Part shown: in pieces, positions 1-64,000 of the stretch | Layout: every line of letters starts with the position of its first letter | Position numbering within the stretch: position 1 is the stretch's first letter | IMG/VR virus record: IMGVR_UViG_3300013958_000126 | Span: 1-64,000 of that record | Length of the DNA: 64,000 nt | Source: a virus | Direction: 5' to 3' (one strand) | Program-made: the position numbers and the translations under genes | Notes under the pieces: generated by a model | Told to the model about the DNA's origin: nothing | Seen by the model: only the letters and a program-made list of their open reading frames with translations | Database searches by the model: none

Positions 1-23
1 AAAATTCTATTGCCGCAGGCAAT
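1..23 (-). terminator. Candidate intrinsic terminator downstream of hydA: hairpin ATTGCC-TGC-GGCAAT (9-23) followed on the minus strand by AGAATTTT
   Basis: Perfect 6-bp inverted repeat with 3-nt loop at 9-23; U-rich run follows on the transcribed (minus) strand; lies ~85 nt beyond hydA stop. Confidence 0.35.
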
Positions 24-105
24 CTGGAATGAATTTTGGCTACGTTACTGTGAACGGAGTGAACAGTAATGACATATTGTTACTGTCAGGCATCACAGAT
101 GTTCC

Positions 106-1794
106 TTAATAGGAATCATTGTGAAGCAGATGATGCTCTTTGCCTTTCAGAAGTCCGTTGTAAAGTTCCAGAACTAACGGGTTTTCATCGGATTTCTTAA
201 TGATAGTTGTATTATCTGCATTATACAGGCCCTTAGCTCTCAGAGCTTTGGTTCTGTCGCCGGATCTTGTCGGCTGTCCGCCACCCATGATACATCCGCG
301 GCGACATGCCATGATCTCGATCAGATGATATTCTTTCTCACCATTCTTAACCTGTTCCATAACGGTTCTTGCATTTGCAAGGCCGCTGGCAACACAGATA
401 TTAAGGTTCATTCCTTCATAAGGAACTGTAAATTCCTTGATTCCCTCATCTCCACGAACACCGCATTCTGCGATCTCATGCATGGTTTCTTTGCTGTGAT
501 CCGGAGTCAGGCGGCGGAGAACTGCTTCTGTAACACCTCCTGTAACACCGAAGATAACACCACCACCGGAGCCGAAGCCAAACGGCATATCACAGGCTTC
601 CGGACCAAGAGTTGCAAAGTCAAGCCCAAAGTTATCGATCATGCGGAGCAGCTCTGTAGTTGTAATAACGATATCTGTATCCTGTTCACCGTCTGTGAAG
701 CTGTTCGGACGAACTGCTTCTGCCTTCTTGGCTGTACATGGCATAATAGAAATCATAACTGTTTTCTTGCCGCCGGCATGTTCCGGATCGCGGAAGTACT
801 CTTTGATTACTGCTGAGAGCATTCCCTGTGGAGAACGGCAGGTAGAAAGATTAGGAATATACTCCTTGTATTGGTCTGTGATAAACTTCACCCATGCAGG
901 ACAGCAGGAAGTAAGAAGCGGAAGTTTCTCACCCTTCTTAATTCTGTCAAGGAACTCGGCACTCTCTTCCATAATAGTAAGGTCAGCACTGAATGAAGTA
1001 TCATAAACTTCATCGAATCCCATTCTGTGAAGTGCATTGACGATCTTACCCATAACACTCTTGCCTTTGGTCAGTCCATAATGATCACCTACTGCGACAC
1101 GTACTGCAGGAGCAATCTGAGCAACTACACGTATATTCGGATCAGCAAGTGCTTCCCATGCCTCGTCCATATGTGTCTTGATCGCAATAGCACCTGTTGG
1201 ACAATATACACGACACTGACCGCAGTTTACACATTCTGTCTCTGCGATTTTTTTGTTAAATGCAGGCATTACCATGGCCTCAGTTCCCCGGAATGCAAAT
1301 CCTAAAGCTCCGATTCCCTGAAGTTCTTCGCAGGCACGTACGCAGTTACCACACAGAATACATTTGTTTGGATCACGAACCAGAGAAGGAGAACTTGTAT
1401 CCAACTCATGATATTCCCTGGTATTTTTGAAACGGATTGTCTGTACGCCCAGCCTGTGTGCCAGTTCCTGAAGGACACACTCACCACTCTTAACACAGGT
1501 TGTACAGTCACGACAATGTGCTGCAAGCAATAATTCTACAATTAGTTTTCTGTATTTCTTGACTCTTCCGGAATTGGTATAGATCACCATTCCATCTCTT
1601 GGCTGTTCAGAACATGAGGCAAATGTTTTTCCCCTCTCGTCTTCAACTGTACATAAACGACAGGCACCAAAAGTGGATACCTCTGAGTGGTAGCACAGTG
1701 TCGGAATATTGATCCCTGCCTTGCGGATGACAGACAGGACATTTTTTTCATCGGTAAATTCTACCTTTCTACCGTCAATTATCATATGGCCCAT
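106..1794 (-). CDS. hydA: [FeFe] hydrogenase catalytic subunit (HydA/HndD-type, NADH/ferredoxin-dependent bifurcating hydrogenase large subunit)
   Basis: 562 aa; N-terminal 2Fe-2S and 4Fe-4S ferredoxin Cys clusters; H-cluster motifs TSCCPAW, MPCTAKK, EIMACRRGCIMGGGQP read directly in translation. Confidence 0.9.
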   Translation of the reverse strand: MGHMIIDGRKVEFTDEKNVLSVIRKAGINIPTLCYHSEVSTFGACRLCTVEDERGKTFASCSEQPRDGMVIYTNSGRVKKYRKLIVELLLAAHCRDCTTCVKSGECVLQELAHRLGVQTIRFKNTREYHELDTSSPSLVRDPNKCILCGNCVRACEELQGIGALGFAFRGTEAMVMPAFNKKIAETECVNCGQCRVYCPTGAIAIKTHMDEAWEALADPNIRVVAQIAPAVRVAVGDHYGLTKGKSVMGKIVNALHRMGFDEVYDTSFSADLTIMEESAEFLDRIKKGEKLPLLTSCCPAWVKFITDQYKEYIPNLSTCRSPQGMLSAVIKEYFRDPEHAGGKKTVMISIMPCTAKKAEAVRPNSFTDGEQDTDIVITTTELLRMIDNFGLDFATLGPEACDMPFGFGSGGGVIFGVTGGVTEAVLRRLTPDHSKETMHEIAECGVRGDEGIKEFTVPYEGMNLNICVASGLANARTVMEQVKNGEKEYHLIEIMACRRGCIMGGGQPTRSGDRTKALRAKGLYNADNTTIIKKSDENPLVLELYNGLLKGKEHHLLHNDSY

Positions 1795-1809
1795 AGTGTA
1801 TCCTCCCTT

Positions 1810-3687
1810 CTATGCTTCCACATATACTGCATCAAAGTTACAGTTGTCCTTACATGCACCGCATTTGATACAGATGTCGTTATCAATGTGATATGGATGT
1901 TTAATCTTACCTGAGATCGCGCCTGCCGGACAGTTCTTTGCGCATTTCCCGCAGCCAATACAGAACTCAGGGTTGATGTGGAACTGACGAAGAGCAGTAC
2001 ATACTTTTGCACGGCATTTCTTATCGCGGATATGTTCCTCATATTCATCGCGGAAGCGTTTGAGAGTACTGATAACAGGAAGAGGTGCACTCTTGCCAAG
2101 TCCGCACAGAGCCATGTTCTGAACCATATTTGCAAGCTCTTCCAGCTCATCCAGATCGGACATCTCACCCTTTCCATCTACGATCCTCTCCAGGATCTCC
2201 AGCATACGTTTGGTACCCTCACGGCACGGTACACATTTACCGCAGCTCTCACGCTGGGTGAAGTTCATAAAGAATCTGGCAACCTCAACCATACAGGTAT
2301 TCTCGTCCATAACTACCAGACCACCGGATCCCATAATCGCATCTAATTTTTTGACAGAATCAAAATCAAGAGGTGCATCCAGCTGGTCAAGGATCAGACA
2401 TCCGCCGGACGGACCGCCGATCTGGACACCTTTAAATGCGGCGCCACTCTTTAAGCCACCACCGATATCATAGATAATGTGGCGGAGTGTGGTTCCCATA
2501 GGAACCTCTATCAGACGGGTATTCTCGATAGAACCGGTCAGTGAGAAGGTTTTAGTTCCGGGGCTTCCCTCTGTACCGATGGTGCGGAACCAGTCTGCTC
2601 CCTGAAGAATAATCTTCGGTACATTAGCATAGGTTTCTACATTATTAAGAACTGTAGGCTTACCCCACAGACCTTTCTCTACTGTACGGGGCGGTTTTAC
2701 ACGAGGCATACCTCTGTTACCCTCGATAGATGCGGTAAGTGCCGAACCTTCTCCACATACGAAAGCTCCGGCACCTCTGTTGATATGTAAATGGAAGTTT
2801 ACACCGGAATTTAAAATATTATCACCTAACAGGCCATATTTTTCTGCCTGTTCAATCGCCATCCTAAGTCTCTTTACAGAAAGAGGATACTCTGCACGAA
2901 CATAAATATATCCATTCTCCGCACCGACTGCGTAGGCTGCAATAGTCATACCTTCGATCATCTTATATGGATCACCTTCCATGACGGAACCATCCATAAA
3001 TGCACCGGGATCACCCTCATCACCATTACATACAACATAGCGGGTTTTCTCTGCCTGGCGTGCAACCTGAGACCATTTCTTGCCTGCCGGGAATCCTGCA
3101 CCGCCACGACCGCGAAGCCCGGATTTAGTTACTTCATCAATAACTTCCTGCGGGGACATACTTCCCATCACTTTTGCAAGTGCCTGATAGCCTCCCACAG
3201 CAATATACTCTTCGATAGATTCCGCATCGATTTTTCCACAGTTTTCAAGAACGATACGTGTCTGTTGATTTAAGAAAGGAATATCATCAGGATGTGGACA
3301 GACTGTATTATTATCTCGATAAAACAGCCTCTCTACAGGTTTTCCTTCCAATATAGTTCTCTCCACAATTTCCTTACAGTCTTCCGGCTGTACGTGAACA
3401 TACTGATAATCATATGGTTCAATTCTCATCAGAGGTCCAAGTTCACATAAGCCCTGGCACCCTGTTTTGATCACGCCTACATGAGGCACATCCTTCTGCA
3501 TTTCAACTGTTACTCCATCAATTCTCTCACAGAGTACTGACATCTCTTCATAAATCTTCTGCGCTCCGGATGCGATACATCCGGTACCTGAACAGACAAG
3601 AACGCGGCAGGTATAAGATTTAATCTGCTCATTTACTTCAGCCTGCTTATTTAACAGGTCTTCTTTACTCTTAATACTCATACGCAC
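1810..3687 (-). CDS. hydB: NADH-binding flavoprotein subunit of bifurcating hydrogenase (NuoF/HndC-like)
   Basis: 625 aa; GRGGAGFPAGKKW FMN/NADH motif, ESCGKCVPCREG 4Fe-4S motif, C-terminal 2x[4Fe-4S] ferredoxin CxxCxxCxxxCP repeats; overlaps hydC start by 10 nt (operon). Confidence 0.9.
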   Translation of the reverse strand: MRMSIKSKEDLLNKQAEVNEQIKSYTCRVLVCSGTGCIASGAQKIYEEMSVLCERIDGVTVEMQKDVPHVGVIKTGCQGLCELGPLMRIEPYDYQYVHVQPEDCKEIVERTILEGKPVERLFYRDNNTVCPHPDDIPFLNQQTRIVLENCGKIDAESIEEYIAVGGYQALAKVMGSMSPQEVIDEVTKSGLRGRGGAGFPAGKKWSQVARQAEKTRYVVCNGDEGDPGAFMDGSVMEGDPYKMIEGMTIAAYAVGAENGYIYVRAEYPLSVKRLRMAIEQAEKYGLLGDNILNSGVNFHLHINRGAGAFVCGEGSALTASIEGNRGMPRVKPPRTVEKGLWGKPTVLNNVETYANVPKIILQGADWFRTIGTEGSPGTKTFSLTGSIENTRLIEVPMGTTLRHIIYDIGGGLKSGAAFKGVQIGGPSGGCLILDQLDAPLDFDSVKKLDAIMGSGGLVVMDENTCMVEVARFFMNFTQRESCGKCVPCREGTKRMLEILERIVDGKGEMSDLDELEELANMVQNMALCGLGKSAPLPVISTLKRFRDEYEEHIRDKKCRAKVCTALRQFHINPEFCIGCGKCAKNCPAGAISGKIKHPYHIDNDICIKCGACKDNCNFDAVYVEA

Positions 3688-4157
3688 TCTCCTCTCAGTT
3701 TATTCAAAAGTTCTACAGCTTTCTCAGGAGTCATCTTCGGATGTACTTCATCATTGACAGTCAGTGTGGGGGCAAGTCCACATGCACCCAGACAGGATAC
3801 TGTTTCTACGGTAAAAAGCATGTCATCTGTAGTGTGTTTCTTGTTGCTCAGTCCAAGTTCCTTCATCAAAGCCTCTTTTACAGGCATGGATTTTCTCACA
3901 TGACAGGCTGTTCCGTCACACACTTTAATGACATATTTCCCTTTCGGCTCAAAAGAAAAATTCTCATAGAATGTGGCTACACTGTAGGCCTTGGCTTCTT
4001 TTACTCCGATTTCTTTCGCTACATAAGTCAGCAATTCTCCCGGCAGGTAACGATATTCCGCCTGAATATCCTGCATGATCGGAATCAGCGATGCTGCTGT
4101 ACGTCCGTAGTGCTCGATGATCTCATCCGCTTTTCTGTAATAAGACTGGTCTAACAT
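3678..4157 (-). CDS. hydC: NuoE-like 2Fe-2S thioredoxin-fold subunit of hydrogenase (HydC/HndA)
   Basis: 159 aa; CDGTACHVRKS ... CLGACGLAP cysteine pattern of NuoE family; strong SD (AAGGAGGGAAC) upstream of ATG at 4157. Confidence 0.85.
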   Translation of the reverse strand: MLDQSYYRKADEIIEHYGRTAASLIPIMQDIQAEYRYLPGELLTYVAKEIGVKEAKAYSVATFYENFSFEPKGKYVIKVCDGTACHVRKSMPVKEALMKELGLSNKKHTTDDMLFTVETVSCLGACGLAPTLTVNDEVHPKMTPEKAVELLNKLRGECV

Positions 4158-4321
4158 TCGGTTCCCTCCTTAAATAGTAATTTTGATACATCGGTTTTAA
4201 TATAGTACCGATATATCGATTCCCACGCAGCTTTAGTTATTTTTAACATATGTGCTGTTGATATTATACATTATATAGTTGTTTTGCACAATATCATTTT
4301 TGAAATTTTCTGAAATTAATT

Positions 4322-4338
4322 TATAACAATTTGTTATA
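4322..4338. promoter_or_regulatory. Perfect 8-bp inverted repeat TATAACAA-T-TTGTTATA in AT-rich region between hyd operon start and integrase
   Basis: Seen directly; candidate operator / recombination-site element. Confidence 0.3.
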
Positions 4339-4577
4339 GATGTATAGTATTCATAAATGTATATAAATGAAAAGCAATTTCTTTAACAGGGTTGTTAATT
4401 TAATAGCAATATCAAAACAAAAAAAGATCATTGAAAAGAATATTATCTTCTTCTCAATGACCTTTCTGGAAATGGCTGCATTATTTAATTTCATGTTCCT
4501 CATGGAAATGCTTATATTTTTCTATAAGTCGTTTATAGGTCCCTGTAAAATCAATGATTTTAATGTGCTAATACTGA

Positions 4578-4600
4578 TTTTACACCATTTTTACACCATT
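4578..4600. repeat. Tandem direct repeat TTTTACACCATT x2 immediately adjacent to integrase 3' end (candidate att/arm-type site)
   Basis: Two copies at 4578-4589 and 4589-4600, 7 nt from integrase stop. Confidence 0.3.
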
Positions 4601-4606
4601 CTATAG

Positions 4607-5815
4607 TTAGCTGATTTTTTGGAATGCTCTGCACGTATTTATATCATTCATCGTACTTTCTAACAACTTAATGTCACTCATTTTTTTATCACTTAAAACT
4701 TCTGTATAGATATCCATGGTCATCTGAATATTTGTATGTCCAAGATATGATTGTACTGTCTTTGGTGGGATTCCTGCCTCAAAACAGCGTGTGGCAAATG
4801 TGTGTCTAAATGTATGCGCACTAAATTTTGGCATCAGAGGCTGATTTTGAGATGCTCTAATTTTATTAACATTATTTCTTACTGTACGTATCGAACTACC
4901 AAGTACTTCATCCATCAAGGGTCTATTATTTCTTGTCACGAAAAGGAGCTTACCAAGAACGTCAGAGTCATAATCAATCGGTGGCAATGTATTGAGCTGC
5001 TGTACTTGATCTTCAATTGCTTTTCTGCATATGGAATTCATCGGTACGGTTCTTATACTGGATTTAGTTTTTGGTATGCTGATTTTGTATCCTAAAAAAT
5101 CATCTTTTGAAGATTTTCTAAAATAAGTTAAAGTTTTAGTAACATTTATAGTATTATTTTCAAAATCAATATCATCTAAAGTAAGCGCTCTCAGTTCTCC
5201 TGAGCGAAGTCCTGTATTAACTGCGACAACATATAGATTATAATAGAAGCATCCTTTCGCCATAAAGAAGAAATCTCTTTGATCCTCACGGGATAAGGTA
5301 ACGATTTTTCTTTTGTCAGTTCCGATTATTTTTATGCCTTTTGCCGGGTTTTTAGTACATAAATCATTATCCATAGCATAAGAGAATAAATCGCACAAAA
5401 CTGTACGTATATTATTGACTGTACTTTTATGTAACCTTTTACCCAGCCCGTTAAGTAAATCTGTTACCATCAATTTAGTAATTGATGACAATGGCAATCT
5501 ACCTAGTACAGGTTTTATATAGCAATGGTATGTACGTATATATATTCTAATTGTACTTGGCTTCAGAACAGGTTCTTTATATACCCTCATCCACTTTTCA
5601 TACCACTGATCCAAAGTCATACTGGAGTCTACTACATTATTCTTACTGTAATTATCTACAACTTCACTCATTAATGCATTTTTAACTTCTTTTAAAGTTA
5701 TCCCGTATACGCATCTACGTTTCCCGAACCTATCTGTAAATCGGGCTTGATATCTACCGTCCTTTCTCTGTGAAATGCCCTTTCCGAGTTCTTTACCTTT
5801 TAAATCTTTTCCCAT
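4607..5815 (-). CDS. int: Tyrosine-type site-specific integrase (phage integrase family)
   Basis: 402 aa; C-terminal catalytic signature HTFRHTFAT ... GHTNIQMTMDIYTEV (R-H-R-Y family), N-terminal basic arm-binding region; sits at host/element GC boundary. Confidence 0.85.
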   Translation of the reverse strand: MGKDLKGKELGKGISQRKDGRYQARFTDRFGKRRCVYGITLKEVKNALMSEVVDNYSKNNVVDSSMTLDQWYEKWMRVYKEPVLKPSTIRIYIRTYHCYIKPVLGRLPLSSITKLMVTDLLNGLGKRLHKSTVNNIRTVLCDLFSYAMDNDLCTKNPAKGIKIIGTDKRKIVTLSREDQRDFFFMAKGCFYYNLYVVAVNTGLRSGELRALTLDDIDFENNTINVTKTLTYFRKSSKDDFLGYKISIPKTKSSIRTVPMNSICRKAIEDQVQQLNTLPPIDYDSDVLGKLLFVTRNNRPLMDEVLGSSIRTVRNNVNKIRASQNQPLMPKFSAHTFRHTFATRCFEAGIPPKTVQSYLGHTNIQMTMDIYTEVLSDKKMSDIKLLESTMNDINTCRAFQKIS

Positions 5816-5899
5816 TATACATCATCCTTTCAAAAAGTCCGTATGTACAATGAGGCAATTTTCTACATTAATCATATCATACATACGGACTTCTTTCAA

Positions 5900-6091
5900 T
5901 TATAAATAGACAATGCTATCTAAATATTTTTCAAACTTCTGTCTTTTTATCAGACACCTGTTACCGGAGTACATGACAAAAGTACATCCCGGTTCTTTAA
6001 CAAGCTCACGTAGCTTATTCTTTCCTATATTAAAGTATTGAGCGGCCTCATCTATAGTTAGAGCATATTTCTCAGATAATGCGATCATCAT
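5900..6091 (-). CDS. xis: Excisionase/helix-turn-helix DNA-binding protein (Xis-like)
   Basis: 63 aa, adjacent upstream of int; sequence pattern of excisionase-family HTH (LTIDEAAQYFNIGKNKLRELV). Confidence 0.55.
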   Translation of the reverse strand: MMIALSEKYALTIDEAAQYFNIGKNKLRELVKEPGCTFVMYSGNRCLIKRQKFEKYLDSIVYL

Positions 6092-6323
6092 CTTCTACTT
6101 TCCAAAATCCAAGTTGATGCTCCAAATCTTCTATTAATTTAGTATTGTCACTCTGAATTACTACCTCAATTGTTTTTGGAAGTTCAAATGATAACACTCC
6201 TAAAATAGATTTAAGATCTATAATATATCTTCCAAATTTTCCATCAATATCGCAATCTTTAAACTTATTTGCAATAGATACAACAGCCGTAGCATCTGCT
6301 GAATTATTTAGTCGAATTTTCAT
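6072..6323 (-). CDS. Hypothetical protein
   Basis: 83-aa ORF, same strand and tight spacing with neighbours. Confidence 0.4.
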   Translation of the reverse strand: MKIRLNNSADATAVVSIANKFKDCDIDGKFGRYIIDLKSILGVLSFELPKTIEVVIQSDNTKLIEDLEHQLGFWKVEDDDRII

Positions 6324-6591
6324 AGTTATCCTTTCTTTTTATCAAATAAAATGATATACTATGCATGGTTGTATTTGATGTATAGCATTCATACATATAA
6401 CCATACACATTTTTCTTTAAAGAGGCACTAACCATATACGGAGTGCCTCTTTTTTTACTTTTAATCATCATATTCCCATTCACGAGTGTGTCTATTATAA
6501 TGACTATTCGCTTTGCACCGGAAGTCATGTTGAGCAGGATCCCCTTTAATAAGTGGACACTCATTACAATGGACACGATTATTTTTATCAT
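6304..6591 (-). CDS. Hypothetical protein
   Basis: 95-aa ORF in AT-rich stretch. Confidence 0.3.
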   Translation of the reverse strand: MIKIIVSIVMSVHLLKGILLNMTSGAKRIVIIIDTLVNGNMMIKSKKRGTPYMVSASLKKNVYGYMYECYTSNTTMHSISFYLIKRKDNYENSTK

Positions 6592-6642
6592 ATGCGCTAT
6601 ATTTTTCGCATATAGCCTTTTCTTTGTCTGTTGTAAGCATAG

Positions 6643-6948
6643 TTACACGTCTTCATCCTGTGGCATTTCAAATGTATTGGTTTCTTCTAGTGCAGCAAGT
6701 ACATTATTCATAGATGAAATAGTTAAACCCATATTATTACTTGAATAAAATACATTCATAGAATGCCATTTATCATTTTGTTTTCTTAATTTATTCAATA
6801 CATTATGTGCTTTTTTAGAAGAAGAATATTCTCCAAGTAATACAGAACTATTTGCATATTTCATACGAATCTGATTTCCATTATATATAGAAAATGTCTT
6901 TCCAGATGCATCTAAATAATTTTCTTGATTTTGACTTCTGATCCACAT
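6643..6948 (-). CDS. Hypothetical protein
   Basis: 101-aa ORF. Confidence 0.4.
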   Translation of the reverse strand: MWIRSQNQENYLDASGKTFSIYNGNQIRMKYANSSVLLGEYSSSKKAHNVLNKLRKQNDKWHSMNVFYSSNNMGLTISSMNNVLAALEETNTFEMPQDEDV

Positions 6949-6957
6949 AAAACCCTC

Positions 6958-7494
6958 CTATTTATTCTCTGTTGTACTTCCAAATCCGCCATTTCGTACT
7001 CCTGCAGCTTCATCATCAATAGTAATACCATATTCAACAAAAATACCCTGAGCGAATCCTTCTCCGCGAAGTACATTAAGAGTTTTCCATGGTCTTTTAC
7101 TATCATTAGTAACTTTAATAAAGATATGACCTTCATTATCAGAATCATAGTAATCACTGTCGATGATACCTACTGTATTATCAAGCTGCAGACGGTATTT
7201 GAATCCAAGGCCGCTTCTTGGATAGCATTTCAGTACCCATCCTTCATCAATCTTACATCTAATTCCAGTTGGCACTTTTACTGTTTCACCTGGTTTCATA
7301 TTAAGTGTAAGCGGTGTGAAGAAGTCATAACCGGCACTTCCTACTGTTGCTCTTTTAGGAAGTTCAATACTACCATAAATGCCTTCTATTTCACGTCTCG
7401 TGTCAGCATCAGAGGCGTCTAATTCGAATGTATCACACCAATCTTTCATGAATTCTTCTAAGCTCACTTTTTCAAACTTTGCTATTCTTTTCAT
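6958..7494 (-). CDS. dut: dUTP diphosphatase (dUTPase) with N-terminal extension
   Basis: 178 aa; dUTPase motifs GSAGYDF, RSGLG, GIIDSDY, GGFGSTT present. Confidence 0.85.
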   Translation of the reverse strand: MKRIAKFEKVSLEEFMKDWCDTFELDASDADTRREIEGIYGSIELPKRATVGSAGYDFFTPLTLNMKPGETVKVPTGIRCKIDEGWVLKCYPRSGLGFKYRLQLDNTVGIIDSDYYDSDNEGHIFIKVTNDSKRPWKTLNVLRGEGFAQGIFVEYGITIDDEAAGVRNGGFGSTTENK

Positions 7495-8183
7495 TTACAA
7501 ATCTCCTTTTTTAAATATTCAATATATTCATTCCATTCGCCTAATGAATGGATATATTCTTTAGTTTTTAAACATTTTTTCTTCATATCTTTTTTCAAAT
7601 CAATTGTCCTATACTGCTTACTTTTTTGAAGTTTATTGGTCAAAAAAGCATCAGTTACCCTAGAGACTAACAAGTAATCCTTACTGTCCATAGAATCCAA
7701 AATAGCGTTGTATTCTGCTAAATCTTCCTCAGAAATAGGGTAATCACATTTGGGTAAGTTCTTAGTCGAGAAAGGACTAATATCAGCTCCTGCAATCGCA
7801 GGTTTAAGAAAAAGTGCTATGTATTCTAACTTACGAGCATGGAACTTAAACTCTATTTCTTTGTCGTTTTCCATGATACTTCGTACAGTTCCTTCATCTT
7901 CAAGTGCCTTGTATAATTCTGCATAAGTTTCATATTCCGGTAATCCGAGATCATTGGCTATAGCTTTTAAAATATTGTGTCCTCTTCCTATAGATGGAAT
8001 GTAAGCTACAAGAGTAGAAAACCCATAATGATATATTTGAGCGCCGCCATAACACTTAATATAAATATCATCAAAGCTTGGATCTATTCCTCCAGAATCA
8101 TCTCTGGGATAATCATTGGTACTTTGATCTATCGCAGCTTTTAGTCTGTAAGTACCTTTATATTTCATTAGATATTTTGCCAT
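7491..8183 (-). CDS. Hypothetical protein
   Basis: 230-aa ORF, start overlaps dut stop. Confidence 0.5.
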   Translation of the reverse strand: MAKYLMKYKGTYRLKAAIDQSTNDYPRDDSGGIDPSFDDIYIKCYGGAQIYHYGFSTLVAYIPSIGRGHNILKAIANDLGLPEYETYAELYKALEDEGTVRSIMENDKEIEFKFHARKLEYIALFLKPAIAGADISPFSTKNLPKCDYPISEEDLAEYNAILDSMDSKDYLLVSRVTDAFLTNKLQKSKQYRTIDLKKDMKKKCLKTKEYIHSLGEWNEYIEYLKKEICK

Positions 8184-8374
8184 TTAAAAACCTCTTTAGA
8201 ATCAGTTCCTTTCTTAAATCCAAAGAACGGAACATCTTCTTTAAAAGTATAATCATCATTAATATAGTAACATGGATGCTTTTTTGTCTTTATAAAGAAG
8301 CATTCCTCTTGCGTTAACTCACAACAGTTAAATAAAAAATTTTCTCTATAATAATCACAATTGAGACAATTCAT
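8168..8374 (-). CDS. Small Cys-rich hypothetical protein
   Basis: 68 aa, CxxC-type cysteines. Confidence 0.35.
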   Translation of the reverse strand: MNCLNCDYYRENFLFNCCELTQEECFFIKTKKHPCYYINDDYTFKEDVPFFGFKKGTDSKEVFKWQNI

Positions 8375-8515
8375 TTTAGTTTTTTACTCCCTTTAACTCA
8401 TTAACAATGGTAACAAAAACGCCCATAAGCACCATGCTGAATGCGTGACTTCAATGCCTACAATTACTGCTAATGCAGTTGAAATCCATGCTGCTGCTTT
8501 TGCAAATTCCATATC

Positions 8516-8758
8516 CTAATTCTCCTTCAATACCATAATTACTGCATCACAGATACCAATAATTCTTTGAAATTTTTCATCCTTCATACAAGCATTTACG
8601 CTAGATATCTCATATCCATTTTTCGCAAGCTCTTTTATTTCAGACATCCATTCAACAACAATGTTACTACCGGATTTTTCCTGAGACGTTTTTTTATCTG
8701 GTGGTGATACGTAAGGCAATTGTTGCGGCCTTCCTGGTGTCATATCTGCTTCCTCCAT
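8516..8758 (-). CDS. Hypothetical protein
   Basis: 80-aa ORF. Confidence 0.35.
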   Translation of the reverse strand: MEEADMTPGRPQQLPYVSPPDKKTSQEKSGSNIVVEWMSEIKELAKNGYEISSVNACMKDEKFQRIIGICDAVIMVLKEN

Positions 8759-8796
8759 TAATTTAATATAATTCCTTTAATGTTTTTATCATAATT

Positions 8797-9372
8797 TTAA
8801 TTCTCCTTTATGCTTTCCATAAGTTCACTACGAATTTCATTATACATTTTATGTAACTTAGGATTAACAAAAGTCATCCATTCTCGCCGTTTATCCTGTA
8901 TCATAAGTGCTCTCAACATGGTCCCAGAGATGGGTAATTCTTCACGATTAATGATTAATTCGGTTGTGTTCTTTAAATCTTTCTTGTCGAACCATCCACT
9001 CCGGCTATCATCATTACCATAAATCATTACATCTGGATTTTTATAAATATATCGATCTGCATTTTGAAGAAGATATCTACCCCAATCTGGTGTGATATCA
9101 TTTTCATCAGTAAGGTCTGATAATGCATAAATCATAATGTTTGGATCATCACCATATACTTCACGTATCATCTTGATTCTAGTATTAACATTCAAAGGAT
9201 TACGTTTTGTCCCACATTCTTGTGCACTGCCAACAAGAATAAGCATCCGATCACAAAGCAATAACCCAGTATCAATAAGTTTTTCATGGCCTTTGTGGAA
9301 CGTTTGAAAACGCCCACAAACAAGCCCAACATCATATGGTTTCATGTTATTTCTTCTCCTCTTTAATTCCAA
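8797..9372 (-). CDS. nadM: Nicotinamide/nicotinate mononucleotide adenylyltransferase (NadM-type NMNAT)
   Basis: 191 aa; cytidylyltransferase-fold signature GRFQTFHKGH (HxGH) as in archaeal/phage NMNATs. Confidence 0.75.
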   Translation of the reverse strand: MELKRRRNNMKPYDVGLVCGRFQTFHKGHEKLIDTGLLLCDRMLILVGSAQECGTKRNPLNVNTRIKMIREVYGDDPNIMIYALSDLTDENDITPDWGRYLLQNADRYIYKNPDVMIYGNDDSRSGWFDKKDLKNTTELIINREELPISGTMLRALMIQDKRREWMTFVNPKLHKMYNEIRSELMESIKEN

Positions 9373-9607
9373 GTGTATAAATAAATGTTACTAAGAACAC
9401 AATGGAAAAAGCGATATATATAATAATTGCTGCAGGAATAGTAAATATAACTGTAAGAAATATATATATCTTACCGAACCAATTTTTATTTTGGGACCAC
9501 TTTTTATATTCTTTTATTGGTAATAATTCATCAATTGCACAATTAATTATTAAAATTGTTGTGAAAAGAATTTCGATTAACAAGAATGATATAAATATGT
9601 TCTCCAT
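9347..9607 (-). CDS. Small membrane protein
   Basis: 86 aa, two hydrophobic helices. Confidence 0.4.
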   Translation of the reverse strand: MENIFISFLLIEILFTTILIINCAIDELLPIKEYKKWSQNKNWFGKIYIFLTVIFTIPAAIIIYIAFSIVFLVTFIYTLGIKEEKK

Positions 9608-10368
9608 TATTCTGCCTCCACTTTTAATTCAGGATTAAATACCGGAATCTTCTCTGATTTGAAGAGACATCGTTTATGCATTAAATCAATCTTAGCTTTT
9701 ACAGCCAGATCGTCAATCTCTCCTGTACGAAGATATCTGTCCAGAACTTCATATGGGAATCCTAAATTGTCCTCATCTGTCTTTCCACATAATCCATCAA
9801 TTGGAATCTTTTCAATAAGTTCTGTAGGAAGCAATAATTCATATCCAAGTTTTTTAACTTCATATACAGTTAATTTTCCTAACGGACTAAAATCACCTGC
9901 CGAATCACCATACCTGGTTTCATAACCGACATATGATTCTGAAAGATTACATGTATTTGCTACTCTTCCATTACAAGACTGAGAGACAGCATATAATGTA
10001 GACATTCTAATACGTGCCGGAAGATTTATTTTTGTCTGTTCGCTGATCTCGATTCCTGAGCTTTCGAGTCTTGACAATACACTTCGAACTGTGTCGCTAA
10101 TGTTGATTTCGTATGATTTAATATCAAGAAATTCACAAAGCTTGTACGCAGCATAAATATCTTTCTGCTGACCCTGTGGCATTAGTACACCAATTACACG
10201 ATCTTTTCCAAGAGCTTCTACACAAAGCGCTGCTACTACGGAAGAATCTTTTCCACCAGAGATTCCTACAATTGCATTGCAGCCGGGACCATTCTGATCG
10301 AACCAGTCTCTGATCCACTGTACAATTTCATTCTTGAGTTCTTTAAAATATCCATCGTAATATTTCAT
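9607..10368 (-). CDS. nadE: NH3-dependent NAD+ synthetase
   Basis: 253 aa; PP-loop ATP pyrophosphatase motif GISGGKDSS and NadE-like downstream blocks. Confidence 0.8.
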   Translation of the reverse strand: MKYYDGYFKELKNEIVQWIRDWFDQNGPGCNAIVGISGGKDSSVVAALCVEALGKDRVIGVLMPQGQQKDIYAAYKLCEFLDIKSYEINISDTVRSVLSRLESSGIEISEQTKINLPARIRMSTLYAVSQSCNGRVANTCNLSESYVGYETRYGDSAGDFSPLGKLTVYEVKKLGYELLLPTELIEKIPIDGLCGKTDEDNLGFPYEVLDRYLRTGEIDDLAVKAKIDLMHKRCLFKSEKIPVFNPELKVEAE

Positions 10369-10369
10369 C

Positions 10370-10729
10370 TTATAATCCTCCTAAACAATTAATATATTGT
10401 TTAACATTGCCATTATCATATGTCTTTGTAATCAATACGGCAGACACTGTTTGTCCTATTCTTCCATGATATTTACGATATGTACTTTCATCACTAAGTG
10501 AATATTCCACTCCGTTATAGTCTACCGTAATTTCATACTCGGCATAATCTGTCCGAAATTGTGGAACATGATTAATTATACCTATGAAACGAGTTTCTTT
10601 CGGTTTATAGTATTCATTAACAATTTTGACTTTTACACTTTCTTCTTTCTTATCAATACATTTAGCGCAACCAGTCAACATAAATGCACTGATAAGCAGA
10701 AGAATTAATATAGTAGTTACCTTTTTCAT
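10370..10729 (-). CDS. Putative lipoprotein
   Basis: 119 aa; signal peptide with lipobox LTGC. Confidence 0.45.
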   Translation of the reverse strand: MKKVTTILILLLISAFMLTGCAKCIDKKEESVKVKIVNEYYKPKETRFIGIINHVPQFRTDYAEYEITVDYNGVEYSLSDESTYRKYHGRIGQTVSAVLITKTYDNGNVKQYINCLGGL

Positions 10730-10783
10730 TTTGATTCCTCCTGCAGTTCCTTTCTTACTTTCATAAGAATTTATATGTAACTC

Positions 10784-11068
10784 CTACTGTCCTTTATGTC
10801 TTGACATATCGACTGTTGTTTTAAAATATTTACCAATTGTTGCAATTGTTGCACAAATAACAGGGATCATTGGTTTCGTAAATCTAGTTGTATTAAATAT
10901 GATATTTAATCCATTAACCAATGCGTCCCCTACAAAAAATTTCAGTATACATCCACCTATGTAAGCAAACATAAATGATAATGCCGGACTAATAACAAGA
11001 GTGAAAATCGCAAGGATGATTACTGTAAACGCACCTATTCCTTCTAATGTATTATCTTTTCTGTTCAT
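10784..11068 (-). CDS. Membrane protein
   Basis: 94 aa, hydrophobic. Confidence 0.4.
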   Translation of the reverse strand: MNRKDNTLEGIGAFTVIILAIFTLVISPALSFMFAYIGGCILKFFVGDALVNGLNIIFNTTRFTKPMIPVICATIATIGKYFKTTVDMSRHKGQ

Positions 11069-11477
11069 TTAATTCCTCCGAATCTTTTTCATATTCAACT
11101 ACAATTACATGTAATCCATATCTTCTTGCAGTATCAATCATATTTTTTGTACCTCGCGATTCACCATCCCAAAATGCGATCAACGTACCAGAGCCTGATT
11201 CTGATGCAAATTTTGCCATTTCATTATTACGTCTAGGGCCAGCAGACTTTCCATAAACTCCCCATAACGCTTGAAATCTTATAACGGAGTAACCATTATC
11301 AAACGCATAACATTCACCAAGCCTATCTGCACCTTTTGCACCACCACTGATAACTCTAATTTGCTGAGTGTTATTAACTTGATTCTCTTCGATATAATCT
11401 GACACAGTTTTCTTAAGCAAACGATAATCATCAAAATCTCGTGAACCGGCTATAATAATATTCATCGCCTCGCTCAT
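11052..11477 (-). CDS. SLOG/DprA-like Rossmann-fold protein (DUF2493-like)
   Basis: 141 aa; IIAGSRDF ... VISGGAKGADRLGE ... FWDGESRGT pattern typical of the Smf/DprA-LOG (SLOG) superfamily. Confidence 0.5.
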   Translation of the reverse strand: MSEAMNIIIAGSRDFDDYRLLKKTVSDYIEENQVNNTQQIRVISGGAKGADRLGECYAFDNGYSVIRFQALWGVYGKSAGPRRNNEMAKFASESGSGTLIAFWDGESRGTKNMIDTARRYGLHVIVVEYEKDSEELNEQKR

Positions 11478-12016
11478 TCATCCAGCCTCCATAATTCCAC
11501 ATCATAATCTTTAAGTTCCTCTTCAATGATTTTATAAACCATTTCCCAGTCTGCTCCCCCTCTTCCACAACCAATCTTATACGGAAGTGCTACTGAAGTT
11601 CTACAAAGATCTTTTCCTTCTAGTCCATTTTTTTCACGCCATACTCCAAAATGTTGCGAAATATATCTTAAACCATATCTAAAAGCTTCAAGATCTGTAT
11701 ACTGTTTACCATCATATCCATATTTATTTTGTGCGAATAAAGACAATACAATTTGACCTCTATCTTTCAATAAATATGCATCACACGTTCCGAGTAGTTC
11801 TTCCGACTCGAACTTACAAAACTCACAAAACTTTCTATAGTGTTTATAAATGCCTTCATCATAATCTCTTAATGCTTTAGCGACTCCAGTGTTCATTTCT
11901 CCTTGGCAGTTAACCTGATGAATTATAAAATCTGTCTTTGCATTAACGATATTACCTTCAATAATTTTAATCATAAATCTTTTCCTATAAATCCTGAAAT
12001 GTAAACTTCTCGCCAC
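11474..12016 (-). CDS. Macro-domain protein (ADP-ribose / ADP-ribose-1''-phosphate processing)
   Basis: 180 aa; macro-domain signature IHQVNCQGEMNTGVAKAL (cf. NAxN..GGGV). Confidence 0.65.
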   Translation of the reverse strand: MARSLHFRIYRKRFMIKIIEGNIVNAKTDFIIHQVNCQGEMNTGVAKALRDYDEGIYKHYRKFCEFCKFESEELLGTCDAYLLKDRGQIVLSLFAQNKYGYDGKQYTDLEAFRYGLRYISQHFGVWREKNGLEGKDLCRTSVALPYKIGCGRGGADWEMVYKIIEEELKDYDVELWRLDE

Positions 12017-12392
12017 AGGAGCAAATCACTTCTCCAATAGTTCCGATTGATGTTGGTGTAAAGCACCATGTAAGAGAGCCGCCTATGCAACCATGTCCCA
12101 TTGCTCTCTGTTCCATAGTTTTCAAACCATGTTTCTCAGCATCATGTTTTAATTCCCACTCTCTGATTTTCTCTTGTTCTTTTTCTGAAATTGGAAATCC
12201 TCTATACAGATCCTCTTTCGCTTTTTTCAGTTCTGCTTCCATTCTCTGCATTTCAGAATCTTTATAATGCTCATCTTTGAGTTTCTTGTTTTCTTCTCCT
12301 AAGTATTTAATTCGTTTTTCATAAGTATCTACTTTATCAATAATCCCCTGACAAAGATCTGAAACTGAATCAGTAAAATATGTTCTACTCAT
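11985..12392 (-). CDS. Hypothetical coiled-coil protein with C-terminal Cys cluster
   Basis: 135-aa ORF. Confidence 0.4.
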   Translation of the reverse strand: MSRTYFTDSVSDLCQGIIDKVDTYEKRIKYLGEENKKLKDEHYKDSEMQRMEAELKKAKEDLYRGFPISEKEQEKIREWELKHDAEKHGLKTMEQRAMGHGCIGGSLTWCFTPTSIGTIGEVICSCGEKFTFQDL

Positions 12393-12394
12393 TT

Positions 12395-12934
12395 TTATAC
12401 CTCCTTCATTAAATATTTCACTGGAACCTTTTTAGTCAGCCAAACTCCATTTTTAGATAAGTAAAATTTGTATCCATCTTTGTACATCTGTTCACTATTG
12501 ATAGAATAAACAACTTCTTTACCATGTCTTTTGCCGACAGCTTTGGCAGTTTCAACATCTTTTGACAAATGAACATATAAACGACTTTTAGGAATCAGTC
12601 CGTTCTGATCAATAGACGCTATATATTTCTCGCCAGTTCCATGATAAAGAATTTTAGGTGGCTCTTTCTCTTCCAGTTCTACATCTACCGGAATTGAATG
12701 TCCCTGATTCGCTCTGATCAATGTCTTGTCATCATTGAAAGAATATCGCTGCTTATTGTCAGTCCGTACAATTTCCTCTAAAAATTCTTTGTTGAATCCG
12801 GGATTGTTTTTAGCGATACCCTGAATCAGTTCTTCTACATTCGCCCAACCATGTTCATCTATAGTAATACCAATAACTTCAGGCTTATGTCTTAATATAA
12901 GACTTATATATCTACTAATACTTTGTAAATTCAT
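12395..12934 (-). CDS. kptA: RNA 2'-phosphotransferase Tpt1/KptA (NAD+-dependent)
   Basis: 179 aa; LSLILRH, RANQGHS, HGT motifs of the Tpt1 family. Confidence 0.8.
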
Positions 12935-12949
12935 TCTCTTTACTCCTCT

Positions 12950-13423
12950 TTACTCCATAAATGATGAAACATGTACAGTTACAAAATCGCTATGTGCACG
13001 AATATAATCCAAAGTTTTAACTGTATCTTCTACAATTGCAATCTGAGATGGCTTAAGTCCGAGCTTTTGTTGCAGCGTTTGAAGCACAGTAAGTTTTTCT
13101 GTCTTTTCTAAAGTGAAATAGATATTATCATCTGGCAGATCATAATTGTCTTTTATAAAAGCTCTTTTACCAGGAATTTCATTTAAAGGACTCTTTGAAC
13201 AGGTATATACTTTATTCACGCCTTTCTTCTGAATAAACTCCTGCATTAATTTGATCGGACGCACATCTTTATACGGATTCTCACCGGAAGCTACAAGTCT
13301 GTCCCATTCATCGTCAGTCATACTATGACTTAATTCAGAAAACTCATACGGAGCAAGTACTCCATCTACATCCATTACTACAATCACATCATCTTTTAAT
13401 AAATAATCTGTAATTTTACTCAT
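12950..13423 (-). CDS. HAD-superfamily phosphatase-like protein
   Basis: 157 aa; HAD motif I VVMDVDGVL. Confidence 0.5.
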   Translation of the reverse strand: MSKITDYLLKDDVIVVMDVDGVLAPYEFSELSHSMTDDEWDRLVASGENPYKDVRPIKLMQEFIQKKGVNKVYTCSKSPLNEIPGKRAFIKDNYDLPDDNIYFTLEKTEKLTVLQTLQQKLGLKPSQIAIVEDTVKTLDYIRAHSDFVTVHVSSFME

Positions 13424-14891
13424 CTTTGTTTCTTCCGTTTAATCTGTCTCTGATTTCTTTAAATATTTCTGTATGATATATTTCACCGTCTTTAAATACA
13501 GTTTTTAATGCCCCATCATAAACAAAGCTGTCATATCCATCTCTGCACCTTAATTCTCCATTTTCATCGTAATATACATGACAACATCCTTTATGAGATT
13601 TCTTTAAATGGCTTACATCTGTCTTTGGATCTTTGTAAATCATAATCGGTTGTCCGTTAACTTCTCCAAATGTAGCTTTCATAGCAATGCCGAACATATC
13701 TCTGGTTACAACGACCATACGTCCATCAGGTTCTACAACTGCCGAGAAACAAAAAGCCCCAACTCCAAATACAATGTTGTTTGCAGCGAATCCTTTCTTC
13801 TCAAGTTCTTCCCATACCTTTTTTACATTGTTAAGAGTACAGCCATCACCATAGATAATTCCAATATGAGGGTCCAGTACTTTGTAACCTTTGCTATTTA
13901 CTGATCCTTCAAATGTATTCCAGAGTTTTTCGATAGTCTTAACTGAAATCTCTACCATATCACCAGAATCCGGACGAACCAAGAGCTTACCATTGTGCTG
14001 CATAATTTCTTTTTTGCAAGCTGGAAGAATATTGTCAATCATGTTCCAGTAATCATATGTATCAGATACCATGCTGAAAGATGCATTCGGATATAATTCT
14101 GTAAGTAGTCTTTTCACAAATGTAATTTCGTCTCCGTCCACAGCATAATTTGAAGCCATGACCGCATGTTCGGTAGAAATCGCACCAATTCCAATATGAC
14201 TCACGCTACAGTCATTGAAATAATATTTGTCCAAATAATCAATTGCCGGGATCGTACTTGTCTTATCAAAGGATAATAGCCAAGCAACGGAGCATCTCTC
14301 TGCTTCTTCCATACAGGACATTCCACGCATTCCAAAGTCTGAGCAGGCCATTTCAGGTCTTAAAATGTCGTCGCAGGTCTTTTTATAGTAGAAATTTGCC
14401 AGTTCTCTGTACATATGTCCAATTGTTGCATGAGCACACGGCTTCCAAAGCTCAACCTGCAGAATACACTCAATCCACTGCACAACCCATGCAAAATCTG
14501 GATGTGTATTCGTGATTTCAATGCATGGCACTCCCATAGGCACTAATGTACCTTCCGGTAATGCACGGATCTGAATCGGAAGATACCCTAATTCGTGAAG
14601 TTTAAGGATTGGAGAAATATCGTAATTTCCTTCTCCTAACTGAATGTCCATACTAATTGTATAAAGTTCTTGAACTTCATCAGTGCTTAATTTAAAGAAA
14701 TCTCTTTTAAAATATGTAATAAGATATTCTTTAATAAAAGCCTGCAGTCCGAAGAAAACCATATGATCCTGCTCCTTTAACATTGATCTTCTCGGAGTCC
14801 AATAAGAGACTAACTTCGTCAATCCTCTCGGAAACATATTGTGGTGTACTTGTTTGTAAGTATCGCTTAACAGAATTGCTAAGGTATCCAT
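13416..14891 (-). CDS. nadV: Nicotinamide phosphoribosyltransferase family enzyme (NadV / Namat-like)
   Basis: 491 aa; NAMPT N-terminal LLSDTYKQVH block and full-length similarity pattern; cannot distinguish NadV from Namat by eye. Confidence 0.75.
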   Translation of the reverse strand: MDTLAILLSDTYKQVHHNMFPRGLTKLVSYWTPRRSMLKEQDHMVFFGLQAFIKEYLITYFKRDFFKLSTDEVQELYTISMDIQLGEGNYDISPILKLHELGYLPIQIRALPEGTLVPMGVPCIEITNTHPDFAWVVQWIECILQVELWKPCAHATIGHMYRELANFYYKKTCDDILRPEMACSDFGMRGMSCMEEAERCSVAWLLSFDKTSTIPAIDYLDKYYFNDCSVSHIGIGAISTEHAVMASNYAVDGDEITFVKRLLTELYPNASFSMVSDTYDYWNMIDNILPACKKEIMQHNGKLLVRPDSGDMVEISVKTIEKLWNTFEGSVNSKGYKVLDPHIGIIYGDGCTLNNVKKVWEELEKKGFAANNIVFGVGAFCFSAVVEPDGRMVVVTRDMFGIAMKATFGEVNGQPIMIYKDPKTDVSHLKKSHKGCCHVYYDENGELRCRDGYDSFVYDGALKTVFKDGEIYHTEIFKEIRDRLNGRNKDE

Positions 14892-15259
14892 TATTTTTTA
14901 TCCTCCTCTTTGTCATTTACAATTTTATCAATCTGATCTGTGATATAATCAACTACATCTTTACCAGTTTTGCCAATTGTTTGAATATTATCTGGTGTGA
15001 TTTCATTTACAACTGCCATCGTATATATTGTTTCTGTATTAGGTGTCATGATTGTAATGATAGTCATTACAACACATCCGATAATTAATTTGCTAATAGT
15101 TTTTCTAAACTTAAATGGTTCGTTATATCCGGTTAATCCAGCAAATAAAGCACACATAGCAATAACTCCGCATATTCCTGCGATCATTCCAAAAAATGTT
15201 GTTAAATTATCTGCTCTACTAGCAGAATAAATCAACCAAGGACTAATAATCGGTTTCAT
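14891..15259 (-). CDS. Membrane protein
   Basis: 122 aa, 3 predicted TM helices. Confidence 0.45.
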   Translation of the reverse strand: MKPIISPWLIYSASRADNLTTFFGMIAGICGVIAMCALFAGLTGYNEPFKFRKTISKLIIGCVVMTIITIMTPNTETIYTMAVVNEITPDNIQTIGKTGKDVVDYITDQIDKIVNDKEEDKK

Positions 15260-15272
15260 ATTTTTATCTCCC

Positions 15273-15662
15273 TTATAACTTTCCTATCAAACAGCCCCAA
15301 GTAAAAGCAATCTGAAACATATGAGTTATCTGATCTTGAATTAAATTAATTTTCTTTTTATTGGCTTTCATATCATCTACTAACATATGTATCAATAAAT
15401 TCATAACCAATAATAAAGGATTCCATTTACCGCCAATAATCATAAGCGCAATTGTTGGTGGTAACATAATCATAAATGACCAACTAAAGCTATGCATAAA
15501 CAACGCTGCTAAATAATCATATTTATATAATTTTCCTGGTGCATTCTTTTCCCACCATGATTTTTGTTTTGCAGATGCCAACCATCCTTGTAAATAATAA
15601 TCATCTACAATGTGGCAGAAAATCATTGTAAATAATATAAATATTTTATATGCAATATTCAT
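15273..15662 (-). CDS. Membrane protein (DUF3307-like)
   Basis: 129 aa hydrophobic. Confidence 0.4.
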   Translation of the reverse strand: MNIAYKIFILFTMIFCHIVDDYYLQGWLASAKQKSWWEKNAPGKLYKYDYLAALFMHSFSWSFMIMLPPTIALMIIGGKWNPLLLVMNLLIHMLVDDMKANKKKINLIQDQITHMFQIAFTWGCLIGKL

Positions 15663-16465
15663 TATCTAAACCTTTCAACCAGTTCAATCTTAGGACTTTC
15701 CAGATTTGTTAGAATCGTATCTGTCGTATAAATCTTCTCAATCAGTCCATTGTTTTTCAGAAGTTCTCCTTCATAAATAGTATTCTCACAATGAGTTATA
15801 TAAAGATAAATCTTATTTACTCCTGTTTCTTTTAGTTTCTTAGCACTATAATAAAAAGTACCACCTCTGCTGCAGATATCATCTACAATAAGGATATCTT
15901 TACCTGGCAGTTGATTAATTTCACCTGATAAATCTAAACCTTTAATTTCTCCAGTCTCCCAATCTCTATTCTTAATACCGAAAGCATATGGAAGATGTAC
16001 TGCTGAAGAATATCGCTTCATGGATCCCGCATCCGGATAAAACATCATAAGGTTATTACTCGCAATCTTCTTAACAGCATCCTCAATCATTCGATTCGGG
16101 GATTCTACATGTACTTTATTAAATAATGCGGCAGATACATCAGAATGCGGATCTAAAACTTCTACTTTTCCAAAATGTAATGAATTAATAGTCTGAGCAA
16201 AATATTTTAAAGTAAATAATTCGTTCTCATGCTTGACTCGATCCATACGTGCATCTGGGATATAAGGCATATATAAATTAGGCACTACTCTATGATCCCA
16301 ACAATATCTAGTAATATATTCAACTGCTGTTAATTCTTCCATTGATTCAAAGAACCATTCAATATTATCTCTACACCATCCTCCGATGGGTGGGATATTC
16401 TTAAATAAGAATGTCCCATCAGGATATTTGTCAAGTTTGATTTCTACACCGTTTAATTTAATCAT
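15662..16465 (-). CDS. Ribose-phosphate pyrophosphokinase family enzyme, N-terminally trimmed (Prs / Adps-like)
   Basis: 267 aa; PRPP-binding loop ILIVDDICSRGGT, PP-loop-like PDARMDR, FYPDAGSMKRY. Confidence 0.75.
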   Translation of the reverse strand: MIKLNGVEIKLDKYPDGTFLFKNIPPIGGWCRDNIEWFFESMEELTAVEYITRYCWDHRVVPNLYMPYIPDARMDRVKHENELFTLKYFAQTINSLHFGKVEVLDPHSDVSAALFNKVHVESPNRMIEDAVKKIASNNLMMFYPDAGSMKRYSSAVHLPYAFGIKNRDWETGEIKGLDLSGEINQLPGKDILIVDDICSRGGTFYYSAKKLKETGVNKIYLYITHCENTIYEGELLKNNGLIEKIYTTDTILTNLESPKIELVERFR

Positions 16466-17572
16466 TTAGTTCTCCTCACGTTCAAACAATTTTAATTTCC
16501 AGTTATCTTTGAATATTTTATGTATTTCATAAAGAGATATATTAGACTCGCAATATTCATTCATATGAGTCATAGCCAATGTCTTTCGACATGGGATTCC
16601 AGAGGTTTTTATGTCTGCTTGACATCTTTCATATAGTTCTTCAACATTTAACTTCCCATATCTCAAAGTATCCTGATGCGGATTTGGAACATTGGTTAAA
16701 TCTTTTATGTCTGGATTAATCTCTTCCTTATTACATTCAGTTGGGAACGCACCGGCTCCATGTCTAGTCATATATGTACGTGTCACATAACAAGCTTCTA
16801 TATTAATCTCATCAGTCCAATTTACAGACTTTATAATTCTTGCAGGATTTTTAATACCAGTGTTGGATGGAGTAAGATGTGGGTAATATTCAGTATTATT
16901 TTGATCTAAAAGAAGCCCCTGCCCATTTTCAAATACTATGATATCGTATCCATCAAGTAATTGATCATCATTCACGACATGTATGTGCGACATCATAAAA
17001 TCAAAATCTTCATTGTAATGGTCTTGAAGCCAAGGATTTTTGAAATGATTAAATAATTCTTCTTCCTGCTCAGATAACGTAATTCCCATGCGCTTGAACA
17101 TATTCATATAATATGACCATGACGATGAATATGAAGTAATATGTTTTTTATAGCGTTGAATTGTATTATAAATACCCATTCCACAGCTTCCGTGTTTATT
17201 ATTACCGCGGCTTTTCTCGATTATTTGATTTGCCATCATATCAAAAGGATTTGTAATCATACATTTTTCATGAACATACACATGAGGTTTCCATCCTAAT
17301 TTCTTCAACTCTTCCCATTCTTCCCTAAATACCAGAGGATTTAAAATAAAATCCTCCGGTAAATAAGTATCTGCTCCGTTTAATGTTCCAGAGCCGAAAT
17401 GGTGAAAGACATGCCGGGTTCCATCTGATTTTAATACTGTATGTCCTCTCTGAGCGCCGCCATTTGAACACACAACGATACAGTTATCTGCATTTTTAGT
17501 ATAATAATCTGTTAATTTGCCCTTACCCTCGTCACCAAAGTTTGCCCCGATGACAATTTTTATATCTTTCAT
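16466..17572 (-). CDS. Adenylosuccinate synthetase family ligase (short PurA/PurZ-like)
   Basis: 368 aa; PurA P-loop GDEGKGK, GGAQRGHT, HGSCGMGIYNT (cf. TGRGIGP) blocks; start abuts Prs-like stop. Confidence 0.65.
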   Translation of the reverse strand: MKDIKIVIGANFGDEGKGKLTDYYTKNADNCIVVCSNGGAQRGHTVLKSDGTRHVFHHFGSGTLNGADTYLPEDFILNPLVFREEWEELKKLGWKPHVYVHEKCMITNPFDMMANQIIEKSRGNNKHGSCGMGIYNTIQRYKKHITSYSSSWSYYMNMFKRMGITLSEQEEELFNHFKNPWLQDHYNEDFDFMMSHIHVVNDDQLLDGYDIIVFENGQGLLLDQNNTEYYPHLTPSNTGIKNPARIIKSVNWTDEINIEACYVTRTYMTRHGAGAFPTECNKEEINPDIKDLTNVPNPHQDTLRYGKLNVEELYERCQADIKTSGIPCRKTLAMTHMNEYCESNISLYEIHKIFKDNWKLKLFEREEN

Positions 17573-17581
17573 ATATTCTCC

Positions 17582-18478
17582 TTACCAAACAATAGCTCCT
17601 GATTCATCTGTCTTTGCCTGAACTAATGGTGTTACTTCTGGGATGTTGTTGCTTTCATTTGCAGAAGTAATAATTTCTACAATTGTATCTGTAATATCAT
17701 CAAGTTTATTAATTGTACAAAAATGCTTATCATCAAGATATTCTAAAAATGATTTTTTAATTTGCTCTTGGTCATACCCACCACGATGATTTACATTAAT
17801 ATGATAGATATCAAATTTCTCAGCAGTTTCTGTATACAAGTCTTTTGTTTCTACATCAGCCTGAAGTGAATCTCCTGTAGCATTTGATAAGCCACAATAA
17901 TATGCTGTCCTTGGAAGATAAGGATTAAGTCTCTCATCACCAATTGTGATAATTATTCCTTTTTTACCTCTATTCCAACAATCAAGCTTTGTATGTCTGG
18001 CACCAAAATACCATGCAGCAGTGTAAGATTCATAAGAATTACCACCACCACCAAACTCAAAATAAACTTTCTCAAGCTGTTCTGCAATTCGAATATCGGA
18101 TTCAAACTGAGATGCCTGTATTGGAAACCTATCATATGACAAATCGCCAATACCCATTACCATAAATTCAATATCTTCAACTTGTTCATATAATTTCGTC
18201 ATAATATTATTAAGTTTTTTAGATATTTCAACAGCTGCCTGCCCCATAGATCCGGTAACATCTAAAGCTAAAATAACTGGAACTGTATTTGGATGTTCTT
18301 TACTATCACAACATTCTCTTACGACATTTTTAGGATTGAGTGATGAATCAAGTTCTTTTGATTTAAACATTTCCTGATTAGAATAGCTTTTTGTGACTAC
18401 TCCTCGTGAATCAGTGTCATATCCTCTTGTTGTTGCATAATTTACAAAACTTGCCGTTGTCCAACTTCCGCTTCCCAT
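17582..18478 (-). CDS. von Willebrand factor A (vWA) domain protein
   Basis: 298 aa; MIDAS motif DVTGSM. Confidence 0.6.
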   Translation of the reverse strand: MGSGSWTTASFVNYATTRGYDTDSRGVVTKSYSNQEMFKSKELDSSLNPKNVVRECCDSKEHPNTVPVILALDVTGSMGQAAVEISKKLNNIMTKLYEQVEDIEFMVMGIGDLSYDRFPIQASQFESDIRIAEQLEKVYFEFGGGGNSYESYTAAWYFGARHTKLDCWNRGKKGIIITIGDERLNPYLPRTAYYCGLSNATGDSLQADVETKDLYTETAEKFDIYHINVNHRGGYDQEQIKKSFLEYLDDKHFCTINKLDDITDTIVEIITSANESNNIPEVTPLVQAKTDESGAIVW

Positions 18479-18480
18479 AA

Positions 18481-19113
18481 TTATTCATCCTCCTCTAAAT
18501 CATCTTCACTATCTTCTGTGTCTGTATCATCCATGCTAAAATCAAACATACCGTCAAATACATCACCAATACCACCATTCATCATCATAAATGGCATCAT
18601 AGCACTCATTGGATTACTGTCTGTTCCAGTTCCGGTACCGGCCGCTCCATTCATCATCTGGGACATCATCATATATTTAAAGATTTTATTTGCACTATTC
18701 TTATCTTTTCCAAGATTACTTCCAAACATAGATACAATTTTTCCATAGAAATAAGTATTTCCCATAAATACATGGCGCTCCGGCAGAATTGTTTCAACTG
18801 TAGAATCTTCATAATTGATTACAGTGATCTTTGTTTTATCTGCTTCGATGACGCACTTAGGTTTGCCATTTACAAGGATGATGTCTCCTTTAGCCACCTT
18901 ATTTGTTGGAATGACGAAGAAAAAGTTTTCATCTACTCCTGGGAATACAAAATTTCCACAGTTTGTGAGCTTACCGGATTTAACATTGTAACTCTTATAT
19001 CCATTAGAGGTTTTTACTGCGATATTACCACTCATAGATAACTTACACATTCCACTACCAATTTTTCCAAACATTCCATTCATAAAATTATTCATCATTT
19101 TAATTCCCTCCAT
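18481..19113 (-). CDS. Hypothetical Met-rich protein with poly-acidic C-terminus
   Basis: 210 aa; MMxxMM low-complexity segment, DTDTEDSEDDLEEDE tail. Confidence 0.45.
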   Translation of the reverse strand: MEGIKMMNNFMNGMFGKIGSGMCKLSMSGNIAVKTSNGYKSYNVKSGKLTNCGNFVFPGVDENFFFVIPTNKVAKGDIILVNGKPKCVIEADKTKITVINYEDSTVETILPERHVFMGNTYFYGKIVSMFGSNLGKDKNSANKIFKYMMMSQMMNGAAGTGTGTDSNPMSAMMPFMMMNGGIGDVFDGMFDFSMDDTDTEDSEDDLEEDE

Positions 19114-19121
19114 TGTTTAAT

Positions 19122-19784
19122 TTAATTTCTATTGATTACATTAATCTGGCAGCTTTCCATTACATCAAGAGCCGCTTTATGCTTTTCCGGTGTTGATCCT
19201 GCGCAGCATGATGCATCAACTGTGATTTTTGCCTCTGGATAATAAGTTTTAATCAAAAGAGCGTTCGTAATAACACAGATATCTGTGCATATGCCAATAA
19301 TTTCAATATCTAATAAAGAACCATCTGTAGTATTAAATATTTCTTCCCAATCCCAGTCATCAAATCCAAAAGTAGATTTACAACATACCATAAAACTATC
19401 GAGATTTTTATAATCAAGTTCATCAACAATTTCCCAACCTTTAGTACCATACATACAATGTTCAGGAAGTTTTCTGCCCTCTGAAGTATCTGCGTAATCT
19501 GAATGATGAGTATCCTTTGTAAGAATTACATTGTTCTTATTATTCTTATATTCATCAAATTTCTTTTTCACATTTGGTACAATAGCTTGTGCTTCCGGTG
19601 TTCCAAGAACTCCTGTCACAAAATCATTCTGCACATCAATTACAATCAGAACTTTCTTCTTCTCTTTTTTCATTTTTATTCTCCCATTCTTTAATTTGCT
19701 GTGCTCCATCTTCAACTTGCTGCTTATCATGTCTTGAATAGTTATCTGCTGGACCATAAGCACCTTTATGTCGATATGAGGCAT
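19122..19784 (-). CDS. Isochorismatase-family hydrolase (nicotinamidase PncA-like); true start probably internal Met (MKKEKKK, ~19673)
   Basis: VLIVIDVQNDF, catalytic Cys context GICTDICV. Confidence 0.6.
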   Translation of the reverse strand: MPHIDIKVLMVQQITIQDMISSKLKMEHSKLKNGRIKMKKEKKKVLIVIDVQNDFVTGVLGTPEAQAIVPNVKKKFDEYKNNKNNVILTKDTHHSDYADTSEGRKLPEHCMYGTKGWEIVDELDYKNLDSFMVCCKSTFGFDDWDWEEIFNTTDGSLLDIEIIGICTDICVITNALLIKTYYPEAKITVDASCCAGSTPEKHKAALDVMESCQINVINRN

Positions 19785-19995
19785 GTCCTTTCCGAGTATT
19801 AGTTTTTACTGCAGTTCCACCCATGCCAAGTCGTCCACTGTGTCCTTTATGTAACATCCCCCTCTTTAAAATCAGGATCGTTCAAAGTTTTATATCCATG
19901 ATACATAAGTTCTCGTTGACTTATTAATTTTTTTCTACGTTCAATATTTCGTAGTCTTTGCTTTCTCAAATACCCTCTGTTACGTTCCGGCATTA

Positions 19996-20454
19996 CTATT
20001 CCTCCAGTCTATACAAAATAATTGGTCCACCTTCAATATAGAACGTCGCATTGTAATCTATAAATTCTCTAGCCTCATCTTCTGTCATATCCTCATGGTT
20101 AACTAAAGATTCAACCATTTTTTCGTAATCATATATTGCTCTATCATCAGAAGAAACACCAAGAAACGCATCTTCATAAGATGGATTTGTAAAGAATATC
20201 GTTCCCTCGTACCCGGCCTCTAACAATAACCGTTCTGTTTTTGATACTTGGTCTTCATATATATTATCTGCATGTGCTTCAATGTCATCATGTAACGTCT
20301 CTTCTGGGTAATCTATAAGAGAATCCATAATATAAGAAGAAGTAATCATATTTAAAGCTTTCTCTTCTGAAATTTGATATTTTCTTTGTAATACATCTTG
20401 CAATCCTTCAATGTAACCCTTAACACTTTCTGTAAGTTCTGACATATCTACCAT
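19996..20454 (-). CDS. Hypothetical acidic protein
   Basis: 152-aa ORF. Confidence 0.45.
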   Translation of the reverse strand: MVDMSELTESVKGYIEGLQDVLQRKYQISEEKALNMITSSYIMDSLIDYPEETLHDDIEAHADNIYEDQVSKTERLLLEAGYEGTIFFTNPSYEDAFLGVSSDDRAIYDYEKMVESLVNHEDMTEDEAREFIDYNATFYIEGGPIILYRLEE

Positions 20455-21206
20455 TATGCGATCCTCACAATCTGTTCATATAGAACTATATCTTTTATTG
20501 TTATTGCTTTATTGTCGTGGTAATGTCCACACAACCAACGCTTATAATCAACATTGCACCTTATTTCTTCCAGATAATTTGTTAACTTATCCGGCTTATA
20601 TAATCCATGTGATAATAATGCTGCTGTAGAAGAAGCTGTACAATGTGTCAGGATAAAATCTACTTTATTATCATGTTCTGCCAGATTCTTTATACCCTCA
20701 TCCATCTCTTTTTCATCTGGCATTTCTCGCTCCCACCATGAAATGTGATTAATTCGGTACATTTTATCCGGATCATCCCTCCATTCTTTTACTCTTGGAT
20801 CGTCAATCTCTAATACTCCATCTGAAATATCATGACTTGAAGCCCCTCCAAAGGTAAAGAATGTTAAATCGTCTATCTCAAACACCTGTCCTCTCATAAG
20901 ATGAATTACTGATGGTTTAATAAAATGTACCTTACCTCCATGCCATTCTTCTACCGGATAAGAATCTAATATATCGTAATTCTCATGATTTCCGTCAATA
21001 AAGAGTGTTGTGAAATGTTTCTCTTCAAGCCAATTCAGGTACCACCTTTGCTGCGGTGAATCTCTCCATATCCCAAAATCTCCAAGAATTATCACATAAT
21101 CGTCCTTCGACATCTCACGCTGTTCGGGAAAAGAATCCATATTAACTCTATGGATCCAATCCCCATGCGTATCTCCAGTTACCCAAATCATGTCCGTGAT
21201 CCCCAA
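20454..21206 (-). CDS. Calcineurin-like metallophosphoesterase
   Basis: 250 aa; GDTHGD ... GDFGIWRD ... GNHEN metal-binding motifs. Confidence 0.7.
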   Translation of the reverse strand: MGITDMIWVTGDTHGDWIHRVNMDSFPEQREMSKDDYVIILGDFGIWRDSPQQRWYLNWLEEKHFTTLFIDGNHENYDILDSYPVEEWHGGKVHFIKPSVIHLMRGQVFEIDDLTFFTFGGASSHDISDGVLEIDDPRVKEWRDDPDKMYRINHISWWEREMPDEKEMDEGIKNLAEHDNKVDFILTHCTASSTAALLSHGLYKPDKLTNYLEEIRCNVDYKRWLCGHYHDNKAITIKDIVLYEQIVRIA

Positions 21207-21345
21207 ATGAAGTAGTTAACACTTAAAATAAATAATGATATTGCAGAAGGCCAATAACCATCCGGAACAACATTATTCATAACAACGCTCATGCATATCA
21301 CACTGATAATGAAAAACACAATATTTTTTAATATCGTTTTAATCA

Positions 21346-21822
21346 TTATTTCGTTAACTCCTTATACTGATCAAGCAAGGCCGCCAGTTCTGGATTCTCA
21401 GCCGCATACATTTCATATTTCTTTGTTACATCCATCTGCTTAATAACTGCATCCATATCTTTTTTAAGCTTCTCAGCTTTCTTTCTATTTTCAACACGCT
21501 GGTCATATGCAGATGTATCAACTCTACAGATAATTTCTGCAGTAATATTCTTGGCGCATTTTACTTCTGCTTCCGACACAGTTAAAATTTCTTTAATTGT
21601 CAGAACATCTTTGTTACAACCACTTACTAAAACCTGGTCTCCGGCTTTATATGTATTACCGTCATCAAAAACTGCATAATAATAGTCTTTTTTACAACAA
21701 CAAGTTACTTCTTCAATTACTGCTACTGCATAATACCCTGTTAATTTTGCCATTTGTTCATTCTCCTCTTCTGATTTAATTATATTTAATAAATAACCTT
21801 CATACGTTTTAAACTTAACCAT
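21346..21822 (-). CDS. Hypothetical protein
   Basis: 158-aa ORF. Confidence 0.45.
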   Translation of the reverse strand: MVKFKTYEGYLLNIIKSEEENEQMAKLTGYYAVAVIEEVTCCCKKDYYYAVFDDGNTYKAGDQVLVSGCNKDVLTIKEILTVSEAEVKCAKNITAEIICRVDTSAYDQRVENRKKAEKLKKDMDAVIKQMDVTKKYEMYAAENPELAALLDQYKELTK

Positions 21823-22003
21823 ATCTGCTTATTTCCCAAATACTGATTTCAGTAATAAGATTACAAGCCAAATTCCTGTAGCAATCAACCAGCTGAAAGC
21901 GACCCCGAAACATAATGTGATTAATTTTATAATTCCACATGTTACGATCCAACTGAAAGCTAATGCCAATAATGACATAATAATAAGTAACATTCCCCTC
22001 ATA

Positions 22004-22966
22004 TTATTCTCCTTTTACACTTGCTGTTCCTGATGTTAAATCACCTGCATCAACAATTGTTGCAGCATTTCCACCTTGTACCTTCGGCACATCACCATTC
22101 CATTTATCAATTTTCTGTTTCTCAATAAGCTCTGGAGTAAGAGACTCAGCAATTTTCTTATTTGCTTCTGCTTCAGCATCCGCTTTAATTCTTGTTGCTT
22201 CCGCTTTACCTTCAGCAGTGATCTTCGCCTGTTCAGCCTCAATAGCGGCCTTTTCTTTATCCTGTTCTGCTGCAATAAGAGCAACTTCTTTATCTTTATC
22301 TGCCTGTACCTTTGCAGTCTTAGCTTCAATATTTGCAAGTTCCAGTTCCTGCTGTGCATTTACTTTCTTCTGAATAGCTGCCTGAGTTTCATCATCGGTT
22401 GAAATCGAAGTAAAGTTTACAGTATCAATGATAATTCCATATGGCTCAAATTTCTTTTTCAAGTATTTGTCAAGTGCTTCATTCAGTTCCTGGCGTTTAT
22501 CACCAAATACATCTGTTACCGGATACTTAGCAGTTACTTCCTGTGTCCACGCTTTCATCTTTGGTTTAATGAAAGTATTTTTTACACTTTCACCGGACTG
22601 ACCTTTAAATCTTGTAAATACATCAGCAACTTGATCCTGATCGAACTTATAAGAGAATTCCAAATCAACAAGAAGCTGTTTTCCATCAGCAGTAGGTGTT
22701 TTAAAACTCTCATCTTTTGGTGAATCACCTTTATCTTCTGAAGTCAGATAAGACTGTTCAATACCAATTGAATACAGTGATGTTTTTACTGTAGGTGAAA
22801 TCAAATGCCATCCCTGTGGAAGAGTATCATTTGAAATTCCGCCGTTCATCTTGTATTCTACAGCTACATAACCAGCAGGAACTCTTACCGTACACTTTGC
22901 TACACAAATTAATCCTGCTACAATTATTACTGCTAATCCAACCCCACCTAAAAATCCTTTTCTCAT
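22004..22966 (-). CDS. SPFH/Band-7 (stomatin/prohibitin/HflKC-like) membrane protein
   Basis: 320 aa; N-terminal TM helix, SPFH core, long Ala/Glu/Lys coiled-coil tail. Confidence 0.6.
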   Translation of the reverse strand: MRKGFLGGVGLAVIIVAGLICVAKCTVRVPAGYVAVEYKMNGGISNDTLPQGWHLISPTVKTSLYSIGIEQSYLTSEDKGDSPKDESFKTPTADGKQLLVDLEFSYKFDQDQVADVFTRFKGQSGESVKNTFIKPKMKAWTQEVTAKYPVTDVFGDKRQELNEALDKYLKKKFEPYGIIIDTVNFTSISTDDETQAAIQKKVNAQQELELANIEAKTAKVQADKDKEVALIAAEQDKEKAAIEAEQAKITAEGKAEATRIKADAEAEANKKIAESLTPELIEKQKIDKWNGDVPKVQGGNAATIVDAGDLTSGTASVKGE

Positions 22967-22968
22967 TA

Positions 22969-23130
22969 CTCATTCTCCTTATCTTTTTCTTTATTTTCTT
23001 CTCTGTTTATTTCATCTGCTGCATCTTTCCAGATCCTATGTAAGAATCTACCAAATGGATAAAACAATGCAGATAATAGAAACCATAAAATTACTGCTCC
23101 AACTAATACTAAAAATATAAATACCGGATT
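22969..23130 (-). CDS. Small membrane protein immediately upstream of SPFH gene (not in ORF track, <60 aa)
   Basis: Read manually: MNPVFIFLVLVGAVILWFLLSALFYPFGRFLHRIWKDAADEINREENKEKDKE*. Confidence 0.3.
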
Positions 23131-23188
23131 CATATAATTCTCCTTACTACGGTATGCGTGTTCTTACGCATACCGTATAATTAAATTA

Positions 23189-24169
23189 TCATTTATTATT
23201 CTGCTGAGTCTGACCGTTCAGAATTTTAACTCCACCGGTAGATTCTACAGTCTTAGCAGCAAGTTCTCTCATCTGAGCATATGCATCGTCAAGTTTCTGC
23301 TGTAATTCAACTTTTTCTGCTCTCGCATTAGCCAGATCCTCTGTAAGTCTTTCATTTTTATCTTCCAGAAGCTGTTTCTGATATTCAGCATCTTTCTTAA
23401 GTGCTCTGACCTCAAACGCATTTGATTTATCAGCATCGGCTCTACCTTTTTTAATACCTTCCTCTGTTGCTGCTGCAATCAATGTCGGAATCTCTTCTAC
23501 TTTTGCTTCTAATTCCTTTACATGATCAGCTTTTGCATTCAGTTCTGTTTCTTTCTCAAGAGCCGCTGTTTCTCTAAGTTCCAAAATCTTTTCTCTAGCA
23601 GCTTTCTCATCTTCCCACTTATCATTTTCAGCTTTACGACTACGTTTCAGATTATAGGTATATTCATCTTCCTCACGGCTACGAGTTAATTTAATTTCAT
23701 TTTCTCTTGCTTTAGCTTCTGCATTGATAGAATCAATAATTTCCTGTTTCTGCTGCTTCAGTGCCTCAATTTCAGCTTTCAGTGTATCTTTTTTCTCACC
23801 CAATTCAGCTTCAATCTCTGCTTCTTTCGCTGCCTGAGCCTCTTTTAACTCTTCATTTTTCTCTTTATAAGCATTGATCATAGCTGCCATAGCATTTGCT
23901 TTTGTCTCAATGCCATATAATTCATCTAACTCAAGCTGTTTAATTTCAATAGCTTCTGTAAGATCATTGTATTTCTTGATAATCTCTGGATTAAAGATAT
24001 CCTCTTTTGCTGTTGCATCTGCAGATTCGATAACTTCTACCTTTTTAGCCTTCGCTGCTTCTTTTGCAGGATCATCAATCATTCGGTCTCTTGTATCAAG
24101 TTTCTCCACCGCTGCCTTATACGCTTCCATAATTTCTGCCTTTGTTGATTTCATTGTAATTTCTGCCAT
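23189..24169 (-). CDS. Ala/Glu/Lys-rich coiled-coil protein
   Basis: 326 aa; SD AAAGGAGAA 9 nt before ATG; composition typical of PspA/flotillin-associated coiled coils. Confidence 0.5.
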   Translation of the reverse strand: MAEITMKSTKAEIMEAYKAAVEKLDTRDRMIDDPAKEAAKAKKVEVIESADATAKEDIFNPEIIKKYNDLTEAIEIKQLELDELYGIETKANAMAAMINAYKEKNEELKEAQAAKEAEIEAELGEKKDTLKAEIEALKQQKQEIIDSINAEAKARENEIKLTRSREEDEYTYNLKRSRKAENDKWEDEKAAREKILELRETAALEKETELNAKADHVKELEAKVEEIPTLIAAATEEGIKKGRADADKSNAFEVRALKKDAEYQKQLLEDKNERLTEDLANARAEKVELQQKLDDAYAQMRELAAKTVESTGGVKILNGQTQQNNK

Positions 24170-24200
24170 GTTTTTAGTTCTCCTTTTTCTCCGTGTTTTG

Positions 24201-24216
24201 TTTAATTAAATTTTTA
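24201..24216 (-). promoter_or_regulatory. Instance of recurrent AT-rich motif (sense strand AAAAATTTAATTAAAC), ~33 nt upstream of start codon of 23189-24169
   Basis: One of ~19 near-identical copies; see findings. Confidence 0.4.
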
Positions 24217-24237
24217 TATCAAAGCTTTAATAGCTTA

Positions 24238-24765
24238 TCAATCATTATTAATGTCATCTTTATACAGAACGATCTTTTTCTCTTCGAGTGATCTCTGCAC
24301 ATCAATTACTCTTTGATTAGTTGATCCAGCCCAATGATAATTTACATCTGCCAAATCTTTCTTAAACATACCGTCTACAATTACATTTGTATTCAACAAA
24401 ATATCTGTTAAAATAGGAAATGCTTCTTCTATAATTTCATTCCAAGTGTATCCAGTATAAATCCAAATAGATTTAGAATTACCATATCTTGATTTAATTT
24501 TACTTATTAAATTACAAACTTCAACTCTGTTATTTTCATTTAACGGATCCCCTCCAGAAAAAGTAATTCCAGAAATATAATCATTATCAAGCTGTTTAAA
24601 AATCTCTTCTATTGCTGTATTATCAAATGGAATTCCAGATTTGGTGTCCCATGTTTCCGGGTTTTGACAGCCATTGCAATAATGATCACAACCGGAAACA
24701 AAAAGGGTGACTCTTAATCCTGGCCCATTGTTCATGTCGTCATGTTTAATATCGTGATAATTCAT
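24238..24765 (-). CDS. nrdG: Anaerobic ribonucleoside-triphosphate reductase activating protein (radical SAM)
   Basis: 175 aa; radical-SAM CDHYCNGCQN cluster, NrdG size and position next to nrdD. Confidence 0.8.
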   Translation of the reverse strand: MNYHDIKHDDMNNGPGLRVTLFVSGCDHYCNGCQNPETWDTKSGIPFDNTAIEEIFKQLDNDYISGITFSGGDPLNENNRVEVCNLISKIKSRYGNSKSIWIYTGYTWNEIIEEAFPILTDILLNTNVIVDGMFKKDLADVNYHWAGSTNQRVIDVQRSLEEKKIVLYKDDINND

Positions 24766-24771
24766 TACATT

Positions 24772-25488
24772 TTAACTCGCTTTCTTAATTTCTTTAGGAT
24801 GAGAAACATAATATAATTCCATACGTAGTCTATAAGGTAATTCCATTTTATATTTCAAATATAATTTTTGCATATATTCAACATCATGTCTTTTATAATT
24901 AATTGCAGTATTTATTTCTTTAGGTAGAAAACAGCACGTTGCAGGCGAATATATTTTATTACCTTCATATAAGAAATCTTTATCAAGTTCTAATGGATAA
25001 TTACATTCATATATATTATGGTTATACCATTCAGCAAAAATTTGAAAATTTTGAAATGGTTCTGCTACAGTACATCCTATATATGAGGGTTGTCTTTCAT
25101 GATATTTATCATCATAACAACGAACAAACATGCTAATCCATTTGATATATTCTTCTGTTTTTATATTATTATTTCTAGCGGTATAATTACCAACTCCATA
25201 ATATCCTATATTATATACAGACCTTTTATATGGATTTTTTATCTGACCATTTTTGATATTTTGTAAAGTTGTCCAAATAGTAACATCTGGATTATCATTA
25301 AATTTTATTAAAATTTCATGTCTTCCAATATAATCTAAAATGGTAATTTTATATCCTTCGTTAGTAGTATATTCTCGTCCAATATATTCTCGAAAATCTT
25401 TTGTTATATTACATCGATCTCCTCTCTGCAATTTCAGCCATTTTCGCTTTATTATATCTTGTATCACCGTGAACACGAGTATAACCAA
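24772..25488 (-). CDS. Hypothetical protein between nrdD and nrdG (possible free-standing homing-endonuclease-like insert)
   Basis: 238 aa; N-terminus overlaps nrdD 3' end by 80 nt; Tyr/Asn-rich, no clear catalytic motif. Confidence 0.35.
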   Translation of the reverse strand: MVILVFTVIQDIIKRKWLKLQRGDRCNITKDFREYIGREYTTNEGYKITILDYIGRHEILIKFNDNPDVTIWTTLQNIKNGQIKNPYKRSVYNIGYYGVGNYTARNNNIKTEEYIKWISMFVRCYDDKYHERQPSYIGCTVAEPFQNFQIFAEWYNHNIYECNYPLELDKDFLYEGNKIYSPATCCFLPKEINTAINYKRHDVEYMQKLYLKYKMELPYRLRMELYYVSHPKEIKKAS

Positions 25489-27586
25489 TATATCCGTTCA
25501 TGCGATCTATCTTTGTAATGTCTTCGCTGCCACATTTAGGACACATATCCATATTTAATTCTTCATAGCCACAATGTTCACAATAAGATAACGCCAAATT
25601 GACACCTTCGTAATATCCCATCTTCATTGCTCTTCTGATTAAAGTAACAACAGCTTCACGATTGTAATTGATCGGATAACGTACATACTGGATTTTGCCG
25701 CCATTAAACAGATTCCAAAATCTATTTTCCAGATCTTGTTTCTGAATTGGTGTAATATCTTCAGTTACATGGCAGTGGAAACTGTTGCTCACATATTCTC
25801 TGTCAGAAACCCCTTTCACAATGCCATACATCTTACGGAACTGTTCCACCTGCAGTCCACATAAACTCTCTGCTGGTGTTCCATAAATCGCATATAATAA
25901 TCCGTCCTCATGTTTAAATTGAGTAATCTTTTTATTAATGTATTTCATTACATCTACAGCAAACTTACCATCCTCAACTAATGACTTCTTATTATAAAGT
26001 TCCTGCAATTCATTCAAAGCAGTAATTCCAAATGATAAAGTCATAGGTTTAAGAATTGAACGTATTTTTTCATCTGGTTTTAAATAACCATTAAGGAAGC
26101 CACCCTCGCAATATGCAAGAGGATTTGTACTTGCTTTCATTTCACCAATGTAATCGTATGTACGTTTATGAATATTTCTAATCATCTCAAGATAATAATC
26201 CAATACTTCATAGAAATCTCTACTTTCACGCTGCGCTTTTGCCAAAATCATTGGAAGATGAAGGCTTACAACACCAAGATTGAAACGTCCTTCAAAAATT
26301 GCTTTGTCATTCTCATCCGCCGGTTCCATTCCACCTTTTTCATACCAAGGACTTAAGAATGCGCGACACCCCATTGGACTAACAACCGTACCATATTTTT
26401 TGTACATACTTGGTACATATCCATCCCCTGTTAATGATAACCAGTCTGGATACATTGTCTTCATACTACATTCAATGCCTGCATTAAATACATCTTCATT
26501 AACCTTTCCTTGTCCATGTAAATTCTCATCATATAAAAATACCAATTTGGGGAATAACACAGGTTTCTTATTACCGGCCTTACCTTGGCCTTCTTTATGA
26601 ACATTTAAGAATGTAATAGAAGCCATTTTACCAAATTTTGTGGTTGAGAGACCGAATGTCATTGTTACAAATGGATAATCACCTCTTGATGATCCTACAG
26701 TATTTAACTTATATTCAATTCCCTGCCAGCCCTGTTCAAAATCACGTTTTACTTTATTTGTTGCATATTCACAAGCTTTTTCTTCAATCAAATGTTCTGA
26801 TGTTGAAAAAACATCAACATAAACACCATCAATATCGGAATCAAAAACTTCAAAAAATTCTTTATAATATTTCTGATAACTTTTTTCTGCATATGGTTCC
26901 AAAATCTTGTCTACTTCCGGTACTGTGAATCCGCCATACTGCTGTGCAGCAGTGCTCAGGATAATATCACCCATAACATCAAACGCAGTATCAAGAGAAT
27001 TTGGTTCGTTATACCAGACATTTCCCATTTCGAATCCGCCTTTCATAACTTCTCCAACTCTAAATAAGCAACAGTTAATAGTATCAAGTCTGGCAGACTG
27101 ATCATGAATATAAATATATCCGTCCTTGCATGCCTGTAATTCATCTCTTGTCATGAAGAATTTTCTATACAAGTTTTTGTTCAGTTCATTAAAGATCAGG
27201 CTTCGCTTTGTAGCTACAAGCGCACTGTCTGTATTGGCATTACTCTTATCACCAATATAGCGGATAGCCTGACTCTTGGTGAAAACGTCATCCATCATAT
27301 GAACAAATTCTTTCTTATAATTACGATAATCTTTATAAGATTTTGCAATCTTTGGATTAAATTCATCCAATGCGGATTCTACTGCATTATGTAATTCTTC
27401 TACTGTACATGTGGTATTTTCATCTATATCATCAGCAATAAGCTCGTCCCAAACAAGATCTATAATTCTTTTATAATCATCATTTGTCAACTCGACCATT
27501 ACTCGTGATGCTGACTTATTTACGGCATCAACAATTTTCTGATCGTTAAAAGGTTCAACTGTTAAATCCTTTTTAACTACATTCAT
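25409..27586 (-). CDS. nrdD: Anaerobic ribonucleoside-triphosphate reductase (class III RNR)
   Basis: 725 aa; N-terminal ATP-cone, C-terminal CxxC...CxxC Zn ribbon followed by glycyl-radical region (GYTRVHG). Confidence 0.85.
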   Translation of the reverse strand: MNVVKKDLTVEPFNDQKIVDAVNKSASRVMVELTNDDYKRIIDLVWDELIADDIDENTTCTVEELHNAVESALDEFNPKIAKSYKDYRNYKKEFVHMMDDVFTKSQAIRYIGDKSNANTDSALVATKRSLIFNELNKNLYRKFFMTRDELQACKDGYIYIHDQSARLDTINCCLFRVGEVMKGGFEMGNVWYNEPNSLDTAFDVMGDIILSTAAQQYGGFTVPEVDKILEPYAEKSYQKYYKEFFEVFDSDIDGVYVDVFSTSEHLIEEKACEYATNKVKRDFEQGWQGIEYKLNTVGSSRGDYPFVTMTFGLSTTKFGKMASITFLNVHKEGQGKAGNKKPVLFPKLVFLYDENLHGQGKVNEDVFNAGIECSMKTMYPDWLSLTGDGYVPSMYKKYGTVVSPMGCRAFLSPWYEKGGMEPADENDKAIFEGRFNLGVVSLHLPMILAKAQRESRDFYEVLDYYLEMIRNIHKRTYDYIGEMKASTNPLAYCEGGFLNGYLKPDEKIRSILKPMTLSFGITALNELQELYNKKSLVEDGKFAVDVMKYINKKITQFKHEDGLLYAIYGTPAESLCGLQVEQFRKMYGIVKGVSDREYVSNSFHCHVTEDITPIQKQDLENRFWNLFNGGKIQYVRYPINYNREAVVTLIRRAMKMGYYEGVNLALSYCEHCGYEELNMDMCPKCGSEDITKIDRMNGYIGYTRVHGDTRYNKAKMAEIAERRSM

Positions 27587-28206
27587 AACGATTTCTCCTT
27601 TTCCATTTCACTCTTAAGTAAGTCACATAATGCTTCTGCAGCTTTCGAAAAGCTCATATCATTCACAAATAAGTGGTCATACCCTTCAGCTTCTTCATAT
27701 TTAGTGAATTGTTCATCTTCACTGTTATATCTGGAGTAAAATTCTTCTTCTGATCCATCTCTTTTAAGGAACCTGTCTTTTGCTAATTCAAATGGGGAAG
27801 AAAAATAAATCTCGATAAATTTAAATTCATCTTTGCAATGTTCTTTCAAATACTTTGCTCCGTTCGGATCAATTACATAAATATCGGAATTCACAATTTC
27901 ATTATATGTAGTGCCATATTTAATTCCGTTAATTTCAGTATACGCTACAAAGCCTTCTTTAAATTTAATTTCATCGAATTCACTTTCAGATACAAAATAA
28001 TGATCTTCATATCCTGTTATTTCATCTTTGCGCGGCAGTCTTGTTGTAATGCTTTTTACCTGTCGAAGTCCTAATGTCTCGCATATATATCTTGCAAGTG
28101 ATGATTTACCAGAAGCGGTTCTTCCAATAAATAAAAATACTAACTTCTTATGCATTATTTGTTTCATTCCTTTCCGGTATATATAAGATGTGATGATTTT
28201 CATCAT
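27583..28206 (-). CDS. Guanylate kinase-like P-loop nucleoside monophosphate kinase
   Basis: P-loop GRTASGKSS and Gmk-like TTRLPRKDEITGYEDHYFVSESEF. Confidence 0.65.
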   Translation of the reverse strand: MMKIITSYIYRKGMKQIMHKKLVFLFIGRTASGKSSLARYICETLGLRQVKSITTRLPRKDEITGYEDHYFVSESEFDEIKFKEGFVAYTEINGIKYGTTYNEIVNSDIYVIDPNGAKYLKEHCKDEFKFIEIYFSSPFELAKDRFLKRDGSEEEFYSRYNSEDEQFTKYEEAEGYDHLFVNDMSFSKAAEALCDLLKSEMEKEKSL

Positions 28207-28378
28207 TACACATAATCTTAAAAAGTCTTGTGCTTACATTGCCATCTGAATCAAGAAATCTTTTGCAAGTATCTTTCTTACAGCACTCATTACCATCTTT
28301 CTGGCAAAAATAATAACTATCTTTTTCATTATCGCATCCAACTACAATATTAGTTCCGTTTGCAAAATATACATTCAT
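28148..28378 (-). CDS. Small Cys-rich hypothetical protein
   Basis: 76 aa. Confidence 0.3.
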   Translation of the reverse strand: MNVYFANGTNIVVGCDNEKDSYYFCQKDGNECCKKDTCKRFLDSDGNVSTRLFKIMCNDENHHILYIPERNETNNA

Positions 28379-29133
28379 ACATTATTGCTCGCAATCTTTA
28401 AAAGTAATTCTCTATTAATTCCCGGATACCAAGACTCAATCTGATTAATTAAATCTTCAATCATGATCTGAAGCTCCGGAGCAGCTGTTCCATGAGCGCC
28501 ACCATCTTTTGATCCTCTCTCAACATAAATATGCGCTAATTCAGTAATATTTATTTTGAAAGTAAAATTCATGGGGATTGCTAGTGGATATAAACCACGT
28601 TTTACATCTTTATTATTTTCTAATCCTTTTTTGATGAAACCATTATTTGACCTTACATAAGTATCACCATAATAACTAATCTCACCAGGAATTTTCGTAC
28701 CAAGATATTTTAATACTTCATCCCATGTGATAATTTTATCTTCATACCATTCAGAAACTTCTCCTTCATGGTAATCTGCAAGCCTTGTACTGCTACGAAT
28801 AATTCTGTTATCCATTCTCTTTGCGTGGGAGTCAAGATCGTCGGTTGCTCCTCTATGAAGACCTTCTACAACAACTGAAATATCTTCAAATCGCAGCATT
28901 GTAATATGCTTTTGTCCCCATTTAAGAAGTTTTGCTACTTCTTTGTCGAATTTAATTTTTAATTCATCATCCTCTGGCGAATCTAATGGCCTCCCATAAC
29001 GATCTGTGCAATGATCTACCATTTCTTTGAGCTGCTGCTCTATCTCTCTATTCCATGTTCTTTTGCTCATGTACATTGTTCTGATTGCATCTCTAATTGA
29101 GTGCATTTCTGTAAGGGTTACTTTCATGTCCAC
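28375..29133 (-). CDS. Hypothetical protein; weak resemblance to divergent flavin-dependent thymidylate synthase (ThyX-like)
   Basis: 252 aa; HITMLRFEDISVVVEGLHRG ... SSTRLADY and ERG..GGAHGTAAPELQ loosely parallel ThyX blocks but canonical RHR..S motif absent. Confidence 0.3.
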   Translation of the reverse strand: MDMKVTLTEMHSIRDAIRTMYMSKRTWNREIEQQLKEMVDHCTDRYGRPLDSPEDDELKIKFDKEVAKLLKWGQKHITMLRFEDISVVVEGLHRGATDDLDSHAKRMDNRIIRSSTRLADYHEGEVSEWYEDKIITWDEVLKYLGTKIPGEISYYGDTYVRSNNGFIKKGLENNKDVKRGLYPLAIPMNFTFKINITELAHIYVERGSKDGGAHGTAAPELQIMIEDLINQIESWYPGINRELLLKIASNNV

Positions 29134-29210
29134 ATATCTCCTTGAGTTAATTTAATTTATTTTCCCTGTGCCATTATAATAGCACCGTAGGCTTCTGATG
29201 TCAATACTAA

Positions 29211-29230
29211 AAGTTAATTTAATTTGTTTT
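29211..29230 (-). promoter_or_regulatory. Instance of long variant of the motif (sense AAAACAAATTAAATTAACTT), overlapping stop of 29219-29992
   Basis: Identical 20-mer also at 46754-46773 and 56842-56861. Confidence 0.4.
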
Positions 29231-29992
29231 ATTTTTTAAAAGTTCATTTACGAATGTTTTCATAGGTTCTCTCATATTAACATTTTCATGTAGCCACTCC
29301 AGATACTCAGGATCTGTCTTTGCAACATCTGTCAGTAATTCATCCTTATGCTTTTTGTATGGACATTTGTATGTCTCAATATCCGGTAAATCATATGCAT
29401 CAGTATCATCTTTAAAAGAAATATCAATGTCTTTTCTGGAAGCCAAATAATCTGCTACATGTACAATTTTCCCTAACTGTGATTTTGGCTTTGGTAATAC
29501 AATACTTTCTCTATCACTTGTGTTCCATTGTCCCATATGAGACGAAACAGCATCAGCAATAATCTCAAGTTCATCATCTTCGAGATATAATCCTTTATAA
29601 TTACGAATATATTCTGCTGCCAACAACGGATGATTAAATACAGTAAACACCTTTTTTCCATCCTTTGCCTTTTCTTCATATATTTCTGCAGTACCAGACT
29701 TTTGAATATCATGTGCCAAACAAGCAACACGTCCAAGATCTATCCATCTCTCATCAAACTGATTCTGGTACTGTTCTAATCCGATGATATAATTGTAAAT
29801 CCTTAATACTGCTTTTGTATGACGCATTAAACCGCCATCACCCAGCGCGTATGCCGGGTGATATTTACCTGTAGAACTTGCCGCAACTTTGAAAAAATAG
29901 TCTGGGGCATCGTCCAAAACAACTTTTGCAAAATCACGAATATCATCTGAAGTAATTGTTTTTAATTCGTTTTTAAATAATTCTGACTTCAT
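29219..29992 (-). CDS. HD-domain phosphohydrolase
   Basis: 257 aa; H ... HD ... D metal-binding pattern (GKYHPAYA, CLAHDIQK). Confidence 0.65.
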   Translation of the reverse strand: MKSELFKNELKTITSDDIRDFAKVVLDDAPDYFFKVAASSTGKYHPAYALGDGGLMRHTKAVLRIYNYIIGLEQYQNQFDERWIDLGRVACLAHDIQKSGTAEIYEEKAKDGKKVFTVFNHPLLAAEYIRNYKGLYLEDDELEIIADAVSSHMGQWNTSDRESIVLPKPKSQLGKIVHVADYLASRKDIDISFKDDTDAYDLPDIETYKCPYKKHKDELLTDVAKTDPEYLEWLHENVNMREPMKTFVNELLKNKTN

Positions 29993-32292
29993 TTGCTCTC
30001 CTTTTTGTTTAATTTAATTTTTAACTTCTTTAATATATCTAATAAAAAAGTGTTCCTCTTAAAATTCTCTTTCTTTTTAATGGATCTGTTTACAGTGTCT
30101 TTATCTCCAATATGAAAGCATTTTTCTTTTGTACGTGTTAATGCCACATATAATAAATTAGAATTCATCATATAAGCATGACAAGATGGTGTAAGTGTAA
30201 TCGTCACCTTAGCACTTCCTCCTTGGCTTTTATGAATAGAAATTGCATATCCAAGCAGCAACATTGACATTTCTGATTTTTCATATTTTACTCTGACACC
30301 ATCAAAATCAATAATAGCGCCTGTCTTATGTTCATTTGTATATGGAATAATTTCGTCATAAATATCAATAATCTTTCCTAACATACCATTAGGAATAAAT
30401 GTGTTCTTTATAGAAGGTTCATCATTTTGAGAAGCATTTTCTATATTCATATCCCCCATATCCACTTCTGCTTCATAATTATTTTTGATCTGAATTACTA
30501 TATCACCAACGTAATATGTCGTATCTCCAGATTTGATACATTTTTCTGATCCATAGTTTGGATTAGCAATTTTCTGGATTGCATTATTAATTGCAATAGT
30601 ACCACAATCACCTTTATTGAAAGCAGATAGAACAAGGATATCTTCAGGAACATATTGAGAAAGAAGCTTCTGATATAATCCAATTGCACATTTTACTGCT
30701 TGTTCATTATTAGCATTAATAAAAGTATAATCCTTGCCAAATTTTACCATACCATTACTCAAATCATATAAATATGGTTTCATATTTCTAACATCAGTAG
30801 CAACTTTCATTAACCCACCCTCAGCATACCTGAAAATTTGATTCAAAGTCACTGTAGGTATAATAAATGAATTGATCATATCGTAAAGTAGATTTCCCGG
30901 CCCAACAGATGGAAGCTGCGCTGAATCACCTACAACAATAAGTTTCGTTCTGCTAAAATCAATTGCGTCACACAAATGTAAGAACAGAAATATATCTGTC
31001 ATAGAGAATTCATCTACAAGAACAACATCAAATGGGAGTTTGCATTCACTATCATATCCCCACCTATTCTTCGGCATATAACCTAAGCCACGATGAATTG
31101 TAGCCGCTGGCTTACCGGTATAATCACTCAACACTTTTGCAGCGCGTCCTGTTGGAGCCATTAAAGTATATGAAATATTGTTATCCTCCAACATTTTAAT
31201 GATCATTGCGGAAGTGGCACTTTTACCTGATCCTGCAAAACCATTCAGTATCATAATATTATTGTTACATATACATTCCAATGCACTGGTTTGTTCGTCA
31301 GTTAAATGATACTCTCCCGACGTCTGATAACTCTTCCAGTCAAAATCCCATATTTTAGGTTTTAAGTTTGCTACAAATAATATAGCAGCTATAGCAGTTT
31401 CAGTATCATGTGTGGCTTTTAAAGATACTTCAAAAGTATCTTTGTTATAATAAATATCTGGATCCTTTAAACATTCAACATAATGTGATGAACAAGCAGG
31501 AACAAGTCTTACAACCTGTTTTCTGAGATCGCGGAGATCCATTTTAGTATTTCCCTCTTTTTGATTCTCTTCCAAATAATATTCCATACATGCTGCACAT
31601 CTTTGCGCAGATGATTTTAATTCAAACGGAAAATTGATCTTGCCAAGTCTCTGCAATTCTAAAAGAATACTATCTGCCTTAATAAAACCTACACCAGATA
31701 TTTTTGTCAAAGATTTATATGGTTGTTTTCTCAATTCTTGTTTCATTTTAGGGATTGATTTAAATTCATCATATAATTTCTTTAACATTGACATTGTGAG
31801 AATTCCACCAAATTCAATTACTAAATCATAGATACAATAATTCTCAACTATTTTTGTTTTAATAGTTTCAAATGTTTTTTCTCCGATACCTTTTAATTTA
31901 TCAAGATCAACAGTATCAGCTTCTCCTCTTAACACAATATCAATAATATCTGGATAATGCTGCCAAAGTACTCCTGCCTGGTTCTCAGTTAAAATTTCTC
32001 TTAAGAACATATAAACTTCTTCTTCAGTTTTAGGCTTATCCATTCTCACATTTACAATATCATACCCAAAACCATATTTATCGAGCTGTTCCACAGCCGT
32101 AATTTCATACGACTGTGAAACTACTAAATTATGTACGTTTCCATAAATAGTAACATTATCATATTTATTATGTTTAATATTGGGAAACTCTTTTTTATCT
32201 ACATCTGTAGCATAAATCTTATAATCCTCCGAATTATACATGCACTTTACGATTTTACAATTAAATTTCACTTCTTTTTTACTCATATTCAC
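29989..32292 (-). CDS. SF1B DNA helicase, RecD/Dda-like, with ~330-aa N-terminal extension
   Basis: 767 aa; Walker A GFAGSGKSAT, Walker B VVLVDEFSM, motif III GDSAQLPSVGPG, motif V SIHKSQGGSA, motif VI YVALTRTKEK. Confidence 0.85.
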   Translation of the reverse strand: MNMSKKEVKFNCKIVKCMYNSEDYKIYATDVDKKEFPNIKHNKYDNVTIYGNVHNLVVSQSYEITAVEQLDKYGFGYDIVNVRMDKPKTEEEVYMFLREILTENQAGVLWQHYPDIIDIVLRGEADTVDLDKLKGIGEKTFETIKTKIVENYCIYDLVIEFGGILTMSMLKKLYDEFKSIPKMKQELRKQPYKSLTKISGVGFIKADSILLELQRLGKINFPFELKSSAQRCAACMEYYLEENQKEGNTKMDLRDLRKQVVRLVPACSSHYVECLKDPDIYYNKDTFEVSLKATHDTETAIAAILFVANLKPKIWDFDWKSYQTSGEYHLTDEQTSALECICNNNIMILNGFAGSGKSATSAMIIKMLEDNNISYTLMAPTGRAAKVLSDYTGKPAATIHRGLGYMPKNRWGYDSECKLPFDVVLVDEFSMTDIFLFLHLCDAIDFSRTKLIVVGDSAQLPSVGPGNLLYDMINSFIIPTVTLNQIFRYAEGGLMKVATDVRNMKPYLYDLSNGMVKFGKDYTFINANNEQAVKCAIGLYQKLLSQYVPEDILVLSAFNKGDCGTIAINNAIQKIANPNYGSEKCIKSGDTTYYVGDIVIQIKNNYEAEVDMGDMNIENASQNDEPSIKNTFIPNGMLGKIIDIYDEIIPYTNEHKTGAIIDFDGVRVKYEKSEMSMLLLGYAISIHKSQGGSAKVTITLTPSCHAYMMNSNLLYVALTRTKEKCFHIGDKDTVNRSIKKKENFKRNTFLLDILKKLKIKLNKKESK
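30007..30022 (-). promoter_or_regulatory. Instance of recurrent AT-rich motif
   Basis: GTTTAATTTAATTTTT on + strand between helicase and HD genes. Confidence 0.4.
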
Positions 32293-32294
32293 AC

Positions 32295-35200
32295 CTATTT
32301 AATTACTTCATATTCATCAAGTATATTTTCAAGTTCATCTGTTTCCTGCCATGTTCCATTCACACATTTTTTCTTCTTTTTCTTTGTAAAGTGTGGGACT
32401 TTCAAAATAGAAAATTCACCAAATGGATTATCCTGATATACTTTTATACTGGTTACTCTTGCTTTTACATCCTCTCCGGTTTTAATATTATGTAATACAC
32501 AATATGGTTTTCTGACTTCCTTGAATGTTTTATAATCTGTCACGACGTAAAAACATTGATTTACTTTTGGATTTACATATACAACATACTGAAGATATTC
32601 CTTTTCGAATTTTACCTGATCAATGACAGACATTGCTTTATTTTCTAAACGACTAGATAACTCAGCTATAAGCCCTGTATTATCCAAATCCCTATATTGA
32701 GAAGCAGTCTCTTTCCCGGCATATTTCTTCATCAGATACTCTGTCAAGCCAAGACTTTCCATCTTTTTTTTACTGATAATCTTACATAAAGCAAATTTGT
32801 CGTAGATCTCGGATACTTGCATCAAATACTGATTTTTTCCAAACTCCTCGAAATAATTTAATCCAATAAGAATCGTTAGCTGTCTGGAATTTACAGATGT
32901 TTTTGTATTTACATCTGCCAGAACTTCTGTAAAATTGTTATATCGATTCGTTGCTAATTCAAGAAGATCATCTGCTATTTGAGCATTACAGAATTTAATT
33001 GATGCAATACCCTTATATAATGCATGATTCGCTTTATCTACGGTATATTCGGCACCGGATTTTCGGAACTTGATATTTTTTATTTCAATGTTCTTTATCT
33101 TCGCCAATTCAGTCCCCATCAGAATATCATCTGTATTGTTTGCACAGTTTAAATATGCAGCAATGAATTCTTCTGGATAATAATACCTACAGAATGCACA
33201 CATATAACCAATCATAGAATAGCCTGTTGAATGATTATACCCAAATTGATAATTTGCACTATCCTCAATAATCTGTAAGAACGCCCTTGCTTCCTTCTCT
33301 GCTATTTCTCTTGGCTGAGAAGACATTTTACAATACCCATTCAAAATATCAGGCAAAGCTTTCTGCAGTCGATCCATCTGTTTACGTCCGATTGCTCGTC
33401 GAACGTTATCAGCAGCAGACCCACTTAACCCGCATATATTTTGAAGAAACTTAATGGTGTCCTCCTGAAAAATAAGAAATCCTCTATTATCTTTCAGCAA
33501 TTCATCAATAAGTGGTGATGGATTTTTATTTGTCTCACCTGCCAGCAGCCTATCTCGATATGAAGCCCCAGATGGTCTTAGTGACGCATTTATCATTGAT
33601 AAATCGTTGATACATTGTGGGCCATAATTCTTAAGCATTTCATATGCGTATGGCGATTCGAACTGAAATACACCAGCAGGACAAAGAACAATATCATTCC
33701 ATACCTTCTTATCATTCCAGTTAATCTGATGTGATTTTGGATATGGAAGTCCGGCATATTCATAGCACTTTCGAATAATTTCCAGATTCTTTAGTCCAAG
33801 TAAATCGTATTTAACAAGACCGGCTCCATCATGAATTTCTTCCATATTAATACACATAATACGTTTTCCATCATTCCAAAACGTTCCATAGTTGTCTGGA
33901 AGTGTTACCGGAGAAACTACAATGCCTGCCGGATGAATTGACTGAGAAACCGGAGTGCCGTTAATTCCATCAAAATAATAGAACAATTTCCTGTACTGAT
34001 TATCTTTCAAATCATTCATTTGCTTTATAGCCTTGTCACGCTCAGTTATTTTATTTTCATAATCACGACGTAGGCCATAATATTCTGATTCTTTATCTGC
34101 CTGTTTAATTTCATCGAAATGAATCATATCTTCGATTTCTTTAATTCTTTTTCCGGTTGATTCAATTGTATCTTTATAGGCACTATACATTTCCTTAATA
34201 TGTGCAACCTCATCAAGTGGAATATCTAAAGCACGCCCGATTTCATCAATAGTGCCTTTATCAGACACAGTTCCGATAGCAAGAATATATGCTGTCTTAT
34301 CATATCCAAATGACTCAATGATGTGATTGTAAACTAATTCTCGCTGATCTGGTGAAATATCAAGATCAATATCTCCAACCTCTTCACGATCTTCATTTGC
34401 AAATCGTGAAAAAATTGTATTCCATATAACTGGATCAACATCAATGATATCTGTTATGTATGCAACAGTAGAACCACCTACAGATCCTCTACATGGCCCA
34501 ACTGGTATACCATTTTCCCAACACCAACATACCAGTTCGGACATAAAGAGCATAAATCCAATCATATTAATCTTTTTAAATACACGCATTTCCTCTTTGA
34601 TACGCTTCACGTATTCTGGAATTTTTTCCTTTTTGATAATTCCTGCATCAATTTTCTCATGCAATTTATCAAAAATTCTTTTCTTTAATACTTCCTCTTC
34701 ATTGTCGTACAATTTTGGATATTTTACAGAAGTATCAAGTTCGAAATCAGTAACAGAATCAGCCATCACATTTGTATTCTCTATTGCCTGCAGAATCACA
34801 TCAAATGGAATATCGCAATTCTGAATGCGGAACATTTCAACCAACTCTTCGTAAGTCTTTAATGTCAGATCAAATTTATCTTCATCAGCATATTCGATAC
34901 GTTTTGCTTTCTGTAAAATGCTTCTGCATTCAGCTTTATAATAATCAATGCTATGTGTATCTGTTCCGGCGATTAAAGGTTTCCCTGTTTGTTTTGATGC
35001 AGCATATAAAAATTCGTTATATCGTTTCTGCTCTGGAAAATCATGCGGCTGAATTTCATAGTAATCATATGTTTCCAGTAACTTATAAAAAGTCTCTCTC
35101 GCTGTCACATTCATAAGCTGAACTTCTTCAAGCAGATTATCATAATATTGCTTCAACTTATCAATTTGAGCTTCGATATAATGCAAATATGAATCCCCTG

Positions 35201-35804
35201 GAATACATCCGTTTATTACCCACGGTAACTCCTCTTCTTCAAAGTCATCAAACTGTTTAAACCATTTTGTCATGGCTTTTTGATCACTCTTTTGCTTTTC
35301 AAATTCAGCTACTTTATTTGCCAGTTCCTGCTTTAATGCTGCAGACTTTTCCGCTATTTGCTTTTGGATATCCTTTGGGTATTTATTCAAAGGTGATGCC
35401 AAACAAGCAGAAATCTTGATTACATTATCTGAAATATTAAAAAATTCTTCAAATGTAATACGTGGTTTATAATATCTATGATCCGGTTGTGTAGATTTAT
35501 CAATCAAAAGATTGATTTCTTTTACACCTTCATAGTTTTTAGCCAAAAGAATTGTATGATAATTGTCCCTCACCTTCTCTTCTAGTGAAGCTGTTAAATA
35601 ACACTCAACTCCGTGTATGTATTTCAATCCTTTTGAATTGATATACATCTTTTTTTCAACCCAATTGTAGGCATTACCATGTTCCGTCAGAGCTAAGGCT
35701 TTATACCCTAGCTCCGATACACGGTCTGCATATTCTTTATAACCAGTACAACTATCAAGAAGAGAACGGTTTGAGTGGCAATGATAAATAGTATACTGTC
35801 CCAT
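32295..35804 (-). CDS. DNA polymerase III alpha-type catalytic subunit (DnaE/PolC family, PHP domain)
   Basis: 1169 aa; N-terminal PHP motif YHCHSNRSLLDS ... LTEHGN, catalytic acidic cluster GDIDLDISPDQRE. Confidence 0.8.
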   Translation of the reverse strand: MGQYTIYHCHSNRSLLDSCTGYKEYADRVSELGYKALALTEHGNAYNWVEKKMYINSKGLKYIHGVECYLTASLEEKVRDNYHTILLAKNYEGVKEINLLIDKSTQPDHRYYKPRITFEEFFNISDNVIKISACLASPLNKYPKDIQKQIAEKSAALKQELANKVAEFEKQKSDQKAMTKWFKQFDDFEEEELPWVINGCIPGDSYLHYIEAQIDKLKQYYDNLLEEVQLMNVTARETFYKLLETYDYYEIQPHDFPEQKRYNEFLYAASKQTGKPLIAGTDTHSIDYYKAECRSILQKAKRIEYADEDKFDLTLKTYEELVEMFRIQNCDIPFDVILQAIENTNVMADSVTDFELDTSVKYPKLYDNEEEVLKKRIFDKLHEKIDAGIIKKEKIPEYVKRIKEEMRVFKKINMIGFMLFMSELVCWCWENGIPVGPCRGSVGGSTVAYITDIIDVDPVIWNTIFSRFANEDREEVGDIDLDISPDQRELVYNHIIESFGYDKTAYILAIGTVSDKGTIDEIGRALDIPLDEVAHIKEMYSAYKDTIESTGKRIKEIEDMIHFDEIKQADKESEYYGLRRDYENKITERDKAIKQMNDLKDNQYRKLFYYFDGINGTPVSQSIHPAGIVVSPVTLPDNYGTFWNDGKRIMCINMEEIHDGAGLVKYDLLGLKNLEIIRKCYEYAGLPYPKSHQINWNDKKVWNDIVLCPAGVFQFESPYAYEMLKNYGPQCINDLSMINASLRPSGASYRDRLLAGETNKNPSPLIDELLKDNRGFLIFQEDTIKFLQNICGLSGSAADNVRRAIGRKQMDRLQKALPDILNGYCKMSSQPREIAEKEARAFLQIIEDSANYQFGYNHSTGYSMIGYMCAFCRYYYPEEFIAAYLNCANNTDDILMGTELAKIKNIEIKNIKFRKSGAEYTVDKANHALYKGIASIKFCNAQIADDLLELATNRYNNFTEVLADVNTKTSVNSRQLTILIGLNYFEEFGKNQYLMQVSEIYDKFALCKIISKKKMESLGLTEYLMKKYAGKETASQYRDLDNTGLIAELSSRLENKAMSVIDQVKFEKEYLQYVVYVNPKVNQCFYVVTDYKTFKEVRKPYCVLHNIKTGEDVKARVTSIKVYQDNPFGEFSILKVPHFTKKKKKKCVNGTWQETDELENILDEYEVIK

Positions 35805-35813
35805 TTTATCTCC

Positions 35814-36995
35814 TTATAAATCGTTAAGCCAATCTAAGTTATCAATGTCGTATTCTTCATCCTGCTTATTTTTCGTACCCAAAATATCTCCATTTTTCTT
35901 TGCATCTTGAGCATCAAGATAAGCTTTTAACGGTTTATAAAGTTTAGTGGAATAACCACACAAATTCGTAAGATAATAACTTTGCTTTTTTAGACTCTCT
36001 TCATCTTCCCACCAAAGTTTATCTGCTTCATCATATTTTCCTGCTGCCTTTAGCTCCGCATATGTAGCTTCTTTATCACGAATCATTTTCATAGTATTGA
36101 TAATAAAATTTTCCCAATACTGAATCAGCTCCGGAGTCAAGTCAACATATACATAACAATCATGCAATTCATATTTCTCCTGTACTTCCGGTGGAAGACA
36201 GGTAATATCATTTGTTTGAGCTAATTTATCCAGATACTCCAGCATGTTTTCTTCATATCCGAATTCTTTTAACCACATCTTTGCATTTGCCTGTAGCTTC
36301 TCCCCAAGCTCAAAGCGTTCGATTTCTCTTACTTTCTTTACACCTTTTTTAGATTGAACAGTTACACACTGATATTTAAGGAAATTCCATGCAATTTTGA
36401 TCTTTTCAAACGGAATTCCAATCTGATGTAAAGCCAGAGAGTACATTACCAACTGCCCACATTCATTTTTCGCTTTATCTCCCTTATATATGCTGCTTGT
36501 CTTCCAATCTAATATAGTATAATTACCATTTTCATCTGTCACCAGAGCGTCAATATACCCCTGGTAATATTCATCACCAACCTTTACGGTTACAAACTTT
36601 TCAATATCAATATGATCAGTAATCTTCTCGTGTGTCTCAAAGAAATTTTTCAAATCATAATAATACTTAGTTGCAATACTATTGTTTCTGGCACCATCTC
36701 CACGAACAAATTTTAGATCAGCAATATCAAATGCCATCATCCATCCTTCATCAAACTCTTCAGCCATTTTTTCATAAGCTAATTCTTCAGTATAAAATCG
36801 CTCTATAATATCATGACTAATACCGCCAGTTACTTTATAAATAGAATCATCACGATCCTCTTTTTTATGTAATACATACTTCAAAAAATACTCATAGAGA
36901 CCATTGTGTACGCAGTTTACACGGCTCCATGAATTGAGTCTATCGACTCCAAGTGCCTCGCACATCTTCTGCAGTTCTTCATAGCTTAATCTCAA
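35814..36995 (-). CDS. PD-(D/E)XK nuclease (RecB/Cas4-like exonuclease)
   Basis: 393 aa; GYIDALVTDENGNYTILDWKTS ... QLVMYSLAL core. Confidence 0.65.
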   Translation of the reverse strand: MRLSYEELQKMCEALGVDRLNSWSRVNCVHNGLYEYFLKYVLHKKEDRDDSIYKVTGGISHDIIERFYTEELAYEKMAEEFDEGWMMAFDIADLKFVRGDGARNNSIATKYYYDLKNFFETHEKITDHIDIEKFVTVKVGDEYYQGYIDALVTDENGNYTILDWKTSSIYKGDKAKNECGQLVMYSLALHQIGIPFEKIKIAWNFLKYQCVTVQSKKGVKKVREIERFELGEKLQANAKMWLKEFGYEENMLEYLDKLAQTNDITCLPPEVQEKYELHDCYVYVDLTPELIQYWENFIINTMKMIRDKEATYAELKAAGKYDEADKLWWEDEESLKKQSYYLTNLCGYSTKLYKPLKAYLDAQDAKKNGDILGTKNKQDEEYDIDNLDWLNDL

Positions 36996-38075
36996 CTATT
37001 TTTTCAAACTCTTTAAATATTCTCTGTGTTTACTTTCATCATAAGGAATTCTCCATTTAAACAGAAAATTGTATATTTTATTTGGCGCATCTGCAGGTGA
37101 GTCCTTTGGGCCAAGCAGTTTCCATTTATCACGAATGTAGCTGACTTTACGTAATCCGTAAAACTTCTCACACATATTCCAGACCTCTTCTATTGGAACA
37201 TCATTATCCATCGCGATAATAACTTCTTCTACTCCGGTACCAAGTATAATTCGCACCTGCTCATCTGAAAGTACATGGCCTTCAATTGCACCGCCGGTTG
37301 GATCCATTCTGCTATCTCTTTTAAGAACAGATTTCTCGGCCTCGAATATAACAATATATCCTGCTTTCTGAATATCTTTATAATTTTCCCACAATCCATA
37401 TATATTAATTTCTTTTCGCATCCCAGGTGTTATAAAGTACTTTGATATTCCAAATTCAGAACAATTTTCGATGGAACTTCTGGCATTATATCCCATCAGA
37501 GTTCCATCTAGCCAATATCTAATTGGAAATATTGTTCTCCTCCATCTATACGAATATCCAAGTCCAAATTTTTTAATTGTTCGTTTTACAATCCCTTCGC
37601 GAAATAAATCAATATGAATATATGGAACAAAATCATTTAAAATATCTTCACTCATAGGATCAAAGTCATTTACGATACATTTCCTACGCTTAACCACAAA
37701 TCTTGAGAACACGAACCAGGAATCATCCGGCTTTTTCTTCTCCTCTTTTCCTTTGTATAAATTTTTCAATCCTAAAAGTTTATGAAGATATTTCATTGCA
37801 TTTGCAAAATCAATATTTTTATTATACTGAACTAAAGAAATTAAATCCTCACCATCGTCATATTCAACTCCTCTGGTATAATTTCGATAATTCAGATATT
37901 TATTATTTCTTATATTGATGGCGGCTGGATTGTTACAGTCACCACCCACCGCATTAGAGCAGCTATAATAATCCTTGTTATCATGATATACTATATTGCT
38001 ACACCCAATGCTTTCTAAAACATAAGGTATTTTTCCATTTTTTTGAATGTATTCCTTAATCTCTAATGCAGTCAT
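36996..38075 (-). CDS. DnaG-like DNA primase (TOPRIM)
   Basis: 359 aa; N-terminal Cys-rich zinc-binding region, TOPRIM IVIFEAEKSVL ... IAMDNDVP. Confidence 0.65.
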   Translation of the reverse strand: MTALEIKEYIQKNGKIPYVLESIGCSNIVYHDNKDYYSCSNAVGGDCNNPAAINIRNNKYLNYRNYTRGVEYDDGEDLISLVQYNKNIDFANAMKYLHKLLGLKNLYKGKEEKKKPDDSWFVFSRFVVKRRKCIVNDFDPMSEDILNDFVPYIHIDLFREGIVKRTIKKFGLGYSYRWRRTIFPIRYWLDGTLMGYNARSSIENCSEFGISKYFITPGMRKEINIYGLWENYKDIQKAGYIVIFEAEKSVLKRDSRMDPTGGAIEGHVLSDEQVRIILGTGVEEVIIAMDNDVPIEEVWNMCEKFYGLRKVSYIRDKWKLLGPKDSPADAPNKIYNFLFKWRIPYDESKHREYLKSLKK

Positions 38076-38088
38076 ATTTACTCTCCGC

Positions 38089-39612
38089 TTAAAAATCTTG
38101 TGCTATATTACAAATAGCAACATCTTTGTGCATATTTGTACTCAGATCATACTCTGAGATTATCTGAAATTGGTCTGTAGCCCCAAATCTATTTTTAGTA
38201 ATAAATGTAATCATATAATGTTTATCCGGATCCAGATGATACGGAATCTTTGAGGAATTATTTTTCCCCGCCAACTTATAAGCTTTAATCTCATGTGAAC
38301 CACCAGGAAACTCATCTTCAAATGGTTTACGCATCATTAAATTCACACTAAATACATCCAATATATTCTTTGCTTGTCCAATTTCATTATTTGTAAGATA
38401 CCTCATCTTTACTGAAGCTTTCCCTAACTGATATGTAACAAATAATGCTACATTTTTAGCAGCTGGTTTCACAACATCGTAAAGATCAACCATATCTCGT
38501 TCCATAGATTTCCATGTTTCTGTGTCTCTTGAATCAGATGATTCTTTTAATGTATCCAGAACAAACAGCCTTACTCCCATGCTAGAGTATTTTTTTATTA
38601 CTTTGATTGCTGCTTTGACAGTATATTTTTCAAAGGGAACGATTGTAATATTTCTGCGTTCTTTTAACTCTTCAAGATATTTTGCTGCCTTACGAAGCTT
38701 ATCTAAAACATCTTTACTAAAATGGCCATCACGTAAAATATATTTATGTAGTCCAGCACTATATAAATTATTTGCAACCCAGACAAGTAACTCTTTCTTT
38801 ACTTTATCCTGATCTTCTTCATTAATCATAATGACCATTTTTTCATTATGTTCTAATACTGAAGGCATTAAGTAGTTGATTGCTGTTGTTGATTTTCCAA
38901 CACCTGAATTGGCACCTAGACCATAAATGTTTCCATTAAAATTAATGCCGCCAATTTCTCTATTCAAAATATCACAATGTTTAAGTGGCATTCCTACCTG
39001 ACTTCCAGCATTTAATTTATCAATCAAATCAAATAATCCGTCGCAGGCATTATAAGTTTTAACTTCAGATTCCACATTAATAAATGTGTGATTTAAAAGT
39101 GCCTCAAGTTCGTTATATATATCTTCAGCTTTAGCATCGACATATTTACTTAACTTTTCTTTTACAGGAAAGCCCATTCGGGCTAATTTCATTACAGCGT
39201 TCCACTTTTTTACTTCATTCACATAAGAATCAAAATTAGCCTCTTCGATATATGTAAATGAACTTTCAATCTTCCCATATCCACCGTATTCATCGTATTT
39301 CTTACTTAATTTTGAATGTTTCGATAGATACATATTGATTGTAATTTCATCTAATGTATTTTTTTGTTCTACATTGATGATATCGTTCGCAATTGAAAAA
39401 TATACTCTCCAAGCATTATTTGTTATATCTTCCAGTTTCAAAGAAGTGTCTCTGACTAAATCCGGGTTCTTGTAAATAGAAGACACTGCATTTGCTTCTG
39501 CAATTAACTTATATTCATTTACCTTTTTAATAGTCTCAATACATTCCTTTTCAAAAGGGGACATTGTTTTCGCACTACTGCGATCTTTCGTCTTAGTAGT
39601 GATAGATGTCAA
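38089..39612 (-). CDS. DnaB-like replicative helicase
   Basis: 507 aa; Walker A GLGANSGVGKSTTA, Walker B LFVLDTLK, RecA-fold C-terminal domain plus N-terminal helical domain. Confidence 0.7.
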   Translation of the reverse strand: MTSITTKTKDRSSAKTMSPFEKECIETIKKVNEYKLIAEANAVSSIYKNPDLVRDTSLKLEDITNNAWRVYFSIANDIINVEQKNTLDEITINMYLSKHSKLSKKYDEYGGYGKIESSFTYIEEANFDSYVNEVKKWNAVMKLARMGFPVKEKLSKYVDAKAEDIYNELEALLNHTFINVESEVKTYNACDGLFDLIDKLNAGSQVGMPLKHCDILNREIGGINFNGNIYGLGANSGVGKSTTAINYLMPSVLEHNEKMVIMINEEDQDKVKKELLVWVANNLYSAGLHKYILRDGHFSKDVLDKLRKAAKYLEELKERRNITIVPFEKYTVKAAIKVIKKYSSMGVRLFVLDTLKESSDSRDTETWKSMERDMVDLYDVVKPAAKNVALFVTYQLGKASVKMRYLTNNEIGQAKNILDVFSVNLMMRKPFEDEFPGGSHEIKAYKLAGKNNSSKIPYHLDPDKHYMITFITKNRFGATDQFQIISEYDLSTNMHKDVAICNIAQDF

Positions 39613-40107
39613 TTACCAAATCCCCTCGAATGTAGAATTTACGACCTCTTCCGTCTGACGTTGATATTTAGCGGCTTCACTATTTTGCGCTCCTATATCA
39701 ATCTTTTCAGATTTCTCTTCGCTTTTCTTTGCATTTTTCATTCTGGTGTACATATCATTAATTCGACTGCTTACAATAGCACAAATGTAAGCCATTTTCT
39801 GATCTTCGCTGTTAAATGTTTTCCCTTTTATTGCTTTTAAAATGACATATTTGTTCGCTTTAAAAGTATTAAAAATAACATCAATAGGATATTCTCCATA
39901 CATTTCATGAGAATTATTTGCCATACTTTGTCCTTTTCTTAGCCCCTGCAATCTTAGATATGCGTTCTTATGCAAACGCTGCGTCCCAGAATACCCCATC
40001 AATTCTCTTTCAACCCAATTACACATTTGTAAGAAGTCTTCATTTTTCCAACCAGTTGTGTCCTTTTTATTTTCCTTACTCAATGTTATTCTCCTTAGAA
40101 ATCCCAA
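39613..40107 (-). CDS. Hypothetical protein
   Basis: 164-aa ORF. Confidence 0.45.
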   Translation of the reverse strand: MGFLRRITLSKENKKDTTGWKNEDFLQMCNWVERELMGYSGTQRLHKNAYLRLQGLRKGQSMANNSHEMYGEYPIDVIFNTFKANKYVILKAIKGKTFNSEDQKMAYICAIVSSRINDMYTRMKNAKKSEEKSEKIDIGAQNSEAAKYQRQTEEVVNSTFEGIW

Positions 40108-40134
40108 GGCAAAAGCCCTGGGATCAATATTTAT

Positions 40135-41283
40135 TTACGCAACAGTAAGTTCAAGAATCTTTTTTGCGTCATCAATATTTGTTACTTTCATCGGATTGTC
40201 ATAACCCATTTCTTTAGCTGCAGCTACAAGTGGTTTTAATTTTGCTGTTTTACCTTTATTAGCAATACAGAACGCCTTAATCTTTTCTGTGATTTCACTA
40301 AGTTCTTTCTGTATTTTAGCTTCTGCCTCAGCTTCCGCAATCTTTTCAGCTCTTTTTTCTGCAGCTGAATCCTGTTCTTTCTTTAATTCATCAACAGATT
40401 TACTCCCTTTAGATGCTTCGGCTTTGATAGCATCTGTAAGAGCCTTGATTAATGCATCTGAACTAAATTCAATTTCCGGAACAATGTCAGCAAATCTTGA
40501 TTTGGAATCGATAGAATAAGAATCATCACGGAATGTAATTTTACGGCTTTCGCTTGTAATTACACCTTTCATAATATCTACATCTTTTTTACCTTCCTTT
40601 TTAGTCTTGCCAGTCTTTTCCTGTACGATTTCTCTATCAATAGAAGCAACACCAAGAAAATGTAATTTTGTTTTGATTGCATTAAAATCTCTCATTGACA
40701 TATTAGTTGTTAGAGAAGTATATGTCTGTCCTGTTGTTACATCGTCTTGTGTACGCTGCTTAACGTGTCCAATAATAATGAAATGAACACCAACCGATTT
40801 CAGTTCCCATAACTTATTCAGAACAATTTCTGTTGCCTTATCCTCTCCGGCCATATAACCACCAAAAGCTGCTTTAATAGATTTCACCGGTTTCTCAGGA
40901 TTCTCCGCATTATGCATACGAATAACTTCTGGCTTTGCAATTTCTACAAGCTGATCATATGTATCAATAACAACTGTTTTCAAATCAGGATATTCTGTGG
41001 ATTTATTCTCAACGACATCATCCACAAAATCTTCAAATCCAATACTGTTTGTTTCTTCATCATAATCCATTGACCATTCCGGACAATTCAAATAGTTGAT
41101 TCCATTAATACCGTCAGCGCCATCTTCTTTACCACACTCAAGAAAACGATATCCATCTTCACCTACAAGTTTCTCGCACATCTCTTTAACAATTGTTGTT
41201 TTTCCGATACCACTTTCCCCAATAAGTCCAATATTATATGATAAAGGATCAATTTTAATTGTATTCTTTTTTCCGTATCCCAT
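40135..41283 (-). CDS. AAA_24 / Sak4-like recombination ATPase
   Basis: 382 aa; Walker A GLIGESGIGKTT, Walker B VVIDTYDQL; Lys/Glu-rich C-terminal tail. Confidence 0.6.
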   Translation of the reverse strand: MGYGKKNTIKIDPLSYNIGLIGESGIGKTTIVKEMCEKLVGEDGYRFLECGKEDGADGINGINYLNCPEWSMDYDEETNSIGFEDFVDDVVENKSTEYPDLKTVVIDTYDQLVEIAKPEVIRMHNAENPEKPVKSIKAAFGGYMAGEDKATEIVLNKLWELKSVGVHFIIIGHVKQRTQDDVTTGQTYTSLTTNMSMRDFNAIKTKLHFLGVASIDREIVQEKTGKTKKEGKKDVDIMKGVITSESRKITFRDDSYSIDSKSRFADIVPEIEFSSDALIKALTDAIKAEASKGSKSVDELKKEQDSAAEKRAEKIAEAEAEAKIQKELSEITEKIKAFCIANKGKTAKLKPLVAAAKEMGYDNPMKVTNIDDAKKILELTVA

Positions 41284-41328
41284 AGTATTTGTTTCCTTTC
41301 TGTACTTTGTATAATTTAATTATTATAG

Positions 41329-42546
41329 TTAATCATCAAGCAGCGAATCTAACATTGAATCATAATCAATTTCTTCATCCTGATCCGTTGTATCAGTTTC
41401 TGAATCTTCTTCTACTTCATCCACTTCTTCGTCATCATCTGCTTCAATCAGATAATCTAATACAAGATCATCTTCTGAATACATAGAATCAAATTTCTGA
41501 ATCTGTGGAATCTTAGATCCGTCTTCTCCAACTAACTTAATAACTGGTCTAGTAAGTAACATCCTGCGTTCTTTACTAGCATTTTCTGTACAAAGTGCTA
41601 ATGCTTCTTCCAAACTGTAAGCTCCCATTTCTACCAGTTCTTTAATATCGTCTGGTAAATCGTCTTCAGTTGTCTGGATCACTGCACCGCCTTCAACAAA
41701 TACTCCTTGACAAGTAATCAATGTCACGTTTTTCTTAACTTTGAAAAGTTTTCCTGCGCGCTCAATAGATTTTTCATCTTCCGGATCATAAACATATTCA
41801 AATGTCTTTCTCAAAGGTACAAACTTTCCGCCTTTTACGGCGCCACCTTCAGTCAAGTCATTACCATTATATTCTTTGAATTTCTCCAGAATGTATGCCG
41901 TTATCGGGAACGCACATTTATCTTTATCTGCTTTTCCGATTGAATACTTGTCAAGAAGCATCGACTGAGTAAATGCTGCTTCATAAGTATTCAATTCTTT
42001 CTCCCTTGGAAGATAAATACTGTTAATTTCTTTTCTTACTTGTACATGTTTGTCATATACAGTATATTTTAACTGCCCTCTTACCTTAATCTCCATACCA
42101 TCCTGCAATGCTTCAGACAGATATTTAATTGCATCATATGCATGTAAGAATTTATTGATAACAACTTCACCTTTTGTATCCTTCTCAATACCAATTTTGA
42201 TAAAGCAAAGCTCTCCAATATCTTTTAGAATATCCTCGTCAAATCGATCATCAAAATCAATCTGGTATCTGTTATCAAAATCATCTCCACCATTCTCATC
42301 TTTGCCATGAACATAAATCACATTGTTTCTACCAGCTCCATAACCACCCATTAATTCGCAGCCAACTTTTCCGTATTTATCACCGCAGTCAACATTCAGG
42401 TTAATAGAATTGTAAATCCAGTCGCTTTTCTTAGAATGTTCATCAATTTTGAATGTGTAATCTTTAATACATGCCTTTCCAATCAATTCAAATGTCTGAA
42501 CCCAACCTTTTTTATCTAACGGTTTTTTTTCTTTCTGTTTTGCCAT
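41329..42546 (-). CDS. Putative ssDNA-binding protein with poly-acidic C-terminal tail
   Basis: 405 aa; C-terminus DDDEEVDEVEED...DSLLDD; position within replication module. Confidence 0.3.
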   Translation of the reverse strand: MAKQKEKKPLDKKGWVQTFELIGKACIKDYTFKIDEHSKKSDWIYNSINLNVDCGDKYGKVGCELMGGYGAGRNNVIYVHGKDENGGDDFDNRYQIDFDDRFDEDILKDIGELCFIKIGIEKDTKGEVVINKFLHAYDAIKYLSEALQDGMEIKVRGQLKYTVYDKHVQVRKEINSIYLPREKELNTYEAAFTQSMLLDKYSIGKADKDKCAFPITAYILEKFKEYNGNDLTEGGAVKGGKFVPLRKTFEYVYDPEDEKSIERAGKLFKVKKNVTLITCQGVFVEGGAVIQTTEDDLPDDIKELVEMGAYSLEEALALCTENASKERRMLLTRPVIKLVGEDGSKIPQIQKFDSMYSEDDLVLDYLIEADDDEEVDEVEEDSETDTTDQDEEIDYDSMLDSLLDD

Positions 42547-42565
42547 TATTTATTATTCTCCTATT

Positions 42566-42781
42566 CTATACCATGTCATAATCATAATATTTTCTATCAT
42601 TGTTTAATTTCATCGAGTCATCTTCAAAATATCGAATCACATTTAATCGCCCACAATGTTTGCATTTCACAAGCTTGGTTGAATATCCATATCCATTCTC
42701 ATCAAAGATGGCGTCTGTTTGTTTGTATGCAAATCTTTTTTTACAAGAAGTACATAATCTACTAAATGCTGTTGCCACCAT
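42566..42781 (-). CDS. Zinc-ribbon protein
   Basis: 71 aa; CxxC ... CxxC. Confidence 0.4.
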   Translation of the reverse strand: MVATAFSRLCTSCKKRFAYKQTDAIFDENGYGYSTKLVKCKHCGRLNVIRYFEDDSMKLNNDRKYYDYDMV

Positions 42782-42799
42782 TCGTGTCCTCCTTTCGCC

Positions 42800-43720
42800 T
42801 TACTTTGCTCCAGTCGGACCGAGAATAATCTCTCGTGCGTAATTCATCGAAATAACGGAACAGAATTTTCCAAAATATTGTCCTGCTGCTCGAACTACTT
42901 CCGGTTCTTCTTTTACACAATCTGTATAAATTCTGTTTGGAAGATTCCTTGCAACAGTTTTCATATCCTGTTCACACCACTCTGTTGGGATGATTCCTTC
43001 ATCACGCATTTTATATAACTCTTTTTCAACTCTACGCCGCGTCACGACAGATTTTACAAGTTCCTGTGCTTCTGTTCGTTCTTGCAACTTTTGTGGATCT
43101 TGAATCTTTTTAACATGATTCATTTTTGCGACTTCATGAAATTTATCTCCAACGATTTTCACTACAAATGGTAATCTGCTATTCGGATCGTTTAATCTTG
43201 TTTGGTTCTTTATAACAATACCTTCTTGAATTTCTCCATATCCCGGATGATCCATAAAACTTTGTACATGTTCCCAACTGACAAACGGTCCAACATAAAA
43301 TGTATTGATATATGTAAGTCCATGCGTTTCTGCAAATGCCTTTACTTCTGACTGAGGAAGATATTTTTCTTCCCTTACATCATAAATATCAAATACGTAC
43401 CATTTCTTAGTATTTTCTGGATAATAAATAATCGCATTTCTTGCTCCAGACCATTCTCCAAATATTACATAGTCCGGAACATCTTTATAATCTTCAGGAT
43501 TTAACTCCTGCACATAATTATAAAAACCATTTAATGTATTGTTCTGATCCAACGTATGTCTTCTGGAAAAAGCTACCATTTTGCCAGTCTCTGCATCATA
43601 TCTAGCTGCTGCATTGGATCCGTCGAATTTTTCCTGGATAACAATTAAGTCACCCGGTACAAATCCATCTGCATATCCTTCTTTCAGACGTTGAATATCC
43701 ATAAATTTCTTCTGCTCCAT
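42800..43720 (-). CDS. ATP-dependent RNA/DNA ligase-family nucleotidyltransferase (Rnl2-like)
   Basis: 306 aa; motif I EKFDGSN (KxDG adenylation lysine), motif IV EGIVIK. Confidence 0.55.
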   Translation of the reverse strand: MEQKKFMDIQRLKEGYADGFVPGDLIVIQEKFDGSNAAARYDAETGKMVAFSRRHTLDQNNTLNGFYNYVQELNPEDYKDVPDYVIFGEWSGARNAIIYYPENTKKWYVFDIYDVREEKYLPQSEVKAFAETHGLTYINTFYVGPFVSWEHVQSFMDHPGYGEIQEGIVIKNQTRLNDPNSRLPFVVKIVGDKFHEVAKMNHVKKIQDPQKLQERTEAQELVKSVVTRRRVEKELYKMRDEGIIPTEWCEQDMKTVARNLPNRIYTDCVKEEPEVVRAAGQYFGKFCSVISMNYAREIILGPTGAK

Positions 43721-43841
43721 TATTTCACCTCGCTTTCCGAAGTGGAATAACTTTGCAGTTTATTGTCACACTGACATCTATGCACTGATCTTTTAAGATA
43801 GTGCTTCAAATATTATTTCCTATTCCTCATTTATACGTGCC

Positions 43842-43857
43842 TGTATAATTAAATTTT
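43842..43857 (-). promoter_or_regulatory. Instance of recurrent AT-rich motif (TGTATAATTAAATTTT on + strand)
   Basis: Immediately 3' of stop of 43859-44227. Confidence 0.4.
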
Positions 43858-43858
43858 A

Positions 43859-44227
43859 TTACTTTACAATTTTTACTTTGCAGCCAAACTTTTCTTCAAC
43901 TTCAGCCATAGTTACTTCCTTAATTAACTCTTCATAGATGCATTCAAATCCATGACATTCTGCTGCATTATATTCTGTAATTGCTTTATCACCAAGATAA
44001 TGTTTGTCTTTCGTTCTCCATACCTTAATAATACGATTACCTAAATCATATTTAAATGTAAGATCTTCGTTAATCATAGAAAAAGATCTAAATCTGTTAA
44101 TAACCTGTCCTTTATTATTACTGTACCATTTGATTTGATCATCTCCATTAGTTCCGATTAGCACAATACCGTAGCTTCCCTTTGTAGAAAGAACGATATC
44201 ACCCGTACATAAATCATATTTTGTCAT
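43859..44227 (-). CDS. Hypothetical protein
   Basis: 122-aa ORF. Confidence 0.45.
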   Translation of the reverse strand: MTKYDLCTGDIVLSTKGSYGIVLIGTNGDDQIKWYSNNKGQVINRFRSFSMINEDLTFKYDLGNRIIKVWRTKDKHYLGDKAITEYNAAECHGFECIYEELIKEVTMAEVEEKFGCKVKIVK

Positions 44228-44304
44228 GTTTACTGCCTCCTTAAATATACATTTCAGTGGTTACTATTTTCTTCTGTAATGATCCGCGCGACATCATTAC
44301 AAAT

Positions 44305-44377
44305 GTGATAAGAGTGGACTCGAACCACCGACCTCACTTTTGTAGTGCGCTCTTTCTCCCAACTGAGCTACTTATCA
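44305..44377 (-). tRNA. tRNA-like gene with canonical acceptor, D and T arms but non-canonical anticodon arm
   Basis: Acceptor TGATAAG/CTTATCA, D-arm GCTCAGTTGGGAG, T-arm GGTGGTTCGAGTCCACT; anticodon arm CGCAC-TACAAAA-GTGAG has a G.A mismatch and A33 (possible anticodon CAA). Confidence 0.45.
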
Positions 44378-44582
44378 CTTTTCATGCATGACCTGTCGTG
44401 CTGCAGTCACAACAGGATTATGTGTTCTTTGATCCGCTCAATTCCCTACATTTTCTCTAAAGCTGGATATTTTTACTTATAAAACATCTCAAAAAAACAC
44501 CAGTTTCACGCCATAACTAGAAACGGCTTATTTCTTATTGGAACTCTACAGCCTATAAAAGTCACTCCTTCATCAGGAGAAA

Positions 44583-44656
44583 TGGAAACTCTGGGACTCG
44601 AACCCAGGACCGACCGGTTATGAGCCGGTTGCTCTAACCAACTGAGCTAAGTTTCC
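44583..44656 (-). tRNA. tRNA-Met (anticodon CAT; could be initiator, elongator or Ile2)
   Basis: Acceptor GGAAACT/AGTTTCC, anticodon stem-loop CCGG-CTCATAA-CCGG, T-loop GGTTCGAGTCC. Confidence 0.75.
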
Positions 44657-45091
44657 TTTGTAGTGGGCGTTATAATTACACCCACAATATAGAAATGTAA
44701 CAATATCTGTAAAAAACTTATCTATGCAATCGCATCAGCTACACGAACAGTCGTCACCATTCCGTTGCCCCATCACTCACCTCTACCTCGCTGACTCAAT
44801 TACTTTTTTGCTTCATAACTAATTACACATCTGCTACCAGATCATCCTCCAACGCCCACTCACAACCTCATTAGCACAAAGCACATCTATATAAATGTTT
44901 CCTTTCAATGCGTCCAAACCATACAACCAACACATTCGCAGCTTCCTCATCACTGGGTTCCAGTATTCCACCAACTTTTCAATCTTCTTTAATGTCCTAT
45001 AGACGCTATATAATATACAGGTTAACCTCTCGGACTTATTTCTCCTCATTACTATTTAGGCCATCAAGTAAATCCGTAAGAATAGTCCGAA

Positions 45092-45171
45092 TACGGATAG
45101 TGGGATTCGAACCCACACGATTTCTCCGAAGGGTTTGAGCCTTCTACGTCTGCCAGTTCCGTCATATCCGC
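45092..45171 (-). tRNA. tRNA-Leu (anticodon CAA), type II with long variable arm
   Basis: Anticodon stem-loop GAAGG-CTCAAAC-CCTTC, variable arm GGAGAAATCGTGT, T-loop GGTTCGAATCC. Confidence 0.65.
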
Positions 45172-45324
45172 TTGTTGTATAAGGTTACTACCGGCTTACC
45201 CTTATACAGTTTATTTATACTCGTAAGACCTGCTTCAAACGAGTTATAAGAGGTAAAAAGTAAAATGAAAGCCACATGCTTATAACCGAACTTCCACATA
45301 TCTAAAGTTTTTATTCATCGGAAT

Positions 45325-45340
45325 GTTTAATTAAATTTTT
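45325..45340 (-). promoter_or_regulatory. Instance of recurrent AT-rich motif, between tRNA-Leu and AAA ATPase gene
   Basis: GTTTAATTAAATTTTT. Confidence 0.4.
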
Positions 45341-46457
45341 ATACAGAAAGATTATAATGAAGTCCCTTTTCTTCTTTTCTTGCAAAAACGATACGATCAA
45401 TTTTAATATTTTCGTATTTTTTCTTTTCTTCTTTTGTAAGATCCGCATAGTCTTCATCCGGAATAATTTCAACATCTTTTCCATCAACAAAATCAATGTG
45501 TCTGTCAAAATCATATCTTACATCAACACCAGAAAATTTTGTATAGAACCATTTTCCATCTATCGTAAAATATAAACTATGATTAGCAGTCTTATCAAAT
45601 AAATCAAGGCTCTTTTCTTCTGTATCCTTTTTACCATCTTTAGTATACAAAGTAGCTATATAAACAGTATTATTTATATGAAGGATATTCATATCTTTAA
45701 TTGCTTCTTGAAATTGTAAGCCTGTATTAAGTTCAAATGCAATAGCTCTTAAACAATCATAATTCAAGCTGACTCTTTTAGAGAATGCAATTACCTTACT
45801 AATTTCGCCATAGTATTCTTCGTGTAACTTGTCTCTCATATATTCTGTAATTTCAGAATCTGTCGGATAATCAAATCTAAAATGATAATGAAATCTTCCA
45901 GGTCTATTTACCAAATAATCACTCAGAGTATTAAGATTATTACAAGTAATAACATATAACTTTTTCCCTTGAGCTAATCCATCAAATAATGTAAGCAGCT
46001 CTGTTTGCGGATTAGCCATACCATCAGCAGCTTTAATATTACCAAATGTTTTATCAAACTCATCAAACATTACTAATACTTCCTGTTCAATTTCTTCAAT
46101 AAAATTAGCAATTCCAGGGATATATGTATCAACAATAATTACTGGCAATCCTTTTTTTACAGCTTCTACAGCAAGAATCTTAGAAAATAAAGATTTGCCA
46201 ATTCCTTTGGCTCCAGATAAGATCACGCCAAGATTTTTATTGAAATTTGGAAAAGCATTTAATACTTTATTTACTTTTTCCATGTGCACACCGTATATTT
46301 TATCTTCATTGATCTCAATATCAGCATGTTTCTCTAAATAAAATCCTGTCATCTGTGAACATCTGATAGAATAAATTTGTGCCGGAAGTTGATTATGTGT
46401 TACAAGATCATCTCCGTAGATTCTAAAAGTGGAACCTGTACTAATAATTTTACTCAT
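45339..46457 (-). CDS. AAA+ ATPase
   Basis: 372 aa; Walker A SGAKGIGKS, Walker B LVMFDEFDK; flanked by tRNA genes. Confidence 0.6.
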   Translation of the reverse strand: MSKIISTGSTFRIYGDDLVTHNQLPAQIYSIRCSQMTGFYLEKHADIEINEDKIYGVHMEKVNKVLNAFPNFNKNLGVILSGAKGIGKSLFSKILAVEAVKKGLPVIIVDTYIPGIANFIEEIEQEVLVMFDEFDKTFGNIKAADGMANPQTELLTLFDGLAQGKKLYVITCNNLNTLSDYLVNRPGRFHYHFRFDYPTDSEITEYMRDKLHEEYYGEISKVIAFSKRVSLNYDCLRAIAFELNTGLQFQEAIKDMNILHINNTVYIATLYTKDGKKDTEEKSLDLFDKTANHSLYFTIDGKWFYTKFSGVDVRYDFDRHIDFVDGKDVEIIPDEDYADLTKEEKKKYENIKIDRIVFARKEEKGLHYNLSV

Positions 46458-46535
46458 TTTTATCTCCTTTTTGTATAATTAAATTATATTTCTCTGCAAT
46501 TCGGCTGGAGTATATTTGTATAAAATACTTGCCAA

Positions 46536-46620
46536 ACGGCGGTAGTGGGATTCGAACCCACACGAGCTACTGCTCAATAGAGTCAAAGTCTATTATGTCT
46601 AGCCAATTTCATCATACCGC
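46536..46620 (-). tRNA. Type II tRNA (long variable arm) with apparent anticodon UUG
   Basis: Anticodon stem-loop ATAGA-CTTTGAC-TCTAT, variable arm TGAGCAGTAGCTCGT, T-arm GTGGGTTCGAATCCCAC, acceptor GCGGTAT/TACCGC; identity ambiguous (Gln anticodon on Leu/Ser-type body). Confidence 0.55.
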
Positions 46621-46753
46621 TACATTCATTGTTTGTATAATTAAATTTCTTTCTTCTTTTTATTTAGCACAGGGAGCTTTCACTCCTCTGTGCTGTTGTC
46701 ATCCTTGACTATGTATTTAGTATAGCATATCAAGTTTCGTTTGTCAATATGCA

Positions 46754-46773
46754 AAGTTAATTTAATTTGTTTT
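46754..46773 (-). promoter_or_regulatory. Instance of long variant AAGTTAATTTAATTTGTTTT
   Basis: Exact copy of 29211-29230. Confidence 0.4.
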
Positions 46774-47283
46774 GTTGATTTTGCTTATATAATATGAATT
46801 TGCACGTTTCTCAATCAATTTCGCAATCAATCTTCGCTCTGCCAGTTCCCTACCAAACTTATAATCAAATTGATCTCCTGCTTCAATATTACAAGAAGCC
46901 ATAGCTTTTACACCGTCGAATTCTACCTGTACTCTCTTACCATTAGTTCTAACCTTATATGCTAATAACTTTTCTCTACAAGAAAATGGATCCATAAAAA
47001 AAGTGTAACCTTCTTTCCAGTCTCCCCATTTGTACTTAGGTTTTATTTCTTTATCTAATTTATTAACATGTTCTTGTGTAACAAGAACCGGCACATTGTT
47101 TGTAATGTTATTCTCTTTGCATAATGACTTATATTTTTCTGCTCCAAGATTAACATCAATTGATTTATATGTACCATCTTTAAGTTTTAAAACTATTAAT
47201 AATGTCCCATCTGGACAAAAAATCCCAATATTAATACTGTCTACTTCGTATTTATATTCTTCTCCAAATAATGTAAATCCCAT
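46762..47283 (-). CDS. Hypothetical protein
   Basis: 173-aa ORF. Confidence 0.45.
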   Translation of the reverse strand: MGFTLFGEEYKYEVDSINIGIFCPDGTLLIVLKLKDGTYKSIDVNLGAEKYKSLCKENNITNNVPVLVTQEHVNKLDKEIKPKYKWGDWKEGYTFFMDPFSCREKLLAYKVRTNGKRVQVEFDGVKAMASCNIEAGDQFDYKFGRELAERRLIAKLIEKRANSYYISKINKTN

Positions 47284-47397
47284 AATTTTTCTCCTTTATT
47301 TCTTTAATTTAATTTTTGCAACCAGAATACCTGCCAGAAAAGCAATGACAAGGCATACAACAAATGTTTCTATATTTAAAGCAACCATAATTACTCC

Positions 47398-48744
47398 TTA
47401 CTCAATGATCTTAAATGATACATCAGTACGTCTATTCATTGCGCGATGTTCATCAGTATCATTATCAACAACAGGATTGCTGGATCCATTTCCAACTACT
47501 ACAATACGTCCGTTAGAAATTCCATTCATAACAAAATAGTTTTTAACAGCTTCTGCTCTTTGTAAAGACAACTTCTGATTATACTCGTCTTCAGGATCTG
47601 ATTCCGGATTAGGGTCTGTATTTCCTGCAATTTCAATTATTGCACCGTCAAGTACCTTTGCAATGTCAATAAACTTATTAAGTTCTTTAGATGCTGCAGC
47701 AGAATCAGAGAATTTTGCCGTATTCTGAATAAATGTAACAGATGCTTTACCCTGTAATAAAGCTTCAGTATCCTGAATTTCCTTTTTATTATCCTCTGTA
47801 ACCTTTACAGTATTTGTATTAGACACTTCCGTTGCACTAAATTTATCTGAAATAGCATTAATATATGTATCATCAAAAATACTATTAACAAGATCAGCAT
47901 TTACAGACTCACCAATTGATGTCCATACGTTACACATATCTGAATAAATTGTCTTTGCAGTTCCATTTAACAGATCTAAATTATCTTTCCATGTTGTCAG
48001 TTTTGCAGACTCCGTATTTGCTACAATATCTTCATCTGATGCAGTATTAAACATAGGCATTACTTCACGAATTGCATTAAATTCTGTATTATACATATCT
48101 GCAGCTTCCAGAGATCCCTGGATAAATTTCTCCACTACATCTGCATGTGCTTCTGCAAATTTCTTATCAAACAGAATTCCATCCATAACAAGATTTGAAG
48201 AACTTGCAGTGCTAAATAATACATGTGCGTCTGTCATATTCTTTGCCTGAGTCAGGTATGGTTCCCAGGTTGCTGCAACATCAATCTGACCGGCAAAAAA
48301 TGCTTTTGCTGCATCATCTGGTGTTGAAAATAATACAAGATTATCAATAATTTTCGCTTTCTTCTTGGCTGAAAGATCAGAATTATTTACAAACCATACT
48401 ACAAGTGTTTGAGCTTCAGAAAATTCTGGTACACCAATTTTAGCATTTACAAGATCATTTACATTCTGAATAGAAGACTTCGCAATAATACCGTCGCCAC
48501 CATTTGAGTAATTTGTAATATACGGCATCACCACTTCTTTTCCAGCATCAGTGAATTTCTTAGATAAGAATGCAGTTCTGTTAATTGTATAACCTGCAGC
48601 GTTCAGATCTCCTTTAATCAGAGCATTACTTGATTGTGTTGCGTCGTTAATAACATTAATATTTACTTTTACGCCAAGTTTATCATAGATGGAACCTGAC
48701 TGAGTTGTTAAGCCGCCATTAGCGTCAATAATGGATTTCCACAT
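47398..48744 (-). CDS. Substrate-binding protein (NMT1/SsuA/TauA family) fused to C-terminal OmpA-like peptidoglycan-binding domain; lacks signal peptide
   Basis: 448 aa; SBP fold over ~340 aa, then OmpA-C block LSLQRAEAVKNYF...NRRTDVSF. Confidence 0.55.
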   Translation of the reverse strand: MWKSIIDANGGLTTQSGSIYDKLGVKVNINVINDATQSSNALIKGDLNAAGYTINRTAFLSKKFTDAGKEVVMPYITNYSNGGDGIIAKSSIQNVNDLVNAKIGVPEFSEAQTLVVWFVNNSDLSAKKKAKIIDNLVLFSTPDDAAKAFFAGQIDVAATWEPYLTQAKNMTDAHVLFSTASSSNLVMDGILFDKKFAEAHADVVEKFIQGSLEAADMYNTEFNAIREVMPMFNTASDEDIVANTESAKLTTWKDNLDLLNGTAKTIYSDMCNVWTSIGESVNADLVNSIFDDTYINAISDKFSATEVSNTNTVKVTEDNKKEIQDTEALLQGKASVTFIQNTAKFSDSAAASKELNKFIDIAKVLDGAIIEIAGNTDPNPESDPEDEYNQKLSLQRAEAVKNYFVMNGISNGRIVVVGNGSSNPVVDNDTDEHRAMNRRTDVSFKIIE

Positions 48745-48746
48745 TA

Positions 48747-49595
48747 CTATTGATTCAGTTCGTTACGCTGAACTGTTGATTTCCGTATAGGATATTTTAT
48801 ATTTGGATTATGCCAACTGCCACCATTATTAATTCTATAAATCTGAGTAACAGCTCGACCATATAATTTAGCAATATACTTCATAGGAATGCTAGGATCT
48901 TCTAACAATTTAATAATTTCTTCTAATTCATCATGAGTTAATCCTAATTCTCTGATAGGATATTCATCGTTTTCATCATAATATGTAACACCTTTATTAA
49001 TGTTTAAAATTACATATCTTTCTACTTTAAACATTCTAGCAATATAGTCTATACTATAAAAGCCATCTCGTAACATTTTTTTGATTAATTTAATTTTTTC
49101 ATGATTTATAGATGGACATATTAAAGGTTCTCTGATAGGATAAGTGATATCATTTTTTCTCCAAGCTATTCCGGTATTAACATTTCGAATAGTTTTTATT
49201 GATACATTATACTTTTCGGCAAGCTTATCAAATTCAACGTTCGTTTCTTTTAAATCTTTCATCAATAAATCAACCTGCTGTTGTGTTAACTTACTTTGCG
49301 GATTATTTTCTCCAGAACTATCTTGCCCACCATTTTGAATATTATATCCGAACTCTTTCTCATTACTGCGATATAATTTAATATATTCCTTTTCTTTTGT
49401 ATTATAATCTTCTCCGAAATATAATGTTTCTACCGAAAAATTTTCCCATCCATATTTATGTATTGCATTATAGATAGGATGATTCATGCGTTTATCATGC
49501 CGATGCTCTTTAATACATCTTTCTAAATTATTAGTTTGTCCTATATAAATCTTATGATTTATGTTATTCTCTATTTTGTATACATATTTCTCCAA
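48747..49595 (-). CDS. GIY-YIG homing endonuclease
   Basis: 282 aa; N-terminal YVYKIENNINHKIYIGQT (GIY...YIG), C-terminal repeated NUMOD-like DNA-binding modules (YPIREL repeats). Confidence 0.8.
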   Translation of the reverse strand: MEKYVYKIENNINHKIYIGQTNNLERCIKEHRHDKRMNHPIYNAIHKYGWENFSVETLYFGEDYNTKEKEYIKLYRSNEKEFGYNIQNGGQDSSGENNPQSKLTQQQVDLLMKDLKETNVEFDKLAEKYNVSIKTIRNVNTGIAWRKNDITYPIREPLICPSINHEKIKLIKKMLRDGFYSIDYIARMFKVERYVILNINKGVTYYDENDEYPIRELGLTHDELEEIIKLLEDPSIPMKYIAKLYGRAVTQIYRINNGGSWHNPNIKYPIRKSTVQRNELNQ

Positions 49596-49976
49596 TTCTT
49601 TATATTCTCCTTACACGTTACAACACTATATTTTTCAATATAGATTAGAGTACATCACCATCTTTTATAAGATGCGCCTCCACTGGCTTTAACGAATTTA
49701 AAAGCTCTTACTCGTTGAACCTTATCCTGTTCGGATTTTGGAAGCTGATTCCCCATTCTTACAGCACTTAGCACCTTCTCATATTTCAATGAAAAAGCTT
49801 TTATTTCAGCTTATGCCATCTTACTAATTTTTTCTGCTTTCGCCACATTCACACTTATGCGTATTTCATCATTATGTTGTAGTTTAGTAAGCTTTAGGGT
49901 GGCTACGTGTATAGCCTTAATTCCAGCAATTCAAAGGCGTTCGATCACATTGTCACCAATGTAAAAGGGCTAGAAA

Positions 49977-50264
49977 TTAACCAATCCATTCATCTAATGA
50001 CACATTAATAACATTATCATCAGCAGTTTTCGCTTCATCTTTCTTTACAGTGTTTTTCTTGTCATCATCCTCATTATTTGAAGTAGATTCTGTTTTAGCG
50101 ACTGTTTCTGATGTAGTAGTACCGGATACTGATTTATCTTTCTTCGTCTGAATCATTCCGGTCTGTGTTCCTGCAAAGATACCTCCTCCAAGCAGTGCTA
50201 CAATCAGAACCATAATCAGAATTTTTGCTGCTTTAGTTAATCTAAATCTTTTTGCTTTCTTCAT
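49977..50264 (-). CDS. Small membrane-anchored protein (possible upstream exon / N-terminal part of the split SBP gene)
   Basis: 95 aa; N-terminal signal-anchor helix then Ser/Thr/Asp/Lys-rich linker. Confidence 0.4.
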   Translation of the reverse strand: MKKAKRFRLTKAAKILIMVLIVALLGGGIFAGTQTGMIQTKKDKSVSGTTTSETVAKTESTSNNEDDDKKNTVKKDEAKTADDNVINVSLDEWIG

Positions 50265-50275
50265 TTTACTACTCC

Positions 50276-51013
50276 TTATTTATTATATTTCTTTTTCAAG
50301 CTGTTCAGATAATCATTGCTGTTATTCTTTTTTGCTTCCGCTTCAGCCTTTTCAAGTTTGGTAGACATCTTATTATTGTGTACTACTTTAGATCCTTCCA
50401 CAATAGCATCCAGATCTCTGTTTTTATCTCGAACAGAATCAAGCAATTTATCTGTTGCCGTGACATTTTTCAATTCATCCATATCATCATAGACTTCCTG
50501 AAGCTGCTTCTTTACTTTCATATTCTCCACAACTTCTTTGCTCTCACGCTTCAGACTTCTCAGATTCTTTTCACATCTTTCCTGCGTCTCTTTTGCTGCG
50601 TCTGTAGCTTCTTTATAAGCATTTACCAATCCAGTAACTCTGCGAATATCTGAAAGAATCTCTTCTCTTTCCTCTGCCTTTAACTGTGCAAGCTCGATCT
50701 GATTAGTTTTAACCAGAGATTCACACTCTGCTTCAACATTAACAAGTCGCTTTCTTTTTCTATCAAGATCTTTCTGCGCATTGCTCAGTTTTCCAGCAGC
50801 AATCTTATATGCATTATCCGCTTTATTATAAGATTCCTGAGCCTGGTCAATTTTTTCTTCGTAGATAGCCTCTGCGCCTTCTGGTGTGGTTGCCATATCT
50901 TTGATAAATAATCTAGTAAATCCAGACAGTAATTTTCTTGCTTCCGGAAACAAGATCAGTATCAATACAATAACAACCACTGCAACAATAAAAATCAGTT
51001 TACCAAGTTCCAT
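50276..51013 (-). CDS. PspA/IM30-like coiled-coil protein with N-terminal TM helix
   Basis: 245 aa; PspA-like N-terminal amphipathic block and heptad-rich remainder. Confidence 0.4.
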   Translation of the reverse strand: MELGKLIFIVAVVVIVLILILFPEARKLLSGFTRLFIKDMATTPEGAEAIYEEKIDQAQESYNKADNAYKIAAGKLSNAQKDLDRKRKRLVNVEAECESLVKTNQIELAQLKAEEREEILSDIRRVTGLVNAYKEATDAAKETQERCEKNLRSLKRESKEVVENMKVKKQLQEVYDDMDELKNVTATDKLLDSVRDKNRDLDAIVEGSKVVHNNKMSTKLEKAEAEAKKNNSNDYLNSLKKKYNK

Positions 51014-51546
51014 TATGCATTTCCTCCAATAGTAAAGTTAATTAAATTTTTGATTCTATCAATTTCAGTAGTAATAGTTTCATCAGATGTTTTTGTTTCA
51101 GCCCTTTGATCAGCAATCTCCTTTTCCAAACGCTCGATTTCCATTTTGTGTTCTTCAATAGCATTTTCTTTTTTAGTAACAACAGCTTCAGAATCACAAA
51201 TAATCTTTGAGAGAATGTCGCTTAAAACATCAACTCTTTTTTCTCCGTCTGCCTCAACATCAGTCACTGTCAAGCCAAATACACCAAGTGTTGCCAACAC
51301 TGAATTTCTTTTTGTTTCTGTCGTCATTTCCTTTGGAAATGATTTTATTAACTCCTCCACTTTAAAAATTGACTGTGTTTTATCTGCCAGATTATTCTGG
51401 CTGTAAATATCATCAATCAAAGTGTCAGTGTTAACTGAATCAAGCTCTGCGTTGGTCTCGGTTGTATCAAAATCAGTATCTATGTCTGGAATATCAGGCG
51501 TCTCATCCGGTACTTCTTCCACAAATAAGTTTTTTAAAATTCCCAT
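51013..51546 (-). CDS. Hypothetical acidic coiled-coil protein
   Basis: 177-aa ORF, stop overlaps next start (ATAATG). Confidence 0.45.
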   Translation of the reverse strand: MGILKNLFVEEVPDETPDIPDIDTDFDTTETNAELDSVNTDTLIDDIYSQNNLADKTQSIFKVEELIKSFPKEMTTETKRNSVLATLGVFGLTVTDVEADGEKRVDVLSDILSKIICDSEAVVTKKENAIEEHKMEIERLEKEIADQRAETKTSDETITTEIDRIKNLINFTIGGNA

Positions 51547-51558
51547 AGTATTTCCTTC

Positions 51559-52170
51559 CTAAAATTTCAATATTTCATCACACATTATCTTTGCTTCTGA
51601 TTCACTGTGTGTGACCATGATCACAGTATTATCAAGTAACCTATGCAAATCCATAATTAACAATTGCATATTACTTCGTGTCTCAGCATCCAGCGCTGAC
51701 AACGGTTCATCCATTAAAAGAATCTTTGGTTTTGCAAATAACGTCCTTGCTAACGCAAGTCGCTGTTTCATGCCTCCAGATAACTGCTTAGGATATTTAT
51801 TTTCGTTTCCATTCAAACCAACTAAATAAAGCATCTTCTTAGCTGCTTCTATATCTTCTGGTTCTACATGGCCTTTAACTTTTTTAGCAATTAGTATATT
51901 GTCAAGACAATTTAACCAATCAAAAGAAGTATAGTTCTGATGCATCATATATACTTCATTTTTACTTGCTTTTGTAACCGGAGTATTATCTATGATAATT
52001 TCTCCAGATAACGGTTTGATTAATCCTGCAACCGTCCTTAACAAAGTTGTCTTGCCGCATCCAGATTCTCCAAGGATCCCGTAGATCTTATTATCAAAAT
52101 TATAATTAAACCCAGATAAAAGTGGTTTATCTCTGCTGTATCCTGTGTATAAATCATGAATTTTAATCAT
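51559..52170 (-). CDS. ABC transporter ATP-binding protein (short SsuB/TauB-like)
   Basis: 203 aa; Walker [10 protein letters not shown], signature [13 protein letters not shown], Walker [12 protein letters not shown]. Confidence 0.8.
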
Positions 52171-52909
52171 TTATATACCTCCACTTAAAAATCTTCTTTA
52201 CTAACCATTTAGATACATAATCAAATATAACACTGATGATCATAATCACAATGATTGCCATAAATACTAAATCTGTTCTCCCTCTGGAAGATGATTGCTG
52301 GATTATATATCCAAGTCCATATTGAGCATTTATTGTTTCAGCTACTGCAATATATGTAAATCCAATTCCATACATCATAATGTAGCTATTTAATACTCCT
52401 GGCAATGATGCCGGAATCTGGATTCTCCATATCGTTTGTAATTTGCTCATTCCAATTGTAAGTCCGGTATCTATTAGATCGTTGTTCACTTCCTCCAGGC
52501 ATAATACAACTGACGGCATCATATATACGAATGTTGCGATAAACAAAAATACAATTTTCATCATTTCATCTATCCCGAACCACATAATAAGCAATGGATA
52601 AAATGCAGTCACCGGAATATATCGCATGACACTGATCATCGGATTAAGAATATCCTTAGCAATTCTGGAATTATAAACCAGAATCGCTATAGGAAATGCT
52701 ATTGCTCCAGATATAAATGTAGCAGCAGTTATTCTTAGAAACGAATATTCAATTGCCTTAATCAACTGTCCTGTATGTATCATGCCTATCAGATCATCAA
52801 ATACCGTAACTGGTTCCGGAATGAACAAGGGATTTACGTGTTTTGCTGTGATATCCCAAATAAGGAGTATCGAAGCAAGTAAAAGAATTCTTTTTGTAAA
52901 TGTTTTCAT
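52163..52909 (-). CDS. ABC transporter permease (SsuC/TauC-like)
   Basis: 248 aa, 6 TM helices, binding-protein-dependent transport signature region. Confidence 0.7.
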
Positions 52910-53096
52910 TTTATTTCCCTTAAAGAATATGGCGTAAAATATTATACAAAGCTTCTAATTTTCCGGTTTCCTCGTATATAGCTTCTACAATTACAGCTAA
53001 CACCGCAGCACATATAAAACACAAAATTAGTAGTAAAATCAATATCACAATCACCATAAACAGAAATGCCGCAATATCTCCGAGTATTCCCATATA

Positions 53097-53498
53097 TTAC
53101 TCCTCTAACATAGCTGTCAGTTCTTCAAGACTCTTGCCTTCCAGAGCTTCGTTCTGCTTTCTCTCAATGATTCTCATAATCTTCTGATTGCGCTCTTTCT
53201 TATCTTTTGCAGCTAATCTCTCTGCAGTTTCTACCTGTTTTACCTGTACGATGAATTTTACAATCTGAATTTTATTTTCCAGCGCCTGATCCGCTTCAGA
53301 TTTAACCTGTAACAGACTTTCTTCATCACTCTGCTTTTTCTCTTTATTCAGCAGTTTAAATACTGAATCCAGATCCTGTAATTTCAGATCCCATAAATCC
53401 TCTACTGAAATCATTCCTTTGAACGGGAATCTGTATTTATATCTTGTTGCCGCCTCAAAAATATTTGTAAGTTCCATGTTTTTATTCCTCCAATACAT
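53097..53498 (-). CDS. Hypothetical coiled-coil protein
   Basis: 133-aa ORF. Confidence 0.45.
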   Translation of the reverse strand: MYWRNKNMELTNIFEAATRYKYRFPFKGMISVEDLWDLKLQDLDSVFKLLNKEKKQSDEESLLQVKSEADQALENKIQIVKFIVQVKQVETAERLAAKDKKERNQKIMRIIERKQNEALEGKSLEELTAMLEE

Positions 53499-53504
53499 AT
53501 AATT

Positions 53505-53999
53505 TTATTTAACAAACATCCAGTCTTCTGCGAGCATATCCGACTGGGTAGCAAGCCATCCCATCTGTACGCCAGATGTTCCAACAAAAGCGATGGCTTT
53601 ATTTCCGATTGCGTCATGCTCACAATTTACAATCTCATTATCGGCAGTCTTATAAGAAATCCCAGTGGCAAGCTGAATGTACTGTTTCTTTCCATTCCAG
53701 CCTTTACGTGCCACTTTAAATCCTCTTTTCAGGTACTTAATCGCTTCTCCGAATGAGAATGTTGCTTCTCCACCAAGTATTGGGCAGTTCCGACTATCCG
53801 AATAAACCCACTCATCGGAAAGAATATTCTGAAGCGTATACTCCACATTCTGTGTTTCTCTTATATCCAGACAGCCGCCATCTTTTGTGTACATAAGGAT
53901 TGTCTGGGATTCTTCATCCCACCACCAATAACCCGCCCATGACGGAAGTTTTACTGGAATTCCAGATTTCATTTCTTCAAATGCTTCTTTAAATTTCAT
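53505..53999 (-). CDS. Tandem DUF2829-like protein (candidate Tad2-type small-molecule sponge)
   Basis: 164 aa; two internal repeats each resembling the DUF2829 pattern (FxEA...MK.G..V.R.GWNGK ... GWLATQSDMLAEDW). Confidence 0.4.
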   Translation of the reverse strand: MKFKEAFEEMKSGIPVKLPSWAGYWWWDEESQTILMYTKDGGCLDIRETQNVEYTLQNILSDEWVYSDSRNCPILGGEATFSFGEAIKYLKRGFKVARKGWNGKKQYIQLATGISYKTADNEIVNCEHDAIGNKAIAFVGTSGVQMGWLATQSDMLAEDWMFVK

Positions 54000-54032
54000 A
54001 ACTTTCTCCCTTCTTTGTTTAATTAAATTGTA

Positions 54033-56102
54033 TTAGAATTTGATTTTTAATACTCGCTCTGTAGCACCCTTTACCTTAATAATCAAATCATTTCTCTTTG
54101 TAAGGGAGAATCCTACTCCAGAAAGCTGATCATCAATATCTTTTACATGTGCCTTCGCTCCAAGCGCTTCAAATACTCTTCGATGCTGCTCAAGTTCCGG
54201 TTTCAAGAATTCATTATAATATCCATTCGGCTCTTCTGGATTGATGCAGTCCTTCAGCATAAAGAATAAGTGCTGATGACCAATTCCCTTCTGTTCATCC
54301 CAGTAATTTGGTGAGTAGCATACAACTGATACCGGTGTAAACTGCAAGGTTTTAATTCCCCAGACATCTTTACTGATTGTTGCACAATTTCCTGGAAGTT
54401 TGTCCACTACTTTGAAATTTCCTGACTGATCAAGTATTACTTCTGCAACATCTACATTGCCACGTACTGGAGCATTGTATTCGTAAGAATGAATTTCTCC
54501 ATTTACTTCAATTTCAGCTTTAAATCCCTGAGATCCTCTGTATGCGAACTGATTTACAAAAAACTTATATGTACCAGGAATCATATACTCTTTAGATGGA
54601 TATGTAATATTTTCAACAGCCACTCCATTACTTGCTCTACACTGATCAACTGGCTGAGTAATATCAATGTCCAATTCTCCTCTAGTACGTAGTGATTTTC
54701 TACAACCAAAATAAATATGCTCTCCACCTTTTGGTTCAATACAATGTGCGTCAAGATCAGAATTATCCTTTCCATCTTTGTCATTCCATTGAATAGAAAA
54801 TCTTACAATGCCTGTGACTGAACCACCAGCAGCTTTTACATTTTCTTTGATATCTGAATCTGTAATATTACCGGTATACGCCCAAGACATTCCATTGTTC
54901 CATTTGAACATTGTTTTCGCATCAGCAACTTCTGGAGCAATCAAAGATACCATATTTTGAATATGTTTATTCTCCAGGTATACTTCCAGTTCCTTTGCCA
55001 CTGGCAAAACATTCTTAATGAAATCTTCTGCACTTATTTCCTCTACCTTAGAGAATCGTTTTGGATCAATTGCAACATCCTGTTCCATTTCATCAAACAA
55101 ATCCATAGCGCCGGTAATTCTCTTTGCTGCGTCTTTATTAGAGAAAAGTATATTGTTCACTGTGATATCATCCAAGGTAGCAAATCTTCTCTGTAATGAA
55201 TCCATATAACCAAGTTCTGTAATAGTCTTCTTTGCATCTTCAAGCATCTTCTTTGTAAAAATTGCCTTTGGACGTTTATAATTTACAGGGGCTACAATCT
55301 GCTCATATTTTCTAACGGCAAGGTCAAGATCCATTCCTTCGGAAATATTTACCAGCAATGTTCCAATACTATGGTTACGAATCTTACCGATAACGGCACC
55401 TGCAGCAATTGACTTTTCCCAGATCCAAAGTTCTTTCTGTTCATCCGTAAGCTTTCCATATTCTTTCTGATAATTCTTAAATTCAGTAAGTTGCTTTTTC
55501 CATTCGGCACCTTTATATAAAGAATTTTGAGCAATCAGTTCAAGTACAGTATCTACAGCTTCTTTACTAATTTCATCAAGAGAACGTTTAAATACATTAC
55601 GGACATCTCTGAATTGACTTAAATCACCTTCAAGTGTATGTCCATAACATTCCTTAAAGATACAAATTTCTGGCAGATCTACGAAGAAATGCTCGTATTT
55701 ATTAATTTTTCCTGTCGGGAGCATTTCTCTATTTTCAGGAGTACCAATTCGTTTCTCTTTTTTGAGGAATACCCCTAATACCGCTTTCTGTTTTACATAG
55801 GCATCAAGCGCAGCTGCGACTACATTATATTTATCATCTGATACTGGATTAATTCCCCAAATGGTATGTAACTCACCATTTTTAATAGATACAACGTTAC
55901 CAACGTCTCTGATAAAATGTCTACAGCAACTACAGTCATATTCTCTTCTTTCTCTGTAAATTTCATTTGTACCTGCCGGAAACGAATCCAGATATAAATT
56001 ATAAAGCTCCTCGGTATCCACATTTACTGTGAATAATCTTGAAGAATCTTTAGACATCTGCTGTAAATTTTTCTGGATTGCCTTTACAAAATCTTTAAAC
56101 AT
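54033..56102 (-). CDS. Large hypothetical protein
   Basis: 689 aa; N-terminal YDCSCCRHF cysteine cluster. Confidence 0.5.
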   Translation of the reverse strand: MFKDFVKAIQKNLQQMSKDSSRLFTVNVDTEELYNLYLDSFPAGTNEIYRERREYDCSCCRHFIRDVGNVVSIKNGELHTIWGINPVSDDKYNVVAAALDAYVKQKAVLGVFLKKEKRIGTPENREMLPTGKINKYEHFFVDLPEICIFKECYGHTLEGDLSQFRDVRNVFKRSLDEISKEAVDTVLELIAQNSLYKGAEWKKQLTEFKNYQKEYGKLTDEQKELWIWEKSIAAGAVIGKIRNHSIGTLLVNISEGMDLDLAVRKYEQIVAPVNYKRPKAIFTKKMLEDAKKTITELGYMDSLQRRFATLDDITVNNILFSNKDAAKRITGAMDLFDEMEQDVAIDPKRFSKVEEISAEDFIKNVLPVAKELEVYLENKHIQNMVSLIAPEVADAKTMFKWNNGMSWAYTGNITDSDIKENVKAAGGSVTGIVRFSIQWNDKDGKDNSDLDAHCIEPKGGEHIYFGCRKSLRTRGELDIDITQPVDQCRASNGVAVENITYPSKEYMIPGTYKFFVNQFAYRGSQGFKAEIEVNGEIHSYEYNAPVRGNVDVAEVILDQSGNFKVVDKLPGNCATISKDVWGIKTLQFTPVSVVCYSPNYWDEQKGIGHQHLFFMLKDCINPEEPNGYYNEFLKPELEQHRRVFEALGAKAHVKDIDDQLSGVGFSLTKRNDLIIKVKGATERVLKIKF

Positions 56103-56119
56103 ATTTTTATCTCCTTATT

Positions 56120-56135
56120 GTTTAATTAAATTTTT
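56120..56135 (-). promoter_or_regulatory. Instance of recurrent AT-rich motif upstream of 54033-56102
   Basis: GTTTAATTAAATTTTT. Confidence 0.4.
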
Positions 56136-56758
56136 ATTTTCACTGATTTTTCTTTTCTTATTCGTGACTGATTCTTTTTGAACAATTCATCAAATACTCT
56201 TGGAGTATATTTTTTATCTGGTACAATTTTTTCTATTATTTTAGTAGCATTTCCAGATAAAACACTTGCACACGATTGATGTTTTATCGTGTTTATAATT
56301 TGTATTTTATTTTTGGCTTCTCTTCGTCTATCACAAATCTCTTGCAACTTTTTGCATAATTTATATCCTTCTGCCGCAGAAAACTTATGAAATTCAATAT
56401 AATGCAAAATGTCTGAAATTTGTAAATCAGTATATGAAATAATAGAATTAAGTTCTTTTGAATAATCAGTAATTTCATTCATCTTACTTGAAAATTCATT
56501 TATACTACCGATAATTTCACCAACTATATCATCTGTCGTAATTGCTTCAACTCCATTATAATCGGTTTCACAAATTTCATATGGTCCAAATTTTTTTAAT
56601 ACGTCTGGAATATTATTTGCTTGAATTGCCTTAATCTTTTTCTTTTCAATTTCAGGAACCAAGAGTGCATCACCAAGATCAGATACTAATTTGATTCTTC
56701 CTGTTGGATCTCTTGCGATGTACTCTCCATTTTTTCCTTTTAAATAGTAACATATCAT
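56126..56758 (-). CDS. Hypothetical protein
   Basis: 210-aa ORF. Confidence 0.45.
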   Translation of the reverse strand: MICYYLKGKNGEYIARDPTGRIKLVSDLGDALLVPEIEKKKIKAIQANNIPDVLKKFGPYEICETDYNGVEAITTDDIVGEIIGSINEFSSKMNEITDYSKELNSIISYTDLQISDILHYIEFHKFSAAEGYKLCKKLQEICDRRREAKNKIQIINTIKHQSCASVLSGNATKIIEKIVPDKKYTPRVFDELFKKNQSRIRKEKSVKIKI

Positions 56759-56841
56759 TGTTCATGCCTTTCTGATTGAGTTAATCTAATTCGTTTTGAT
56801 AGGTCAACTATATCACCATTATTTGCATTTGTCAATAGTAA

Positions 56842-56861
56842 AAGTTAATTTAATTTGTTTT
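56842..56861 (-). promoter_or_regulatory. Instance of long variant AAGTTAATTTAATTTGTTTT overlapping ligA stop
   Basis: Exact copy of 29211-29230. Confidence 0.4.
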
Positions 56862-58845
56862 TGTATTCTTCTTCACTGATAATAGGAATATTCAACTCAG
56901 AAGCTTTCTTATTTTTACTAGATCCACTGTTTTTATCATTGGTAATTAGATAATCAGTTGCCTTTGTAACTCCGGACACAACTTTCCCTCCTTTTGATTC
57001 TATATCCGCCACAAGTTCATCCCGGTTAGCAAAAATATGTAACTTCCCAGTGATACAGAATTTCTTTCCGGACAATGAATCACTTTCAGAAGATATTTTA
57101 TCATTATTAAGTTTCGAAAATATGAACTGTTCTGCCAAAGCAATCACGTAATCATAATTTTCCTTAAAATATCTATGGATAGAAATATTTCGCTCCGTCC
57201 CTAATCCTTCAATACAGGTAAAATTAAAATCAGAAGCAGCATCTTTAATAAAAGTTTCAAATGGATAGAGCATTCCTAATTCCCTGGTTCTTATTTCTTC
57301 ATATCTAGCAATATCCTTTGCAGCTCTACCACCAATTAACGGAATATTTAATCCTACAATAAATTTTTCTATGGTAGTATTTCTGCTAGACTCAATAGAA
57401 TCTAAAATATTCGCAATTTTCTTTGCTCCCATTCTAGGTAATCTGGACAATTCTGTAGAATGATCCTTCAAATAATACAGATCAATTGGTGATGTCACAA
57501 GCCCAGTATCAATCAATAGCTGCAATGTGGCCTCAGATAATCCATTAATATCATGGGCCTTTTTCCCTACAAAAGCATTCATCTCACCCAAAAGTTTGCC
57601 TTTGCATCCAGCATTCATGCACATCAATACTTCAGAATCGTTCTCTTTTACGACAGACACTGGTTCTCCACAAATTGGGCATATTTTAGGAATTATAAAC
57701 TTTTCACCGGTATTATAACCTCTTGTTATGTTTTGAGAAATCTGCGGAATTATCTGGTTTGCCTTATACACAGATACGGTATCATCTTTATGGAGATAAA
57801 ATCCTTTGAATATACTCACATTGTGTAGACTCGCTCTGCTTACAGATGTTCCATCAATATCGACCGGTTCAAAAACTGCTGTAGGCGTTAATTGTCCAGA
57901 TTTACCCATAGTCCATTCAATATCAGTCAAAACTGTCTCAAATTCATCATCATAGAACTTGTATGCCAGAGAATGACGTGGATACTTATCTGTGACTCCA
58001 AGTGATAATCCATAAGCGATATCATTATATGCAGCAACAAGCCCATCAATTGGATAAGATAAGTATGCTGCCTTTTCCTTTAACAAATTAATAACCTCTT
58101 CAAGATCCTGATTTTCTTTATATACACGAATATAAGGTACAATATCAAATCCAAGTTCTCTTGCTTTTTCAAATCTTGCTGACATTAAAGATAGTTCATC
58201 CATACCGGCAGGTACCTTCCATACTATAAAACGAACATGACGTTTGGCTGCTACCTTACTATCTAACTGTCTGACTGATCCTGAAGCAAGATTTCGCGGG
58301 TTCTTATATCTATCTTCTTCGTGTTTAATTAAATTATTAATTTTCTCAAAATCTGTATATGTAATAATAGCTTCTCCTTCAATTTCAACGTGGCCTTTCT
58401 GATTAATATGCATAGGAATATTTTCGAACGCCTTTGCATTGTGAGTAATAATTTCTCCTGTGACGCCGTTTCCGCGAGTTTCAGCCTGGATCAGCTCTCC
58501 ATCTTCATACGTCAAAAGAATTGTCAATCCATCCATCTTACACATTAGCAAAGAATCTTTATCACCAATAAATTTTCGAAGTATATTCACATCTTTAGTT
58601 TTATCAAGAGACATCATTAAATGTGAATGTTCAATTTTCTCTAATTTACTTTTTACTTCATATCCAACACTATGGACTGGAGAATTACTTAAAATAACTC
58701 CTGTTTCTTTTTCCATTTTTTCCAACTGATCACACAGATCATCATACTGATGATCCGTAACAATACTTTCTGCATTATTATAATAAGCATCTCGGTACTG
58801 ATTAAGTTTTTCAACCAATGCTTTCATTTCTTCAATCTTGTTCAT
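56845..58845 (-). CDS. ligA: NAD+-dependent DNA ligase
   Basis: 666 aa; adenylation motif KMDGLTI ... RGNGVTGE, Zn finger CPICGEPVSV...CMNAGC, C-terminal BRCT-like segment. Confidence 0.85.
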   Translation of the reverse strand: MNKIEEMKALVEKLNQYRDAYYNNAESIVTDHQYDDLCDQLEKMEKETGVILSNSPVHSVGYEVKSKLEKIEHSHLMMSLDKTKDVNILRKFIGDKDSLLMCKMDGLTILLTYEDGELIQAETRGNGVTGEIITHNAKAFENIPMHINQKGHVEIEGEAIITYTDFEKINNLIKHEEDRYKNPRNLASGSVRQLDSKVAAKRHVRFIVWKVPAGMDELSLMSARFEKARELGFDIVPYIRVYKENQDLEEVINLLKEKAAYLSYPIDGLVAAYNDIAYGLSLGVTDKYPRHSLAYKFYDDEFETVLTDIEWTMGKSGQLTPTAVFEPVDIDGTSVSRASLHNVSIFKGFYLHKDDTVSVYKANQIIPQISQNITRGYNTGEKFIIPKICPICGEPVSVVKENDSEVLMCMNAGCKGKLLGEMNAFVGKKAHDINGLSEATLQLLIDTGLVTSPIDLYYLKDHSTELSRLPRMGAKKIANILDSIESSRNTTIEKFIVGLNIPLIGGRAAKDIARYEEIRTRELGMLYPFETFIKDAASDFNFTCIEGLGTERNISIHRYFKENYDYVIALAEQFIFSKLNNDKISSESDSLSGKKFCITGKLHIFANRDELVADIESKGGKVVSGVTKATDYLITNDKNSGSSKNKKASELNIPIISEEEYKNKLN

Positions 58846-58869
58846 TTTTTCCTCCTGTATTATGTATAA

Positions 58870-59205
58870 TTAAATCGTCAAAATATCAAAATGTACTGAC
58901 CAATGATCACACATCATATCAATTGTTGCATCCGCGATATCGTTAACGCACTCGTCATCACATTTGACTGAATCAAACTGAGAAATATCAATATAATGCT
59001 CTGCTGTTCCCTCTTCAAAAGTAATAATATTATCATTTACTGTAATATTAACTGGATTCAACTGCATATGAGATATTATTGCAGATTCTTTTTCTCCTAC
59101 AGAGAAATGTACCGCAACAGTTTTATTGTCATATGCTGCTTTTTCAAACATAATATCGATTTTCTGAGCTACTTTACTTGCATTCTTTACAAATTCTCTA
59201 ACCAT
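58870..59205 (-). CDS. Hypothetical protein
   Basis: 111-aa ORF. Confidence 0.45.
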   Translation of the reverse strand: MVREFVKNASKVAQKIDIMFEKAAYDNKTVAVHFSVGEKESAIISHMQLNPVNITVNDNIITFEEGTAEHYIDISQFDSVKCDDECVNDIADATIDMMCDHWSVHFDILTI

Positions 59206-59278
59206 TTTTTTGTTCCTCGTAATAAATTTGATTTTAATGAAAGTTAATTTAACTTGTTACTTTATTTAAACATGGCGA

Positions 59279-60190
59279 CTATATTAAATAGTCACCATAT
59301 TTTTTAAGAAAATATGAAGGTCTATTAATCTTAATTCCATATTGGTGTTCAATCATAGACCGAGTTTCAACATCATATAAAATCTTGTTTTTATTTGAAT
59401 TATACTTCCGGATTAATTCATTTGTCATATGAATTTGTCCGGAAATGTTAATTTTTTCAGCAGTCATATATGATACATCTATAGACTTCAATGCTGCTGC
59501 TAATGAATTATACATTTGCCTTCCAAGACAATGCGGATCATCTTTTACAATATGAGATCTTTTTATAATGGTTCCATCATCCATGAGTTTGGATTTAGTT
59601 CCATATGGATATGTTAATTCCATTGTCATATTACTCTTTTGTGCAGTTAAAATTAATGCTTCACTTACATTTACAACTCTTCCGGAATACAATTTCATTG
59701 TATGATTTTCTACGTCGATATCATCAAGTTTTGCTCTAATCGTGTCTTCAAAATCTTTAGACTTGCCATATTCAAAAATGCTCAGAATCATGAATCGATC
59801 TCTAGGATTCTTTAATGCTTCGATCCATGTTAAAATCGTGTCTCTTGATACAATCTGATGATTTAACAATGTCTTATTTAATAGTGCTGCCAGCATATCA
59901 GGTGTGATAGTTGCATAGATATTTTGTCCATTTAACACTAAATTCTCATTAACACACCAGTCCGTATATTGTGTAAGAGTATTATTTACTACAATAATGG
60001 ACTCTAATGTTGTAAATTTGAACAACTTATACATTTCTGTAATCTCATTTAAATTAAAGTCACATAAATCCTTTTGATACATATGTTCAAACGGCGCAAC
60101 TCTCTTAAATCTAGGCACAAGAGGAGTAACGCTTGCAACAGTTTTTAACTTAAATTCGTAAAACCTTTGTTTTCTATCTTCGTTATACAT
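59279..60190 (-). CDS. Hypothetical protein
   Basis: 303-aa ORF. Confidence 0.45.
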   Translation of the reverse strand: MYNEDRKQRFYEFKLKTVASVTPLVPRFKRVAPFEHMYQKDLCDFNLNEITEMYKLFKFTTLESIIVVNNTLTQYTDWCVNENLVLNGQNIYATITPDMLAALLNKTLLNHQIVSRDTILTWIEALKNPRDRFMILSIFEYGKSKDFEDTIRAKLDDIDVENHTMKLYSGRVVNVSEALILTAQKSNMTMELTYPYGTKSKLMDDGTIIKRSHIVKDDPHCLGRQMYNSLAAALKSIDVSYMTAEKINISGQIHMTNELIRKYNSNKNKILYDVETRSMIEHQYGIKINRPSYFLKKYGDYLI

Positions 60191-61471
60191 TTACATTCTC
60201 TCCTCTAAAAAAGGAATTAATCTTTTCCTTATCCTATTAAAGTTTCTCGAAAAATCATATATTATTTTTTCCTCACGTTCCGCATCATCAATAAGAAAAC
60301 GCTTATAGTTCTCTATCATTGATATTTTATTTTTTCCATCATAATAATGAAACAAGATCGTAAGAATTATAATTTCTTTCTTTGAATATTCTTTTTCAAG
60401 ATACTTGTCATCTTCTTCTGTAAGCATATTAAGATCTTCGATAAATTCCTTTGATACTCTAATGATTTCTTTTCGTTGCTCAGGAGAATCACTTTGCCTT
60501 TTACTGAAATATAATCTCTTAATACATTCTGCCAGGGTTGTTGAATCAATAAGTCCACCTATTTTTATTTTCCCTTGCAAATTACACATACTGCTTTCAT
60601 TAATACGCTGGACCACTTTATTTTGAGCTGCATATGAGTTATATGTGTCGCTTAACTGTTTGCTCATTTTAGTTTTCTGGTCATACTGATATATCATACG
60701 GCGAGATTTATCAATGTCAAAGTTTGTAATTCTCAGCTCCATTGGATAGTTAAAATTTGGATTTTTACTTCTGGCCTGGAACATTGATACATATCTATGA
60801 TATCCATCGTTTATATCAAATGCCTCTAAAGAATGAATAATAAGCTGACGTGATTGCTCATCATAATGAAAATCTGCGTATATATCATCTTTCGGGATAT
60901 TCAAAGTGATTGTATCCGGAACATAAATATGTTCCAACATATCTGCCGTAATTTCTTTTACTGCACTCTTATTCAATGTAATACGATATAGCTCATTATT
61001 ATCTCGTGTTACTTTAGTCATAGCACGTTGTGTGACAGGATTATAGTTAATTAATCCTGATTCTTGCAGAGCGCAAAATGCATCTACATTTAAAGATCCT
61101 ATCCATTGATCATCGCTTACCTGAATCATATTGAATACTAACGGGAATTCAATTTTATTTGGTTCTTCGTATCGCATCCCACTATATTTACTTATTTCTC
61201 TGTCTGTAAAAAAGTCAGATAACTTTTTGCGATAATCTTTCTTAGTGGCATTTAAAATACTATCTGCAATTACAAAAAGTGTATAATCATTTGCTTCTTC
61301 AATACTCTTTCTACTAGATAGAAAATCTGAAAAAATGCCTTTTGGATAATTATATTTCTCATATGCATAATTGTAAATTTCTAGTTCTTCACTCTTATTA
61401 ATTAAGATATTAAAAAACTTTTTGGATAAATAATCTTCTAAAATACTTCTATCGACATTCATTTTTCTCAC
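60191..61471 (-). CDS. Hypothetical protein with DGQHR-like (ParB/sulfiredoxin-fold, DndB-like) motif
   Basis: 426 aa; motif INDGYHRYVSM resembles DGQHR signature. Confidence 0.3.
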   Translation of the reverse strand: MRKMNVDRSILEDYLSKKFFNILINKSEELEIYNYAYEKYNYPKGIFSDFLSSRKSIEEANDYTLFVIADSILNATKKDYRKKLSDFFTDREISKYSGMRYEEPNKIEFPLVFNMIQVSDDQWIGSLNVDAFCALQESGLINYNPVTQRAMTKVTRDNNELYRITLNKSAVKEITADMLEHIYVPDTITLNIPKDDIYADFHYDEQSRQLIIHSLEAFDINDGYHRYVSMFQARSKNPNFNYPMELRITNFDIDKSRRMIYQYDQKTKMSKQLSDTYNSYAAQNKVVQRINESSMCNLQGKIKIGGLIDSTTLAECIKRLYFSKRQSDSPEQRKEIIRVSKEFIEDLNMLTEEDDKYLEKEYSKKEIIILTILFHYYDGKNKISMIENYKRFLIDDAEREEKIIYDFSRNFNRIRKRLIPFLEERM

Positions 61472-61509
61472 CTCTTTCCTCAGATTATATCACGCAAAGT
61501 TAATTTTGT

Positions 61510-62538
61510 CTATATTTTTGATGATAAATTTTTCGACATGAACTCCGTTGCTTCCTTTCTTGAGTTATTTTCTTCAACTGTATAAATACTGGTTGTCTGT
61601 ATATCCGCATGCCCTACAGCATTTTTCGTAGCAACGATATCTTTTGTCTCCTTATAATATAATGAAGCAAAAGCAGCTCTTAACTTATGCGGAGACACAT
61701 GTTTACCAATTCCTTTCTCGGCATATTTGACTACCATACAATAGATCGTTTGTGGATCCATACGTTTTCCATTTTTTGATATAAAAAGAGCATCCTCTTT
61801 AATCCCCATATTATATAGTATTTTATCTCGATCAAGGATCCAATCTCTTAATACACGTATGGAATCATCATTTAATTGATATACCTGTTCTTTATCTCGC
61901 TTGTCGATAATAGTCAAATTGTGAGTCTCAAAATTTAAATCACTTAAGTTAATTTCGCTTAATGCAGTTTTTCTCATGCCGGTAACCATAAATAAATATA
62001 ATATAGCATAATCTCTTGAATGCCATTCTTTTGGCATGTAAGAATATTTTACGGCACCCAATATTCCATTTAAATCATCCATTGATAAAAACACTCTTTT
62101 AATCGAGTCTTTTCTAATAGGCCGGTTTACATTGTCCATCGGATTCCTTTCAATATCTCCTCTCCGATACAAAAAATCAAAAAACCTATTTAATGTGCAA
62201 CATACCAATTTAGTATATGCCACAGACGACTTTTTAATTTCACCATTACCATCTTTTACGTATTTAATATGCTCCAGATACCTTGCGATATCATCTGCGT
62301 CAATTTCGCTTATATCTTCTACATCTATATAATCTAAGAAATGATGAAGTTTTCTGACATAATTTAAACAAGTATTCGGGCTGCGAACAGCCTGAATACT
62401 CATATAAAAATCACTCACGCATTGTGGCATATCATTAAGAATTTTCTTAACATTCTTATTTAATTTTAATTCATGCTCCAACCTTCCATTCATAACTTCA
62501 TTCTCCTCTCTAACATAATTCCAGCTTGTTGATACCAT
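61510..62538 (-). CDS. Tyrosine recombinase (XerC/D-like, second recombinase in the element)
   Basis: 342 aa; HKLRAAFAS and GHADIQTTSIYT catalytic blocks. Confidence 0.75.
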   Translation of the reverse strand: MVSTSWNYVREENEVMNGRLEHELKLNKNVKKILNDMPQCVSDFYMSIQAVRSPNTCLNYVRKLHHFLDYIDVEDISEIDADDIARYLEHIKYVKDGNGEIKKSSVAYTKLVCCTLNRFFDFLYRRGDIERNPMDNVNRPIRKDSIKRVFLSMDDLNGILGAVKYSYMPKEWHSRDYAILYLFMVTGMRKTALSEINLSDLNFETHNLTIIDKRDKEQVYQLNDDSIRVLRDWILDRDKILYNMGIKEDALFISKNGKRMDPQTIYCMVVKYAEKGIGKHVSPHKLRAAFASLYYKETKDIVATKNAVGHADIQTTSIYTVEENNSRKEATEFMSKNLSSKI

Positions 62539-63323
62539 GGCAATATCACACTACAATATTCCTTGACTTTCCATGAATACCACTCTCCAATTCCCATAAA
62601 CAAAAGTAATCCAATTGCTGAAATAAGTCCTTTGTTCACCACAATACATAATAATAAACATGGCGCTACCCATAACCAATTCGTAGAAAAGTTGCACCAT
62701 CTTACTAGCCATTTTTCGCTCATACGATCAAAACTCGCAATTTCATCTGGAGTCAAAGAAGTCTGTGGTGGGTTTGCTTTCGCTCTCCTTTTAACAAGTT
62801 CTGCTCCTCCGACATTTTTTTCTCCTGGTTTTATATACTTAGTATATTCTTCTGTTATTTTTGATGCTGCTCTTTCTTGTGGTGTCTTTCTTACTTCCGG
62901 TATACTCCAAAAAATCATTTCTATTACTTCGATTGGATATTCAGGATATAATATTGCTAAAGAAAATCCATTGTCCATTAAATAATATAGAAAACTTACC
63001 ATTTTTTCTGATTCTGTAAAATCATCCATTTTATATCTTGGATCATATGGTGCTACAGCTGAAGAATTGTAAATACGTTCCCTATTTTTAAATTCTTCAT
63101 ATCTTTTTTCAATGTCATTAACACAACGCATATAAAATTCTCCAGTAGTAAGCCTTTCTACCTCCACTTTTTCAAATTTTATATTATTTCCATAGACAAT
63201 GTATTCCTCATCTCTTTCTTCGGGTGTTAAATCATCATAAAATTTCTTTGCTTTCTCAATGAGTTGCTTAGGAGTTAGAGCATATCCCTTATATGCTCTG
63301 GCTTCTTCTTTTGTTAACCTCAT
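62490..63323 (-). CDS. Hypothetical protein with C-terminal TM segments
   Basis: 277-aa ORF. Confidence 0.45.
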   Translation of the reverse strand: MRLTKEEARAYKGYALTPKQLIEKAKKFYDDLTPEERDEEYIVYGNNIKFEKVEVERLTTGEFYMRCVNDIEKRYEEFKNRERIYNSSAVAPYDPRYKMDDFTESEKMVSFLYYLMDNGFSLAILYPEYPIEVIEMIFWSIPEVRKTPQERAASKITEEYTKYIKPGEKNVGGAELVKRRAKANPPQTSLTPDEIASFDRMSEKWLVRWCNFSTNWLWVAPCLLLCIVVNKGLISAIGLLLFMGIGEWYSWKVKEYCSVILPWYQQAGIMLERRMKL

Positions 63324-63811
63324 TTTAAAATCACCTTACCCCTTTCTAAACAAGTATATCTAATATAATAAGTTTTACCATTTTTAGTAACTATTCCCCA
63401 ATTACGAATTGGAACCCCTGTATCTATCATCTTCTTCAATTTCTCAATTCGCCTTCTGTCAAAACACCATTCAATCATGTAAGAATTAAAGTTCTCAATA
63501 AATTCTTCTTTATCAAAAACAAGAACTCCATTTTTTAAATATGATATGGTCTCTTCTTTTGAGTGACCATCCTCCATAATTATTTTAAAGTCAGTTAATG
63601 GTTTTTCCTCTATTATTTCACCTTCTAATGTTTTATAAGACTGCTTATATGTATATTCTGTAAATTTTTGTATTTTATTACAAATCGGACAATACAAATC
63701 TTTAATATGCCCCTTTTCTCTCTGTTGTCCAATTTTTCTTGGGATAGGGAACTCAAGTCCACATTCTGGGCATATAAAATTTGATATAGTGCTTCGTTTC
63801 TTTTTAGACAT
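63320..63811 (-). CDS. Zinc-finger hypothetical protein
   Basis: 163 aa; CPECG ... CPICN. Confidence 0.45.
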   Translation of the reverse strand: MSKKKRSTISNFICPECGLEFPIPRKIGQQREKGHIKDLYCPICNKIQKFTEYTYKQSYKTLEGEIIEEKPLTDFKIIMEDGHSKEETISYLKNGVLVFDKEEFIENFNSYMIEWCFDRRRIEKLKKMIDTGVPIRNWGIVTKNGKTYYIRYTCLERGKVILK

Positions 63812-63828
63812 TTTAATACTTCCTCCTT

Positions 63829-64000
63829 ATGCTGCAAATCCAAATTCTGATAAATTAATTGTTTCTTTTCGAGGTAAATAATCTGATCCACATGAATCAC
63901 AAATTTCTTTGACTTCCTGATCGCTTAATATCTTGATTACTTTCATTTCTCCGGCAATGATCCATTCTCCAGTCATTACAGGAGACGTTTTATACCGGTA
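63829..64000 (-). CDS. Partial ORF (C-terminal fragment; gene continues beyond window end)
   Basis: Open frame to window edge; ends ...SDQEVKEICDSCGSDYLPRKETINLSEFGFAA*. Confidence 0.35.

Follow-up and report, generated by a model that had tools for sequence, protein, structure and literature searches.

Within the 64,000-nucleotide window analysed here (positions 1 to 64,000 of IMG/VR virus record IMGVR_UViG_3300013958_000126), two leftwards-transcribed open reading frames that resemble parts of a single binding protein are separated by a GIY-YIG endonuclease gene and an apparent gap, and the question is whether these are three separate genes or one gene interrupted by a mobile element. Sequence comparison favours the latter. 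With a probability of about 0.9, the segment 49979..48742 (minus strand) is a mobile group I intron, probably of the phage IA subgroup, that interrupts an anchored substrate-binding protein (SBP)-OmpA gene of a large Bacillota phage (Table 1).

Table 1. Coordinates of the two exons, the predicted intron and its parts, and neighbouring genes, listed in the direction of transcription.
Feature	Coordinates	Strand	Remarks
Upstream same-strand block	50276-52909	(-)	Context genes
ABC permease	52163-52909	(-)	Upstream block
ABC ATPase	51559-52170	(-)	Upstream block
5' exon	49980-50264	(-)	ATG at 50264 to GGT at 49980, 95 codons
Group I intron (predicted)	49979..48742	(-)	1,238 nt; exact insertion relative to intron-less loci L004-L006
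Internal guide sequence AUUUCUAGCC	49968..49977	(-)	Intron nt 3-12
Ribozyme core and peripheral helices	49626..49964	(-)	Structure from homology and covariation
P2	49945-49964	(-)	
P3 5' strand	49933-49939	(-)	
P4 5' strand	49923-49927	(-)	
P4a, extra hairpin in J4/5	49901-49916	(-)	
P5 and extension P5a-e	49763-49899	(-)	
P5/P4 3' strands	49744-49754	(-)	
P6	49720-49741	(-)	
J6/7 and P7 5' strand GAGUA	49709-49719	(-)	
P7.1	49686-49705	(-)	
P3 3' strand	49675-49681	(-)	
P8	49659-49674	(-)	
J8/7 and P7 3' strand UACUC	49648-49658	(-)	
P9	49626-49643	(-)	
P9.1 5' strand UGUUGUAACGUGUAAGGA	49608..49625	(-)	Duplex and mini-construct folds
GIY-YIG homing endonuclease gene	48747..49595	(-)	282 aa, TTG start, intron-encoded
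P9.1 3' strand UCCUAUACGGAAAUCAACA	48774..48792	(-)	Within 3' end of endonuclease ORF
P9.2 hairpin UCAG/CUGA	48755-48771	(-)	Covaries
P9.2 and 3' tail AUCAAUAGUAAUG	48742..48771	(-)	Tail ends in terminal G (48742)
3' exon	47398-48741	(-)	Opens UGG (Trp); 447 codons and stop

An SBP-OmpA gene in two pieces

The 448-aa ORF at 47398-48744 (minus strand) contains NMT1/THI5-like SBP and OmpA domains (Pfam) and has no hydrophobic segment at its N-terminus, consistent with the initial annotation, which described it as starting abruptly without a signal peptide. Its ATG is formed by the last three bases of the insertion and is not a true start codon; it is separated from the endonuclease stop codon by 2 nt rather than the 3 nt first given. 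The ORF matches PHROG 25518 only from profile position 78 onwards, and the first 77 profile positions are thus absent from it. On the other side of the endonuclease gene, a 95-aa ORF (49977-50264, minus strand) has a basic N-terminus and a single hydrophobic helix followed by a Ser/Thr/Lys/Asp-rich linker. That this ORF supplies the anchor helix and linker missing from the SBP had been proposed earlier, and it holds: the two ORFs joined at GGT/TGG (the slash marks the junction) give a 542-aa protein with 93-96% identity, over 100% of the length, to uninterrupted proteins of 543-547 aa. The 5' exon codes for the N-terminal helix (anchor or signal), for the linker and for the opening conserved residues of the SBP (...NVSLDEWIG), and the 3' exon for an NMT1/TauA-like substrate-binding domain and then a C-terminal OmpA-like peptidoglycan-binding domain.

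Comparison with intron-less homologues, a check suggested in the initial annotation, is informative at both the protein and DNA levels. More than 115 uninterrupted homologues read ...SLDEWIG/WKSIIDANGG... through the junction, and the motif SLDEWIGWKSIIDANGG is unbroken in 118 of the 120 listed cluster representatives; the split in the gene is not a matter of chance. Syntenic contigs without the intron read GGT/TGG and align to the exons of the window without gaps across the junction, where the window reads GGT[TAATTT...TAATG]TGG. The predicted intron begins with UAAUUU, placing an in-frame stop codon directly behind the 5' exon, and ends in ...GUAAUG with its terminal G at 48742. The intron-less alleles set these boundaries to within a 1-nt ambiguity (a T), which is settled by the rule that U closes the 5' exon and G the intron (omega G; ...UAAUG/UGG).

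The two exons are unlikely to serve as independent genes. Exon 2 alone has no Shine-Dalgarno sequence and no signal or anchor, and its dN/dS between the window and an intron-bearing locus of a diverged lineage (L099) is 0.093, a rough value because dS is close to saturation (1.5) between these lineages; an equal value of 0.093 is obtained for the whole spliced gene against an intron-less allele. A scan of the minus strand between the exons reveals no terminator-like site. Promoter and terminator scans give no sign of separate transcripts, with promoter-like matches lying less than 2 sd above the shuffled expectation. The missing Shine-Dalgarno sequence and anchor of exon 2, its dN/dS and the lack of an inter-exon terminator together suggest that splicing is needed for the gene to be expressed.

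Upstream of the 5' exon, the same-strand block contains genes for a 177-aa protein and a 245-aa PspA-like coiled-coil protein as well as the ABC permease and ATPase genes, and this upstream gene order is the same in the intron-less relatives L004-L006 and L141-L143. A literature search on phage ABC importers with SBP-OmpA fusions returned nothing relevant.

A group I core upstream of the endonuclease gene

The 384 nt preceding the endonuclease gene fold as a group I core, P1-P9, with a large P5 extension of five helices and ~170 nt. This stretch had been described as a 380-nt non-coding gap, and positions 49596-49976 (381 nt) indeed contain no credible gene, the sole ORF being of 44 aa with a TTG start and lying inside RNA helices; it is a group I core, however, and not a plain gap. 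Every helix of the catalytic core (the P3-P8 and P4-P6 domains and the P3/P7 pseudoknot) can be drawn on the sequence of the window. The 96 pairs obtained in this way are 87% paired over 15 sequences, as against 32-46% when the partners are slid, and 57 of them change on both sides among these sequences. Compensatory changes back P3, P5, P6, P7, P8 and P9; P7 covaries across loci as GACTA/TAGTC, GACCA/TGGTC, GATCA/TGATC, GAGTA/TACTC (the window) and GAGCA/TGCTC. The extra hairpin in J4/5 likewise differs between lineages in a compensatory manner (GGCUAU/GUAGCC, GAGCAU/AUGCUC and GAGUA/UACUC). The region separating P7 from the 3' strand of P3, where introns of subgroup IA (IA2-like) have the extra helices P7.1 and P7.2, contains two hairpins in relatives such as L003 and L023 and one in the window, L099 and a third occupied locus, L144; P7.2 is absent from the window. 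A single-sequence minimum free energy fold of the gap (z = -2.2) is uninformative and pairs the 5' end wrongly. The presence of a hairpin inside J4/5, a functionally sensitive joint, is unusual.

Searches with standard models miss this core. The Rfam check for group I introns suggested at the outset did not succeed: at the gathering threshold the whole window yields only four tRNAs and no group I intron, and at E<=10 the 3.1 kb at 47300-50400 has no group I match. A sub-search of the gap alone (421 nt) with RF00028 gives a mis-aligned match of 19 bits (E 0.013; threshold 50). The same model scores the related introns unevenly, with 93.6 bits for L003 (accepted), 47.6 for L144 and no match for L099, and its failure on the window is attributable to J4/5 and P5 insertions totalling ~190 nt together with the altered P7 sequence. 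A separate covariance model (R1) derives from 39 other phage introns with the window type excluded, and these source introns are 93% paired compared with 32-42% when partners are slid. R1 matches the window at 49621-49782 with 58.5 bits (E 2.5e-11) and finds nothing in four intron-less loci. It mis-threads P3-P5 because of the ~170-nt P5 extension, so that for the upstream half of the core the evidence is homology and covariation rather than the R1 score; the R1 threading, with a pseudo-P3/P4 inside the extension, was dropped in favour of one based on homology. The standard Rfam model thus returns a false negative where a model of phage relatives does not, and intron counts in large phages are probably underestimates.

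A single guide sequence can pair with the ends of both exons. In P1, the GCC of the guide pairs with the GGU at the end of the 5' exon, U(-1) with G10 as the U.G wobble of the splice site and both G residues with C11 and C12, and two intron pairs are added to these three exon pairs in what is a short helix. In P10, AUUUCUA of the guide forms 7 bp with UGGAAAU at the start of the 3' exon, contiguous with P1. The resulting 10 contiguous bp are modest evidence, being reached by 493 of 20,000 shuffles (2.5%) and at 6 of 1,605 other junction positions (0.4%). The initial proposal of a gene interrupted by an endonuclease-containing group I intron draws support from the exact boundaries, core homology, the R1 match, covariation, the terminal U and G with P1/P10, and the L144 copy.

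Splicing of the window element by the group I pathway would proceed as follows. The operon would be copied into a single transcript, on which the ribosome would halt at the UAA opening the intron while the core folds. Guanosine bound at P7 would attack the U.G site in P1, the terminal G would then take the place of the guanosine with P10 aligning the 3' exon, and ligation would yield GGU-UGG and an mRNA for the 542-aa protein. Purifying selection on exon 2 between the window and L099, and the persistence of the ribozyme in L144 after loss of its ORF, indirectly favour such guanosine-dependent self-splicing.

The best-surviving alternative, itself very unlikely, is that the intron has decayed and no longer splices, the SBP-OmpA gene being a pseudogene in such phages. 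The sub-threshold Rfam score, the short P1, the added J4/5 hairpin with the missing P7.2, and the rarity of intron-bearing alleles (2 of the 120 representatives listed) all lean this way, but three intron-bearing lineages that differ by ~25% in DNA all have both exons complete and in frame, and exon 2 has the dN/dS noted above. Moreover, all of the core helices pair in the window, the differences between lineages are compensatory, those in the extra hairpin included, and a polymorphism in P7 (UACUC to UAUUC) preserves the pair as G.U.

The endonuclease, the 3' domain and alleles of the site

The earlier identification of a GIY-YIG endonuclease gene at 48747-49595 is confirmed by the domains found. 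A GIY-YIG domain at the N-terminus (PF01541, residues 3-78; 26.6 bits, cut-off 22.6) precedes three HTH-like repeats, all of them with YPIR at the end (HTH_7, E 3e-11), and PHROG homing endonuclease families match with E 6e-27. The match to the I-TevI catalytic domain is weaker (E 0.002). When the catalytic residues of I-TevI (Y6, Y17, R27, E75 and N90) are compared in an alignment to 1LN0/1MK0, YVY and IYIG line up with the two Tyr motifs, E75 is matched by a Glu and N90 by GYN, and an Arg is one position off R27. The dN/dS relative to the L099 copy is 0.22, again rough with dS near saturation.

Downstream of P9, a long-range helix (P9.1) closes a loop of ~815 nt containing the endonuclease ORF. 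It recurs with compensatory changes in L099 and L144, and its 3' strand is kept in L144, which has no endonuclease. The 5' strand holds most of the endonuclease Shine-Dalgarno sequence AAGGAG (49607-49612), so translation of the endonuclease from the TTG at 49595 would use a ribosome-binding site partly buried in P9.1. P9.2 differs by two double changes between the window (UCAG/CUGA) and L099 and L144 (CGAG/CUCG); an alternative 3'-end hairpin, CAGUUC/GAACUG, is not conserved in L099 and was replaced by this covarying register. The endonuclease stop codon UAG (48747-48749) sits in the 3' tail.

Metagenomic sequences contain the site in three states: empty, occupied by an intron with the endonuclease (in two diverged lineages), and occupied by a 458-nt copy without it (L144), in which the ORF is lost and the ribozyme kept at the same site. 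Copies of 1,238 nt are present in five other contigs, and at least six independent contigs, drawn from different samples, have this insertion with identical junctions. Alleles with and without the intron occur side by side at 93-96% protein identity. The intron-bearing alleles have one exon haplotype in common from -46 to +126 and are mosaic farther out. In a mixed infection, the endonuclease would cut intron-less alleles near the junction of GAATGGATTGGT and TGGAAATCC, and repair would copy the intron together with ~170 nt of flanking exon.

Insertion of a free-standing GIY-YIG gene had been offered as the alternative to an intron and is highly improbable. The two halves of the SBP gene would then be made as separate proteins, like the genes-in-pieces ribonucleotide reductase of phage Aeh1. 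Translational coupling is conceivable with an ATG 2 nt past the endonuclease stop codon, and Rfam finds no group I match at its gathering threshold. A free-standing gene is nonetheless hard to reconcile with the 384 nt of covarying group I core ahead of the ORF, or with L144, which has the ribozyme at the same site and no ORF. The L099 endonuclease ORF passes the junction without meeting a stop codon and continues into exon 2 in another frame, and exon 2 is without either a Shine-Dalgarno sequence or the signal or anchor of an extracytoplasmic binding protein. An assembly artefact or another intervening element has a negligible probability: the window is probably metagenomic in origin, but the same insertion recurs with identical junctions in the independent contigs noted above, the in-frame stop at its start excludes an intein, and a length of 1.2 kb, the lack of a reverse transcriptase and the group I core exclude a group II intron.

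Related introns and the unusual host gene

The closest known counterpart of the mobile intron favoured here is in Enterocloster phage CB457P1 (OP172753.1 ~8294-9567; locus L003, 2439-3712), where the ORF is annotated as 'intron-associated endonuclease 1'. The two are collinear and alignable from their first bases (UAAUU...) through P9, and share the P5 extension, the J6/7-P7 and J8/7 motifs, a GIY-YIG-type ORF downstream of P9 and a single guide sequence making both P1 and P10. However, the CB457P1 intron interrupts a different gene (for a hypothetical protein), has P7.2 as well as P7.1 but neither the P4a nor the P5e hairpin, and matches the window at only ~78% DNA identity, in parts of the core. 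The ORF for its endonuclease stops 38 nt short of the 3' splice site, compared with 5 nt in the window. Frame and P10 logic, worked out by hand, place the L003 3' splice site in frame between G3712 and C3713; the ...AAUAGUAAU(A)G shared with the window was rejected as a homologous 3' end, since the L003 site is 20 nt farther on.

BLASTN searches with the gap also match non-coding stretches within split genes of Staphylococcus, Enterococcus and Enterocloster phages. The matches in Herelleviridae (Staphylococcus Twort/K-like phages and Enterococcus Kochikohdavirus) are 75-83% identical to the gap across the P5-extension/P4-P6 region (query nt 90-254) and are located in stretches that lack annotation, directly downstream of truncated genes such as a split ribonucleotide reductase large subunit. 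These introns align through the 5' strand of P7 and then diverge from the type in the window, L003 and L099, and unlike in the window, no endonuclease ORF was located in the matched sequences.

The phage T4 td (I-TevI) and nrdD/sunY (I-TevII) introns belong to subgroup IA and lie in protein-coding genes (review PMC3984707). The window intron resembles that of td in its UAAUU start, with an in-frame stop behind the 5' exon, and its endonuclease resembles I-TevI in having an N-terminal GIY-YIG catalytic domain and a C-terminal DNA-binding region. It differs in the position of the ORF (P9.1 rather than P6), in the DNA-binding part (three YPIR repeats in place of the zinc finger, helix and HTH of I-TevI), in the low sequence identity of the endonucleases and in its host gene, which is for a transporter binding protein and not for nucleotide metabolism. 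As in the window, the sunY ORF lies on the 3' side of the core, and the remote 3' end has to fold back.

This type of selfish element is well known and the host gene is unusual. The annotation is corrected from three apparent genes and a gap to one 542-aa gene and one mobile intron, and the targets of phage group I introns are extended to an envelope or transport gene, beyond the usual DNA-metabolism, terminase and lysin genes. With three states of the homing cycle represented at one site, the locus is usable as a natural system for following intron turnover among uncultivated phages of the gut; the current view of how these elements work is unchanged. It is possible, if unlikely, that the J4/5 hairpin, the five-helix P5 and the P9.1 that buries the ribosome-binding site round the ORF mark a distinct structural variant of phage IA introns that regulates an auxiliary transporter. 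Folding would then couple endonuclease translation to splicing, and expression of the ABC importer binding protein would be timed or gated, making the intron a regulatory element and not a neutral passenger.

A megablast search with positions 47000-53000 finds no match among GenBank phages, and the phage itself is thus absent from that collection. Group I introns have been described in jumbo gut 'Jug' phages, where they average ~206 nt, lie in terL, nrdD and polymerase genes, and have splicing confirmed by metatranscriptome reads; the predicted hosts are Bacteroides or Phocaeicola (PMC12880540). In contrast, the DnaE-type polymerase encoded in the window has its nearest counterparts in Clostridioides and Bacillus phages, and the element that carries the intron is a large gut phage of the Bacillota.

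A single gene and the insertion within it

The locus consists of four pieces (see table), a layout that the ORF list and Pfam matches confirm with small corrections to the coordinates of the initial annotation: a 95-aa ORF, a gap, an ORF for a GIY-YIG endonuclease, and a 448-aa ORF that starts 2 bases past the endonuclease ORF and is devoid of an N-terminal hydrophobic segment. The two outer ORFs, joined between ...DEWIG and WKS... as a single query, have more than 100 uninterrupted homologues of 522-559 aa, the best with 93-96% identity and 100% query coverage. Intron-less alleles predominate: of the 120 representatives listed, 118 have SLDEWIGWKSIIDANGG or a close variant without interruption, and the remaining two start MWKSIIDANGG, the same as the downstream ORF of the window.

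Features of the interrupted SBP-OmpA locus, an endonuclease-less copy of the intron and two tRNAs
Feature	Coordinates	Strand	Basis and remarks
95-aa ORF	50264-49977	-	ORF list; basic N-terminus, single hydrophobic helix, polar linker
381-nt stretch without credible gene (gap)	between 95-aa ORF and 282-aa ORF	-	ORF list
282-aa ORF, TTG start	49595-48747	-	Pfam GIY-YIG domain, 26.6 bits (cut-off 22.6); HTH_7 match
448-aa ORF	48744-47398	-	Pfam NMT1/THI5-like substrate-binding domains, C-terminal OmpA domain
Intron of contig L144, 458 nt	279-737		Third host-gene lineage, same site; R1 covariance model 78 bits, Rfam 47.6 bits
Two unusual-looking tRNAs	44304-44378 and 46536-46622	-	Rfam 41 and 49 bits, respectively

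The intact SBP-OmpA gene is found in syntenic contigs with matching gene order (permease, ATPase, 177-aa gene, 245-aa gene, SBP-OmpA, 30-aa gene, 173-aa gene, AAA ATPase). In the DNA of these intron-less contigs GATGAATGGATTGGT runs directly into TGGAAATCCATTAT, and the window at the same place reads GATGAATGGATTGGT (TAATTT...TAATG) TGGAAATCCATTAT. Because the former is contiguous where the window is interrupted, the inserted element corresponds to 49979..48742 (1,238 nt). The comparison with intron-less homologues, as proposed in the initial annotation, thus yields one gene with an exact insertion at both the protein and syntenic DNA levels. The insertion is preceded by U, opens with an in-frame UAA and ends in G; its final three bases form the apparent ATG of the downstream ORF, before which no Shine-Dalgarno sequence was found. 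Exon ligation would be required for a functional SBP-OmpA protein, because the anchor is encoded in exon 1 only and the domains in exon 2; the exon-1 product is just anchor and linker, and exon 2 alone has neither anchor nor signal. The minus-strand sequence that separates the exons has no terminator-like site.

The group I core and its predicted splice sites

The Rfam check suggested with the initial annotation remains below threshold: there is no group I intron in the window at the gathering threshold or in a permissive scan over 3.1 kb, and the gap searched alone gives 19 bits (E 0.013; threshold 50) with the group I model RF00028. A BLASTN search of phage genomes with the gap as query matches 139 records, chiefly Staphylococcus and Enterococcus Herelleviridae plus Enterocloster phages; in the three records inspected the matches lie in unannotated stretches right behind truncated genes, with an endonuclease-like ORF downstream in two. 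The stretch in Enterocloster phage CB457P1 (L003) is collinear with the window from the first bases through P9; its RF00028 match spans the full model and scores 93.6 bits. In IMG/VR, two pattern scans reveal four kinds of locus: near-identical copies of the window intron within this gene, one diverged copy at the identical site (L099), further CB457P1-type copies, and more than 100 other phage introns with the J5/4-P4-P6-J6/7-P7 signature. P7 covaries across these loci (GACTA/TAGTC, GACCA/TGGTC, GATCA/TGATC, GAGCA/TGCTC, and GAGTA/TACTC in the window).

A covariance model (R1) was built from 39 short-form introns, the window type excluded, with helices P3, P4, P5, P6, P8 and P9 written and P7 entered as a pseudoknot for counting only; 93% of cells in its alignment are paired, compared with 32-42% after sliding the partners, and in 23 pairs both bases change. 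R1 has a single significant match in the window, 49621-49782(-), with 58.5 bits and E 2.5e-11; it gives 111 bits for L003, 74 for L099 and 43 for locus L128, and no match in four intron-less loci. R1 mis-threads P3-P5 in the window because the real P5 has a ~170-nt extension. Together with the L003 homology and P7 covariation, the match identifies the gap, at the level of sequence, as a group I ribozyme core, bearing out the intron reading and leaving it unlikely that a free-standing endonuclease gene split SBP-OmpA, the alternative initially offered. A weak second R1 match (63497-63578(+); 18.9 bits, E 0.017), comprising only P8, the P7 3' strand and P9, lies inside a 163-aa ORF on the strand opposite to the genes and is probably due to chance.

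The full structure, written on the window sequence by homology to L003, L099 and ten further long-form introns, contains P1, P2, P3, P4, P5, P6, P7, P7.1, P8 and P9, plus a hairpin in J4/5 (P4a) and a P5 extension (P5a-e). Its 96 pairs are 87% paired over 15 sequences, versus 32-46% when slid, and 57 change on both sides, a count that includes the sequence from which the structure was written. Pairing is 89-100% in P4, P4a, P5, P5a-e, P6, P7 and P9, and lower in P1, P2, P3, P7.1 and P8 because MAFFT leaves variable regions unaligned between distant introns. The window, L099 and L144 have clean compensatory changes in P3 (CGCCU/AGGCG versus CUCCU/AGGAG) and P4a (GGCUAU/GUAGCC, GAGCAU/AUGCUC or GAGUA/UACUC), and both-sided changes also in P7, P8 and P9. 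A 44-aa TTG ORF (49655-49789(-)) lies wholly within helices P5e to P8 and is almost certainly not a gene.

Intron nt 3-12 make up the guide sequence AUUUCUAGCC, which base-pairs both with the last three bases of the 5' exon (GGU, the splice-site pair being U.G) and with UGGAAAU, the seven bases that open the 3' exon, such that P1 and P10 form ten contiguous pairs over the ligated junction. When the first 25 intron bases are shuffled, 493 of 20,000 shuffles reach ten pairs, as do 6 of 1,605 other mRNA positions; the statistic is supportive, not strong. In L003 the reading frame and P10 rule, applied by hand, place the 3' splice site between G3712 and C3713, with CUCAGAA paired to UUCUGAG.

The endonuclease gene and probable intron mobility

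Right after P9, UGUUG...CGUGUAAGGA (49625-49608) pairs with UCCUAUACG...CAACA (48792-48774), which falls within the last codons of the endonuclease ORF; the ORF thus constitutes the loop of P9.1, and most of its Shine-Dalgarno sequence is contained in the helix. L099 has a long-range P9.1 with double changes relative to the window (UGUCAUUUU.GUAUAGGAU with AUCCUAUAC..AAAAUGACA), and L144 a shorter form. Next comes a small hairpin, P9.2, with UCAG/CUGA in the window and CGAG/CUCG in L099 and L144, and then a 13-nt tail that contains the endonuclease stop codon and ends in the terminal G. This organization is like that of the T4 nrdD/sunY intron, in which the ORF comes after a complete core and the 3' end is folded back. 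The endonuclease aligns with the I-TevI catalytic domain (E 0.002) with both Tyr motifs, Glu and Asn in place and Arg one position off. In L099 the endonuclease ORF (3069-3968) has no stop before the 3' splice site and extends out of frame through the first 34 nt of exon 2.

Endonuclease-bearing group I introns are classic elements of T4 and of Bacillota phages. By all sequence criteria save the Rfam score the element qualifies as a mobile group I intron that encodes a GIY-YIG homing endonuclease, the reading preferred from the outset, and it is probably of the phage IA type; an artefact is unlikely. In such introns ORFs sit in peripheral loops, in-frame stops come after the upstream exon, and homing is accompanied by co-conversion of flanking markers (PMC3984707). 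Large numbers of endonuclease-bearing group I introns were recently reported from jumbo gut phages, where metatranscriptomics showed splicing (PMC12880540). The window intron stands out in several ways: its host gene is that of a transporter binding protein, it has a hairpin in J4/5 and a P5 extension of particular size, Rfam misses it, and three states of the homing cycle coexist.

Intron and endonuclease are present in at least two host-gene lineages (window type and L099); in L144 the endonuclease ORF is deleted save its last ~80 nt, which hold P9.1 and P9.2 strands. Six intron-bearing contigs have one exon haplotype in common from -46 to +126 around the junction and differ farther downstream, where some haplotypes also occur in intron-less alleles. 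This is the pattern expected from homing co-conversion and later recombination, though it may also reflect simple linkage. Identity between the window and L099 is 75% in the core, 69% in the endonuclease gene (protein 54%) and 75-76% in the exons (protein 74%). The dN/dS values, rough since dS is near saturation, are 0.093 for exon 2, 0.22 for the endonuclease, and again 0.093 for the whole spliced gene against an intron-less allele; these low values indicate purifying selection on both host and endonuclease genes in intron-bearing lineages, and a decayed intron is unlikely.

Related introns and genome context

Two introns of this class lie within 1-2.6 kb of each other in L017 (8560 and 9408) and L019 (719 and 1847), and such pairs occur in further IMG/VR contigs (L037, L083, L089), which suggests single genes with multiple introns. 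In Enterococcus phage vB_OCPT_Carl (ON113167.1, 25734-30879), a record without annotated introns, the gene for the ribonucleotide reductase large subunit is annotated as three or more pieces, separated by an I-HmuI-like endonuclease gene and another ORF; the match to the window's intron core comes after the second piece.

The region 47398-52909(-) looks like a complete ABC importer module, with gene order conserved in relatives: a permease, an ATPase, two coiled-coil proteins (one PspA-like), and the NitT/TauT-type binding protein, which is membrane-anchored and fused to an OmpA-like peptidoglycan-binding domain. This SBP-OmpA protein is a member of PHROG 25518; among GenBank phages its nearest relative is gp249 of Bacillus phage G (47% identity), and Lak megaphages have distant homologues of the binding protein. 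Neighboring genes are of large tailed phage type, among them those for a DnaE-type DNA polymerase, an exonuclease V/helicase, NrdD, a DnaB-like helicase, an NAD-dependent ligase, a nicotinamide phosphoribosyltransferase, an RNA ligase and four tRNAs; the polymerase most resembles its counterparts in large Clostridioides and Bacillus phages. Two of the tRNAs look unusual: one is called as tRNA-Cys, with the anticodon ACA at position 36, and the other is a tRNA-Gln (UUG) of 87 nt, as long as tRNAs with a long variable arm typically are.

Follow-up and report, generated by a model that had tools for sequence, protein, structure and literature searches.

The 164-aa protein studied here, encoded in a 64,000-nt stretch of viral DNA (the window), is composed of two Tad2 folds joined by a conserved linker of about 12 residues. 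The two folds form an old and strongly asymmetric pair, with a canonical Tad2/DUF2829 domain in the C-terminal half and a diverged version of the same fold in the N-terminal half. We consider it somewhat better than an even bet that the protein is a Tad2-family phage anti-defence sponge in which two different Tad2 folds are covalently joined, and its most likely function would be the sequestration of TIR-derived ADPR signals produced by type I Thoeris. The oligomer state, ligand binding and immune evasion ascribed to the protein below are predictions. In the literature that we searched, every sponge is a short homo-oligomer whose inter-protomer pockets are symmetric; a widespread family with two diverged folds per chain would show how phages get around this constraint, and it could lead to an unrecognized ligand specificity or signal in bacteria that are abundant in the human gut.

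The gene is part of a long array of genes on the same strand. Its start lies 33 nt beyond the stop of the upstream 689-aa gene, and its own stop is followed after 6 nt by the start of the next gene; the coordinates of these and other features are collected in Table 1. A scan for promoters and terminators around the gene gave no signal above shuffled expectation. Protein searches recovered 6117 homologs and 3400 cluster representatives at 50% identity, and the relatives found in 80 genome loci share 35–86% identity with the query. The gene is genuine and evolves under selection. A megablast search with the 3.3-kb neighbourhood returned no match among 50,697 GenBank phages, so no annotated relative from that set could be used.

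Table 1. Positions in the window of the two-domain Tad2-like gene, its parts and the other genes discussed.
Feature	Position	Strand	Remarks
Fe-only hydrogenase, host	106-1794		
NuoF-like subunit, host	1810-3687		
Tyrosine integrase	4607-5815		
NadE	9607-10368	-	
Tpt1/KptA	12395-12934	-	
NAMPT-like gene	13416-14891	-	phrog_448
Prs-like gene	15662-16465	-	phrog_619
Adenylosuccinate-synthetase homolog, 368 aa	16466-17572	-	phrog_1211 '2-aminooxy adenylosuccinate synthetase', E = 3e-88
Isochorismatase-family gene, possibly nicotinamidase	19122-19784	-	
HD-domain protein	29219-29992	-	
NMT1-like substrate-binding domain fused to OmpA	47398-48744	-	
ABC ATPase	51559-52170	-	
ABC permease	52163-52909	-	
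Complete ORF, two-domain Tad2-like protein	53505..53999	-	ATG to stop, 164 aa plus stop codon; from the ORF list
Canonical Tad2/DUF2829 domain, aa 81-164	53508..53759	-	GWNGK at aa 100-104; GWLATQSDMLAEDW at aa 147-160
Conserved linker, aa 69-80	53760..53795	-	...N71-C-P-I-L75-G-G77...
N-type domain, aa 1-68, cryptic diverged Tad2 fold	53796..53999	-	
Shine-Dalgarno AAGGGAGA, strong ribosome-binding site	54005..54012	-	5 nt before the ATG, read from sequence
689-aa protein, gene directly upstream	54033-56102	-	phrog_1735, E = 4e-264; precomputed Pfam DUF8224, local Pfam no match
MrpR-type tyrosine-recombinase-like gene	59279-60190	-	
DndB-like gene	60191-61471	-	
Phage_integrase, tyrosine-recombinase-like	61510-62538	-	

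The first-pass annotation had placed the protein in the DUF2829 family, and this assignment was borne out. The whole protein matches PF11195, currently named 'Tad2-like domain' and earlier DUF2829, with E = 8.3e-24 (84.4 bits against a cut-off of 25; best stretch aa 82–163), and the C half alone is still recognized with E = 8.6e-22 (77.9 bits). A search of the full protein against PDB sequences returned Tad2-family entries exclusively (E = 4e-12 to 3.5e-9, all within aa 75–163): AcrIIA7 (9kzr), HgmTad2 (8kbi), MoTad2 (9eib/8v3e), SPO1 Tad2 (8sme/8wje) and SptTad2 (8wjd), with AcrIIA7 as the top match (9kzr_A, E = 3.8e-12). The full-length AlphaFold2 model (pLDDT 88.4, pTM only 0.63) retrieved 24 Tad2 chains in Foldseek at E ~1e-6, with a TMt of up to 0.80 and ~30% identity, a level of identity that we attribute to the C-domain. 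The elements of the Tad2 fold are present: a helix at the N-terminus, an antiparallel sheet, and a helix at the C-terminus that ends in (D/E)W. The C-terminal half is thus a clear Tad2/DUF2829 domain and an ordinary member of a well-known family, and close relatives are already publicly labelled 'DUF2829 domain-containing protein'.

The N-terminal half is less obvious. It reads F.EAF..MKSG..VKLPSWAGYW ... YTLQNILSDEW, and its signature comprises W21-x-G23-Y24-W25, R47, Y54-T55, N58, D62 and W64. Taken alone, it gave nothing against PF11195 at E <= 10 and no Tad2 among PDB sequences, where only chance matches at E > 0.4 were returned; HMM-based family membership is therefore limited to the C-domain. 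A two-sequence BLASTP search of the N against the C half aligned 8/21 identical residues with E = 0.003. Since the direct tests of the N half were negative, profile and fold comparisons were needed. Profiles of the two domains, built from the query and 24 diverse two-domain homologs (25 sequences), aligned in hhalign end to end over 68 columns with a probability of 95–96%, P = 2.6e-9 to 9.8e-9 and 22% identity. A separate model of aa 1–70 reached a pLDDT of 95.7 and a pTM of 0.82, and its top three PDB matches in Foldseek were all SPO1 Tad2 (E = 6e-3 to 3.5e-2, TMq 0.69–0.74), with all remaining PDB matches at E > 0.6. Together, the profile alignment and the predicted structure identify aa 1–68 as a diverged Tad2 fold. 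In the linker, conservation of 90% or more is seen at N71, L75 and G77 (alignment A1), and the block-averaged pLDDT is 83–91.

These results change the picture of two ~80-aa repeats that had been drawn at first from the sequence. Two units of ~70–85 aa with the same fold are indeed present, but the quoted pattern, GWNGK followed by GWLATQSDMLAEDW, is confined to the second (aa 81–164), the N half having neither GWNGK nor WLATQSD and carrying changed pocket residues. Likewise, a PF11195 match for each repeat was obtained for the C half but not for the N half. The joint lack of an HMM match and a Tad2-like structure, which had been named as evidence against the assignment, is clearly not what we see. 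The idea of a fused dimer, on the other hand, has to be given up in favor of an ancient asymmetric Tad2 pair in place of a fused homodimer. A recent internal duplication was also ruled out, the halves being only ~22% identical in the profile alignment.

The N–C architecture is found in 59 of the 150 best cluster representatives, others among these 150 being single C-domains with unrelated N-terminal modules, and the N-type domain occurs on at least 588 IMG/VR contigs. A few canonical Tad2–Tad2 tandems (P0158, P0269) and triples with the order C-N-C (P0144) or N-N-C (P0147) were also recovered. In 77/80 IMG/VR loci, a near-complete C-domain comes after the N-type domain within one ORF, with one contig end and two truncations within the C-domain accounting for the remaining three, and 79/80 matches in the genome loci extend to residue 162 or beyond. 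A stand-alone N-type domain was found in none of the 80 IMG/VR and 80 genome loci. The carriers are Clostridia (Blautia, Coprococcus, Eubacterium, Dorea, Oscillospiraceae, Clostridium and Paraclostridium), with the closest relatives, at 83–86% identity, in Blautia and Hominiventricola. The architecture is common in Clostridia prophages, many of them of Lachnospiraceae and Oscillospiraceae, and the family corresponds to phrog_1048, which the protein matches end to end (E = 1.1e-62, residues 1–164 against positions 31–195 of the 211-position profile).

Conservation is higher in the non-canonical half. Mean pairwise identity is 49% for the N-domain versus 33% for the C-domain, and the N-domain is the more conserved one in 277/300 protein pairs, which suggests that it has a function of its own. 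Among 89 representatives (80% identity clusters), R47, Y54, T55 and N58 are kept in 84–88; these four residues lie outside the search pattern, whereas W21, G23, Y24 and W25 were part of the pattern used to find many of the loci, and their invariance is partly built in. The canonical W-N-W-D quartet of the C-pocket is kept in 66/89 representatives and varied in 23/89, and R47, Y54, T55 and N58 are kept equally well in both groups. The literature that we searched contains no description of a tandem or double Tad2/DUF2829 protein, only fusions to unrelated sponge families; a second Tad2 fold missed by Pfam, its obligate fusion to a C-domain and its conservation above that of the canonical half go beyond this literature. 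One consequence is that PF11195-based censuses under-count Tad2 folds.

The C-domain relatives are also fused to many N-terminal modules (P0137, P0229, P0220, P0242, P0243, P0189, P0158, P0269, P0144 and P0147 being among the examples). In P0220, P0242, P0243 and P0189, the module ('YIGTKxIxAEP…SWSPKxVFEEAY') is one that we take by eye, with PF13876 in mind, to be of the Acb4 type. Some other C-domain relatives carry an unassigned beta module with 'KKPVIIEA…GDYIITGVNGE'. By the fusion logic of an earlier study (10.1101/2025.07.12.664507), fusion partners that we could not assign are candidate new sponge modules.

We next compared the residues that contact ligands in characterized Tad2 proteins. 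SPO1 Tad2 contacts 3'cADPR through W25, N26, W73 and D79, together with S76, T78, I63, T65, D67 and H71 (10.1101/2023.05.01.538930). The contacts of HgmTad2 are W21, N22, G23, W87, L88, S90, T92 and D93, and its W21A/N22A and S90A/T92A/D93A mutants lose binding (10.1101/2023.11.15.567273). The equivalent C-domain residues are W101, N102, G103, W148, L149, T151, S153 and D154, which indicates that the primary gcADPR contacts are preserved, apart from a conservative exchange of S and T. The secondary or water-mediated SPO1 contacts T65, D67 and H71 map, from the sequences, to G140, S142 and M146 and are not retained, which counts against a sponge; the same positions are variable among active Tad2 homologs too. 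The N-domain does not have the gcADPR contact set. Its equivalent residues are W21, A22, G23, Y54, T55 and N58, and the changes in its pocket are N to A (G in most relatives), W to Y and D to N. Its net charge of −6 (family mean −3.9) also counts against the sponge reading, an acidic domain being unusual for a nucleotide pocket, and domain net charge proved to have no discriminating value.

The two motifs lie 42 residues apart in the C-domain and 28 apart in the N-domain, as compared to 43 in SPO1 Tad2 and 61 in HgmTad2. In HgmTad2 and SptTad2, the cyclic-dinucleotide pocket is formed by an insertion of 35–41 residues between beta2 and beta5, and the short-spaced SPO1 Tad2 does not bind cyclic dinucleotides (10.1101/2023.11.15.567273). 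Since this insertion is absent from both halves, inhibition of CBASS by the HgmTad2 route is not predicted, and the dinucleotide binding that the first-pass annotation had included in its proposal is not supported in that form.

Activity data for relatives come mainly from a screen of 18 Tad2 homologs of 60 to 158 aa against seven defence systems (Table S2 of 10.1101/2025.08.24.671296). All six entries with GWNGK and W[LV][AP]SQ[TA]D[MV]LA[ED]DW, that is, Tad2_70, Tad2_71, Tad2_82, Tad2_83 and the SPO1 and HgmTad2 controls, inhibit type I Thoeris in that study; all six are single-domain homologs. The N-type motif is present in 0/18 of the tested homologs, and the sole long entry, Tad2_73, has an HgmTad2-like N-terminal extension with no N-type domain. 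Several results count against a sponge. Tad2_84 (...GWNGKNQYIELATCISYKNTNNEIINAKHNAIGNKAIAFVG), the sole tested relative in the subfamily of the C-domain, is a 60-aa truncation and was inactive (10.1101/2025.08.24.671296). One of the five Tad2 homologs of the original study did not inhibit Thoeris (10.1101/2023.05.01.538930), and several homologs in the later screen did not inhibit type I Thoeris, some of them inhibiting 0/7 systems (10.1101/2025.08.24.671296). Tad2_79, with the non-canonical LPKWS … WKETMIE, inhibits both type I and type IV Thoeris (10.1101/2025.08.24.671296), which means that non-canonical residues alone do not exclude sponge activity.

In the reading that we prefer, two or four chains would assemble via the Tad2 oligomer interfaces, and the C-domains would come together in the canonical inter-protomer pocket. 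There, the signal that TIR proteins produce in type I Thoeris-like systems would be sequestered, and with the signal trapped, the NADase effector would never be switched on. The N-domain would act as a built-in partner protomer, a re-lined fold with a near-invariant site (W21, Y24, W25, R47, Y54, T55 and N58) that is probably a second site of different specificity. A dimer of chains would contain four Tad2 folds, as in the known tetramer, and a C2-symmetric dimer would allow two pairings, one with C–C' and N–N' pockets and the other with two N–C' pockets.

A more specific version of this idea, which we put forward tentatively and consider less likely than not, is that the N-type domain is an obligate tethered Tad2 paralogue whose near-invariant site serves a different immune signal, the whole forming a pseudo-tetramer with two chemically distinct pockets. 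If true, this would release the protein from the symmetry to which every known homo-oligomeric sponge is subject, and it would suggest that a signalling molecule is widespread among gut Clostridia. Phages are known to fuse Tad2 with other sponges (Acb4, Sequestin), and such fusions to unrelated sponge families are the closest published idea to ours (10.1101/2025.07.12.664507). Like the protein described here, Acb4-Tad2 of Pasteurella phage Pm86 and Tad2-Sequestin/PF21825 carry Tad2 and a second module in one chain; however, their modules have unrelated folds and mostly also stand alone, whereas the partner here is itself a Tad2 fold and never occurs alone.

Alternatively, the N-domain may bind nothing by itself and either pair with the C-domain in half-canonical pockets or merely replace a protomer structurally; the result would be an asymmetric pocket for another ADPR-type signal (e.g., His-ADPR or N7-cADPR) instead of 3'cADPR. 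Two protomers build the Tad2 pocket, each supplying W25, N26, W73 and D79 (10.1101/2023.05.01.538930), and the conserved linker, the absence of N-type domains on their own and the activity of the non-canonical Tad2_79 against type I and type IV Thoeris fit this arrangement as well. The two halves of one pocket would, however, be expected to co-vary, and the N signature stays fixed while the C quartet varies in 23/89 representatives. Its invariance whatever the state of the C-pocket argues weakly that the sites are separate, or that the structural role of the N-domain is constant, rather than that both domains share a heterotypic pocket. We regard the alternative as a whole as rather unlikely.

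Among the known structures, SPO1 Tad2 (gp34.65; 8SME/8SMF/8SMG/8WJE) has the fold, the GWNGK and W..SQ.D.LAEDW motifs and the similarly short spacing in common with the C-domain. SPO1 Tad2 nevertheless has one domain of 89 aa and assembles as a homotetramer, while a second, diverged Tad2 fold is attached N-terminally here. HgmTad2/AcrIIA7 (8KBI-8KBM, 8WJC, 9KZR) differ by the 35–41 residue insertion, which carries the RNA-binding K93 and R101, and their N-terminal extension is a helical 'head' rather than a second Tad2 fold. MoTad2/ModTad2 (9EIB, 8V3E) bind His-ADPR and cUMP as a single-domain homotetramer and have other specificity residues than the 164-aa protein, in which we see no indication of His-ADPR or cUMP binding.

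The genomic surroundings bear on a further alternative, namely that the protein is not a sponge at all but a small-molecule- or protein-binding accessory, e.g., in virion assembly or nucleotide metabolism, the fold alone being common. The immediate neighbours are the 689-aa DUF8224/phrog_1735 protein, a phrog_2018 protein and an ABC importer, and they are conserved within the phage's own lineage only. None of the eight flanking window genes recurs near the homolog in the 80 genome loci, where the neighbour clusters are heterogeneous, so a conserved gene neighbourhood was ruled out. In many prophages, the gene lies among genes that look like head-morphogenesis genes by sequence, with no obvious early or anti-defence block, which counts against a sponge; portal-, head- and capsid-type proteins, judged in the same way, adjoin it in subsets of 9–11 prophage loci. 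PHROG families 1048 and 872 are annotated as 'unknown function', and PADLOC returned no match for the protein. Against this, the C-domain contacts are retained under selection, with W-N-W-D present in 66/89 representatives, and all PF11195 members characterized experimentally in the literature searched are anti-defence proteins. Mobile accessory genes with anti-defence roles typically have varied surroundings, and the two-domain Tad2 gene behaves like a mobile accessory gene. We consider a non-sponge role improbable.

An AcrIIA7-like anti-CRISPR activity, in which a positive groove in the oligomer core would bind tracrRNA or another structured RNA and block Cas9 RNP assembly, is highly improbable. 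In its favor, AcrIIA7 is a DUF2829/Tad2 protein and the best PDB sequence match, and three of its five RNA-binding residues (K58, K66 and K71) correspond to K91, K99 and K104 here. Against it, the long insertion that carries K93 and R101 is missing, so neither residue has an equivalent, the K/R residues in question are common to Tad2 proteins in general, AcrIIA7 is active only after removal of its N-terminal head domain (PMC13133391) while a whole extra domain precedes the core here, and its anti-CRISPR activity was not reproduced by another study.

The wider context of the window is that of an integrated element. Positions 1–4157 hold host genes, and their succession by an integrase at the left end indicates an integrated prophage with a junction at ~4.2–4.6 kb. 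Beyond this, the window has the appearance of a large prophage, and related contigs reach up to 173 kb. A cluster of NAD+-related genes spans 9607–19784 (minus strand), and the phage also encodes an NAD-dependent ligase, intact in the window at 666 aa; the initial view of a phage heavily invested in NAD+ thus holds, with NadE, Tpt1, NAMPT-like, Prs-like, isochorismatase-family and ligase genes all found. The NAMPT-like, Prs-like, NadE and nicotinamidase-like genes suggest that the prophage counters NAD+ depletion, and we presume that the NAMPT-like and Prs-like pair is similar to NARP1 (Namat + Adps), a pathway of NAD+ reconstitution. If the 164-aa protein simply binds 3'cADPR, it would be one more Tad2 beside the NAD+-salvage genes of its phage.

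Within the same region, the 368-aa adenylosuccinate-synthetase homolog looks PurZ-like, which suggests that adenine may be replaced by 2-aminoadenine (Z-DNA) in this phage, and the HD-domain protein encoded nearby might be a DatZ-like dATPase. Closer to the Tad2-like gene, the 689-aa phrog_1735 protein has a cysteine-rich N-terminus, and what appears to be a phage-encoded ABC importer (47398–52909) lies just downstream. Relatives differ in which genes appear to be interrupted by homing endonucleases. In the window, a GIY-YIG/HTH gene (48747–49595) interrupts the region 47398–49595 (minus strand), whose uninterrupted counterpart is a single 532-aa OmpA-domain gene in two related contigs, L002 (13736–15334) and L004; in a third, L001 (5723–6283), an HNH/NUMOD4 gene splits the NAD-dependent ligase. 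Finally, two tyrosine-recombinase-like genes surround the DndB-like gene (59279–62538), an arrangement that is kept in related contigs.
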